Below, piece after piece: positions 1-64,000 of a DNA stretch of 64,000 nt (position 1 is the stretch's first letter; each line of letters opens with the position of its first letter). The DNA lies in NCBI RefSeq assembly GCF_006345805.1, contig NC_043012.1:35960001-36024000 (forward strand), in the 5' to 3' direction. Made by a program: the position numbers and the translations under genes. The DNA is from Octopus sinensis. Lineage: Eukaryota. A model generated the notes under the pieces. The model had not been told where the DNA came from. It saw nothing but the letters and a program-made list of their open reading frames with translations, and made no database searches.

Positions 1-370
1 TGTGTGTGTGTGTGGTGTGTGTGTGTTGCGTTGTGTGTGTGTGTGTGCGTGTGGTGTGTGTGTGTGTGTGTGCGTGTGTGTGTGTGTGTGTATATATGTG
101 TGTATAAATGATTTTGTATACAACACAATATCATCATGTATGTAGGTTTGTATAAATATAAGTGTGTGTACATACACACGCCACACACACACACTGATAT
201 GTATACTTGTGTACATAAAGATAGATACATCTGCATATATAAATACATGCATGCATACACGTGCACGTGTGTGTACATATATATGTACATAGAATGATAG
301 ACAGACAGACAGACAGTAAGATTGACAGAACGAGGGAAACAAGTTGCAAACACACACACATTTATATGTT

Positions 371-408
<38 letters not shown>

Positions 409-885
409 CACTCACTCATGTGTTGTTGGTTAAAGAGTATATAAGTTTAAGTCAGAAATTAATTGTAAACAGATGGAAATGTTTCGCACGATGCATACAA
501 ATTTAGTGTGTATGCTTCCGTGTGTGATACGTCTGTGAGTGTATAAATATTCATATTATACATGCACACACACACTCACCATCTTCTTCATGTGCATGTT
601 TATACATATATGTATGCCTGTATGTATGTGTGTCTATACACACACTCACACACACATACATATATAAAAATATATGTTATACTTATACGACACACACCTA
701 TACATGCACATAGCACATATATATATATCCATATAACACACAATGTATATATTTTATATATATACATATACATCTATATACATGCATGTATGTATTTGTA
801 TGTACATCTTTCATTGTCTGTCAAGATACACTTTGTATGTACACATGTATCTATGTATGCTTATGTTTATCTCTACCAATATCTA

Positions 886-928
<43 letters not shown>

Positions 929-3082
929 TATATATATACTTACATCATACATACACACACACATATAAACATGCATGTTTTATAGTATATAGACAGACAG
1001 ATGTATTTCATTGTATTCTGGCGGACACACCTATTTCTTTCTAAGTAGATAGACAGATGTCCCAGTCCTGTGTATACAACCATATATATATAAATGTGTG
1101 TGTGTGCATATATATATGTGTGTGTGTGTATGTGTATGTTACAGTATGTAGATGATGCTATGTGTTGCAGTGTACAAAGGTTTACAAAATTATGCAACGG
1201 ATGTTATTCAAGGCACCGGCCCAACTCCGTTTTTCTGATAATAAGACCTACAAAGGACAACGTTATCCAATCGCAGTTCTTTGTTTTTCTTCTGTGTTTA
1301 TAAGTTGGTTTGTCGAATGTTATATGTTGACAAAATGAATCAAAGCAGATTGGTGGTTGGAGATAATACATATAATCTAACCGATTTGTGTTATACAAGG
1401 AGAGCAGGCGGTGGGGAGGGGGTATATGCTCCACCCACCCCATCCTGAAACAAAGGGAATACAAGCCATTTGTGTATACAGTCATGGAACCCTTAAATTC
1501 AACGATTGCAACAACTTGAAAAATCTTATTTTTATTCAAAATACTGCATTATTTTCTGGCTGTAATGTTTCAACAGCTGTCTTCAGTTCTTGTGTCATGT
1601 CTGCTGCAAAACTTGGCAAGATATCTTTCAAGGAATTTTCTCTATGTTGTTGTTGTTGTTGTTGTTCTGTGGTTCTGTGGCAGTGGGTAGGGGTTGGGAA
1701 GGGGTGGGGTGAGGTGGGGGATTATGTCTGCATGATGTAGCAATGGTTTTGTCTTGGGAGAAGAATGTGCTGCCACAGAATACAAAATGCCAGTTGGCTA
1801 GATTTTGGTAAATGTTAGAGAGATAAGGGTGAAGAAGTATGACATGGTTCTGAAATTAGGGTCAGTGGTAAAAGTTCTTCAAATGTTGCCATTGTGATAA
1901 GAAGGGTCGACGGGGTTGGGCAGGGATGGGCAGGATTGGAGGAGAAGGATAAATAGGAGAATTAAGTAAGTTTTAAAGACACTCATCATTGGCAGGAAGT
2001 TAATAGTATTCACAGAAGTAAATTCGGTTCCTCTATGTGTGGTGCCAATGCCAAACATGTGGTTTATATATGGAACACTCAGCTGAGAGAACAGTTCTTA
2101 GATTGGGGATTTGGTACTCAGCTTTTAAAGTAACCCTGAGAAAACAAGCTCACAACTTCTTCCTTTCATAAATGAATGTGATATATTTACTGGTATTATG
2201 TAATTCCGTTAACAGTTGCCATATGTTGGCCTTGGCAAGGGGTACCCTTCCACTCTTTCATCCCTCATAAAAGCTATTATTTTTCTCTCCTTAAACTTCT
2301 GCTCTTGCTATTTACCTTTACTTTGCTGTATTTCTGCAACAAATTTGTGTTTTTTTGTTGCAAGCCACATGGCTGTAACGATACAGTAGAGTAACACATA
2401 CCTGATGGGGTCCGGGTTTGTTGTCAAAAGCAAAAAAAAAGAGAAGCATTTAGCAGTTATTAGAATCAGAGTAGGTGCTGTCGAGGCTGTGTAGTTAGAA
2501 GTTCACTTCCAAACCGCATGGTTTAGGGTTCACTTCCATTGTGCAGCACACCTCAGACAAGTGTGGTGTGTGTTCTGTTATGACCTTCAATTGACCAAAG
2601 CTTTCTGAATGAATTTGGTAGAAAGAAACTGAAAGAAGCCTCTGTGTGTGTCTGGTTACATGTTGCTGTTATTTCCTCTGTTAATGGATCATCCACAGCC
2701 TTTGCACCTTCAAAGACATGTGAGTCAGGCCTTGGCTATTATCATTTTGGCTGCTATTTCTAGTAGGTTGAACCTTTTCAGTGACTCCCTCCTTAGCTCA
2801 GTGGTGTTAAGCAAGGTGGCATATTAGGCCTTCCCTTATTAACATTGCATATTACTTTTAATTGGGGGCTATGACAGACACTGTAAATTACTGGTATTAA
2901 TGGCTGTGGATATTAAGTTACATCCCTTTTGTGTTGTGAGACTTTGAGGGGCCAACTCTATCATTTGTTCTTCTGTGATTGATAGAATATTCACCAGTTA
3001 AGTACTGAGGTTGATTATAACACCTAAACCTCTTCTGCAAGTCAAGAACGTCAAGTATTGAGGAGGAATCTAATATCTGCAC

Positions 3083-3338
3083 CAATGGTTCTCAACCATT
3101 TTTTACCTATGGACCCCTCTGATTTCTGTATTACTCAAGTGGACCCCCATAGCCATTTGATGCTTAAAAAATCTTATTGTATTTTCATCGTTAAATATTA
3201 TTAAAAACTGTACAAAAAATTGTTAAAATATTTTGTGTGTTGTGTAGAATTGTAAGCAATTTTATTGCACAAAAATTTTAGCAACATAATCTTATGTGGA
3301 CCCCTGAGGCCCATATAGACCCCAATTGAAAACCTCTG
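3083..3338 (+). mobile_element. hAT-type MITE
   Basis: Imperfect TIRs caatggttctcaac and attgaaaacctctg (CAGTGGTTCTCAA type), with repeated ggaccc subterminal motifs. No TSD is recognisable. Confidence 0.65.
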
Positions 3339-3413
3339 ACCTTACTCCAACCTGCTAAGAATTTGTGTTTTGGGCCTTGTTTTATAAACCCTTATATTTG
3401 TTTTGTTTTCCAG

Positions 3414-3522
3414 GAGATCAAATTTTAGAATGGAATGGTATTGAATTAACTGGTAAAACTTATGAAGAAGTTCAACAAACAATCTCACATCCAAATGGTG
3501 AGATCGAGCTGGTTGTCCGGCC
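3414..3522 (+). CDS. PCLO: Piccolo-like gene, internal exon: C-terminal half of the PDZ domain
   Basis: Acceptor ttttgttttccag ends at 3413 and donor gtaagt starts at 3523. The 109 nt are entered in phase 1 and left in phase 2. Translation (G)[35 protein letters not shown](P) resembles the vertebrate Piccolo PDZ as recalled ([29 protein letters not shown]) more than RIM. Confidence 0.92.
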
Positions 3523-3569
3523 GTAAGTGGTTTCTTTCTTCACCTCATACACTTTGGGTTTTTTTTTGT

Positions 3570-3900
3570 AATATCTTGATAACTGTAATGTCAGGAGACA
3601 GAGAAGAGTGGTTCCTATTGTTCTCTGTTTTTGTCTTGTACAGAAAGTTATGTTGACTGTACCACAAGGGATACAAAAACTGTTTTGCGATTGAGCAAGA
3701 ACCTTCTCCATAAAGATCTTGGGGATGGTTTACAAGGATTCTTTCAAAAATTTTTCCTCCGATGGTCAACAATGGTATTTCATGATAATGCCCACTTAAT
3801 TTTCCATTTCCTTTCTTGAAGATAGGAAAAGTCTTTTGACAGTCTGCCAAGGGAAGCCATGTTGGATGGCCCCTCAACATTTTGATTGCCCAAACTACTT
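3570..3900 (-). mobile_element. Decayed RTE-like reverse-transcriptase remnant
   Basis: Minus frames give PIFKKGN...HEIPLLTIGGKIFERILVN and EKVLAQSQNSF..CGTVNITFCTRQ, corresponding to RT domains 1-2. Confidence 0.65.
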
Positions 3901-3947
3901 CACCCCATGCGTTCATGTGTTGTTTGATTTTACATAAGATGTTTTAA

Positions 3948-4163
3948 GGTGGTGAGCTGGCAGAATCATTAGCACGCCGGGTGAAATGCTTAGCGGTATT
4001 TCGCCTGTCGTTACGTTCCGAGTTCAAATTCCACTGAGGTCAACTTTGCTTTCATCCTTTCAGGGTCAATAAATTAAGCACCATTTGAGTACTGAGGTCA
4101 ATGTGATCGACTGTCCCTGTCCCCACAAAATCCAGGCCATGTGCCTTTAGTAGAAAGGATTAT
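3948..4163 (+). mobile_element. SINE family A (tRNA-like head, central ctttgcctttcatcc..gggtcgataaa domain, (TTA)n-type tail)
   Basis: ggtgagctggcagaatcattagc...gagttcaaattcc (B box)...gtgcctttagtagaaaggattat. At least ten related copies occur in the window. Confidence 0.85.
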
Positions 4164-5304
4164 ATAAGATGCTTTCCATTAACAAACTCTCAACCCACTT
4201 CCTGGTTATATGTGGGTTGAAGAAGGGTTACATTCTTCTACATATGCTTCACACCTGGCTTAGTGGTTAAGGTATATGGCTCACAATATTAAGGTCATGA
4301 GTTCAATTCCTGGTGGTATATTGTGTCTTGAGCAAGACAATTAATTTCATGTTTCTCCAGCCCACTCAGTTGGTAAATTTGTGTTGTACCTGTAATTCAT
4401 AAGGGCCAGCCTTGCCATATTTTGTGTCACGTTAAATCTTCCTGTCTATGGAGTACTCAACCACTTACACTTTAATTTCACAATCAGGCTTTTCTGTTAG
4501 TCATACCAACTGGAACACTTGTTGTCATAACCAACAGAGTGCCAGGCAGGCTGCACCCCCTATTTTTGTCAGTGATGCATTTTGAATTTCCTCCAGACTA
4601 CTCAGGGGTTGACATCAGATTTTCTTTTGATGGTGATCAATAGAACATAACCAGATTCCAGCCTCATTGATTTACCAGTGTCCAACACATCTCACAGCTT
4701 TAATACACATTGACAATGCCATCCTCTGTCACAACAGGAATTCCTGAAGTCAGTCAACAACCTCATCAATGTCTATGACTATTTTGGCTCCAACTCTGAA
4801 TATCAGAAAGATCCAGGAATTTGCCCAACCTGCTCCAAAGTTCAACTGCCATGATTTCAGCATCATCATCTTTGATACAGCTTTCCACCAACCACTTTCC
4901 CTACTTTGGAAGCTTTTTTTTTTTTCTTCTGAAAAACAAAATTTGAAAAGAAATGTGGAACACATAATTAGATCCACTGATTCAGTATTTGGAAACTGGC
5001 AAAAAAAAAAAAGCCTTTAAGAACAAAGACCAAAGCCAAAAGAATGAGACTAACGGTTTATCAAGCTATTGTCATTTCAGTATTATTACACAGTTGTGAA
5101 AGATGAGCACTTTATTGTTGGAACATCAAAAAGATGGAGTTTTTCACTCAACAAAAGCTCAGTGCCATCTTTAATATCAAATGGGAGGATTTCCTAGCCA
5201 ATAATGATGTTCTAGAAAGAAAAACAAACACACATGAAACATAGAAGCAAGTAAAGTGAAGTGCTGGGTAAAATGGTTAGGACATGAGGTTAGAAAATGG
5301 CAAA

Positions 5305-5503
5305 CCAGCAGAATCATTAAGATGCCAGACAAAATGCTTAGCAGCATTTCGTCTGCTCTGAGTTCAATTTCTACTTTGGTTGACTTTGCCTTTCATCCTT
5401 TTGGGCTCGATAAAATAAGTACCAGTTGAGTACTGGAGGTCAATGTACTTGACTTAGCCCCTGCCCTGAAATTGCTGGCCTTGTGCCAAAATTTGAAACC
5501 ATT
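5305..5503 (+). mobile_element. SINE family A copy
   Basis: gcagaatcattaag...gagttcaatttc...gactttgcctttcatcc...ggccttgtgccaaaatttgaaacc. Confidence 0.8.
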
Positions 5504-5798
5504 GTTATAACTCAGGTTCAGTCTTGTTCCTGATAGGATTTTTGTGGGTAGTGGGTTACTACTTGGAGCCTTAGGCAGTCTTTCAAGTGCTTAGAACCTT
5601 CCTGATAAACCTTGCTACCCTTAGAGACAAACTTTCTGTCAGAGCTCTACAGGGCAGTCTATTTCAGTGTCCTTCAGCCATTTGAGCATATCTTTGTTTA
5701 CTGTTCCCAACGCACCAATTATTATAGGCACAACCTAAATCCTTATGGTTAATAAAGAAATCATTATTATTATTATTATTATTATAATTATTATTATT

Positions 5799-6203
5799 GC
5801 CTTTGCACAGCTTCTAACAGTGGAGATGTATTATAGTGTCAGCTTTTCACTACCAGTGAACTAAGGTAACACCTATTATTTTTCGAGCACCTTCCGGAGT
5901 ATTCAAGCGGTTCCAAGCAGTGCTGTTTTCTGCAGGTGCTCCACCCTTATTGCAATCCCTATTTGTTCCATGTACTTCTCAAGATTTTTATTCACTCTTC
6001 CCAGGGCTCTGACAATTATTGGTACTACTACCACCTTTTTTCATCAACCAAAACTGCTTAACTTCCCAAGCTAACCTGTCATATCTCTCGACTTTTCTTT
6101 CTTCCATGTCGCATACCTTGTTGTCAGCTGGGCATGCTATGTCTATGATCCAGCATAGTTTGTTTTCTTTCTCAATGAAGACTATGTCTAGCTTCCTATT
6201 CTC
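5799..6203 (-). mobile_element. 3' fragment of an R4/Dong-like RLE element
   Basis: The minus strand reads ENRKLDIVFIEKENKLCWIIDIACPADNKV..EERKVERYDRLAWEVK..VPIIVRALG..LQKTALLGTA*ILRKVLE, flanked by (TTA)n on both sides. Confidence 0.82.
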
Positions 6204-6236
<33 letters not shown>

Positions 6237-6331
6237 ATATTATCATCATAAAAAGCAAAATATAGTTAATTCCTGGCTAACTTAGTGTGTGATGGTCCCT
6301 TAACCCCAGATTTATTTTTTTCTCATTTCAG

Positions 6332-6444
6332 AGGCACCAAATTATGTCCAAAAGACGGAGAAGGTGGAAACCTTCAAGATGGAAGTTGTCATTCGTCTTA
6401 CGATAACCTGGAATATATCAGCGACGATGATGATGATGAATATG
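6332..6444 (+). CDS. PCLO: Piccolo-like gene, acidic linker exon after PDZ
   Basis: Acceptor ttttttctcatttcag and donor gtacgt. The 113 nt run phase 2 to phase 1 and are open in the frame set by the PDZ exon: (P)GTKLCPKDGEGGNLQDGSCHSSYDNLEYISDDDDDEY. Support is splice signals and phase only, with no recognisable homology. Confidence 0.75.
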
Positions 6445-6812
6445 GTACGTATGATACTTACTTAGTCCTTCACCTCCCCTCCACACGCACCACACTATGC
6501 CACCTCGATGGCTCCCCCAGGTGTCATTTTTGTAACATAACATTATTTGTATTTATAATTATTATCATTCATTAATGTCCACTATTATTATTATTTGTCA
6601 CTGTCTTTGTTAATCCATCCATGACATCCCATCATATTAGTTGACCCAGTTCAGGCCCTCAAGCTCTTTGTTAATGGTCAGCTTCTTTAGAATTAAGATT
6701 AGCCGAGAGGTTGGTGTAACACCTTTGTGTTGATTTGATCAAAGGGACTTTCTCTTTTGTAGCTGTCTTTGATTCTTTGGTCAATATATTGTGTGATCTA
6801 CTCACACACACG

Positions 6813-6843
<31 letters not shown>

Positions 6844-7027
6844 ACACACATATAGCTGCCTACATGTGTGCGTATATGTGATGGAGACATATAACTGTGT
6901 TTCTGTGTGATGAAAGTGTATAACAGTGAGTGTGTATATATGTGACATAGGTGTTTAGCTGTGTGTATCTGCAGATCTATGTTTGTGTGTTGAGTGTTCA
7001 AATCTGATATATGTATATTAGCATGTC

Positions 7028-7116
7028 TATGTATGTATGTATGTATGTATGTATGCATGTATGTATGTATATATGTATGTAATGCATGTATGTATGTATA
7101 TATGTATGTATGTATG

Positions 7117-7147
<31 letters not shown>

Positions 7148-7409
7148 ATATGTATGTATGTATGCATGTATGTATGTATATATGTATGTATGTATGTATA
7201 TATGTATGTATGTATGTAGTATGTATGTATGTATGCATGTATGTATGTATGTAGTATGTATGTATGTATTATGTATGTATGTATTGTATGTATGTATGTA
7301 TGTATGTATTATGTATGTATGTATGTATGTATGTATGTATGCATGTATGTATGTATGATTGTATGTATGTATGTATGTATGTATGTATGTATCTATGTAT
7401 GTATGTATG

Positions 7410-7443
<34 letters not shown>

Positions 7444-7505
7444 TGTATGTATGTATGTATGTATGTATGTATGTATGTATGTATGTATGTATGTATGTAT
7501 GTATG

Positions 7506-7536
<31 letters not shown>

Positions 7537-7713
7537 ATATGTATGCATGTATGTATGTATGTATGTATGTATGTATGTATGTATGTATGCATGTATGTAT
7601 GTATGTATGTATGTATGTATGCATGTATGTATGTATGTATGTATGCATGTATGTATGTATGATTGTATGTATGTATGTATGTATGTATGTATGTATCTAT
7701 GTATGTATGTATG

Positions 7714-7747
<34 letters not shown>

Positions 7748-7873
7748 TGTATGTATGTATGCATGTATGTATGTATGTATGTATGTATGTATGTATGTAT
7801 GTATGTATGTATGTATGTATGCATGTATGTATGTATGTATGTATGCATGTATGTATGTATATATGTATGTATG

Positions 7874-7907
<34 letters not shown>

Positions 7908-7933
7908 TGTATGTATGTATGCATGTATGTATG

Positions 7934-7967
<34 letters not shown>

Positions 7968-8077
7968 TGTATGTATGTATGCATGCATGCATGTATGTAT
8001 GTATGTATGTATGTATGTATGTATGTATGTATGTATGTATGTATGCATGTATGTATGTATATATGTATGTATGTATG

Positions 8078-8111
<34 letters not shown>

Positions 8112-8155
8112 TGTATGCATGTATGTATGTATGTATGTATGTATGTATGTATGTA

Positions 8156-8157
<2 letters not shown>
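7028..8157. repeat. About 1.1-kb (ATGT)n tetranucleotide array with variant units
   Basis: Continuous atgt units interspersed with gcat, atat, atct and gatt variants. Confidence 0.97.
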
Positions 8158-8191
<34 letters not shown>

Positions 8192-8261
8192 ACTTTTGAT
8201 ATGTACCAACACACAAAAATCTTGGCCCCTGAGTTATGTAACTTCTACCAATTATTGATAA

Positions 8262-8318
<57 letters not shown>

Positions 8319-8320
<2 letters not shown>

Positions 8321-8546
8321 TGGCCGATGCCAAACCCCTCTGGCACCTGTGCAGGTGGCACGTAAAAAACACCCACTACACTCGCGGAGTGGTTGGCGTT
8401 AGGAAGGGCATCCAGCTGGTAGAAACACTGCCAGACTAGACTGGAGCCTGGGGCAGTCCCTAGCTCCCCAGACCCCGGTCGAAACCGTCCAACCCGTGCT
8501 AGCGCGGAAAACGGACGTTAAACGATGATGATGATGATGATGATGA
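8319..8546 (+). mobile_element. 5'-truncated RTE 3'-end copy inserted in (TA)n
   Basis: Matches LINE 3' UTR 47490-47746 (ggtggcacgtaaaa..acccactacactc..ggagtggttggcgttaggaagggcatccagc...acggacgttaaacgatgatg). Confidence 0.9.
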
Positions 8547-9160
8547 TATATATATACACTCGTGTTTTGAGATCTATTTTCCTATTTACTTCACCAAACC
8601 TACTCCGTGTGTGTGTATCAGTCTCCATGTATATGTAACGTGCATATATATATTTGTGCGTGTGTGTGTGTATCAGTCTGCATGTATATGCAATGTGCAT
8701 ATACATCTGTGTGCATGTGTGTGTGTCTGTGTGTATGTATCTCACATATATGTGGGTATGCCACACAATAATAGCAATGACGAAGTAAATAATGCATAAA
8801 GCATTGTAAAATAAAATCCATAGAATACGAAACAACTTTATCATATCCCACGATTATTGATTTGTTATAAACATTATCCCATGCCACAGCTAGAGATGAT
8901 GGAGATATTTGTGAAGATACGAAATAAGTGAATCCAGCTGTAAATGATACAGCATGTAGATATCCTGGGTTAAAATGCCCTTAGATTGAGAGAAAGTTGA
9001 AGGCTACATGTGGGATTGAAATCTGCTTGTTATACTACGCAACTGTAAATATTGCTACCAAAGTTCAACTTGTTATGAAGCTTCTCCACTCTGACTGCCA
9101 TAGATATGCAGGGGATAATGCACACACATTCATGTATCTCTTTTTTTCCTCTTTTATTTT

Positions 9161-9196
9161 TCTTTTGATGAAGGACTAGCATCCAAAACGTCAAGA
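9161..9196 (+). ncRNA. Degenerate minimal hammerhead motif
   Basis: TCTT-tTGATGA-A-GGA ctagca TCC-aAAA-CGT-C-AAGA. Stems I-III and the GUC site are intact, but C3 is changed to U and G12 to A. Confidence 0.45.
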
Positions 9197-9257
9197 CTCT
9201 TTCCCTTCTTATTAAGTGTTACACTGGCCTTCTATACATATATGCATATATATATAT

Positions 9258-9303
<46 letters not shown>

Positions 9304-9810
9304 GAACTCTCCTGTTGTTAGATGACATGAGGATTTGACAATTTCTTAGCAAACAACCACACACAGGTGATTTGTTTATAGTGATCAAATGTTTGTGTAG
9401 ACATAAGCTCACTCCTTCCATCAGATTGACATTACCTGTACAGGTGCAAGGGGTGCCACATGTCAGGTGACGAAATGATCGCAGAGCAACGTGAAATGAA
9501 GTACTCTGCTCATGGCATTAAGTCGGTAATTTCAGGGGAGAGAGAGAAAGTCAATTACACCAACCCCAGTAGTCTACTGGTACTTATTTTATCGACCCTG
9601 ACAAAAACACGGTTAAGCATTTTACCCAGAATGCTAACAATGTGGGGACTTACATATAAGGAGATGATAAAATAAATAAATAAGCAAAAAAATATGCACA
9701 GTATACAGTGAAAAGGAAGGGAAATATACTTAGTATACAAAGATAAACTGGAAAAAGGGGGTGGAGGATGATAGAGTTGTAGTCCTCAATAATAATAATA
9801 ATGATGATAA

Positions 9811-10210
9811 TCATCATCGTTTAGCAACTGCTTTCCATGCTGGCATGGGTTGGACGGTTCAACTGGGGTCTGGGAAGCCAGGAGGCTGCACCAGGCCCAG
9901 TCTGATCTGGCAGTGTTTCTATGGCTGGATGCCCTTCCTAATGCCAACCACTCCGTGAGTGTAGTGGGTGTTCTTTACGTGCCACCGGCACAGGTGCCAG
10001 ACAAAGCTGGCAAACGGCCACGATCGGATGGTGCTTTTTATATGCCACCGGCATGGGGGCCAGGCCAGGCTGGCAACGGCCACGAACAGATGGTGCTTTT
10101 TATATGCCACCGGCATGGGGGCCAGGCCAGGCTGGCAACGGCCACGAACGGATGGTGCTTTTTACGTGTCACCGGCATGGGGGCCAGTCGGGGCGGCGCT
10201 GGCAACGGCC
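9811..10210 (-). mobile_element. RTE 3'-end copy with an internal 62-bp tandem expansion
   Basis: Reverse complement of the LINE 3' UTR. The unit gatggtgcttttta recurs at 10027, 10089 and 10151. Confidence 0.9.
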
Positions 10211-10211
10211 T

Positions 10212-10258
<47 letters not shown>

Positions 10259-10274
10259 TAATAATAATAGTAAT

Positions 10275-10624
10275 AAATATGACAACGTGTCTCTAAAAGA
10301 AATGGAGAAACTCTCAAAATACAAAGACCTGGAAATAGAGGTAACTAGAATGTGGAATCTGAAAACAGAAACAATTCCTATCATAGCAGGTGCATTAGGC
10401 ATGATAAAAAAATATTCAGACAAATACATAACAAAAACACCAGGACTTACAAACACATATAACATACAGAAAATTGCACTACTAGGCACTGCACACATCC
10501 TACGCAGAACACTTTCCATACAATAACCATCAGAGCATCACAACAAATCACAGCACATACCCAAGGCACACAGAGCTGCGCTCGGTAGTGAAGTGAAAGC
10601 ACGCTATAAAAATAAAACTACTGA
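10275..10624 (+). mobile_element. 3' fragment of an R4/Dong-like RLE element
   Basis: KEMEKLSKYKDLEIEVTRMWNLKTETIPIIAGALG...QKIALLGTAHILRRTL, followed by a short 3' UTR and flanked by (TAA)n. Confidence 0.85.
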
Positions 10625-11099
10625 ATAATGATAATAATAGTAATAATAATGATTTCATTTATTTGCCACAAGGGAGGGCAATGAGTGGGAAAAAGGATTT
10701 GTTATTTTGACTTGATTAGTGGATAACGAGTTAAATATATAAAATCAGAAATGTTATGCATAGATAAGATATGGATTGAGATGAAAGGAAGGAGATGTAA
10801 GTGGTATGATGATGATGATGATGATGATGATATGATAGTGGTGGTGGTGGAGTTGGTGGCGGCGGCAGTGGTGGTGGTGGTGGTGGCGGTGGCAGTGGTG
10901 AGGTTTAGCTTCAAGTCAACTCAAACAGAGCGAACTTCTGACCATCAACATTCCAAACATGACCATTGCACTTTTTTAAGCGTATCTAAGACTACATTAC
11001 AGAATGCATCCCTTCCTCATTCTAAACAGTGGAGTGTGTTTAGACTGCTGTTTCTAGCAAGTGAGTGACCACTTGGAAGTGCAATCATTTGTTCAAAAC

Positions 11100-12310
11100 A
11101 GGGGGATGTTGATGTTGTTGTGATGTTGATGGTGGTGGTGGTGATGGTAGTGGTGATGGTGGCGGTGGTGGTGGTAGTGGTGGTGATGGTGGTGGTGGTG
11201 GTGGTGGTGGTGGTGGTGGTGGTGGTGGTGGTGCTCTAATAAGAATGGTGATAGACTCCCTTTTAAGCTGAAATCACACAACACAAGCTTAACCCAGTTA
11301 AACTCTGAGTTCAAATTCCGGTGTCTTCCCATCAGGTAAGTACTGTAGGGAATGGGGGGGGGGGGTGAGAAAGGGTCGCTTGGGTGGTGGTGGTAACACT
11401 CATTAATCATTGATTTTCTTCAACATCATCATCATCATCATTTCACTGGTGATTGCTTTTGTTGTTGTTGTTCTTCTTCATGTTGTTGTAATGTTTTTCA
11501 TAACCTTGGTGCTGTTGTTGTTTTGATGCTGTTGGGTCATAGTCATGATGATGATGATGATAATGGTGGCGGTGGTGGTGATGGTGATGGTGATGGTGAT
11601 GATGGTAATGATTGTGGTGGTGGTGGTGGTGGTGATTGTGGTGGTGGTGGTGATGGTAACAATCATGATGGTAGTTATGGAATGTGATGATGTTGACAAC
11701 AATGACAACAGCAATGATGATGAGGAGGAGGAGCAGAAGGAAGCTGATCATTGATGATGATGATGGCGTTATTTGTGGTGATGGTGGTGGTGGTGATTGT
11801 GGTGGTGGTGGTGATGGTGCTGGTGGTGGTTGTGGTGATGGCGATGATGATAATGATGATGATGGCAATGATTGTGGTGGTGGTGGTGGTGGTGGTGATG
11901 GTACTGGTTGTTGTTGTTGTGGTGGTGGTGGTGGTGATAATGCTGCTGCTGCTGATGATGATGCGCTGTTAGTGTTAGTCATTGTTGTTGTTGTTGTTGA
12001 TGATGATGATGATGGCAATGGTGGTAGTAGTGATCATGGTGATGCTCTTGATAATGGTGATGAGGAGGGTTATAATGATGATGACGACAAGGAGGAGGTG
12101 AAGGTGGAAGGAGGAGGTGAAGGTGGAAGGAGGAGAGTGACAATGATTGTAATGAGTACGATGGTGATGATGATGATGATGATGATGATGTGGTGACAAT
12201 AGTGACTATGTTGATGATGACGATGATGACAATGATGATGATGATGAGGATGATGATGATGATGATGGAGGTGGCAAAGGTGGCAATGATGACTGGTGAT
12301 GGTGATGAAA
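11100..12310. repeat. Compound (GGT)/(GAT)/(GTT) trinucleotide low-complexity block
   Basis: This block is the source of the poly-His, poly-Val and poly-Met ORFs. Confidence 0.9.
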
Positions 12311-12660
12311 GGCTTTGGTCAGTCAACCAGTGTCTGTAGTAGAAGACCGCTGGCCAAGGCACCACACTGTGGGATTGAACCTGAAACAATGGGTTCAGAA
12401 GGGTAAAGAAAAACCCCTCTTAGTCCCCATCAGACACAACTGCACCTACAAGCTACCCCTACAGAATAGAATTCATCTTATTATGTGTGTTGTAGTCCTG
12501 ATTCAGTATTATTCAAACAAAGCCGTCACGAGATGACATCTTAGCCATGAGGTTTGTTGTTTCGCTTCGTTCAGCTTTATATCTTTGTAAAGACTTGTTG
12601 GCTTTTAGCTTTGTTTCAGTTTAAATTCAGCTTTGTTTTTGTTTTTTTCAAAATGCAAAC

Positions 12661-12724
12661 CACCTGATGAATGACTGTAACTCGAAAATTTAAAGAAATT
12701 AACAGCCATGAAACGATCGTAGTG
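12661..12724 (+). ncRNA. Candidate minimal type I hammerhead ribozyme (Penelope-like element type), core intact
   Basis: CAC-CTGATGA (12664-12670), stem II ATGACTGT/ACAGCCAT, GAAA (12710-12713), palindromic stem III ACGATCGT, cleavage-site A at 12721, then GTG. Confidence 0.6.
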
Positions 12725-12941
12725 TTATATTAATTATATTTTTAATAATTTTTTGTTATATTTTAAATAATATAAATTAAATAATCTTATGTATTGGCTT
12801 AAGTTTTTCATTGTATGATTTGCCTAAGTGGTTTTTTGTTCTAATTTAATTAATATATATATATATGATGATATGTATGTATGTATATATATATATATAT
12901 GTATGTATATATAATATATATATATATATATATTATAATAT

Positions 12942-12972
<31 letters not shown>

Positions 12973-13028
12973 GTATATATATATGTATATACATGTATAT
13001 ATAATATATATATGTATATATATACATG

Positions 13029-13107
<79 letters not shown>

Positions 13108-13441
13108 ATATCAAGGGAAAAGGGTACTCAATATAATGCTGAGTATATATATATATATATTTTGAAGCTGAAGAAACTAACTACACTAGTTATTAAAGTG
13201 GCTTGAGATTTATTTGTCAAACAAGTGTTACATACAAGACTCTGATGCTCATTTAGCTACAGAAGTGCTTTCAGCTAACACACACACATATTTGTATGCA
13301 AAATACATACATACATATATACACATATATATTTGTGTGTGTGTGTATGTATATATATATATATATATGTGTGTTTATCAATTCATTTTGCAAGATTCCT
13401 GCTTTGAAATTCTGTGTTGAAACAGATATTGTTCTATTTCT

Positions 13442-13838
13442 AGGTGGTCATTTTATTTTTTGCACTATTTTTTCTGGGGTTTTTTTCAATCGTTTTTTAC
13501 TGTCATTTTATTATTTTAATGCTAGTCCAGTGTCCAGAAATCCTTTTGTCACACATCTGTGGCATCTTTAGCAACACTTTCCATTGTTCCGTTCCACCTA
13601 CTCCATTCTCAAAGTATCGCTGAAGAGGTTACAGGTGTGTGATGAAAGATTTCCAGACAATGGACAAGCATTAAAATAATAAAACAACAGTAATAAACAA
13701 GTGAAACAAAAAATAAAAATGCATATGGTGGTGCCCCAGCATGTCCACAGCCTTCGGGCTAAAACATTTTTAAGGATTTTAAGGATATAGTGCATGTGTT
13801 TATTTAGCAAAAGAAAAAAAAATAATAAATGACCATCC
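13442..13838. repeat. Old imperfect inverted repeat (MITE/foldback-like)
   Basis: Left arm about 13460-13580 pairs with 13611-13723 (ttattttaatgct.gtcca.tgtc..gaaatc). The outer ggtcatttta/ataaatgacc ends also pair. Confidence 0.75.
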
Positions 13839-13846
13839 CAAAATAT

Positions 13847-13897
<51 letters not shown>

Positions 13898-14090
13898 TAT
13901 ATATATATAAGAAATTAATAAACTGTATGTTTATTTTATTTACCTATTGGAATAACATTGTCATTGATATAGGTAATATAAACCAGTAAATCTTCAGATA
14001 TCTAATATCCCTTAGGTGTATTTACACCGAGCTTAACTTATGTGTGCGTGTGTAACCTATATATACATGCATACCTACATACATACATAC

Positions 14091-14138
<48 letters not shown>

Positions 14139-14811
14139 TATATATATGTATATATATATATGTATATATATATATAAATTGACATAGCAAATAAAATGTT
14201 TGTGGAGGCAGGAATATTTTTTCAAATATGTGAATAAAATTTCACTTTCATTAAAAAATACAATCCATTTATTTATGTTTTATTTTTTTTTTTCCTTTTA
14301 CTGAAAATAAAATAACAAAGCTATTTAGATGTGCTTCTGTGGAAACATGGAAATTATTTCTATCCCCACCACCACCACCTCATTTTTGATGTCATAAAAA
14401 TGCAGAATTTGCTTCATTCAACTGAAAATTGCATTTTGGAAATTGAATAAAAGAAAAAATAAAATTACCTTCAAAAAATTATTTGAAAATAACATTAGCC
14501 ACATTTCTTATATTAGCATTTTTCCTATTTTGCTTAAGATTTTATTCACACACACACACACATGCATGCTTACACACACACATACACACACATGCATATT
14601 TGTATGTATGTATTTATAATGTATACATATATGTATATATATATATATATATTTATAAGGTGCATGAATATATATATATAGATAGAAAATACACACACAC
14701 GTATACATATGTATGTATGTATCTCTGTCTCTCTCTCAGTATATATGTGTGTGTATGCATATATATATACATACATCTTTAATTAAATACTTAATTGCAT
14801 GCATGTGTGTA

Positions 14812-14880
<69 letters not shown>

Positions 14881-14890
14881 CACATATATC

Positions 14891-14938
<48 letters not shown>

Positions 14939-15411
14939 AATATATATATTATATATGTTATATATATTGAATATGTATATTTTCATACATATATATACAT
15001 ATATATAACGTATTCTCTTACATAGGCTAAATGATTCCTCATATGTCCTGTCATTGTCAGCAACATTAAAAATTACACAACCCATATTTTCAAACATTTT
15101 GTCCTTTCATTAAATCAGTTGATTGTAAAGAAACAGTCAAGGTTATCTTTGACGATTTACTTATTGATTTCATTTGACCGATATTTCCTTTGGAATTCAC
15201 CAGCATATCTTTCTTTGGTTTCAAAATTCTTGTGAGTCTTGTGTCATTGTGTTTCTTCCTCGTTGTTGTGTCGCCTTTACATCATTCTGTCTTGGCCAAA
15301 ATGAACTTCAAATTTTATGAACAATAACAATAATAATAATGATAATAATAATAATAATAATGATAATGATGATGGTGATGATGATGATGATAATAAATGA
15401 ACTTCAGATTT

Positions 15412-15452
<41 letters not shown>

Positions 15453-15508
15453 TGATGATGATGATAATAAAAATCATTGTGATAATGATAATAATAATAA
15501 TAATAATA

Positions 15509-15553
<45 letters not shown>

Positions 15554-15869
15554 TAATAATAATAATAATAACTACAGCAACAATAGTAATAATAATAATA
15601 ATTGCTAGTTTCAGTTGTGGGATATTTTATGATATATCAAATTGCATAAGTTAATTATTAATTTTTTTTCTATATATATTTTTTGTTTATATTTTTCTTT
15701 ACCAAATAGCATTTTCATTTCAAACATGATTTTATAAATAACAAGCTGACATGCCCCCCACCACTCATCGAGTCTCTCCATAATAAAGTTTTACTTTAGA
15801 ATTAATGTGTTAAAAAGAACTGAATAAATGTATATACACATATATGCACATATATGCATATATATATAT

Positions 15870-15923
<54 letters not shown>

Positions 15924-15988
15924 ATATATATATACATATATGCATATATATATATATATGTATGTATGTATATATATACATATGTATG

Positions 15989-16028
<40 letters not shown>

Positions 16029-16147
16029 TATGTATGTATGTTTATATGTATGTATGTATATATATGTATTTATGAATATATATACATATATACATATATA
16101 CATATGTATATATATGTATATATATATATACATGTATATATATATAT

Positions 16148-16209
<62 letters not shown>

Positions 16210-16349
16210 TATGCATGTGCGCATGTGTTTGTGTGTTTATATATATATATGTATGCATGAATGTATACAAAAGAAACAAGAAGCTAAATTGAAATCTTAC
16301 CCACCTCTGTGTGTAAACATGTATGCATAAGCGTGTGTATGTGTGTATA

Positions 16350-16414
<65 letters not shown>

Positions 16415-16636
16415 GTGCATTTACACATGTATAAGTATGTATATGTGTGTGTGCATATGTGTATATATGTACATGTGTGTGCATGTGTGTGTGTGTGCGT
16501 GTGTGCATGTGTGTGTGTGTGTGACTGTAACCCTTCTCCCCTCTAGTCAGTTATTCATGTAGTTCTCTATTTTATTACTCAATATTCAACTTAAAGTGTT
16601 GTTTTTTTTTCTCCAACATGTTATTCACATGTACAG

Positions 16637-16686
16637 TTTGACAATGAAACACCTGAACATGGAGAAGCTGCTTAAAAATGCTGTAG
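16637..16686 (+). CDS. Candidate alternative 50-nt exon of the Piccolo-like gene
   Basis: First AG after a T-rich tract, with donor TAG|gtaata. It is open only when entered in phase 2 (LTMKHLNMEKLLKNAV) and exits in phase 1, the same phases as exon 6332-6444. Confidence 0.4.
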
Positions 16687-17136
16687 GTAATATAACTGCT
16701 CTACCATTGCCATAATCCATCTCTGTTCACATATGGTCAGCACCATAGCACTAACCCTACCCCCTAGCATGCATTCTCTCTATATCTCTCTCTACCTCTC
16801 TTTCTCTACCTCTCTACTCTCTCTCTCTCTCTCTCTCTTTTTCTACCTCTTTTTCTCTCTCTCTTTCTCTCTATCCAAGAATTCTATAAACACATCTTTA
16901 AACCAATCAGAAATTGTGTCTGGTTTCACTGACCACTGTCCACTCTTAGTCCGCTCTATCCAGAATCTTTTAGTGGATATTAAAACCCCTTTTAATGTTT
17001 CACTTGGTGTCCAGTCTCAACAAATATCTGCACATACAGCACTATCTCCCAGATTCCTTCCTTCCTTTCTTCCTGTCTTCCTTCTCTTATAGACTCATCA
17101 AGCCTTTGTCTTGTTTAATTACTATTATTATTATTA

Positions 17137-17177
<41 letters not shown>

Positions 17178-17785
17178 ATTATTATTATCAAATAATCTTA
17201 CACAACATAGGGTGGTGAAGAAAGGATTTGTATGAATGCTGTTGTTGTTGTAGTTTCTGTTAAATAAAGAATACCTCTCGTTTAGTTCTCCCTGTTCCTT
17301 AATTTAACCTTACCTTTAATCCCACCTGTAGATTTCATGAAACAAATACCTGTAATTTATTGGGGTTAACAGTATGCACTTGGCAAACATTCGCTATAAG
17401 GGATTTGCACCTTGATAAGTAGAGCCCTTGTGTTTCTGTATTTCCCTATGTGTGTCTGTGTGTGTCTGTGTATTTCACTGTATGCATGTGTGTGCGTGTG
17501 TGTGTGTGTGTGTGCAAAAGTCACCCATGGTGATGCTGGATCCTCAAGCTTCCAGTCTGGAACTCTGGTTCACTTTTAGCTGAAGCCATAGTTGCTATGC
17601 ATCTTCAGTTTCTGGTAACAATTAGATTCATTTGTCCTTGACATGCATCACAAAATCTGACCTTCACATACGACATGATGTTTGACCTTGACCTACTTCA
17701 TAATATTCGGTTGACATAGTATTTAAACTGTCCTTGACACATTTGTGAATGACAGTTAAATATGTTTGATATGGAGACAAGTCAC

Positions 17786-18290
17786 AGTACATGGGGGCTT
17801 ATCCTGTGGTGACATGTTATCTGTATATGCTACATGGGGACTTGCCCTTGATATGCTACATGGGGACATGTCCTTAAAATATGCATCCTGGGGTTATGTT
17901 CTTGATATATGCTACATGGGTACATTTTCTTGATATCCATTACATGAGGACATGTCCTTGATGTATTCTACATGGAGCCATGCCCTTGCTATGCTCCATG
18001 TGGATATGTTCTTAAAATATACAGCCTGGGGATAAGTTCTTGGCATATGCTACATGGGTACATTTTCTTGGTATACATTACATGATGACATGTCCTTGAT
18101 ATGCTACATGGGGACATGTCCTTAAAATATACATCCTGGGGATAACTTCTTGATATATACTACATAGGGGACATGTCCTTAAAATATACATCCTCGGGAT
18201 AAGTTCTTGATGTATGCTACATGGATATATATTCTTTTGATATACATTACATGAGGACATGTGTTTGATATATGCTACATGGTGCCAACT
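17786..18290. repeat. Degenerate minisatellite with about 24-26-bp monomers
   Basis: Recurrent atatgctacatgggg/acatgtccttg and cttaaaatatacatcctggggata units. Confidence 0.85.
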
Positions 18291-18602
18291 GATCCTGCCA
18301 CAAAGATAATGTGAAGTTTCCATTGTTTCTTATATAAGAGTGTATGTGTGTGTGTGCAAATACATGTATGTGCATGTCTCTGAGTGTGTGTGTGTCTACA
18401 TGTGTGTCACTATTTCTGCTCCATTAATTCAAAGCCCTTAGACTTAACAAAAGATATAACATTCTTTGTATATACAATATCCTGACAGTTTTTCTGTGAG
18501 ATATCTTCCCTAATTAATGGTAGAATATTATTCTTCTAACGTGAAATCTCTTGCGTCTTATTTTTAAAATATCATCAATTTTTTTTTTCATATATCTTAT
18601 AT

Positions 18603-18822
18603 ATTGGTTTCAAATTTTGGCACAAGGCCAACAATTTTGAGGAAGTGGGTAAGTCAATTACATCGACCGCAGTACTCAACTGGTATTTATTTTATCGACC
18701 CCCCAAAATGATGAAAGGAAAAGTCGACTTCAGTGAAATTTGAACCTGGAATGTAATGACAAAACTCAGCCCATAAAACCTTTTGTCCTGTATGCTAACA
18801 ATTCTGCCAGCTTGCCACCTTA
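18603..18822 (-). mobile_element. SINE family A copy
   Basis: Reverse complement of family A: ggtttcaaattttggcacaaggcc...attctgccagcttgccacc. Confidence 0.82.
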
Positions 18823-18824
18823 GC

Positions 18825-18886
<62 letters not shown>

Positions 18887-19130
18887 GCGGACGTTAAATG
18901 ATGATGATGATGATGATGATGAATAATGAAATTATTGTGTATAGTGCTGAAGTGCACTATAAATAGATCTTGTATATTAGAATGTGATCAGTTCACTGAG
19001 ATATATCATATACACTTTTAAATAAGCCCTTTACTCCCAGTTGAGCATAGCCATTGAATAACTTTCTTCCATTGTTCTTAACTCTTGGCTCCCCCCTCCC
19101 ATCTTGTTGGTTTTGAATTGTCCTCCATGC

Positions 19131-19161
19131 TTCTCTAACTTTGCTTTTGTTTTAGGTAAGG
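19131..19161 (+). promoter_or_regulatory. Candidate recursive splice site (3'ss abutting 5'ss)
   Basis: ttctCTAACtttgcttttgttttAG|GTAAGG shows a branch-point motif, a pyrimidine tract, and AG at 19154-19155 directly followed by a 5' splice-site consensus. Confidence 0.5.
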
Positions 19162-19974
19162 GTGTTGGACCAATGCAAACCCACTTTTACCTCTGGGAAG
19201 ATGTGGTCCATATTTGCCTAGCCCTTGTCCTTTGATAGGGCATGAGAAACCCCTACCATATGTTTACAGTTCTGCTGGGACAAGAAGTTCGGCAGCTCTG
19301 TAGCTCACTGGATCCTGTCAACCCATCCAACCCATCCCAGCATGGAAAAGGGACATTAAATGATGATGATGATGATGATTCTGGTGGCAGAGCTTCCAGG
19401 GTCATTGAGGTACACAAACCCTCACATCACCACCACAAGGACTGGGCCTTGTCATAGATACATCATATGTGGTGAAATATTATTTTCTACTTATGATATA
19501 TCTTATATATTAGAATGTCATTTGCTTCCTATGATTTATCCTAAGTGGTATAATACTCACAATGATATCGTATATACTAGAATATCATATTTGGCACTAG
19601 GAAGAGCATTACACCATATAAAAGAACCATGCCAAGGCAGAAACTGGAGCCTGGTACCGTCCTCTGACTTTCTAGTTCCAGTCAAACTGTCTGACCCATG
19701 CCAGCATGGAAAAACGGACGTTAAATGATGATGGTTGTAATGATGAGGATGAGTTTACTGTTATATACCATATATGGATATTAAATGTTATATATGACAT
19801 ACCATTAGTTTCTTGTGATATAAGCATATATCTTACATAATCAATAAACTATAATCAATGATTCCTTTCACATCTTTGATATTTCTTCAATCATTTTTAA
19901 CCCCAGTCTAGTGTCTTTTATTAATTTCACGTTTGTTTGGTGATTTTGTTGTGAATTGCAGGCATGGGAAGATT

Positions 19975-20008
<34 letters not shown>

Positions 20009-20540
20009 AAGGAGAGAGAGACAGAGAAAGAGCAAAAGTGTGTGTATGAGTATACATGTGTGTGTGTGTGTGTAGGTGTGTGTGTGTATAGGTGTGTAAG
20101 TATAAAAGTGTTTGTACCAGAATCAATGTTTCATTGTCTGTAGAATAAGGTATTAATGGCATGAGGTACAGACCTGTTTTAAACTTGATGCATTTCTAAA
20201 AGCCATACCCTCTTTTAAGGGTCACCATGCACATGTTCTCAGCTCTAGGGCCTGTTTTAAGACCCCCAAACCCTCAGCTCTATTCTGTCAAGTGCATCCT
20301 ACATAACAAACTGCCTCACCCACCTGCTGGGATTTGAAGACAACCACAATAGGTGTGTCTGGACTAACACTTAAAAGGGATCATATGATACAGAGAGTAC
20401 CCAGAGTACCCTGTTCAGAAATGTAACCAAGGTAACCAAAACCAAACTTTTTTTCTTTTCTTTCTTTTGTCTTCATTAGTCATCTTTCATCTATCATCAG
20501 TCCCTGTTACTCATTTCTCCCAGACACTTGCTGCCATCCC

Positions 20541-20750
20541 AAGATTTAGCCAGATTTTACTAGATTTAGCTGGATTTAGCAAGTATTTGCCAGATTTTAG
20601 CCAGAGTTAGCTAACATTTATTAGAGCTTTCCAGAATTTTCAAAATTTTAGCCAGAAGTAGCTACAGTTTATCAGAGGTTGCTAGAGTTTGACAGATTTT
20701 GACAGTTTCACAGAAATAACCAGAGTCAGCTAAAGTTTGCCAGAGATATT
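20541..20750. repeat. Degenerate about 10-bp periodic repeat (consensus near CAGATTTAGC)
   Basis: About 20 consecutive variants such as agatttagcc, agattttact, agagttagct and agagtttgac. Confidence 0.7.
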
Positions 20751-21330
20751 TTTAGGTAGAAGCTCTATATTATAGATTCTTACTGGCACTTGTACTCGTG
20801 AGGGTGTTTACCCAAGGTGGACTGAGCTGGCTTTGGCCTCTGAATTTACCATGTCCCTCACAAATGCTGACCATATCTGCACAGGTCCTTCAGAAATTTC
20901 AGGTTGCTCTCCAGCATGCTGAAAAACCATCCCTGAGAAGTGAGGCATCCCTTTAGCTTTGGTTAAAGCATGTCTCTAGGACCCCCTTCAAATCTCTGCT
21001 AAATCTGCTCCAATAATTGACTATGATTTGGGCAATAAATCCACTGCAAGGGTCGACAATCGATGACAAGATGAGCTGTTAAGGGGTCACACTAGCCCTA
21101 AGTATGTATGTGATTAGGGACCACTTGTGAATTTGTGATCTCACTGAAACTCCAAACATATTGTAAATACCTCTTACATACACCCCACAACACATTCCAC
21201 CCGGCAGTAATTCTCTTATCCCTCACCCTTTTCACCACTCTTTTGTTTAAACATATTCACAACAATTTTCATACATTCCAACTGTATTTTCTCAGCCACA
21301 TTTCATTAACAATATTTCATATTTTATAAT

Positions 21331-21532
21331 GTGGCAGAAATGTTAGCACACCAGGTGAAATGCTTAGCAGCACTTTGTCTGTCTTTACGTTCTGAGTTCA
21401 AATTCCACTGAGGTCGACTTTGCCTTTCATCCTTTTGGGGTCGATAAATTAAATACCAGTTGCATGCTGGGATCGATCTAATCAACTGGCTCCCTTTCCC
21501 AAAACTTTCAGGCCTTGTGCCTAGCATAGAAA
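21331..21532 (+). mobile_element. SINE family A copy
   Basis: tggcagaaatgttagcacacc...gagttcaaattcc...gtcgactttgcctttcatcc...ggccttgtgcctag. Confidence 0.85.
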
Positions 21533-22043
21533 AAAAATATCTCATATTTTATTGAAGGTTTTTAAATTTGCTTAAATCTCCCCCTGATCACCTGGGTAAC
21601 CTCCCACTCGCCAACTCACCCAGTTATCCATCCTCACAACCATTTCTTCCCAACATTCATCGATCCAGCCATTCATCCATTCAACCATCCAACCACTCTC
21701 CTACCCATTCAACTACCCACCCACCCACCCATCTTTCTCCTCCATCCATTCATCCAGCCATTCAACCATCATTTCCACTCATCTTTACACCCATTCATTC
21801 TCCCCACTGAGCTCCATCCTACCTACCTACCTACCTACCCCACCCATCTTTCACGCCTTACCTTTTCTCTCTCCCTCTCTTCTATAAGCTGACTAATTAA
21901 AATACACTTAATGGTATATATGCGTACTTAATTGCCATGTACACTTCATACATGTGCATTGCTTTCATGTAGCAGTTAATGTAGCACTTGTCCACATGTG
22001 AACAGATTATAGTTAAAGTGGCATGCTTCCATCAGCAATGTTT

Positions 22044-22094
<51 letters not shown>

Positions 22095-22201
22095 ATCTAT
22101 CTATCTATCAATCTATTACTATATCTATCCTCTTTTTATCTTTACCTATTTCTAGATTGTTCCGTGTGTATGTATATGTTTGTGTGTATGTGTATCTATA
22201 C

Positions 22202-22242
<41 letters not shown>

Positions 22243-22254
22243 ATATGCACATAT

Positions 22255-22285
<31 letters not shown>

Positions 22286-23080
22286 CATATACAACACACA
22301 TATATATATATATGTGTGTATATATATGTATATATATACATATATATATATAGTGCGTATGTGTGTTTGTATGTAGGTATATATATGTGTGTGTGTGGTG
22401 TGTGTGTGTGTGTGTGCATGTATGTACATATGTATGTATGCATGTTTGTATGTATATATATACATGCAATCAATTTATCTTTCACATTTCCTTTAAATGC
22501 AAAGCATCATTCTTTTCGTGTAACTTAAAGACCACTTAAAAAATATAAAAAAATAGAAATATAAAAAAAAGCATAAAAAAACAACAAAAACACCAACAGT
22601 CCCCCCCCCCTCCTTCTGATAATGTTGACTAAACTTAATATTTCTCCCTTTCCATCCTCAAAATATATAAAGAATAAAATTTGTAATTAACCTTCACAAA
22701 TGAACTAATTAGGATTTAACTTGATATCAAAAATATTGCAGGAAGCTGAAAATGAAAAAAATTAGTAATTGATTATTAATTTAATAATTGACTAATTAAT
22801 TACTGCTGCCCCAGAATAAATTGGTTGCTGCTACCATTTCATGGGATCCTGAAGAATTTGGAAAAACTCACTGAATTGGTGTTAAGTAATTTAAAGTGAA
22901 ATGTATACACATACAGACACATGTAGACATATATACATGTATGTATGTATGTATGTATGTATGTATGTATGTATGTATGTATGTATGTATGTATGTATGC
23001 ATGTATATATATGTATGTGTGTGTGTATATAATATATATATATATATATACACACACACATATATATATATGTGTGTATA

Positions 23081-23121
<41 letters not shown>

Positions 23122-23369
23122 ATATGTATGTATGTATATTCTGGATGTTTGATGTTGACATAAACTCTCTCTCTCTTGGTTACTCCCTCTCTTGGACAAA
23201 GCAGCGCCACAGACGGCTGATTGCAAATGGAGAATTTCTAACTTAACATGTGTATAAACAAAGTAGGCTATACATATGTATATACGTAGATACATATGTA
23301 TATATATATATGTGTATGTGTGTGTATATATATCTATATGAGTGTGTATATATATATTATGTATATATG

Positions 23370-23410
<41 letters not shown>

Positions 23411-23485
23411 AATATATATATATATACACACATGTATATATATATATGTATACATGTGTATGTATCTATCTATATCATGTTTATA

Positions 23486-23535
<50 letters not shown>

Positions 23536-23695
23536 GGACACAAAATAATGTAATATATATATATAAACATATACATAAAAACTTACAAATATATATATAT
23601 ATATACTTATAGATATATAAATCTATTTGTGAGAGTGTGTGTGTAAATATATTTTTATGTGTGTATGTTTGTATGTATAAATATATATATATGTA

Positions 23696-23750
<55 letters not shown>

Positions 23751-24078
23751 AGTATGTAGAATGCTTACATAGCTAATCACAGGTATATATTTAAGCTGTT
23801 TATCAGTTCATTGATGGAATTGAATAACGTAAAGATCACAGCATCGTTAATTGATGGCGATTCAGTTTCACAAACGGACCGAATAACCTTGATGCCGGAC
23901 CCAAACACACCTAAACCCTGGTTTCTTAATTGTCATATCGCATATCACATCACACTCCTCCTCGCATTTGCTCTTACTCCTCCCTCTGTCTCTCACTTGC
24001 TATCTGTCAGAAATTTGTATGTATATATGTGTATATATATGCACACATATACATATGCATGTATATACTGTATGTATG

Positions 24079-24116
<38 letters not shown>

Positions 24117-24287
24117 CACATATATATATATATAAGCATATACATCTATATATATATATGTATATATGTGTAAGCGTATCTGCGTTTTATAATTTCTTTC
24201 ACAGTTGTATTGTCAAAGCGGTAAAAACTATCACAAAAGCAAAATTTAAGGGCTCTATTCCCACAGGTGCTAAATGACCCCTTTTTA

Positions 24288-24334
<47 letters not shown>

Positions 24335-24747
24335 TCCCTTTTATATTCTAAAATAACCCATGCCATTATGGTGAGGTATGCAATTATAGTAATGATGATG
24401 ATGATGATGATTTAGTGCAACTTATTATCATTGTATTTTAGTAGAAGAAAGATCTCATTGTAATAACAACAATAAGCCTAATAAGATATATAAGTGTGTG
24501 TATATGTGTGGTATCTCTATCCCTCTCTCTTTCTCTCTCTATCTGTCCGTCTGTCTATCTATCTCTCTCTCTATATCTATCTATTACTATTATCTATGAT
24601 CTATCTATCTATCGTCTGTCTGTTATCTCTCTATTATCTATCTATATTATCTATATATATATCTATATATCTATATATATATCCATATTATATATATATA
24701 ATATATATATATATATATGTGTGTATATATATGTGTGTGTGTATATA

Positions 24748-24793
<46 letters not shown>

Positions 24794-24936
24794 AGAAAGA
24801 GAGATAGATAGATAGATGATATAAATAATTTTATATATATTATTATATTATCTATCTATCTTTTTATTTTTCTTTCTTTCTTTCATTCTTTTGTTCTATA
24901 TATTTATCTGCTTCTATCACTATTTATCTACCTGTA

Positions 24937-24989
<53 letters not shown>

Positions 24990-25376
24990 GTGTGGTGTGT
25001 GTGTGTACATATATATATATGCGATATCCACACATACATTTATATAATTTATATACATGTATGTACGTGTTTATATATATATACGTATTTATATATATAC
25101 CTATTAATATATATACGTATATGTGCATATATATGTATGTGTGTGTAAGTGTGTGTATGTGTGTATAAATGCATATATGTATTTGCGTGCGTGTATATAC
25201 ATAAACATAGACACACACACACATATGCACAGTTATACTCAACAATAACATTTAGCGATATAGGATAATATTTATGCAATACTAGAGTTGGTATTGTAAT
25301 AATAACAATGATGATGATGACAATGATGATGATGACGACGATGACAATGATGATGATGATGTGATTGGCTCCCCAA

Positions 25377-25424
<48 letters not shown>

Positions 25425-25628
25425 CATTATTATCATTAGAAAGAGTACATCGACAGGCATGGCAGAGTTTGGACTTACATACACTGGAGGTTATGCTCTC
25501 ATTATGGAATCGGAACAGAGAAAGTGATGGCATAAGCACATGCCAGGAAAGCTCTCCAAGAAGCGCAAAGCTAAAATTCTTCCTCTGAGATCTGCCAATA
25601 TTTTATGAGACAAGAAATCAAGACTAAA

Positions 25629-25753
25629 TAATCAGATTGTCAACTGTTGATAATGTGTCTCTGGAAGAAATGGAGAAATTACTGAGATATTAAGATCTGG
25701 AAATAAAGATAACCAGAATGAGGGAATTGAAAACAGAAAGGTTTCTTGTAAAA
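25629..25753 (+). mobile_element. Short diverged R4/Dong-like fragment
   Basis: DNVSLEEMEKLLRY*DLEIKITRM aligns by eye with the copy at 10275. Confidence 0.65.
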
Positions 25754-25756
25754 AGG

Positions 25757-25981
25757 GGTTTCAAATTTTGGCACAAGGTGAGATATTTCTGGGAAGGGGA
25801 TAAGTCAATTACATCGACTTCAGAACTCTGTTGGGACATATTTTATTGACCCCCCAAATGATGAAAGACAGAGTCAACCTTGGCAGAATTTGAACTCAGA
25901 ATGCTAAGATGGACAAAGTTCCACTAAGCATTTTACCCAGTGTGCAAGGGATTCTGCCTTCTTGCTGCTCTCATGATACCT

Positions 25982-26059
<78 letters not shown>

Positions 26060-26292
26060 GTGATAATAATGATAATAATCCCTTCTACTACAGGCACAAG
26101 GCATGAAATTTTGGGGGAGGGTGCCAGTTGATTAGATTGACCTCAGTATGCAACTGGTACCTAATTTATCGACCTGGGAGGATGAAAGGCAAAGTCGATC
26201 TTGGCCGAATTTGAACTCGGAATGTAAAGACAGACGAAATACTACTAAACATTTTGTCCTATGTGCTAACGTTTCTGCCAGCTAGCTGCCTT
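25757..26292 (-). mobile_element. Two tandem SINE family A copies (about 25757-25960 and 26076-26292) separated by (TAA)n
   Basis: Both are reverse complements of family A, containing gatgaaag.ca.agtc.a.cttgg..gaatttgaactc. Confidence 0.8.
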
Positions 26293-26302
26293 AATAATAA
26301 TA

Positions 26303-26610
26303 ATTATGGAGACCTGAGAATTGAGATTGTTAAGATGTGGCAGCTACGAGAGTCAAACATAAAGGTTATCCCTATTGTCATCGGAGCGTTGGATTCAATA
26401 CCACCCAGTCTGAAAAAACATCTGAAAACCTTAGAAATACTCTACAACCTAAATTTATTGTAAAAGTCGGCATTACATGGAACTGCACGCATATTGCATA
26501 AAGTACCGTCTGTCTGTGGTCCTTGTTGTGACTTGACAAACAGTGCAAAAACCCAGTAGACACAATATCTTCAATCAATAACCCCATGATACTGTATACT
26601 GTGCAACATC
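26303..26610 (+). mobile_element. 3' fragment of an R4/Dong-like RLE element
   Basis: YGDLRIEIVKMWQL..VIPIVIGALD..KSALHGTARILHKV, lying between (TAA)n tracts. Confidence 0.75.
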
Positions 26611-26642
<32 letters not shown>

Positions 26643-27568
26643 TGATAATAATCCTTTCTAGAATAGGCACAAGGCCTGAAATTTGGGGTAAGGGATCTAG
26701 TTGATTTCGTCAGCCATGCTAAGGATATTGCCTGCCTGTCACTTGTCACCATGAGACATAAGTCTTAAACACATCTGGTCAGTTTCCCTCTCTCTCTCTC
26801 TCTCCTTTTACTCTTTCTAATGGTCAGTGGTTTCACCCACCTCTCTACTCTTCAACATCACCATCAACATCATCATTATCACCATTATCAGCGTCATAGT
26901 TATTGTAATCATCAACATGATTACCACCACCATCATCATCATCATCACCATCATCATCAGCACCATCACCATCTTCATCATCATCATCACCACCGCCACC
27001 ATCACCACCATCATTATCATCATCACCATCACCATTGTCATCATCATCACCACCACCACTATCATCATTATCATCGTCGTCCTAGTGAAATCTTTCTCCC
27101 ACCTTTGCACCCCGTCCCCCACCCCATCATGTACCCCTGCTAAATAAACGGCAAGTACACATCTCAGTGTTTATCCAGATTGCAGCTGCTTTCCTTTAAA
27201 CTTGTTCTACATCAGTGACTGGTCTTCCTGCCCGTGGCTCACATGCAAACACCTCCACCCCTTACTTCCTACCACTTCCCATCCACAACCACACACACAC
27301 ACACACACACAACACACACACAACACACACACACACATTGATACTTATAATATTAAGTTTATTCAAGGAACAAATACTATTAACCAAAACCATGTCAGGG
27401 TGGCTACGGTTAATAATATAAGTATAAAAAGCTATAATGCCACCTTCTCAAAGCCAACTGTAGAAATACGTAGTTTATTCCACATTTATAAATGCTATTT
27501 TGATACTATTTTAGTAAAAAATATGTTCTAAATTCCTTCCGTAAATGTAATGAAAAATTATATATATA

Positions 27569-27960
27569 GACTCAGGGGTGGCTGTGTGGTAGGGAATTTA
27601 TTTCCCAACTACATGGTTCTGGGTTCAGTTCCACTGTATGCCACTTTGGGCAAGTGTCTTCTACTATCGGCTCAGGATGACTGAGGCCTTGTGAGTGGAG
27701 TTTGTAAATGGAAGCTGAAAGAAGCTTGTCATATGTGTGTGTTTGTGTGTTTGTCTTTGTGTTTGTGTTTGTCCTCCACCATCGCTTGTCAACTGGTGTT
27801 GGTGTACTTACATCCCTGCAACTTGGCGGCTCAGCAAAAGAGACTGAAAGAATAAGTACCAGGCTTTAAATCAGAAAAAATGGTATTCATTCAACTACAA
27901 AATTTTTTAAGTTGGTGCCCCAGCATGGCCACAGTCCAATGACTGAGAAAAGTAAAAGAT
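27569..27960 (+). mobile_element. SINE family B copy
   Basis: ggggtggctgtgtggtagg...gggttcagttcc...ctttgggcaagtgtcttctactat...ccagcatggccacagtccaatgactga. Confidence 0.82.
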
Positions 27961-28294
27961 AAAGAATATGTGTGTGGGTGTGTGTACATATATATCATTA
28001 TCACCATCATCATCATCATCATTATTTAAAGATCTGTATTCCATGCGTTGGACAGTTTGACAGGATTTGACACGTCCAAGGACTGTGACATGCTGCTGTG
28101 TCAGCTTTGACATGGTTTCTACAGCTGAATACCCGTCCTAAAGCCAACTACTTCACAGACTGGACTGGGGGGGGGGGCTTCTTTCATGTCACCAATACTA
28201 TTGAACTCAACATGTAGCTCACAAGACTACAAAGAGCTTTAAAGTGTGTGTGTGTATGTGTACATGTGTATGCATGTATGATTATATGTGTATA

Positions 28295-28553
28295 CATCAT
28301 CTTCATCATCATCCTCATCGTTTACCGTCCGCTTTCCATGCTAGCATGGGTTGGACGATTCAACTGGGGTCTGGGAAGCCAGGAAGCTGCACCAAGCCCA
28401 TTCTGATCTGGCAGTGTTTCTACAGCTGGATGCCCTTCCTAATACCAACCACTCCGTGAGTGTAGTGGGTGCTATTTACGTGCCACCGGCACAGGTGCCA
28501 GGCAAGGCTGGCAATGGCCACGATTGGTTGGTGCCTTTTACGTGCCACCAGCA
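28295..28553 (-). mobile_element. RTE 3'-end copy
   Basis: catcgtttaccgtccgctttccatgctagcatgggttggacg...gtgccaccagca is the reverse complement of the LINE tail. Confidence 0.88.
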
Positions 28554-28659
28554 TATATGTGTGTGTGTGTGTGTGTATGTATACGGACAAATCTGCATCA
28601 TGCAATGCAGAGTAGATAAACAAAAGAACTTTAAACAGTCAAATCGAAGGATATTAAGT

Positions 28660-28745
28660 AAAAAGCCTGAAGAAACTACACCAGTAATATAGTAGGGGTG
28701 CAGTTGCAATGGTTACCAATTGGTGCAGTTGAAACGTGTGTTGGT
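28660..28745 (+). ncRNA. Degenerate hammerhead motif
   Basis: CTGAAGA (28667-28673), stem II AACTACACC/GGTGCAGTT (8 of 9 pairs), then GAAACGTGT. Stem I and the cleavage site are unclear. Confidence 0.4.
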
Positions 28746-29492
28746 CTATGTAAAGCTGAATATATATCAAAAGAATTTAAGGTGATGCTATGCAACTTCA
28801 TAATGATCCTTATTGTTCATGTATATATGAGTGGGTTTACTGAGAAGCTCATGTATATGGACAACCCCCAAATACCCCTTCCTCACCCCAAAAGGATTAG
28901 TAAAATAAAAATTATATGGTATAACCTCCTTTCAACCTTGAAGTTTCCACCATCATAGCTAGGGGCTTCCTGACATTAATTATGAAACACTTCCCCAGAG
29001 GTCACAAGTATTACAAATTTTTAACCCCCTAACATCAAGGTGAGCTAATCCATTCTTGGACACCATCACATCTAACATCACACGCATCAAGAGATGTAAA
29101 AATGCACCACCTCAACCCCAACCTGCAACTCCTAAAACCCAACCATGTGCCCTAGTATACAGAGCCACCGTTACAGCAATTGATGGCATTACTCGGCACA
29201 ATACGAGTATGACAGCTAATCACTCCAAGGGAAGCTACTCCCAGCATATGCACACACTCACATCCAGGTACAGGGAGAACTCTACTTATTTGTCTCATTT
29301 TCTCTGGAGACTCCGTGACCTCTGAGACAAAACACCCTGCATCAAGTGAACTAAATATATATATGTGTGTGTGTGTGCATATATATATATGTATATATAT
29401 ATATGTATATTGTACATATGTATTATATATGTATATATATATATATATACATATATGCATACATATATATATATATATATATACATACATAT

Positions 29493-29537
<45 letters not shown>

Positions 29538-29562
29538 ATTATATTATATATATTTATGTGCT

Positions 29563-29597
<35 letters not shown>

Positions 29598-29698
29598 TCA
29601 TGTTGAAACAGACATTATCTTGGGAGGATCATTTTGCCAATAAAAGCGCACACATTGATTCTGTTTTACGTTTTCCATTATTATTATTATTATTATTA

Positions 29699-29729
<31 letters not shown>

Positions 29730-30107
29730 CATTATCATCATCATTATTATTATTAATTAATTTAGTTAATTATTATTATTAGTTATTATTAGTAGTTAAC
29801 CAATTAACCAATTAACTAATTGATCATTTGATTAATCTTTCAATGAAGCAATCTCATCTCAGTAGTCCCGAATCCTTCCACTGCCATTTGAAACCTCAAC
29901 AATAACACACACTTGTTACTTTAGTTCCATCTCTTTGTCCCAGTGTATGTGTGTGTGTGTGTGCATGCATGTATATTACACACACACATCCACACATGTA
30001 TATACATAAATACATAAATACATGCATACACACATATATATATATATAATATATATGTATATATATATATGTTTATATATATATATATATATACATACAT
30101 ACACATA

Positions 30108-30980
30108 CAGGGTGTGATGGGTAAATTGTTGCCATTTTATATTCTTAATTTTGCCCATGCGCATTGTTTGTTTTTGATTTTGTCGATTACACAGTACAGT
30201 AGGGTCAGTTGGGCACCGTCTGTGAGAGAATCAGCACCATGACACAATTCACTCTGCCAGATATTTGGAAACCACATGCTGTACTGCTTGGCATTCAAGC
30301 CAGAAGCTCCAATATGAACATTTCAGAGTGTCTGGGTGTCAATCTGAGGACATGAACCAAGAGTGATAAAAATCAAACATCCAGTCTGCGTCATGGTGTT
30401 TGAAGTGATCATCAGTGATGGTGACGTTATGCCTCCATTCATCTTCCTACACAGCCTTAGACTCGACATGGAGGCCTACATCAAGTGCTTGAACGAGGTA
30501 GTGCTGCTCTGGGTTAAAAGGGTGGCTGCTGGAAGATTTTATGTCTGGCAGAAGGACTCTGCACCATGCTATACAAGCAGGAGAACCCTGTCATGGTTGT
30601 CAGACAATTTCTGTGACCACATCATTCTTAACATCTGGCCACCCAACTCCCCAGACTGCAACCCCCTTGATTATCATGTGTAGGGCGCAGTTGATCGAGA
30701 GACCAACAAAACTCCTTGTAACACAAAAGATGAACTGAAGGCAAGGATTATGGCAGCATTCACCAACTTCAACAAGGTGACCATCCAGAAGAGTTGCAGG
30801 AGATTCTGAAGTCATCTGGAGGCCATGGTTGAAGCCAATGGTGATTTTATTGAATATATTTACTTTTTAGCATTTCATGATATTTTTCTGTAATTTTGGT
30901 AAATATATCTGTTAAAATGAGATGACAGTGTTATTTTCATTTTTGCATAATTTAGACAACAATATATTCACCGCACCCTG
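30108..30980 (+). mobile_element. Internally deleted Tc1/mariner element of the DD37D (maT) type
   Basis: TA|CAGGGTG...CACCCTG|TA termini. ORF 30363-30683 contains WQKDSAP...WPPNSPDCNPLDY, with 37 residues between the two Asp. Confidence 0.88.
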
Positions 30981-31027
30981 TACATATATATATATATATA
31001 TATGAATGTATATAAATGTTTGTGTAC

Positions 31028-31275
31028 CATCGTCATCGTTTAACATCTATTTTCCATGCTGGCATGGATTGGACGGTTCGACTGGGGTCTGGGAAGCCAG
31101 GAGGCTGCACCAGGCTCCAGTCTGATCTGGCAGTGTTTCTACAGCTGGATACCCTTCCTAATGCCAACTTCTCCAAGAGTGTAGTTGGTGCTTTTTTACA
31201 TGGTACCGGCAGGGGCCTGAGGGGGCTGGCATCGACCACAATCAGATGCTGCTTTTTATGTACCACTGGCATGAA
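31028..31275 (-). mobile_element. RTE 3'-end copy
   Basis: catcgtttaacatctattttccatgctggcatggattggacggttcg... belongs to the same family. Confidence 0.85.
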
Positions 31276-31644
31276 AGCCAATAATATATGTAAATAGATG
31301 TGGATGTATTTTTACAAGGAAAAAGTTGACAATTGCTTAGATGTTTTGGACGTACAGCCTTCATAATCCCCAAAATCCAAAACTCTGAAGAGTCAACTTT
31401 TTCCTTGCAAACATGAAACATGTTATTCTTCAGTTTAATACTGAACTGTTTTTATATATAACTTTACACAGAAATGTCAATATATCTATATCCATATGCT
31501 TATCTATTAAATGAGATATACATACATACATTTATATATATATATATATATATATGGATCAAAACAGTTTGATTCAAACTCCTTGGTACTCTGATCTTCA
31601 AGCCTGTCGCTAGTCTTTGGTCATCGTCATCGTCATCATCATCG

Positions 31645-31729
31645 TTATTATTATTCAGGTCACTGCCTGGAATCGAACTCGGAATTTTGGGGTTAGTAGC
31701 CCATGCTCTTAACCACTATGCCATATGCC
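31645..31729 (-). mobile_element. Short tRNA-derived SINE head with TAA/TGA tail
   Basis: The minus strand reads GGCATATGGCATAGTGGTTAAGAGCATGGGCTACTAACCCCAAAATTCCGAGTTCGATTCCAGGCAGTGACC. A and B boxes are present, but acceptor-stem pairing is poor. Confidence 0.6.
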
Positions 31730-31850
31730 TGTGGGCATATGTTCTATGAACAATAATAATAATAATAATAATAATACTAATGATAATGATAATAATAATA
31801 ATATTGAAAAATACCTTAGGAATGAGAACCCAGGTTCGAAATTTCCCCAA

Positions 31851-31895
31851 GATACCTGATAAAGGCTGGAGGGTATATCAGCCGAACCGTGTTAA
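31851..31895 (+). ncRNA. Degenerate hammerhead motif
   Basis: CTGATaA-A-GGCTG gagggtatat CAGCC-GAAcCGT. Stem II is perfect and two core positions are altered. Confidence 0.45.
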
Positions 31896-34021
31896 CAACA
31901 AACAAGATGAGGACAAATATCCGTCGAATGTAAATAATGTAAATAATGTACATAATTCCTCATCTCTTAAATATAGAACTGTATACATAAATTAGTTCTT
32001 CCATGCATGAATTAAGGCATATTAATATCATTCAAGATATTTTTCTCATTACAGTGACAGATTAAGGAAAGCTTTTTGTTTCTAGAAAAATCTTTTAAAA
32101 ATGTGAATTTTGAAAATGTTTTGTTGAATCTGTGTTGACAGTATGCTGCTGAGAAGATTGGGTTCTATCTTTCACCCTGGGGTATATATCTGTTCCTTCA
32201 GGCGCATGTGTGTAAATGTGTGTGTGTTTGTGTGTGTGTCTCTGGAAGTGACCAGGTAAAGCTATCGAGTTGGTTAGTGAGTACTTTAAGATGAATCGCA
32301 GAGTTATCAGTGAAGTTGAGAGGTGGAATGTCTAGACAGGAAACATATTGCTAGGGTACAGAAGGTCGTTGTCGTCATCATCATCATCATTGTCATCATC
32401 ATTGTTGCCATCGTCATCATCGTCATCATTATCATCTGCACTACCTACACCATTATCATCATCATCATCATCACTACCACCACCACTATTACCACCACCA
32501 TCATCTTCCTCATCATATCTTCATCTTCTTCATCATCATCATCATCATCATCATTTGTTTAAAGGGAAGGGTTTGTTTCATGCCAGTAAAAAGGAAGTTC
32601 CTGTTACTGAAGGTCACATGATGTCACTTTATGATTTCTTGTTTTGCAAGGAGGGCAGGGTGGGGTTAAGAATGTTGCTGAAGGACACATTGGCATTCTT
32701 CATTCCATATAATTACTGTAAAGAATCAAATCCTCAGGGTTTGGGGCACAAACTGGTGCCCCATGATTCCTTTTGGTTCTGGCTTAAACCCTGTTATCCG
32801 CTGTCAGCAAAACGCATCCACTAATCTTCTACTTAGCCCTTCTTATCCATTATCAACACATCCCTTAATCCTTTACTTAAACTCTGTTATTCACTGCCTG
32901 CTAAACCCATCCTTCGACTCCCTACTTACAAGCTGGACCCTGTGGTCACCCTGTGTTCTGTTAACCATGATGATCATATTTAATGATTCACAAAGTTACA
33001 CAGCTTCTAGTTCCATGAGAGGCTCCTGTAGGAGGAAGGGGTCATTCAGCATATTAGAAATAGCAGCCAAATCTCTCTCAAATTATACATTATGATCATA
33101 AACCAAAGGTTCCCACTGGTCAATGTATTTCTAGTTATATCAACAATATGGCTGAGGTAACAGAGCTCTGGGGAAATATTTTCTCCATACCAAAGACGAA
33201 TAGGGTAGAAATTCACATATTTAATACAGAGATTATCTATGTAATTAGTAGACAAAGCCTCCCTCTGGAAGGTGGTGGAGTGTCAAAATGTAAAATTTCC
33301 AAAGGAAGGGAGATAACTCAAAGAAAAACCCACTGAAGTTTTATGGAAAATTTAGGAAATCCATCTGAGAAAATGGCAATGAAATATTTCATTTTATTAC
33401 AATAATGGAAACTGAATTTTATTGTAGTAAAAGTTGAATTCTGCTGTAAGTTTGGGCAAACCCCAGATTGTCAGTGAAATTTGGTAGGTAGAATCTGTGC
33501 AAGTGTGTTTGTCTGATAGATTATACCTGTAATTAAATTGTGTCACTTTGGCTCTACCTGACAAACATGTTTCACCTTTTAGCATTCAGATTACTCTGTC
33601 AAAATCCAAAGCTTTATTTATTCACATCGTTTGGAATTAACCTCGTATTATCTTGTGGCTTTGCGTTTTCGAGGATGTAATTGTGTATTTTTAGAGTGAC
33701 ATTGTTGGACAGGTGTGAGTGGCCAGACCTGGCCAGTTTGGATATAAAACAAATGGAACATTTGAGCTGGATATGGGTGGTTTAAAGGGTAAAGGGTTGA
33801 GGGTACGAGTGTCTGAGGAATACTCAGCCAGTTATGTTATGTGACAAAGAGTAGATAATTGTGTTGATTGATGAACTGTGATGTTTATTCATCACCACAT
33901 GTGTTTTGTATTGAGAAGGAGGTTGGTGGGGGGTGGGGAAATGCATCTTGATGTAATCGTTTATGATTTGTGCAGATCTGGACCCTTTTGTAAACAGTAT
34001 TTTTTGGTACCTTTTTGTTAG

Positions 34022-34248
34022 ATCGTTGCATGGAAGCCAACCAACACGGCGTAGATCCTGAACAGCTAGCAGCACAGTTAGAAGGAATCCGGGATCCAGC
34101 TCACACATCCCCAGGGGATTCACCTTCCAGTTCTTCACACCAGGACTACTTTCTCACCCCAAGCATGTCTACCTCTGCTTGTAGCACACCGCACTCTGAT
34201 CTAACCATTTCCACTTCGTCAGATCGACAAAGACACGTCATAGACAAG
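34022..34248 (+). CDS. PCLO: Piccolo-like gene, linker exon with GVDPxQLAAxL motif
   Basis: Acceptor ctttttgttag and donor gtaaga. The 227 nt run phase 1 to phase 0: (D)RCMEANQHGVDPEQLAAQLEGIRD...RHVIDK. GVDPEQLAAQL matches the recalled Piccolo linker motif GVDPKQLAAEL, and a Ser/Pro-rich stretch follows. Confidence 0.88.
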
Positions 34249-34936
34249 GTAAGACTCGATCGATGCCGCATTTCTTCCTAAATTCCTGCTTTTCTCCTGC
34301 CATGTTGCTTTCAGCTTGTGTCTTGCTTCTTTCATCTTGTTTGACCCTCCACCCAGCCTCTCCCTCTCCATCCTCAATAAAATCATCTTTATGTGTAAAA
34401 ATACATAATTACCAACTCAGATTTTTTTTCCTACATGGAAAGCAATCAGTTAAGTCCTCATTAACTTGCTCAATGTAATGAGCAAGAAAATCTTAGTTCA
34501 CCACAACTCTCACTACAATGAAGAGTAGAAAAGGCTAACCGAATGTTTACACCTGTTTAGAGACTGGTTGTAGGAGGGGAGACAACTCAGATATCTGAAA
34601 TGACAAAAATGGGTCAACCCGCTCCCAAATCTAAATTAATGAAAATCGATATCTGCACACAGGTACACTACACACCTGCATGTAGTCACATCATTATTTA
34701 CTTACATAGAGACACATCACCTCACTACACCCACCCCTCCTCCAAATACACCAATGAGTACAAGTCATGTATTGTCGATATGTACTCTGAAATCCACGTA
34801 CTCGTTTTTCCCTCTCAGTTACTTCAGTTAAATCTTCTCTGTTCAGAGACTGAGAAACACCAAAGTGTGAGAGACTTGCTCCACATTTTGTAGGAAACAT
34901 TAGTTTACAGTGATTCCATTGAGAGAGAACCAATTA

Positions 34937-35104
34937 TTAACACTTGAACACCTGAAAGAGTACAGCATTTAACACTTGAACACCTGAAAGAGTACAGCAT
35001 TTAACACTTGAACACCTGAAAGAGTACAGCATTTAACACTTGAACACCTGAAAGAGTACAGCATTTAACACTTGAACACCTGAAAGACTACAGCATTTAA
35101 CACT
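34937..35104. repeat. 32-bp tandem repeat, 5.25 copies
   Basis: Unit ttaacacttgaacacctgaaagagtacagcat starts at 34937, 34969, 35001, 35033 and 35065, with one substitution in copy 5. Confidence 0.97.
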
Positions 35105-35123
35105 CAAGCAAGAGTATCAATGT

Positions 35124-35301
35124 CAGTGGTTTGGGACCCTTTTAATATCTGGGCCTGATCCAAAACCTGGATTTTTTTAGGGGTCCGCACCAAAAAAGGA
35201 AAACACAAATCAATTCAAGAAAAATATCTATAGAGGATGGACCACTGGAAAGATGCTTGAGGGCCACATGTGGCCCTGGGTGCTGCTTTTGAGAACCACT
35301 G
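35124..35301. mobile_element. Short hAT-type MITE remnant
   Basis: cagtggtt at the left end and gggccacatgtggccc...tttgagaaccactg at the right end. Confidence 0.5.
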
Positions 35302-35973
35302 ACCTTCAATTAACAGGTGGGGGATCAATAGAGTACCAGCTGTACTTTAGCTCCCTAGAGGATAGCACATTGGTATGTTAACCTTCACGTACTTACCATG
35401 TACTCTTCTTATGTAGAACTGCACTGAAGAACAGCAGACATTCCTCTCATCCTGACCCCTTAATCTCATCCTCCTAAACTGACCCCTACTCTCACCTCCT
35501 TATCTCTCCCTTAATCTCCCCATTGTCTGCAGAATCTTATGCAGAATACTGACATGCATTTTCTGTATATTGTCTATATTTATATCATCTTGCCATATGT
35601 TGTTGTTGTTGTTGTTGCTGCTATTGTTGTTGCTGTTATTGGTGGTGGTGGTGGTGGTGTGACTGTTGATATTATTGCTGTTGTTGTTGTTGGCAGTGGT
35701 GGTGGTGGTGGTGGTGGTGTTGCTGCTTCTATTTCTTTAGCAGAACTAGTGACAACCAAGTTGCTATTTTTGTAAAGGGTCAACTCTCAGCATTACTAGA
35801 AAGATACCACCAACACATATATATATATGTATGTATATATATGCATATGTGTATATATATATATATATATAATATATATATATATAAAATTAAATAAGGG
35901 TAGAAATTGATATTAATCAATTAAAACCAGTGGCCTAGCATATTTTAAAAAATCCGAAGATCAAATAATTTTT

Positions 35974-36236
35974 TACATACAAAATTTAGAGGACTGACCA
36001 CTAAAAGTGGACACCCAGTATGCTAGATATAGACGTCAAAATCACCATTTCCCACAGAGAATGTGTTCTCAAGAAAAAATTCAGCAAAAATCCAAAGCAT
36101 AAAACGATTTGTCTTGCTTATTTTTACGCTTTGGTTTTTTGCTGAATTTTTTCTTGAGAACACATCTTTTGACGTCTATATCTAGCATACAGGCTGTCCA
36201 CTTTTAGTGGTCAATCGTCTAAATTTTGTATATGTA
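35974..36236. repeat. Long inverted repeat / foldback element
   Basis: Arms about 35974-36104 and 36121-36236 are near-complementary, e.g. gaccactaaaagtggaca/tgtccacttttagtggtc and atgtgttctcaagaaaaaattcagcaaaaa/tttttgctgaattttttcttgagaacacat. Confidence 0.9.
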
Positions 36237-36272
36237 TATGTATATAATATATATATATATCTATATCTATAA

Positions 36273-36336
<64 letters not shown>

Positions 36337-36473
36337 TTATATATATAATATATATATATATCTATATATATAATATATATATGGGGAGAGTTTATGAAAA
36401 GAACAAAAGATGAAGACAGGTAGTGTACAAAACAAACAGATGTATTAGTATAACGCTCAGGAATTGAAAAAGT

Positions 36474-36510
36474 ATTTTACATTTCGAGCCTACGCTCTTC
36501 TACAGAAAAG
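36474..36510 (-). ncRNA. Degenerate hammerhead motif
   Basis: The minus strand reads tttt-CTGtAGA-A-GAGC gtag GCTC-GAAAtGT-A-aaa. Confidence 0.4.
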
Positions 36511-36798
36511 AACACAGAAAAAACAAGGAGAGAAAATATATACATATATATATGTGTGTGTGTGTAATTTCTTTTCCTAGCTTCAGCTTAAAGGCTGTGG
36601 TCAAGTAGGAGCACCACGAACTGGTGATGCTACATTTTCATTGCTCCTCCTTTGATAGTTGGCATTGAGTGAATGAGGGAGTTTGAAGCTGTTGCCCTCA
36701 TTTGCACTTCTTGCTGTGAAGTCTGCTCATCTGGGACTCTTGGCAGTAGGAGATCCAGTTTAGTTTCAAAGACATCTACATTTAATATACATACATAC

Positions 36799-36837
<39 letters not shown>

Positions 36838-36847
36838 GTATGTATAT

Positions 36848-36882
<35 letters not shown>

Positions 36883-37068
36883 GTATGTATGTATATATAT
36901 ATATATGTATGTATGTATGTATATGTATATATACATAATACATAAACATGTACATATATATGAATAAATATATATATTTACATGTGTGTACGGCTATATA
37001 CATACATACACTTATATATACATACATATATATATGTATATATATGTATATATATATATATATATATA

Positions 37069-37118
<50 letters not shown>

Positions 37119-37548
37119 GTTTATATATGTATATATATTGTTGCATATGTGTGTTATGTGTATGTGAATATAACACTAGGCATTTCCTAATCTAATCTCA
37201 AGCCGACTGTTGTCAGAACATTGATAAAATAAGTAATGGGCCTGGCTGTCCCCTCTTTGCAAATTAGGTTCTCAAGCCCCGGCTTTACCATTCCTCTTTC
37301 TGTCAGTGTAAGAAGTGCCTTACACTTTTAACATTGTGAAAAATATGGTGAGAAAATGGTCTTGTGAACTTTGCTGATAAGAAGAGATAGGGAGAGGCTG
37401 AAGGGGTTGGGAGGAGGGGTGTTACTGGTGCTTCTGTTAGCACAAAATATCATGTATATGCTTGTGTGTATGTACATATGTATGTATGTATGTATGTATG
37501 TATATAAACATATATACATATACATATATATTTTTGAGCTGAAACTAG

Positions 37549-37579
<31 letters not shown>

Positions 37580-37621
37580 TACACACACATATATTTATTT
37601 ATTTCTATATACATACATACA

Positions 37622-37655
<34 letters not shown>

Positions 37656-37663
37656 CATACATT

Positions 37664-37697
<34 letters not shown>

Positions 37698-38037
37698 TAT
37701 ATTTTCATACATGTGTGTGTGTGCATGTATAAATTCCTCTCAAAACCGAATAACTACTAAAATGAAGTGAATTGATTAAAGGCGCAGAATGAGTTTGTTA
37801 ATTATCTGTCAGTGATTAGAATTCTGTTAATGAATTCGGAGCCAAGCGGAGTGAAAGGTGAACCAAAAATATAGAAATAGGAGACTTCTTAAAGAAACTA
37901 GAATGATGCCAGGAAAAAAAATATTGGTAAAAAGCAACAAATATTATGAAACCTAGAGACTTCTTAAAGAGTGATGTGTTATGGTGAATGAAAAGTGTAC
38001 TATATTGAGGAAATACAGAATTAATATAGACTATGTG

Positions 38038-38151
<114 letters not shown>

Positions 38152-38222
38152 TATACATATATATATATAAAAGTATGTATGTATATGTATATATACACAT
38201 ACATGCAATTATATACATATAT

Positions 38223-38276
<54 letters not shown>

Positions 38277-38711
38277 ATGCACACACACATAGCCAAAGGC
38301 TAGAACACCTTCAATCACTGCATTAGGACTGACCTAAGGTCAACAGAGCACCAACCAGACTAAGACAGGGCTTCTGAATTATTTTTTAACTTACTAGAAA
38401 TAACAGTTAAATCTCTCTCACCTAATGTCTTAAAAATATAATATAGCCACATATATATAGGTTAAAGCAGTGAGAAAAGGCAAACAATTAGAAAGACTTG
38501 ACAAGGACATTTAAATTTTTTTTACAGTTAGAGGTTGGTCATGGATGGAGCATCTGTTATCATAGGTTTGCTTAACTAGGACTGGAGTTCAATACCACCA
38601 CCATCATTTGATTATAACCACTAACGTCTGGTTAAGGCATCAGTGTTGTTGTGTTGCTTACATCATGTGTATATCTGCTCAACATTTCTACATGTATATA
38701 CATATAACTTC

Positions 38712-38744
<33 letters not shown>

Positions 38745-38785
38745 CATTTATATATGTATATATATTTATAACGTTTATATATATC

Positions 38786-40046
38786 TTGGGTCATCCAATA
38801 AATGATGCGGTCTTTTTCAATTGCATGAACTAAAAGTTAGAGGGGAAGGGATAGACTACCTGCATCACCTTGCTATAAAAGCAGGTAGTAATTTTACCTT
38901 GTACTTATTCTTAGTGCAAGTTTTGAAGAGTGCAGTTCGATTTTAACAGCTATTTTTTCAAAGCTGTAATGGAAGTGACAAAGGAGTATATTCAACATAT
39001 TTTACTTCATGAGTTCAATAAAGACAACAACATAATAGAAAGTAGGAGGAATATTAATGCAGTATATGGGGATTAGACAATAGGCTTAAGCCTGTATCAA
39101 TGGTGGTTCCAGAAATTCCGAGCCAGAAATTACAGTCTAGAAGACGAGCCTTGTCCTGAAAGATCTGTAGAACTCAACAAGGACGTCCTGCAAATCCTAA
39201 TGGAATAAAATCTCATCATAACTGTTGAGAAACTAGCAGAGAAGCTTGGATTTGGTCATTCAACCATTTGACACTTGTGTGCCATCGGAAAAGTCGGCAA
39301 AGAGGATCAATGGGTTCCTCACAGACTTTCTAAGTCTAATCGCATGCAGAGAGTGAATGTGTGCTCTTCCTTGCTTTCACATCTCACGAATGAACCTGTT
39401 TTGGACCGAATATTGATTGGTGACGAGAAATGGGTCCTCTATAAAAATGTCAAGCGCCAAAGACGGTGGGTAGGGAACGGGGAAACACTGGCACCCCAGG
39501 CTAAAGAAGGTCTTCACCCACGTAAGGTGTTGTTATCTGTTTGGTGGGATATGAAAGGATTAGTCCACTTAGAACTTTTAAACTCAAACCAAACAATAAC
39601 AAAGGAGATCTACTGCGAGCAGCTTGATTGGCTTATGTCAGCGCTAGAAGAAAACCAACCATCTTTGGTTTCAAGATAAGAGGTGTTCTTCCATCAGGAT
39701 AATGCTCGACCACATACAACGGAGATGACATTTCAAAAGCTGAAGCAGTTTGAATGGGAAACGATGCCCCACCCACCATATTCGCAGGACATTGCGCCAT
39801 CTGATTATCATGTATTCTGCAGTTTTCGAAATCATTTGGATGGAAAAAAATATGAATTCTGTAGACAAGGTCTGAACAGTACTGGAGGAGTATTTTTTGA
39901 GATGAACAAGTGAATGTTGGAAGAGGGGCTTCACAAGTCTACCAGGCAGATGGAAGGAGAGTATATTTTAGATTAAAAAAGAACTGTATCTTAGTTTTGA
40001 AAAATAAAAGAAGTAGAAAAACCGCATTATTTATGGGCTGACTCAA
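38786..40046 (+). mobile_element. Full-length decayed mariner (DD34D) transposon
   Basis: Imperfect TIRs ttgggtcatccaataaatgatgcggt and accgcattatttatgggctgactcaa, with TA at the right flank, span 1261 bp. The transposase remnant starts at ATG 38969 and has WVPH, GDEKW, DNARPH and YSQDIAPSDY, with 34 residues between the last two Asp. It carries several stops and frameshifts. Confidence 0.93.
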
Positions 40047-40048
40047 TA

Positions 40049-40080
<32 letters not shown>

Positions 40081-40092
40081 CGTTTATATATA

Positions 40093-40136
<44 letters not shown>

Positions 40137-40322
40137 TATATACGTATACGTTTGTACATGTATATGTATATATATATGTATATATACACACACGTGTGTG
40201 TGTGTGTGTACACATGAATGTATGTGTATATGTATTTCGTGAGCTGTTTGACCATTGATTATTGGCAAGTGAATAGTTTCTTCATGAGCTTTGTTATAGT
40301 GTTTCTCTTGTTCTTCCTGCAG

Positions 40323-40361
40323 ACCTTGATTCAACAAGACAGTAACATGGGAGAACTCATG
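40323..40361 (+). CDS. PCLO: Piccolo-like gene, 39-nt exon entering C2A
   Basis: Strong acceptor tttctcttgttcttcctgcag and donor gtaagt, phase 0/0. TLIQQDSNMGELM joined to LQL gives GELMLQL, equivalent to the GEIQLQ start of C2A. Confidence 0.85.
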
Positions 40362-40528
40362 GTAAGTCTCATACTGCCTCATACTCTTTCTCTCTCATTC
40401 TTTCCTTTCCTCTCTCTCTCCCTCTCTAGATTCCCCTTAGACTCCAGTCTGGATAGCTCCTCTTCTCATCTGACATACGGGTATTTAGTGATCTCTCTAA
40501 ACTCATCCACATATATTGCTCACACAAC

Positions 40529-40742
40529 TGGTTTTCAAATTCTGGCACAAGGCCAGCAATTTCGGGGTCAGGGCTAAGTCGATTGCATCAACCCCCAGTG
40601 CTCAACTGGTACTTATTTTACTCTACCCTGAAAGGATGAGCAGCAAACTGGAACTCAGCAGAACTTGAACTCAGACAGTAAAGACTGATGAAATGCGGCT
40701 GAAGCACTTTGCCCACGTGCCAACTGTTCTGCCAGGTCGCAC
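40529..40742 (-). mobile_element. SINE family A copy
   Basis: ggttttcaaattctggcacaaggcc...ctgttctgccaggtcgc. Confidence 0.8.
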
Positions 40743-40922
40743 TCACAAAATTACAAAGCATACATTTACACACACACACACACTTGAATAGATTTGGTGA
40801 TGCAAACAAGGAAATCAAACTCAAGACATGAGTGTATGTCTATTCGTTATTGTTGGTAATTAGTTTTGAAAAGTGCCAATGCACAAAACTCTCGGATTTT
40901 AAGTCACTCTGTAACTTCTCTC

Positions 40923-40964
<42 letters not shown>

Positions 40965-40987
40965 CATTAATGATGATGATGATGATG

Positions 40988-41020
<33 letters not shown>

Positions 41021-41089
41021 TATTACCCATGTAAGAACTACTACTACCCATGTATTTTAATTTAACTTAAAAAAAAATTTTTTTAAATG

Positions 41090-41220
41090 AACGAACTATT
41101 GAGTTTAGTTTAATGGCCTACCAATGTATACTATGAGTTTCTTTGCCCTAGGAGTCGGAAAGACACTTGGCAAGAAATGGAAGCAAATTTGAAAGAAGAA
41201 AAAAAAAATAATAATAATAA
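41090..41220 (+). mobile_element. 3' UTR stub of the same RLE family as 41471-42410
   Basis: ttaatggcctaccaatgtatac...gaagacac..gcaa.gaatggaa..a.attgaaaga matches 42317-42408 and ends in aataataat. Confidence 0.7.
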
Positions 41221-41470
41221 TATCCTGCTCATATCCTATGCAAAATACTTTCTATGTGATCTCAAGCTTTAAAACAAACATAATTTTCGTATGTTTTTTT
41301 TTTAGACATTCACTAGTACAACACTAAATACAAAACCAAATATATGGCACACTAGGCATAACAACAACATGAACTTCCAACCTGTTGTCTCTTGAGGTCT
41401 CTGGGTGAGACTTGAAGCCAACTTGTACAAATATAAAGCAAAAGTCAAACATAGAATAATAATAATAATA

Positions 41471-42410
41471 GTGGCCCATAGCAAATAAGTTAATGTAGAC
41501 TAGAAGCACACCCATCAGTAGCTATGGCGCTCAGGGCAAAAGGCAGAAAGTGAAGGCTTTATCCTGGCTGCTCAGGATCAGAGCTTCTTGACCGGGAACT
41601 ATGAAACCAATCTAATGAAAACTGGTGTAGACCCAAAGTGCCAATACTGCAATGATGGGATTGAAACAGTGGACCAGCTAACCTCTGAATGTAAGGTTTT
41701 TGCACCTGTAGAGTACAAATCAAGACACGACAGAGTTGGCCAATATCTACATTGGGTAATATGTCGACATTATAAAATCAAAACTGCTGGCAAATGGTAC
41801 AAGCACCACCCTGAGGATGTAACTGAGGGAGAAAATGTAACTATTCTTTGGGACATCCCAGTATGTACAGACCGGACCATCACAGCAAACAAACCAGATA
41901 TTGTTGTGAAAGACCAAAACAATAAAGTCTGTTTATTGATTGACATGAATAAAGACTGGTGACCATAATATCTCAGTAAAAGAATTTGATAGGCTCATAA
42001 AATATAAAGATTTGCTAATTAAAATCGAAAAGATGTGGAATCTCAAGACGGTTACAATACCAGTGATTGTGGGAGCTCTTGGAATGATCAAAAAAGGAAC
42101 CGAAAATTATTTAACAATGATCCCTGAAGGAAGTACCAAAGATTGTCTTCACTGGGACCTCATTCATATTGAGAAGAGCATTGTCACTGGGAATTTTCTT
42201 TCCCTTTTTCCCCCCTTTATTTTTTTGTTTACTTTTTTTTATTTTTTCTCTTTGTCTTTCTTCCCCTTTTCCTCTATCACACAACTTTGTAAAGGAACAA
42301 TCTGGTGTGTTAATTTTAATGGCCTACCAATGTATACAGTGCATTCCTCTGCCATAGGTGTCAGGAAGACACTCAGCAACGAATGGAAACAGAATTGAAA
42401 GATGATAACA
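41471..42410 (+). mobile_element. 5'-truncated RLE-type non-LTR retrotransposon (R4/Dong-like) in a (TAA)n tract
   Basis: EGFILAAQDQ, a CQYC..ETVDQLTSEC zinc-knuckle remnant, RHD, ILWD, and NKPDIVV..CLLIDM..KYKDL..MWNLKT..IPVIVGALG. (TAA)n lies on both sides. Confidence 0.85.
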
Positions 42411-42431
42411 ATAATAATAATAATAATAATA

Positions 42432-42989
42432 AATACCCCGTTGCAGTACCAGGTAGTGTCTTTCATGGCTTCTGTTCTTAAGTGATTCGAAGTGTTATCA
42501 TGTACGTTGTTTTGTCTTGGTATAAAAGATGGGCTAAAGCAAATATTCTGCTCAATACCACAGATTTGTTTGTCAATTGTTTGACTGTAACCAGTTGAGC
42601 ATGTCCCTGGTGGCTGACGATATGTGCATCTCTGATCACAAGCAGAAGTAGTGGGGGAGCATCATAGCCGTGTGTTGAGAAGAATTCTTTGGGGTTTGGA
42701 TAATTCACTTCTGGAAACATAGGTGGTTCATTCAACATCCTTAAACAACCCTCATTCAGGGACCTTTTGAGCAAGATAAGCTACTTGACCTGAAGAAAAT
42801 TCTAACTGGGCCCCACCTGCAAGGTCATGCACTGTTTATCTTGATATGAGATCACCATGTTGTGCACATATGGTTGTGATGCATGTGCCTTTGTGTACCC
42901 TTATCAGACGGGTAGTCATGATGGGTATACTGGGCTTTGTATATTTTACTCCAGTGTCACTTTGATGGCATGTACTTATTCTCTTGCTC

Positions 42990-42992
<3 letters not shown>
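42432..42992 (+). mobile_element. Unclassified non-coding retroposon-like element with (TAA)n tail
   Basis: About 560 bp of unique-complexity sequence bounded by (TAA)n on both sides, with no ORF. The classification is inferred from context. Confidence 0.45.
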
Positions 42993-43030
<38 letters not shown>

Positions 43031-43149
43031 TAATAATAATAATAATAAGAAGAAGAAGAAGAAGAAGAAGAAGAACAACAACAACAACAACAACAATGAT
43101 AATAGTAATGATAATAATAATGTAATCTTATATATATATATATATATAT

Positions 43150-46100
43150 ATAAACCCATGCTCAATAATATTTATAAACCCATGCTCAATAAACCTATTT
43201 ATCTAATGTTTATTTATCGACAATGCCGTCCCCAGTCAAATTCCCTCACACCGCTTATTGTCACGTGTCCCTTGACCTCTCTCTCTAACTAACCCTATCT
43301 CTCTCTCGCTATGTCCCCCCTTCCCATAACCATCATCGCCATGGTCCTCTATGCCCCCCCTCCCCAAAACCATCATCGCCATACATAAAAGAGCGATCGC
43401 ATTTATCGTTAACCCCACTCGCTTCAAAATATCTAAAGAATACGCACAGATCATGAATGGCTAAAAGTTAAGTGAATCGTCCAACCTCGCTACGACTACC
43501 TTCTTTCTTGCACTTATCCTTATTCTTTCTCTATTCTTCAATTTCCATCTCATTGTATTGTCCCTCATTCTTTCAGTATTCCCTCATTACCCTGTCTAGC
43601 TCAAACATTTTTTTCGTTTAGACTTGTCTCCAGGTTCATAGCCACTCTGATTTTTCAATTTTTCAATTTTTCGTTTAGTATTGTCTCCCGATTCATACAA
43701 ACCCATTTGCTAGCTCACGATTAACAGAACCTCTTTACTCAGCTACGGTGCACCCGCCCTCCCACACCCACCACGCATGCCGGAAGTTCCTATTCTCTTC
43801 CATCCCGGGGTTGCTTCCCATGAAGACTGCAAATGCTCTCACCATCCCTACCCCTCCCTACCCCTAGTCTCGACCTATGTAAGGTAATGTTCATACAGTG
43901 CAAAATATGAAAGGCTAGCGTTATGCAGGTTGTACTGAAGGCTACTTTACTACTTCATTTCTTGCACATGAATTCTGCCAAATGCGAGCTTTCTTTTCAG
44001 GTACACGAAGCTACTGTCCACCGTCCCAGGGTCTCTAGAGCCCATGCCTTCCACACCCTCAGGGTTGGCACCCTCAACGTTGGCACTCTGAAAGGTAGGT
44101 CTGGTGAGATAGTCGAGATGCTTGAACGGAGATGTGTGGATATATGTTGCATGCAAGAAATAAGGTGGAGAGGAGGATCAGCTACTAGGTTCTCACAGGC
44201 AAGGAACGCAGGTACAAGATTTTCTGGGCAGGGAACACTGACGGGGTTGGTGGCGTGGGTATACTTATCGCTGAGAAATGGGTAGATAAAGTAATTGAGG
44301 TAATCAGAGTAGTGACAGAATACTTAAGATTAGATTAGTGCTTCATCATAGTTTAGCAACCATTATATCAGCCTATGCTCCTCAGTCGGGGCTACCCGAT
44401 GGACAGAAAGACCGATTCTATGACACTCTACTGCAGACTACCTCATTGACGAACGACAGAGACCTTATCTTTGTGGCTGGTGACTTCAATGGTCACGTTG
44501 GACGACATGCTGGGGGCTTCCATGGCGTACATGGAGGCTATGGCTATGGCTCCCGCAACGAGGAGGGAACCAGGCTGCTGGAGTTCTGCGATGCAAATAA
44601 TCTTATGATTTGCAACACTAACTTCAGGAAACCTACCAGCCACCTAGTCACTTACCAATCGGGCCAACATACCAGCCAAATTGACTACATCCTTACAAGG
44701 CAAAGGGAGAGATGGCTGCTTATAAATGCCAAAACCTTCCCAGGTGAAGAATGTACCCCACAACATAGACTGGTAGTTAGTGACTTTAGGATCAGGACTA
44801 GGAGGACAACCAGAAGACGACAAAGAAGGATCTGGAAGCTTAAAGATCCTGCAAATGGACAGAGATTTAGGGACATATTACTTGAAGCCTCTGACGAAGT
44901 AGAAGGGGATAGAGCATCACAGGGGGTAGAAGACAGCTGGACGTTTCTAAGGGACAACCTGCTGAGAGCCACTGACCAGATCTGTGGCTGGTGCAAAGTC
45001 CCCTCTCGACCTAGAATAACGTGGTGGTGGAACAATATTGTAGACAGGGCTATTAGAGAAAAGAGACAGGCTTGGAAGGTCTGGAAAAATGGGGGTAGCA
45101 GGGAATTGTATCAGACTGCCAAAAGAGAAGCTAGGAGACAGGTTTATTTAGCCAGAGGGGAAGCAGATAAGAAAAAATTTGCCAATGTTCTGCGCCGTGA
45201 GGACCAAAGACTGGAGGTGTTTCGTGTTGCAAGACAGTGTGTGAGAGAGAATCGTGATGTGGTAGGAGAGAAGTGTGTTCGCATGGAAGATGGTTCACTT
45301 GCGCTAAATGAGGATGCAAAGAGAGAGGTTTGGAGATGCCACTATGAAAGGTTGCTGAATGAAGAAAATGAATGGGATAAAGAGAGTCTGCCGAATGTTG
45401 ACCCAACAGAGGGACCAGCTATCCGAGTTGATAGTTCTGTGGTAGCTAAGGCAATTAGAAGCATGAAGACAGGGAAAGCCCCAGGCCCATCAGGAATCAC
45501 TGCAGAGATGCTCAAAATGTCTGGTAGTGTCGGCTATAGCCTAGTCACCCATATAGTTAATCAGGTGATACACAAAGGGGTCATACCCAATGACTGGTGT
45601 AGCAGTATAATAGTCAACTGCTACAAAGGTAAAGGTGATGCCCTAGATACAAATAACTACAGAGGTATCAAGCTGTTGGACCAGGTGATGAAGGTTACGG
45701 AGAGGGTCATAGCCCAACTAATTAGAGAGAGAGTTAGTTTAGATGAGATGCAGTTTGGGTTTGTGCCAGGGAAAAGTACTACTGATGCTATATTCCTGGT
45801 AAGGCAGCTGCAGGAGAAATACCTAGCCAAAGATAAGCCCCTGTACCTGGCTTTTGTTGACATGGAGAAAGCCTTCGACAGGGTCCCCCGATCCCTTATC
45901 TGGTGGGCAATGAGAAAACTAGGGATAGATGAATGGTTAGTGAGAGCTGTGCGGGCCATGTATAGGGACGCCGCTAGTAGGGTGAGGGTTGGAAATGAGT
46001 ACAGTGAAGAATTCCGGGTAGAGGTAGGGGTCCACCAAGGCTCAGTACTCAGCCCCCTCCTATTTATCATAGTCCTCCAGGCAATAACGGAGGAATTCAA

Positions 46101-47743
46101 GACAGGATGCCCTTGGGAGCTCCTCTATGCTGATGACCTTGCTCTAATTGCTGAGTCGCTATCAGAACTGGAGGAGAAGTTTCAGGTGTGGAAACAAGGA
46201 TTAGAATCGAAGGGCCTCAGAGTCAATCTAGCTAAAACCAAAGTCGTAATCAGTAGGAAGGTAGACAAATCACAAACACCTTCAGGTAGATGGCCCTGCT
46301 CGATCTGTAGAAAAGGTGTAGGTAGAAACTCTATAAGATGCACCAAGTGTAAGCTATGGACACATAAGAGATGCAGCAATGTCAAAGGAAGGCTAACTAG
46401 GAAGATGGTTTTTGTATGTGGCAGATGCTCAGGAACAATAAACACTGAAAATGCTCTGAGACCAACTTCCGTCACTTTCCAGGGAGAAAAACTAGAAATA
46501 GTTGATAGTTTCCGTTACCTAGGTGACCAAGTCAGCAGCGGGGGCGGGTGTGCTGAAAGTGTAACTGCTAGAGTAAGAATAGCTTGGGCAAAGTTCAGAG
46601 AGCTCTTACCTCTGCTGGTGACAAAAGGCCTCTCGCACAGAGTGAAAGGCAGACTGTATGATGCGTGTGTACGAACAGCCATGCTACATGGCAGTGAAAC
46701 ATGGGCCGTGACTGCTGAGGATATGCGTAAGCTCGCTAGAAATGAAGCCAGTATGCTCCGATGGATGTGTAATGCCGGTACTCACACTCGGCAGAGTGTA
46801 AGTACCTTGAGAGAAAAGCTGGACCTAAGAAGCATCAGTTGTGGTGTGCAAGAGAGACGTTTGCGCTGGTATGGTCATGTGGCGAGAATGGATGAAGATA
46901 GTTGTGTGAAAAAGTGCCACACCCTAGCGGTTGAGGGAACCTGTGGAAGAGGCAGACCCAGGAAAACCTGGGACGAGGTGGTGAAGCACGACCTTCGAAC
47001 TTTAGGTCTCACTGAGGAAATGACTAGAGACCGAGACCTCTGGAAGTGTGCTGTGCGCGAGAAGACCCGGCAGGACAAGTGAGTCCACAACCCGTGGCCT
47101 TCTACATGGGATGGAGCCAGCCTACGTATGCATACCTTCCCTTCTTGGGACACAAAACTCTACTTGTGAAGACGTGTTGAGGCAAGTGAGGATCAGAATC
47201 GAAATCGATCAATGGAAATTGCGGATGTGCTACCAGTGCCGGTGGCATGTCGAAACTCTGCTTGTGAAGACCCATTGAGGCAAGTGAGGATCAGAATCGA
47301 AATCGATCAATGGAAATCGATCAATGGAAATTGCAGATGTGTTACCAGTGCCGGTGGCATGTAAGAGAACTTTCCGTTTCGCGACCGTTGCCAGCACCGC
47401 CCCGTTTCGTGTCCGTTGCCAGCCTCGCCTGGCCCTCGTGCCGGTGGCACATAAAAAGCACCATCCGTTCGTGGCCGTTTGCCAGCTCTGTCTGGCACCA
47501 GTGCGGGTGGCACGTAAAAAGCACCCACTACACTCACGGAGTGGTTGGCGTTAGGAAGGGCATCCAGCCGTAGAAACACTGCCAGATTTGACTGGGCCTG
47601 ATGAAGCCTTCTGGCTTCACAGACCCCAGTAGAACCGTCCAACCCATGCTAGCATGGAAAACGGACGCTAAATGATGATGATGATGATGATGATGCTAGC
47701 ATGGAAAGCGGACGTTAAACGATGATGATGATGATGATGATGA

Positions 47744-47746
<3 letters not shown>
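43150..47746 (+). mobile_element. Near full-length RTE-clade LINE (APE endonuclease + RT), with about 0.77 kb 5' leader, repeat-containing 3' UTR and (ATG)n tail
   Basis: APE motifs LNVGTL, QEIRW, SAYAP, GDFNGH and SQIDY. RT motifs QFGF, DMEKAFD, HQGSVLSP, YADD (46126-46137) and FRYLG. The RTE-type C-terminus is RLRWYGH...GRGRPRKTW. The tail is aaacgatgatgatg, and (TA)n lies on both sides. The 5' boundary is approximate. Confidence 0.93.
43923..47082 (+). pseudogene. RTE single ORF (about 1053 aa if repaired), broken by two 1-nt deletions near 44193 and 44312
   Basis: ORF 43923 (APE N-terminus) links through a third frame (TGKERRYKIFWAGNTDGVGGVGILIAEKWVDKVIEVIRV) to ORF 44338-47082. The 3160 nt plus 2 equals 1054 codons, with no internal stop seen along that path. 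Confidence 0.88.
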
Positions 47747-47781
<35 letters not shown>

Positions 47782-48341
47782 ATGGAAGAATGAAAATAAG
47801 CATTGATTGGTTAGAAATAGTAGATGCTGGAAGGGTACAGGGTAAGGAAGCAGAAATAAAAACTTGGTTTTAGACTAGAAAAGAGCAAACAAGTCATGGG
47901 TCTAACATCATTTTTGGTTCACTCTTCTCTGCCGTAAAACACCTTTTTTCCTCCACTCACTTCTTCTCTTCATTTCTTTTTCTTTTTTATCATATCTTTA
48001 CTGTGACATTCATTTTGTTTCTTTTTTTCTTTTACTTCCTCTTCTCCTTTCTCTCCTGATGGACTCTCACCCAAAATATCCGAATCTCTTTCTTTCCATT
48101 CCCTTAGAATATTCATTACAGTCACTTTTTATTCTTATTTGTAGTTTCTATTGTTTTGTTTGTTTGTTATTTTTTGAGGGGGTGGTTTTTTGTTTTGTAT
48201 GGTTTTGACTCATGTCTTGCTGATATATATATAATATACATATACATATATATTATATAATATATATATATTATTATATATTATATATATAATATGTATG
48301 TATATATATGTATATATATGTATATATAATATATATATATA

Positions 48342-48498
48342 AAATATTATTCGAGACAAAAACCACTATTTAATAAACAAAAAGGAAAGACTTAATCAAA
48401 ACATAAAAAATTTTTAATAAATTTATTAAAATTTTATGTATTGATTAAGTCTTTCCTTGTTTGTTTTGCAAAATAGTGGTTTGTCTCTAATAATATTT
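48342..48498. repeat. AT-rich palindrome
   Basis: gagacaaaaaccactattt..ggaaagacttaatcaa..cataaaa pairs with ttttatg..ttgattaagtctttcc..aaatagtggtttgtctc, centred near 48420. Confidence 0.85.
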
Positions 48499-48682
48499 TA
48501 TAATATTTTACTATAAAATTGGATTTAATCCTAAATCTGATTTTTTCCTGTAAATTTGGATTTATCCCTAATATTAATTATATATATATATATAAATATA
48601 ATATAATATATATATATATATATTATATAATGTGTTTGTATATCGTATATATGTGTGTGTGTGTGTGTGTATGTATGTATAC

Positions 48683-49008
48683 ATGAACTTAAGATTAGTT
48701 AAAATATGTTTGTGACATATTCCAACTTCTAAAGGCAAAAGTCACTGAAGTTACAGGGGAGAAAAATTTCTCTCTTGTTGTAAAAGGTATTTCCCATTGA
48801 GGAAAGCTAAAGAAACAGAAACATGCATCTGGGAAACCAAAAGAAGTCAGCACTCTACAGATATTGTGTTTTTACACCTTTTACACCATGACAGAGAGAT
48901 TTTTTTTTTCTCCACAGTAACTGCATTTACCTAATTCTAAAGGTAAACGAATTTACCTCTAGAAGTTAAAATACGTCATGAACATATTTTAACTAACCTG
49001 AAGTTCAT
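48683..49008. mobile_element. MITE with long TIRs
   Basis: atgaactt.ag.ttagttaaaatatgtt..tgac.tatt..aacttcta.agg is present as an inverted pair. Inner arms gttac..ggagaaaaa..tctctct..tgtaaaaggt also pair. Confidence 0.8.
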
Positions 49009-49089
49009 ACACACACACACATGTATATATACAAACATGTATAAATATAAACATGTATATATATTATATATGTGTATATATAAATATGC

Positions 49090-49142
<53 letters not shown>

Positions 49143-49696
49143 ATATATCTATAATGGATTCTTCTGAGGGTCTAGCAGCCAATATTGGACCACCCACACA
49201 GATCATTTGGTTGTAGTGGTGATGATTATATATATATATATATATAAAACACCCCCTATCCCTTCTTTCCAACATCTTTCTCTGTCATCCCCCACCCCAC
49301 ATGTGCTCACCATCTGCTGAATTCCTCTCCATCTCCCAATCTTCTCTGTTGAATCTCTCTCCCCCACACGCCATATCCTCCTGACAACCCCTCCCACTCC
49401 CCTGGCACAATCTTCTGGCTGGCCAGATCCTGTCTAACCATCCGACCCATGCCAGATTTTAAATGACAATGATGATATATGCAATGTCACCACTATGGCC
49501 ATAGTATGGGCTCTGTCCCTTCTTCAAAACTCAACAGGTAAGCCCCTCATAATCCCAGTTGTTTTCAGTTGAAACTGTCCACTTTTTAAACAGGCAGACC
49601 ATTGTAAAAGGGAGCAGTTTGAGACGGAATAGCTAAGCTAGGTAGCTTCTACTGGGTGGGTTGCGCTTGGCCAGTTTAGCTAGGGTACACCTAAGA

Positions 49697-50233
49697 CAAG
49701 GGTTCTCAATGGCTTTTACCTACAGACTTCTTTCCTTCTTATTTTACTTGGATGGACCTTGATAAACTTTTCCTGTTCAGAGAATTCCATTCTATTATTA
49801 TAATTAAACTTTTGTTTTCAAATTTTGGCACAAGGCCTGCAATTTTTTGTGGTGGGGGGTATTAATTACATCAACCCTAGTCTTCAGCTGGTACTTATTT
49901 TATTAACACCAAAAAGAGGAAAGGCAAAGTCAACCTCGGCAGAATTTGAACTTGGAATGTAAAATATGGACAGTGCTAACAATTCTAGCCACTCACCACC
50001 TTTTATTGTTCTCTGACTGTGGCCATGCTGGAGCACCGCCTTAAAGGGTTTTTAGTCGAACAAATCAACCCCAGGACTTATTCTTTGTAAGTGTAGTACT
50101 TATTCTATTGGTTTCTTTTGCCGAACTGCTAAGTTGTGGGGACATAAAGACACCAACATCAGTTGTCAAGTGATGTTGGTGGGGACAAACAGACACAAAG
50201 ACACACACATAAATACATATATATAAATATACA

Positions 50234-50267
<34 letters not shown>

Positions 50268-50570
50268 CAATGGGCTTCTTTCATTTTCCATCTACCAAAT
50301 CCACTCACAAGGCTTTGGTTGGTCCAGGCCTGGAGTAGAAGACACTTGCCCAAGGTGTCACACTGTGAGATTGAACCCAGAACCATGTGGTTGAGAAGCA
50401 AGCATCTTACCTCACAGCCACATGTGTATAAAGCTGTATAAAAGTTCCTACAGAATTGCATAAAAAATTGTTAAAATATTTTGTAAGAATTTAACAAATT
50501 TATTAAGTTTTAGCAACAGAATCTTAGATGGACTCCCAAAGGTCATGTAGACCCATGTTGAGGACCACTT
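49697..50570 (+). mobile_element. hAT-type MITE containing nested SINE A (about 49813-50002, -) and SINE B (about 50005-50422, -)
   Basis: Termini caagggttctcaa and gttgaggaccact. The flanking internal sequence matches the MITE at 3083-3338 (aaaaaattgttaaaatattttgt, ttttagcaaca.aatctta). Confidence 0.7.
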
Positions 50571-52231
50571 TTCTCTGGTGACAGGGGTGAAATAAGGGTG
50601 GGATAAATACTAGTTTACTGTTGCAAAATTTGCTGATGACTTAATTATTTCATGATTCCTTGCAGTTTGTTTTGATGTCATCAACATTATTGTCCCCTCG
50701 TTATAACTAACATAATCATTGCTAATGTCACCAACATCACCACCACTTCAGTACCCTCACCCCCACTGTAGGTACACCACTACCACTGCCCCCACCCTAC
50801 CACCGTCAAAGCCACTACTGCCTTCATGCAATCTCGACATGCCCACCACCATGATAGCTAAGACCATTGTGGGGAGAGAAATCTCTCCACCGTCCCCACT
50901 ACAGTCTCACAACTACCTGTACTTACCCCATCACCTCGCATCTATCTCCACAATCCCAAGAACATCGTAGTCCATCCCTTACCCCCACCAAACCAGCCAC
51001 ATCAACCACTACCATCTCCACCATCATATCCACCTACCATCCATCCATTGGTTATTCTGTTACCACCACCACCACCACCACCATCATCATCATCACCATT
51101 GTCTCATTTCTGTTGAACAACCATTTAGTTATATGTGTATTTTGTGGGGACAGCTGATTGTTTTTTGTGTTGGAACTTGACAAAAAAAAATACAAAACAG
51201 TTTTTTTTTTAAGTTTCTATTATTTTGGGAACCAGGAGGGGAGAAAGCATTATCACACACACACACACACACACAAGCCAAATAGAAAGCAGTTTGCAGG
51301 GCCAGTCTGCACTTGATGGGTGGTGAGAGGAGAGAACAGGTGACGCATTTGATAAATTCATTTCTCTTCAGACCCTTCTTGAAAATCCCACAGATTTCTT
51401 GGGTGGGTGTTATTGGGTGTTTTCCACCAAAGATAGAAGCAAATGTCAACATGATTATTTGGGAATTTAAAATAAAAATTCTGTTTTTTTTTTTTAAATA
51501 AAGTTGGGGTGGGGAAGAAAAAAAAAGTGGGAGGGAAGTTGATCTGATTAATAATGTATGGCAAGGGTTCATAGGGTGCAACTACTTAGACCCAGTTTTC
51601 AACAGTTTTTGAAGCCAGAGAGGATTGTATCAGTGGTGTTGCTAGGCTGGGAGGTTATTTTAGGGGGTGGGGTTTGTGTGTGTGTGGGGGTGTGTTGATA
51701 TTTTTTAAAATCATTTTTCATTTGTTTCAGTCATTAGACTGCGACCATGCTGGGGCACCACCTTGAAGAATTTTTAATCGAATTAATTGACCCCAGTCCT
51801 TTTTTTTTTTCTTGTTTTTAAACCTGGAACTTCTTCTGTTGGTCTCTTTTGCTAAACTGCTAAGTTATGGGATGTAAACATGACATGAAGAGGAACGCGG
51901 CAAGATTCATTCAGTGTGTATTTGCTTCACATTTCACAAATGTTCAATTGCTTTACAATGACTAATATGTTACATACACAACACACCCTTGTCCAAAATA
52001 GATGGGCTGACGGTTGTCTCATTGTTCCATTTGTTAAAAACTGATCATGCTGACCACACAGATCACACAAAAGAGCCGATCACAACCCACAACCAATAAA
52101 AAAAAAATGGCTGGGGGGAAAAAGTTGTTTTTTTCCCCCCTTAAGGGAAGATCAATGTTCTTGCCTCAATAACAAAGTTCGATGTTTGGTTTGAAATTTA
52201 AATCAATTTTTCCCACACGATCCATGGTAAC

Positions 52232-52385
52232 TGATCATCATTCAAAATCTGCTTTCCATGCTGGCATGGGTGGGATGGCTTGACAAGAACTGGCAAACCA
52301 GAGGACTATGCCAAGCTCTACTGTCTACTTCGAGATGATTTCTAAGGTTGGATGTCCTTCCTAACATGCCAACCACTTTACACAG
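52232..52385 (-). mobile_element. Diverged RTE 3'-end copy
   Basis: gctttccatgctggcatgggtgggatgg...gatgtccttcctaacatgccaaccacttta. Similar older fragments lie at about 57880-58030 and 28020-28200 (-), and at 18885-18922, 19300-19380, 19640-19735 and 49420-49475 (+). Confidence 0.7.
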
Positions 52386-52454
52386 GGTACATCATTGTAA
52401 TCCATTTATGGTGTAGCTGTCGTTAATCTGTTAAGGTACCACAACATTGTTATT

Positions 52455-52680
52455 TTTTTACTGCCCACAAAGGGCTACACACAGAGGGGCCAAACAAGGA
52501 CAGACAAACGGATTAAGTCGATTATATCGACCCCAGTGTGTAACTGGTACTTATTTAATCGATCCCGAAAGGATGAAAGGCAAAGTTGACCTCGGCGGAA
52601 TTTGAACTCAGAACGTAGCGGCAGACGAAACACCGGTAAGCATTTCGCCCGGCGTGCTAACGTTTCTGCCAGCTCGCCAC
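52455..52680 (-). mobile_element. SINE family A, young CpG-rich copy with a variant 3' end
   Basis: ggatgaaaggcaaagttgacctcggcggaatttgaactc...gcatttcgcccggcgtgctaacgtttctgccagctcgcc, with CpGs retained. Confidence 0.85.
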
Positions 52681-53379
52681 AACGTTGTATATAACCACAC
52701 ATCATGTAAAACACATACACATAGCATAACACACACACACACATATTGTAAACAGCTGTATTCATTCTTCACCACCACCACCACCATTACCACCTCCATC
52801 TTCTGCTACCTTCCAGTCATTAAACTATTCCAGAGCATTAATTCTTTTTTGTATTTAGTTTGTAAGGTTCTGGATGTGAATGCAGGTGTTGAAATAAATC
52901 TTGTTGTGTCTTGGGAGGGTCCTTTCACCAATTAAAATAAAACACATGCACTGGCTCAATATCACTTCTTTCTAACAAACAACTGATTGATTGTTTAACC
53001 AACACATTAAACAACGATTAGTTGCTTGGATGTTTAACAAAATGGCTGACAGTAAAGAAGTGGTATTGAACCAGTGCATGTGTTTATTATTATTGGGATA
53101 ATGACCCTCCCAGACTATACCAGAGCAGTTCCAAACAAAAAAAATAATGACACTTATTTCATTGTTTCTGCAGTCTAACATGATCTAGAGATGCAATGGG
53201 CTTGTCCCTTCATTCTCAAATTCATGAGAAACTGTAATTATGAAGTTGCTTGATAATTGGGTGGTCGTAACTCTGTCTGGACAACTGGACATCGACAAAC
53301 TGCTGATCATGTGTGTGTGTGTGTAGCTATGAGAGTCAGTGTAAATGCGTCTGTGTGTATGTGTGTGTTTATATGTGTG

Positions 53380-53945
53380 TGGTGTCCGTGTCTGTATGTG
53401 TAGATATCCATGTCTTAGCCCACGTGTGAGTTTGCGTGCATGTGTTGTATATATATGTGTGTGAATATGTATTATATATGTGTGTGTGTATCTATTATAT
53501 TATATATATATATGTGTGTTTGTGTGGGTGTGTATTATATGTTATATATATGTGCATGAGTGTGTATTATATCATATTATATACATGTGTGTGTGTATGT
53601 TATATTATATATGTGTGTGATGTCCGTGTCTGTATGTGGAGATATCCATGTCTTAGCCCACGTGTGAGTTTGCGTGCATGTGTTGTATGCATATATATAT
53701 GTGTGTGTGAGTATGTATTATTTATCATATGTATATGTGTGTGTGTGTGTGTGTCTATTATATATTATATATATGTGTGTGTGTGTGTGTGTCTATTATA
53801 TATTATATATATGTGTGTGTGTGTGTGTCTATTATATATTATATATATGTGTGTGTGTGTGTGTCTATTATATATTATATATATATGTGTGTGTGAGTGT
53901 GTATTATATCATATATATGTGTGTGTGTGTGTGTGTGTGCGTGTG
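53380..53945. repeat. Compound TG/TA repeat with duplicated complex blocks
   Basis: gtccgtgtctgtatgtg.agatatccatgtcttagcccacgtgtgagtttgcgtgcatgtg occurs at about 53384 and 53622. (gt)n-ctattatatattatatatat is repeated four times. Confidence 0.85.
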
Positions 53946-54073
53946 TAGTCATCCTTACTATGTGACACACAATGATTTAATGTGAAAGGAGACAGGTTCA
54001 GTCTGCCTGACTGACACTTTAACATCATTTAACATCACTGTTGCTCATCCATCATCATCATCACCATCATCAC

Positions 54074-54151
<78 letters not shown>

Positions 54152-54683
54152 GTCCTTGTCATCACCAACAGTAGCAACTACACCATCCCCATCACTATCA
54201 GCATCGCCCCCCCACGCCACCACCACCACCACCACCGCTATGTGTGAATTTATGAAATGTCAATAAAACAGACATAAAAACATCCCATTGACTTTATTAT
54301 TTAAGGAAGTTGTAAGTGGGGTGGGTAGGGGTGGGGGTGGGGACTAAGTGGTATTGTAATGGTGGTGGTGGTGGTGGTGGTGGTGGTGACGTGGGTGTTT
54401 CATTCTGCTGGCAGTGGGGGTGCCGATGTTGAGGGTGTGTTCAAGTGGCCTGGTGGTGGGGAGGGTGCACAGCCCCACCCACTCCTGTGCCACACCTCAC
54501 TCTCAGATCCTGTACAATATTGTAAATTTCTCAACTTATCTCTGTGGTGATGAAAGTGTTGTTGTTGTTGTTGTTGTGTTAGTGGTGGTGGTGGTTGTGA
54601 TGGTGATGGTAGTGAAGATGGTGGTGGTGGTGGTGGTGATGTAATGTGGTGACCGTGTGGAATGGTTTAAATTCTGCAGTAAG

Positions 54684-54720
<37 letters not shown>

Positions 54721-55289
54721 ATGATACATATATATATATATATATATATCCATGAACACATAAACAGTCTGCCTAGAGAATATACTTAGAGAAATGTCCA
54801 CCCTCCTCCACTCCTCTCACCCCCCCTCTGTTTCTCTCATGTTCATCTGTAGTGACACATGTAAACTAATAATTGTCCACCCAACCCTCCTTTCCCCCCT
54901 CCTATCCCACCCCTAAAATTTCACCTCCCCATCTTTCCCTACCTCACCCCATACTCCAAAAAAAAAAAAACTGAGAGAAAAAATCCTGCAGATAAAACCT
55001 TCTTGACAGGGCAGGGCACCTAACATTGCTGGCCCCTGTGGTGCTCTTACAACCCTCACTGCTACCACCACCACCACCACCACCACCACCACTGCCAGTG
55101 CTGCACCCTGTCCTCTCCCCCCCCGCCCTGCCAGCTGTACCCAGAGTCTGAGACAGATGCCAGATGACTACGTTGATGATGATGATGGCGATGGGGATGA
55201 CGAAGGTGATGGAAGTGGCACCGACAATGATGATGATGATGATGATGATGGCAACAACAATTGCAAATACAATGAGAACAGAACGATAA

Positions 55290-55660
55290 CATGGATGAAA
55301 GTGGTGGTGGTGGTGGTAGTGGTCGTCGTCGTCGTCGTCGTCATCGTCGTCGTGTTGGTGTTGGTGGTGGTGGTGGTGGTGGTGGTGGTGGTGGTGGTGG
55401 TGGTGGTGGTGGTGGTGGTGGTGGTCGTCGTCGTCGTCGTCGTCATCGTCGTCGTGTTGGTGTTGGTGGTGTTGGTGGTGGTGGTGGTGGTGGTGGTGGT
55501 GGTGGTGGTGGTGGTGGTGGTGGTGGTGGTGGTGGTGGTGGTCGTCGTCGTCGTCGTCATCGTCGTCGTGTTGGTGTTGGTGGTGTTGGTGGTGGTGGTG
55601 GTGGTGGTGTTGGTGGTGGTGTGGTGTGGTGGTGGTGGTGGTGGTGGCGATGATGATGAT
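55290..55660. repeat. (GGT)n/(CGT)n compound microsatellite with higher-order units
   Basis: The marker catcgtcgtcgtgttggtgttgg recurs at 55342, 55444 and 55558. Confidence 0.92.
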
Positions 55661-56409
55661 GATGATGAGGAAGTGGATGGTGATGATGATGATGACACTG
55701 CTGACTACAACGATAACGATGGTGATGATGACAATGATGATGATAATGAATGTGATGCTGACAGCAGCAATGATGATGGTGATGATGATGCCATACTTAT
55801 GGTTTCTCCTTAACATTGTCACAGAATCAACATCATCATCATTATCATCATTGACAACAACAACAACAGCGACTTTATAAGTGTTATCACCAGGTGTTGT
55901 TGTTGTTGTTGTCGGTGGTGGTGGTGGTGGTGGGGTTGAGAGAAAGAATGTGAAGGTATGAGTGTTGGATGAAGTGGGGGGGGGGTTGAAGGAAGTTGAG
56001 AAGTAGTGAGAGGGGGAAAGAAAGAGAGAGAGAAAGAGAGAAGAGGACAGTGAGAGTAGAAAGGAAGAGCAGTGTGGGTGTAAGACAGAGTAAGTAGGAG
56101 GGGAGTGTGTGGATGGGGGGGGGGAGATCTAGAAAGTGGGAGTAGGGGTGGTGTAAGGGTACTGTCCCCTAATTAGTGAGGTGATGTCAACAGTGACAAC
56201 ACTATATCATGTTGTCAGTTAGACACTTGGAGCTGAAGGGGGTGGGGACCACATGGTGGTGGTGGTGGTGGTAGTGGTGGTGGCCATGGTAGAAGACCTC
56301 TAACTGCTGACAGAGCAGGTAGACATTTGAAGGGGATTCAGTGGGTGGGAGACAATCCATGTTTGATGTCCTTCCTTTTTTTGAGGGGGTGGAGGGGTAG
56401 AGAGAGGAT

Positions 56410-56462
<53 letters not shown>

Positions 56463-56465
56463 GTG

Positions 56466-56512
<47 letters not shown>

Positions 56513-57265
56513 ACATGTGTGATGAGGGCTATATCTTAATATTGATGCTGGAATCAATTCAACTTCAGGGATCATTACAAAAATAGGGACCTTTTAAGGG
56601 TGATATTAAGAAAAAGAGGAGGAGGAGGAAAGAAGAGGACATGTTGGTACGGACAGTATAGGGGACAGTTTGGGATTTTACAGAGAAAAGCATTTTGAGT
56701 TTCTGCTGTTGTCATTTAACTTCAAATCATCTTTAATCAAGCTGACCTAGGTTAAAAGACATTCCAGGCATGCCCATCACGTACTTTTAGGGAATGTATA
56801 GGGCTATATTATCAAATGTACCCTTTCCTTTCCTAAGATAACAAGTTGTGATTCAAGAGAGGTTTAGTTTCTATTTCTAGCAGATCAAGTGGCCAGGAAG
56901 GAACTTCATCATTGGCTTTGACATTATAGGAAAGAAAGCTTCACATGTAGAATTTAGGGACCTATAATTATAGCTCCCTAAATTCTAAAGGGAGTAAATA
57001 TAGGGGCCAAGTTAAGGGCCAAGACACACACTTGCCTGAGCAGGGGTTTCTTCTCAGAAGACCTTCTGCTGTTCAGCTCCCTTGAGAGTTCCTTATTAGT
57101 AGTCCCTATATTTATTCCCTTAAGACGTTTACCTAAATGGCTTGACATTATAGGAAAGAAAGCTTCAAACGGGAAATATGGGGGTTTATAATTTAAGCTA
57201 AACACCTTAAGGGAACAAATGTAGGGACTTTGATTTAAAATAGAAATCTTAAGGGGATAAAGGAT

Positions 57266-57793
57266 TGATTTCAAATTTTGGCACAAGGCCAGCAATTTCA
57301 GGGGAGGGGATAAGTTGATTATATCGACCCCACCAATATTCAAATGGTACTTACTTTATCATGGAGGCACATGGCCTAGTGGTTAGAGCAGCGGACTTGC
57401 AGTCAAGGGATCATGGGTTCGAATCTCAGACTGGGCAGTGTGTGTGTTTATAAGTGAAACCACCTAAGCTCCACATGGCTCTGGCAGAAGGTAATGGTGA
57501 ACCTCTGCTGACTCACCACAACTTTCTCTCACTCTTTCCTCCTGCATCCAGCACCTCACCTGAGATGGACCGGTATCCCGTCCAGGTGGGGAACCTATAC
57601 ATCAATGAAACCAGAAAACCAGCCCTTCTGAGCCAGGCATGGCTCAAGAAGGAACAAACAGCAACAATAACAACTTATTTTATCAACTCTGAAAGGATGA
57701 ACGGGAAAAGAATTTGAACTCAGAATGTAAAGATGGACGAAATACCACTAGGCATTTTGCTTGGTGTGCTAACAACTCTGCCAGCTTGCAGCT
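57266..57793 (-). mobile_element. SINE family A copy split by a + strand SINE insertion
   Basis: Family A halves at 57266-57360 and 57673-57793 are collinear. Confidence 0.8.
57361..57672 (+). mobile_element. tRNA-headed SINE (family C) with (CAA)n tail and 12-bp target-site duplication
   Basis: A box tggcctagtgg and B box ggttcgaatc. The TSD is acttactttatc (57349-57360) / acttattttatc (57673-57684). Confidence 0.8.
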
Positions 57794-59396
57794 TAAGGGA
57801 TTAAAGGATTAAAAGGTTGATATTTTAGGATCAACATCTTATGAATGATATTTTACACAGTGGCAGCAAATGTCTACAGTAAAAGGTCTTCACTTTACAT
57901 CCACCCTCCATGCTGGCATGGGTTAGACAGACTATTACAGTTTGAGTTATTTGTTGTTAGAAGATGCTGCTATGCCCATAATCTGATGCATGTCATTTGG
58001 CTCAGTTTCTACAGCAACCACTTGATACAATGCTCTGGCTAGGATTCCTTGTGGTACCGACACAAAAGAGGATGACCTCAGAACCCTACATAGTCTCTGT
58101 TCACATGCTGACCACATTGCAATGTTTTGGGGGCACATTTTTGCAGTACAAGCACAGAAAAGATTGTCTTATTCGTCAGTCACTCTTGACACAACCTGTC
58201 AGCTTTTCATTGTGACACCAGCACAGGAGGAAGGGTGGTGTCTTGTACACAGGGCAACAGAGAATGTTAAGACATGTAGATCAAAGAAGGGGAGAACAAG
58301 GGGACAGGGACACCAGCAGTGAGTTGGAAGAGCAAGCGCAGATGGTACTCAATAATAGGGTTTGTGTATTTGTTCAGAGAGTGATGCATATATGTAAGTA
58401 GGTGAGTTTACATTGTGCATGTATATGTTTGTGTATGTACATATATTTATGTGTATATGCGTGTGTGCATATATATAAATATGGATACATACATACATAC
58501 ATATGTATACATGTATATGTTTATGTGTGTGTGTGTTACCTACACTCACATACAGACACAAATATATATATATACATGTATATATATATATTGAAACTTA
58601 AGCTTCTTCAAATTTTTATGACTGTGTTTCATGTCTGTGATCTTCAGACAAAATGAAAGTAATGAAACAGGAAACTTTTAATAAGAATATTCACATAATG
58701 AAATCAAAACAAAAAGAGGAAGCATTTGCTCAGAAGCTTTTTGTGGAAATAAAACGAAAGAAATATAAAAGAATATTTTATTGCACACACATGTAAAATG
58801 ACAAAATGAATTCATTAACAAAGAAGATAAATGAAAAAAAATAAAGTAAATAACGGTATAAATTCCATCATTTTGATTGCTTATATTCAATGCCATTCAC
58901 GAAATGACATGGATGCAGAAATGTTACAAAATACTACATGAGTTTGAAGGAAGATGGCAGTAATGAGATGGGAAAGTGAGAAAGCGTGTAACAGGGTATG
59001 TAAAGTAATAGAACGTATAGCGTAATAGTGTACATAGTAACAGAGTAATGGAATACACACACACACACACACACACACACATGCATGCATGCATGTAGTA
59101 ATTTAGTATGTAGGGAGAAAGAAAATAGCAGTACCATGCTGTCAGACGTTGCTTTGCACTCTGGAGCTGAGAAGACATGTAACGTGACATTTTTTAATAA
59201 ATAAATTTTGATACTCTACTTTCAGTAGTGAGTGCTCTCGCTTTCTTTATTGTTGTTTTTTTTTTTTCATTAGAGTCTTTACATCCAAAAGACTTTACAT
59301 ATATAAATATGTGTGTGTGTGTGTATATACATGTGCATATGTGCATGAGTATATATATATAATCATATCAAAGGGAAATGGAAATTAATTAAAATT

Positions 59397-59429
<33 letters not shown>

Positions 59430-59546
59430 ATACATACACTCACACCACACACATACATACACTCTCACACACACACACACATATACATACATGCATCTAT
59501 AAATATGCATACACACATCATTTTCTTCTCTCTATGTATTTTCCAG

Positions 59547-59677
59547 TTACAGCTCAGTTTTGATGAATACGAGAATAGCCTGAATGTTTTAGTTATTCAA
59601 GCCAGAAATCTGCTACGCGGGGACTTCTCGGGTCTTTCTGACCCCTTCGTTAAGGTCTACCTTTTACCGGGTCGAAG
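59547..59677 (+). CDS. PCLO: Piccolo-like gene, C2A exon 1
   Basis: Acceptor tattttccag and donor gtaagt. The 131 nt run phase 0 to phase 2: LQLSFDEYENSLNVLVIQARNLLRGDFSGLSDPFVKVYLLPGR, with typical C2 motifs ARNL and SDPFVKVYLLPGR. It is missed by the ORF track. Confidence 0.95.
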
Positions 59678-60046
59678 GTAAGTTTGATACCTTCCTCTTT
59701 CTCGCACACATCTCCACATTTATAAAAGAGTATGTGAGGAAGAGGTTCAGTTTTTATTTTCAACATCTCTTACAGCAGACAAGACAATCCTCCTGTTTTA
59801 GGAAGAATTCTTCATATTTCTTTATTAACCATTTTGTTACCATATTTCTGTTTCAATTAATTTCGAAAATAATGAAGAATTTCATAGAATAGCCATGGCA
59901 TTATTAACCTTTTATTTGGGAAATGAATTCACAGGAAATTTTATCATGGTATTAACAACAGAGATGTTGTCATGTCCTCAGCTTGACCAAAAGGTCCCCT
60001 CCAAACTCCAAAGTGTTTTTATTGATTTCTTACACACTGTACACAA

Positions 60047-60081
<35 letters not shown>

Positions 60082-60099
60082 AGATGGAGGAACTGGAAT

Positions 60100-60620
60100 G
60101 ATACCATTGATCGTTGTTGGTGCAGAAGCCATGAATTATTGATGCATTATTGATGTCAGTGTGTATGTCATGCCTTGACAGTCTTCAATGCATTGAGAAT
60201 CAACACCTATTTGCAGTTTGTAGATTGCCAGAAGAAGGATGACAAAGAATGATACAGGAATATAAACAAGAGGGAAACTGAAACAAAGATTCCTGAATGA
60301 TGCTAAGGACTGGGAAGTGTGTGTAGATTTGGAAGCACCATTCATGTTTTGGAATCATAAACCAATAATGGGGCAATGCCAACATTATGACTTGGTTCAC
60401 CTTGGCAGAGAACAAAACCCTGATTCTTTATTTGGCTGTGGGAGGGCAATATGAAGGAAAAGTGTTATAGTATGGCAGACATTGTGATTCATGTGTAATA
60501 TAAGGATGGCAGAGCACAGTGATTTCATTTAAGGTGAGACAGGTTTATTGCTAGATCTATAGCAGACATTGTGGGACATTCAAATAAATGTCACCATTAT
60601 TTTGGTATTTCCCAACAAAT
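60100..60620 (+). mobile_element. Heavily decayed RLE-domain remnant (HERO/NeSL-like)
   Basis: Interrupted motifs FLNDAKDWEVCVDL and PNIM.W...KTLIL, with G.TGFIARS-like text further on. There are many frameshifts. Confidence 0.4.
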
Positions 60621-60954
60621 AGAATTACTTGCTCCGGCAGTGTCGTGTAGCCTTGATGCCAACAGAGAACATTCTGGTGATTTTGGCCCACAGTAAACTA
60701 TGTTTTTTTTTCTCTCTGTTATCCTTATAATCCATCTACTTACTGCATCCTACCAGAGTAACTATCCAAACCATGAAGCAAATATTCTTGTACAGAAGAG
60801 TTGCTTTATTTGCTTCAGTCATTATCTTCACATACCTCTACCATATTCACGACAAAGCATTTTCTGCTTCACTCTATCATTCTTAAATCATACAAACACA
60901 CACACACACACACACACACATGTATTTGTTTGTTTATCTCTTTCTCTTTCTTTT

Positions 60955-61347
60955 CTCTCTTACTTGTTTCAGTCATTTGACTGCGGCCATGCTGGAGCAC
61001 CGCCTTTAATCAGGCAACTCGACCCCTGGACTTATTCTTTGTAAGCCCAGTACTTATTCTATTGGCCTCTTTTGCCGAACCGCTAAGTGACGGGGACATA
61101 AACACACCAGCATCGGTTGTCAAGCAATGCTAGGGGGACAAACACAGACACACAAACATACACACATATATATATATACATATATACGACGGGCTTCTTT
61201 CAGTTTCCGTCTACCAAATCCACTCAAGGCTTTGGTCGGCCCGAGGCTATAGTAGAAGACACTTGCCCAAGGTGCCACGTAGTGGGACTGAACCCGGAAC
61301 CATGTGGTTGGTAAGCAAGCTACTTACCACACAGCCACTCCTGCGCC
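60955..61347 (-). mobile_element. SINE family B (tRNA-like head + CORE-like caccttgggcaagtgtctt segment), young copy
   Basis: The minus strand reads ggcgcaggagtggctgtgtggtaag...ggttccgggttcagtccc...ggcaccttgggcaagtgtcttctactatagc...gactgaaacaag. Confidence 0.85.
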
Positions 61348-61379
<32 letters not shown>

Positions 61380-61944
61380 TAAATCGCTGCTGTCTCTTTT
61401 CACTTGAAGTCCCGTAACAATACAGAACCATCTTGGGTCCTGCTACCAACATAACCCTCACACCACTAGTGAGATGAAGCTTTCTTCATACATTTATTAA
61501 TGGTGGAAGCATTCTTTCACCTTTACACTATTAATGGAGGAAGTTCTGAATTTGGGATGGAATAGCAAAAAAACATATTCAAATGTTTAGTTCCAGGTCA
61601 CTCTGTTGTCGTAGTTATTGTTGTTGTTATGTTTTTGTGAAAATGTACAAAAGGATGCTATAGTAGAAAGGCGTTTCACATGTTAATTCCATGGGCCATC
61701 ACAAGCCATGTGGCCTTAATAGTCCATAAGTTGAGAGGAGAGACCAGGAGAGTTGCTCAGGGAAAGAAATCACTTCCAACTTACATTTGATGCTGAGGTT
61801 TCTTGATTTTCAAGGGAGGTCACTCTAAAGGTTTATTTTCAAGAAAGACTTGACTCTCCATAAACTGCCATTGCTCAAATTACAAACAAAGCTATTCAAA
61901 GCCATAATGTGTGTGTCTGTGTGTCTGTCTGTGTGTAAACATAT

Positions 61945-62356
61945 CTCTTTTTCTCTTGTTCTTGTTTCAGTCATTTGATTGTGGCTATCCTGGAGCTCCA
62001 CCTTTAGTTGAGCAAATTGACCCCAGAGCTTATTCTTTGTAAGCCCAGCAATTATTCTATCGGTCTGTTTTACCGAACCCCTCAGCTATGAGGATGTAAA
62101 CACACCAGCATTGGCTGTCAAGCAATGGTGGGGGGACGGACAAGCAGACACACAAACATATACATACACATACATATACGTATATATACATATACGACAG
62201 GCATCTTCCAGATTCCATCTACCAAATCCACTGACAAGGCTTTGGTTGGCCCAAGGCTATAGTAGAAGACACTTGCCCAAGGTGCCACACAGTGGTACTG
62301 AACCTGGAACCATGTGGTTCGTAAGCAAGCTACTTACCACACAGACATCCCTGTGC
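61945..62356 (-). mobile_element. SINE family B copy
   Basis: Collinear with 60955-61347. Confidence 0.82.
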
Positions 62357-62784
62357 TTATTCATTTCTTCTTTTACTTGTTTCAATCATTTTGACTGCAA
62401 CCATGTTAAAGCACATACACACACACACAGTTAAAAATTGTCTAAAGTCGTAAGACGCCCGCTGTTTTTGTCCTGCTTGCCATTCTTGTTTTTTATTTCT
62501 ATTTTTCGTTTCTTGTATTTATATTCGGGTGGCATCCTGTCTTTGTTTTGTATACATTTGATCCTCTTTCCAAGAAATCTAATGCCTGTGGCTTAGTTTT
62601 TCCTTGGGGCTGGCCGGTTCGGAGTGATATCGAGATTAAACAGCCGAAATTGCTAAGATGATCCGGTTCCGACTGAAGATTAGAGGCTTCGAGTGACCCG
62701 TCTGTTTTCTTTGTGTCATCTCTTTGTGTGTTTTTGCGTTCTTGTCCCACTTTGTAATTTATATTTTATATTTAATTTCTATAC

Positions 62785-62896
<112 letters not shown>

Positions 62897-63165
62897 GCAT
62901 GTATATATAATATACATATATACATATATATAATATAGATACATTTGCATATATATAAACGCAGAAATGTGTGGGGTGGGTATAAGAGTGTGTATAATCA
63001 TTATTTACTGTAAACTCCAAATTACAAAATATAAATTTGAACAATGTTGTGAAATTTATGTTGTATGATGTTTATACTGTTTATTTTGAACCATCCATCC
63101 TCCCAGATTCTCAGATTCCCATCTTTAAGTTTCAGTATTAAATCTGATATTCTTACCGTTTTCAG

Positions 63166-63350
63166 TCCTGATCACAAACGCCGTACCAGATACGTCAGTT
63201 GCACCCTTAACCCTGAATGGCATCAAAATCTAGTCTTCCAGAATCTCAGTCGAGATGATCTCAAAACCAAAATCTTGGAAATCACAGTGTGGGATTACGA
63301 CCGGTTCAAACCCAATGATTTCCTTGGTCAAGTTGTCATAGACCTAAAAG
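63166..63350 (+). CDS. PCLO: Piccolo-like gene, C2A exon 2
   Basis: Acceptor cttaccgttttcag and donor gtatgt. The 185 nt run phase 2 to phase 1: (S)PDHKRRTRYVSCTLNPEWHQNLVFQNLSRDDLKTKILEITVWDYDRFKPNDFLGQVVIDLK. Confidence 0.95.
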
Positions 63351-64000
63351 GTATGTATGGAACCCCCCTCCCCCCTGCACCACCACTACTACCACCACCA
63401 CCACCACCACCACCTATCCCTGCTTCCAGTCCAGTTTCGATTCTCATCTATGTCATGTGAGTGAGAGTTTATTGAGACAAGGAAAATTTTGATGTCTTTC
63501 AATCATCATCATCATCATCATCTTCATCATTACTATCACCATGATGACCATCACCATCTTCATCATCACCATCATCATCATCACCATCATCATCACCACC
63601 ATCATCATCATCAACAGCAGCACTAGCAGCATTACTATCGTTGTCATCATCAGCAGCATCCTCCTTTTGTTTTTTCAGACAGTTGATCGTAATTTGTGGA
63701 AGATTTTGTTGATATTTCTAGTTGTCTGAGTGCCTGCATAAAAGTTCCCTTGTTGAGCCATCAGTAAACGTATTTGACGTGTGTGTGTGTGTGTGTGTGT
63801 GATGTGACACAGACTGTGATACAGATTCTATAACTTATCTATGATACATTATCAATAAGCCATGTTACGATTTGTGATCTGCATAACAATATAAGTTGTT
63901 ATATGTGTTGTGATACATGAACTGACACAACATGTCACACAGATTCTGTCACTGCGATACATATGTCACTCAACACAACGCAGCACATCACAGGCTGTCA

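What the first reader, a model, noticed from the sequence alone, without database searches (positions are those of the whole stretch)
19131..19161. Textbook recursive-splicing (ratchet) site near the middle of the 27.6-kb intron
CTAAC branch motif, an AG-free pyrimidine tract and TAG|GTAAG occur in unique sequence, splitting intron 6445-34021 into 12.7 and 14.9 kb. This zero-length-exon layout is established for long introns in Drosophila and vertebrate neuronal genes. I am not aware of it being characterised in cephalopods. If read as an exon in phase 1, it hits TGA after 26 codons, as expected for a non-coding RS exon.
Basis: partly seen in the sequence, partly recalled or inferred. Interest (0 to 1): 0.7.

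Follow-up and report, generated by a model that had tools for sequence, protein, structure and literature searches.

The report
Unproven recursive-splice-like motif in octopus intron
A splice-acceptor signal directly abutting a splice-donor signal really does sit in non-repeated DNA near the middle of a 27.6-kb intron of an octopus Piccolo/RIM-like synaptic gene, but sequence alone cannot show that it is used for stepwise ("recursive") intron removal, and one feature such sites normally have is missing.

Summary
CTAAC (19135-19139), an AG-free T-rich tract, and TAG|GTAAGG (AG 19154-55, GT 19156-57) are present. They lie on the sense strand of a real intron (6445-34021) and split it into 12,711 and 14,866 nt. 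Three distant orthologues read straight from exon B (6332-6444) into exon C (34022-34248), which confirms the intron.

The motif sits in sequence with no other copy in the window or in 143 kb of Octopus vulgaris DNA. A 5'-truncated SINE tail begins about 135 nt downstream.

A composite this good is uncommon: about 0.009 are expected per intron of this size. That still implies a few hundred chance sites per octopus genome.

- **For recursive splicing:** TT at -5/-6, a regenerated donor stronger than the native one, a mid-intron position, stop codons just downstream, and a weak sense-strand excess of similar sites (11336, 49538).
- **Against:** no usable donor within 400 nt downstream to define the cryptic RS-exon that fly and mammalian sites need. 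The branch A is at -18. The intron is short by mammalian standards.

Conservation and RNA evidence could not be tested. My estimates are: silent or sporadic decoy about 0.45, true recursive site about 0.30, acceptor of an unannotated (possibly terminal) exon about 0.20.

The parts
6332..6444 (+). Exon B of a Piccolo/RIM/Fife-like gene. It encodes ...GSCHSSYDNLEYISDDDDDEY, ends in phase 1, and has donor ATG|GTACGT.
   Evidence: Sequence. tblastn of orthologues P0057, P0046 and P0092. Donor score 3.1 bits.
6445..34021 (+). The 27,577-nt host intron.
   Evidence: Orthologues read ...SSYDNLEFV.DD.YE|RC...HGVDP.QLAAQLEGI with nothing in between. Exon C's edges are conserved in another octopod contig, L001.
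19051..19153 (+). AG-free, pyrimidine-rich zone (73% Y over 100 nt). Its last 14 nt, tttgcttttgtttt, form the polypyrimidine tract.
19135..19139 (+). CTAAC branch-point-like motif, with the branch A at 19138 (-18 from the junction).
   Evidence: This is the only one of 15 strong acceptor-like sites on the + strand with an exact CTAAC.
19154..19161 (+). AG|GTAAGG: a 3' splice-site AG directly abutting a 5' splice-site core, the putative ratchet point.
   Evidence: Acceptor half 2.6 bits, against 3.4-7.7 for the gene's real acceptors. Donor half 5.8 bits in the genomic context and 5.2 after ligation to exon B, against 3.1 for the native donor.
19156..19238 (+). Hypothetical read-through from the site: 26 codons in phase 1, then tandem stops TGA and TAG.
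19291..19380 (+). 5'-truncated SINE/LINE-type 3' tail plus a (GAT)n run. It contains ATTAAA at 19355. It is not part of the motif but bounds it downstream.
   Evidence: nhmmer E=7e-9 against a model of the window's SINE copies. Alignments. 43 hits in O. vulgaris loci. ATTAAA found.
18825..18925 (.). (GAT)n/(ATT)n-type microsatellite block that bounds the unique segment upstream.
34022..34248 (+). Exon C (DRCMEANQHGVDPEQLAAQLEGI...RHVIDK), with donor AAG|GTAAGA.

Best explanation
The most likely single reading is that this is an unselected composite of splice-like signals. It is a good acceptor (branch motif, T-tract, TAG) that happens to be followed by GTAAGG, in ordinary non-repeated intronic DNA of a long neuronal gene.

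On this reading the spliceosome mostly ignores it because nothing downstream defines an exon for it. If the acceptor is occasionally used, the product ...GAATATG|GTAAGG carries a strong regenerated donor. It would be re-spliced to exon C and leave no trace in mRNA. That amounts to sporadic, stochastic recursive splicing rather than a dedicated ratchet point.

Shown here: the motif, its strand, its intronic position, its uniqueness and the local chance rate. Inferred: that it is not a selected, constitutively used site.
For: - **Genome-wide chance rate.** About 0.23 strong acceptor-like sites occur per kb, and 29 of 19,969 AGs are followed by GTRAG. Together these give about 3.3e-4 composites per kb, or about 330 per Gb of sense-strand intron. 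With a looser position-weight score, a site at least this good is expected 0.32-0.36 times per 64-kb strand.
- **No RS-exon donor.** The best GT within 400 nt scores 0.02 bits and lies 316 nt away. 88% of random 400-nt stretches do better. Tested fly sites and the mammalian sites cited need such a cryptic exon (PMC8605326; PMC6110457).
- **Rarity in long-intron genomes.** Recursive splicing is rare in the long-intron genomes studied. Mouse brain has about 20 sites, all in introns longer than 51 kb of genes longer than 294 kb, mostly first introns (PMC8797253). Lungfish shows no expansion with intron size.
- **Branch point.** The branch A is at -18, just outside the -36 to -21 range where all but five mapped fly ratchet-point branch points lie.
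- **Ordinary surroundings.** No RNA family match and no unusual fold around the site.
Against: - Locally the composite is rare: about 0.009 expected in this intron, and none in 349 kb of control strand sequence.
- It has TT at -5/-6, as 99.5% of fly ratchet points do.
- Its donor is stronger than the native donor of exon B.
- Its acceptor half is within the range of the gene's real acceptors.
- It lies at 46% of the intron, where fly sites tend to lie.
- All three non-exon AG|GTAAG sites on the sense strand have at least 14/20 pyrimidines upstream. None of 16 do on the antisense strand and in O. vulgaris control DNA.
- Mann-Whitney p = 0.015 for the acceptor scores of strong-donor sites.
Confidence: 0.45

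Rival explanations
1. This is a genuine recursive splice site (ratchet point). Exon B is first spliced to the AG at 19155 using the CTAAC branch point, which removes 12.7 kb. The regenerated donor ATG|GTAAGG is then spliced to exon C, which removes 14.9 kb. The mRNA is unchanged, and the tandem stops downstream penalise any read-through.
For: - Juxtaposed acceptor and donor on the sense strand of a confirmed 27.6-kb intron of a long synaptic gene.
- TT at -5/-6, a T-rich tract and an exact CTAAC.
- The regenerated donor scores 5.2 bits against 3.1 for the native donor.
- The segments of 12.7 and 14.9 kb are close to the fly median of 16.4 kb, and the intron is within the fly range of 11-133 kb.
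- The position is mid-intron.
- The sequence is non-repeated.
- About 0.009 such sites are expected by chance in this intron.
- There is a weak sense-strand excess of similar sites.
Against: - No downstream donor is present to define an RS-exon; the region is actually depleted of donor-like GTs.
- The branch A is at -18.
- The donor is GTAAGG rather than GTAAGT.
- This is not a first intron, and it is short by mammalian standards.
- The enrichment statistics are post hoc, rest on 3-5 sites, and weaken to about p = 0.13 by my own calculation (not a tool result) if the flagged site itself is dropped.
- There are no RNA or conservation data.
- Recursive splicing has not been reported in any cephalopod.
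Confidence: 0.3
2. This is the acceptor of an unannotated conventional exon. The most plausible form is an alternative 3'-terminal exon (19156 to about 19375) that is defined by the ATTAAA at 19355 in the SINE tail rather than by a donor. It would produce a truncated isoform ending ...DDDDDEYGKGVGPMQTHFYLWEDVVHICLALVL* that lacks the C2 domain. A poison or cassette exon using a weak donor is an alternative form.
For: - The acceptor is good.
- An open frame of 26 codons is followed by tandem stops.
- ATTAAA lies 199 nt downstream and is followed by a U/G-rich stretch.
- The absence of donor-like GTs downstream is what a terminal exon would show.
- In mouse, 46 of 84 AGGT sites with junction reads turned out to be unannotated exons, against 19 recursive sites.
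Against: - The ATTAAA-(GAT)n tail is a generic feature of a very abundant SINE, so it is not specific evidence.
- A strong donor at the first base of an exon would favour re-splicing, and bound U1 would suppress the poly(A) site (established knowledge, not tested here).
- None of the three orthologues inspected carries a similar C-terminal peptide.
- A search with the reading frames across the site found nothing, although that search is insensitive.
Confidence: 0.2
3. The motif is carried by a transposable element or other repeat, and so is one copy of a dispersed pseudo-splice site rather than a locus-specific signal.
For: The 430-bp block is bracketed by (GAT)n runs and ends in a SINE tail at 19291-19380. 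Weaker alignment suggests SINE homology may begin at about 19228.
Against: The segment 18926-19290 has no second copy in the 64-kb window and no meaningful match in 143 kb of O. vulgaris DNA, where the tail has 43 matches. The nhmmer model of the SINE stops at 19291. Only families with more than about 20,000 copies would have been detected, so a low-copy repeat is not excluded.
Confidence: 0.05

Closest known systems
Drosophila intronic ratchet points ('zero-nucleotide exons': Ubx, kuz, luna and others; Duff et al. 10.1101/006163; Pai et al. PMC6110457; Joseph/Lai PMC8605326)
   Same: AG|GT with a juxtaposed acceptor and strong donor. A T-rich tract with TT at -5/-6. A long intron of a neuronal or developmental gene within the fly size range. 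A mid-intron position. Segment sizes of 12.7 and 14.9 kb near the fly median. Out-of-frame, stop-containing sequence just downstream.
   Different: There is no short cryptic RS-exon with a downstream donor. The branch A is at -18 rather than -21 to -36. +6 is G rather than T. Conservation and RNA intermediates are unknown. The organism is a mollusc with a vertebrate-like intron size distribution, where a 27-kb intron is not exceptional.
Vertebrate recursive splice sites with RS-exons (Sibley et al. 2015, as cited in PMC8605326 and PMC8797253)
   Same: The AGGTAAG core with a pyrimidine-rich upstream 20 nt. A brain-expressed long gene. A premature stop if the downstream sequence were included.
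   Different: Vertebrate sites lie in introns longer than 51 kb of genes longer than 294 kb, mostly in the first or second intron. They depend on an RS-exon defined by a downstream donor. Here the intron is 27.6 kb and lies late in the gene (after the PDZ domain), and no such donor is present.
Decoy or pseudo splice sites in long introns (control AGGT sites in the fly and mouse studies above)
   Same: A consensus-like motif with no supporting exon-definition partner. It is expected by chance at hundreds of places per genome of this size.
   Different: It is stronger than typical decoys. It is the only strict composite in 64 kb, none occur in 349 kb of control strands, and it carries an exact CTAAC.

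Membership tests
Recursive splice site / ratchet point | Acceptor (tract plus YAG) directly abutting a donor (GTRAGT-like) on the sense strand inside an intron | tested here: met
   ttttgttttAG|GTAAGG at 19154-19161. It lies inside intron 6445-34021 of a + strand gene.
Recursive splice site / ratchet point | Prominent pyrimidine tract with TT at -5/-6 (99.5% of fly ratchet points) | tested here: met
   -3 to -6 are TTTT, and the upstream 20 nt are 16/20 pyrimidine.
Recursive splice site / ratchet point | Regenerated donor after the first step is strong, typically stronger than competing donors | tested here: met
   ATG|GTAAGG scores 5.2 bits, against 3.1 for native ATG|GTACGT and 0.02 or less for any GT in the next 400 nt. 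These come from a crude position-weight matrix, not MaxEntScan.
Recursive splice site / ratchet point | Cryptic RS-exon: a usable donor a few tens to about 200 nt downstream for exon definition | tested here: not met
   The best downstream GT is GTG|GTGAAA at +316 nt, scoring 0.02. 88% of random 400-nt stretches contain a GT scoring at or above 0. The requirement is described.
Recursive splice site / ratchet point | Host intron is unusually long | tested here: inconclusive
   27,577 nt falls within the fly range of 11.3-132.7 kb but below the fly mean of 45 kb and below the mouse minimum of 51 kb. What counts as 'long' for octopus introns was not measured.
Recursive splice site / ratchet point | Branch point about 21-36 nt upstream of the AG | tested here: inconclusive
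   The best motif, CTAAC, puts the branch A at -18. The 103-nt AG-free zone would allow a more distal branch.
Recursive splice site / ratchet point | Sequence downstream is non-coding, out of frame or stop-containing | tested here: met
   TGA and TAG follow after 26 codons in phase 1.
Recursive splice site / ratchet point | Strong conservation of the AG|GT core relative to the flanking intron | not testable with these tools
   No orthologous intron could be retrieved. Contigs L001 and L002 reach only 2.9 kb upstream of exon C. A search with reading frames across the site found nothing, but a control with an abundant SINE frame found only 7 proteins, so that null is uninformative.
Recursive splice site / ratchet point | RNA evidence: exon-to-site junction reads, lariats from both segments, saw-tooth read density | not testable with these tools
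   No RNA-seq access.
SINE/LINE-derived repeat copy | Other copies of the motif-bearing segment exist in the genome | tested here: not met
   19060-19260 matches only itself in the window. 18926-19290 has no meaningful hit in 143 kb of O. vulgaris DNA, while the adjacent tail has 43. nhmmer homology starts at 19291.

The most novel reading that the evidence does not exclude
19156 is a constitutively used ratchet point, possibly together with 11336 and 49538. If so, fly-style recursive splicing operates in a cephalopod synaptic gene in introns of only about 25 kb. At 19156 it would work without a donor-defined RS-exon, for instance through intron definition or through transient terminal-exon definition by the ATTAAA 199 nt downstream. 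That would be the first such site in Lophotrochozoa and a variant recognition mode.
Probability: 0.12. Interest if true: 0.6.

Novelty: new member of a known kind. Interest (0 to 1): 0.3.

Why it matters
Recursive splicing has been documented in flies and vertebrates. In the library searched, no paper holds both "recursive splicing" and "octopus", and the one paper with "cephalopod" mentions each term once. Octopus combines protostome ancestry with vertebrate-like long introns. Showing dedicated ratchet points there would indicate whether the mechanism is an ancestral bilaterian tool for long neuronal genes or a lineage-specific one. The host gene encodes a Piccolo/RIM-type active-zone protein, so mis-splicing would have a clear neuronal read-out.

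As it stands, this is one motif-level candidate. It is useful as a target list for an RNA-seq check (19156, 11336, 49538), not as a discovery.

Tried and rejected
1. **Orthologous intron for a conservation test.** A protein search with exons B+C found only exon-C-bearing short contigs of other cephalopods. A search with three reading frames across the site found nothing. A control with an abundant SINE frame returned only 7 O. vulgaris proteins, so that null carries little weight.
2. **Repeat origin.** Self-BLAST, MAFFT alignments and an nhmmer model of the window's SINE copies show homology only from 19291 on, or weakly from about 19228. I reject a repeat origin for the motif itself, with the caveat that low-copy repeats are not excluded.
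3. **Known RNA or structured element.** Rfam gave nothing relevant, and the fold z-score was -0.52. Rejected.
4. **Coding cassette exon.** The downstream frame hits stops. An upstream 'exon' 19051-19155 would hit TGA at codon 6 in phase 1 (read by eye from the sequence). None resembles the three orthologue proteins inspected. Rejected as coding exons.
5. **Locating the small exon** that in orthologues encodes ...GD(I/L)Q before exon D. It was not found in 34249-59546.
I used rounded position-weight matrices from general knowledge, so all splice scores are approximate.

Full report
**What is there.** The sequence at 19130-19161 reads cttctCTAACtttgcttttgttttAG|GTAAGG. CTAAC is at 19135-19139, which puts the likely branch A (19138) 18 nt from the junction. 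The AG is at 19154-19155 and GTAAGG at 19156-19161. No AG occurs between 19051 and 19153. The 20 nt before the AG are 16/20 pyrimidine, and the preceding 100 nt are 73% pyrimidine, which is the top 2% of 100-nt windows. Reading from the site in phase 1 gives 26 codons, then TGA and TAG at 19233-19238.

**The gene and the intron.** Pfam finds a C2 domain in the exons at 59547-59677 and about 63170-63346. A profile-free search of 1.8 billion representative proteins with the second C2 exon returned long orthologues. P0057 (2232 aa) has a FYVE/Piccolo-type zinc finger, a PDZ domain and a C2 domain. The window's C2 domain is closest, among single-domain solved structures, to Piccolo C2A, followed by RIM. 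The gene is therefore a Piccolo/RIM/Fife-like presynaptic active-zone gene on the + strand.

tblastn of P0057, P0046 and P0092 maps the end of the PDZ domain to about 3413-3523. It maps ...GSCHSSYDNLEY to 6381-6428, RC...HGVDP.QLAAQLEGI... to 34022-34239, and the C2 domain to 59541-59675 and 63170-63346. In all three orthologues the exon B and exon C peptides are contiguous. Exon C's edges are also where similarity ends in a genomic contig of another octopod. Intron 6445-34021 (27,577 nt) is therefore real, and the site divides it into 12,711 and 14,866 nt. Exon C ends at 34248.

**Repeat context.** The site lies in a 430-bp block between two (GAT)n runs. The last 75-150 nt of that block (19291-19380, and weakly from about 19228) are the 3' tail of an abundant SINE/LINE family. 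At least eight other copies are present in the window, and an nhmmer model of five copies matches 19291-19366 at E = 7e-9 and no further upstream. The motif-bearing part has no second copy in the window.

I fetched seven 20-kb loci of Octopus vulgaris (GCA_951406725.2) through SINE-derived annotated proteins. The tail 19291-19357 has 43 BLAST hits in them. The segment 18926-19290 has none of substance. 'Unique sequence' is therefore supported, although a low-copy repeat cannot be excluded.

**Chance.** AGGTAAG occurs 5 times on the + strand and 4 times on the - strand, which is about what base composition predicts by my hand estimate (counts). I defined a strict composite as follows:
- YAG|GTRAG;
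- at least 16/20 pyrimidines upstream;
- no AG in the 40 nt upstream;
- a YTNAY between -45 and -12.

Under that definition, dinucleotide shuffles give 0.013 sites per 64-kb strand. Multiplying the number of strong acceptor-like sites by the frequency of GTRAG after AG gives 0.043 on the + strand. The same product, using 349 kb of control strands (window antisense plus O. vulgaris loci), gives 0.009 per 27.6 kb, or about 330 per Gb. No strict composite was observed in those controls.

With a looser position-weight score, sites at least as good are expected 0.32-0.36 times per 64-kb strand. A second site in the same intron, 11336 (cAG|GTAAGT), scores higher. The motif is locally unusual, but a few hundred equally good ones are expected by chance in an octopus-sized genome.

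**Features that fit recursive splicing.**
- TT at -5/-6, as in 99.5% of fly ratchet points.
- The acceptor half scores 2.6 bits, comparable with the real acceptor of exon C (3.4) though below those of exons B and D (7.7 and 7.0).
- The donor regenerated by joining exon B to the site, ATG|GTAAGG, scores 5.2 bits against 3.1 for the native ATG|GTACGT.
- The site lies at 46% of the intron, and fly sites cluster near midpoints.
- The intron and segment sizes fall inside the fly ranges.
- All three non-exon AG|GTAAG sites on the sense strand (11336, 19156, 49538) have at least 14/20 upstream pyrimidines. The figure is 0 of 4 on the antisense strand and 0 of 12 in O. vulgaris control DNA, where the background probability is 0.08.
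- Among strong-donor AGGT sites, acceptor scores are higher on the sense strand (Mann-Whitney p = 0.015; Fisher p = 0.055).

The last two statistics are post hoc, rest on very few sites, and include the flagged site.

**Features that do not fit.** Current models, tested in flies and mammals, hold that a ratchet point is first recognised as the acceptor of a short cryptic RS-exon bounded by a downstream donor. Downstream of 19156 the best GT in 400 nt scores 0.02 bits and lies 316 nt away. 88% of random 400-nt stretches in the window contain a GT scoring at or above 0, and 58% contain one at or above 2. By contrast, 11336 has GGG|GTGAGA (5.07 bits) 29 nt downstream, so it fits that model better.

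The branch A at -18 lies just outside the fly range of -36 to -21. In mouse brain, recursive sites are few (about 20), lie in introns longer than 51 kb of genes longer than 294 kb, and occur mostly in the first two introns. Most AGGT sites with junction reads there proved to be unannotated exons. Nothing links recursive splicing to cephalopods in the literature available.

**Other readings.** An ATTAAA at 19355, inside the SINE tail, lies 199 nt downstream of the site. Together with the lack of downstream donors, this allows an alternative terminal exon that would truncate the protein before its C2 domain. The signal is generic to the SINE family, so it is weak evidence. No Rfam family or unusual RNA structure overlaps the site.

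**Weighing.** The answer depends on how common recursive splicing is in octopus, which is unknown.
- If it is fly-like, with thousands of sites among many long introns, a motif this good would most likely be real.
- If it is mouse-like, it would most likely be a decoy.

Averaging over that uncertainty, I penalised for the missing RS-exon and gave modest credit for the sense-strand excess. My estimates are about 0.45 for a decoy that is silent or only sporadically used, 0.30 for a true recursive site, 0.20 for the acceptor of an unannotated exon, and 0.05 for a repeat-borne motif. RNA-seq junction, lariat and saw-tooth evidence and cross-species alignment would decide it.

Noticed in passing
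window 11296-11370: There is a second recursive-splice-like site in the same intron: ...ggtgtcttcccatcAG|GTAAGTAC at 11336. It matches the consensus donor exactly and has a strong donor, GGG|GTGAGA, 29 nt downstream, which is an RS-exon-like layout. It is unique in the window. Its weaknesses are A,C at -5/-6 and an AG 24 nt upstream. It would split the intron into 4.9 and 22.7 kb.
   Followed up: partly
window 49500-49560: There is a third sense-strand AG|GTAAG site, at 49538, in the next long intron (34249-59546). It lies about 80 nt downstream of another SINE-tail remnant. Its acceptor half is weak (0.5 bits). Donor-like GTs lie 118 and 314 nt downstream.
   Followed up: partly
window 6414-6437: Exon B encodes DDDDDE through GAC(GAT)4GAA, the same trinucleotide repeat as the SINE tails. 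Orthologues have only DD here. This looks like a coding microsatellite expansion.
   Followed up: no
window 44299-47678: An uninterrupted 927-codon reading frame on the + strand has endonuclease, reverse-transcriptase and sub-threshold PHD-like matches, so it is a LINE. It is followed at 47252-47678 by a full-length match to the window's SINE family. It may be the SINE's LINE partner, or those 'SINEs' may be truncated LINE 3' ends.
   Followed up: partly
window 39272-39910 and 30348-30680: A mariner-type transposase remnant lies inside the intron at 39272-39910 (+ strand, Pfam Transposase_1, E = 1e-23). The frame at 30348-30680 looked transposase-like by eye but gave no Pfam hit.
   Followed up: no
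window 34249-59546: Orthologues carry a further 20-40 residues ending ...GD(I/L)Q between the exon C and exon D peptides. No matching exon was found here. Exons C and D are phase-compatible, so direct joining is possible.
   Followed up: partly
   Followed up: partly
L003-L009 (Octopus vulgaris GCA_951406725.2): Several 103-167-aa 'hypothetical predicted proteins' in the O. vulgaris annotation are reading frames of the abundant SINE. They are 67-88% identical to the frame at window 9811-10293, so they are probably annotation artefacts.
   Followed up: no
window 7000-8230, 15280-16420 and many others: The window carries a very heavy microsatellite load: long (TATG/CATA)-type, (TA)n, (GAT)n and (GGT)n runs. 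They account for most of the 88 AG-free stretches of 100 nt or more, so long AG-free zones are not informative in this genome.
   Followed up: partly
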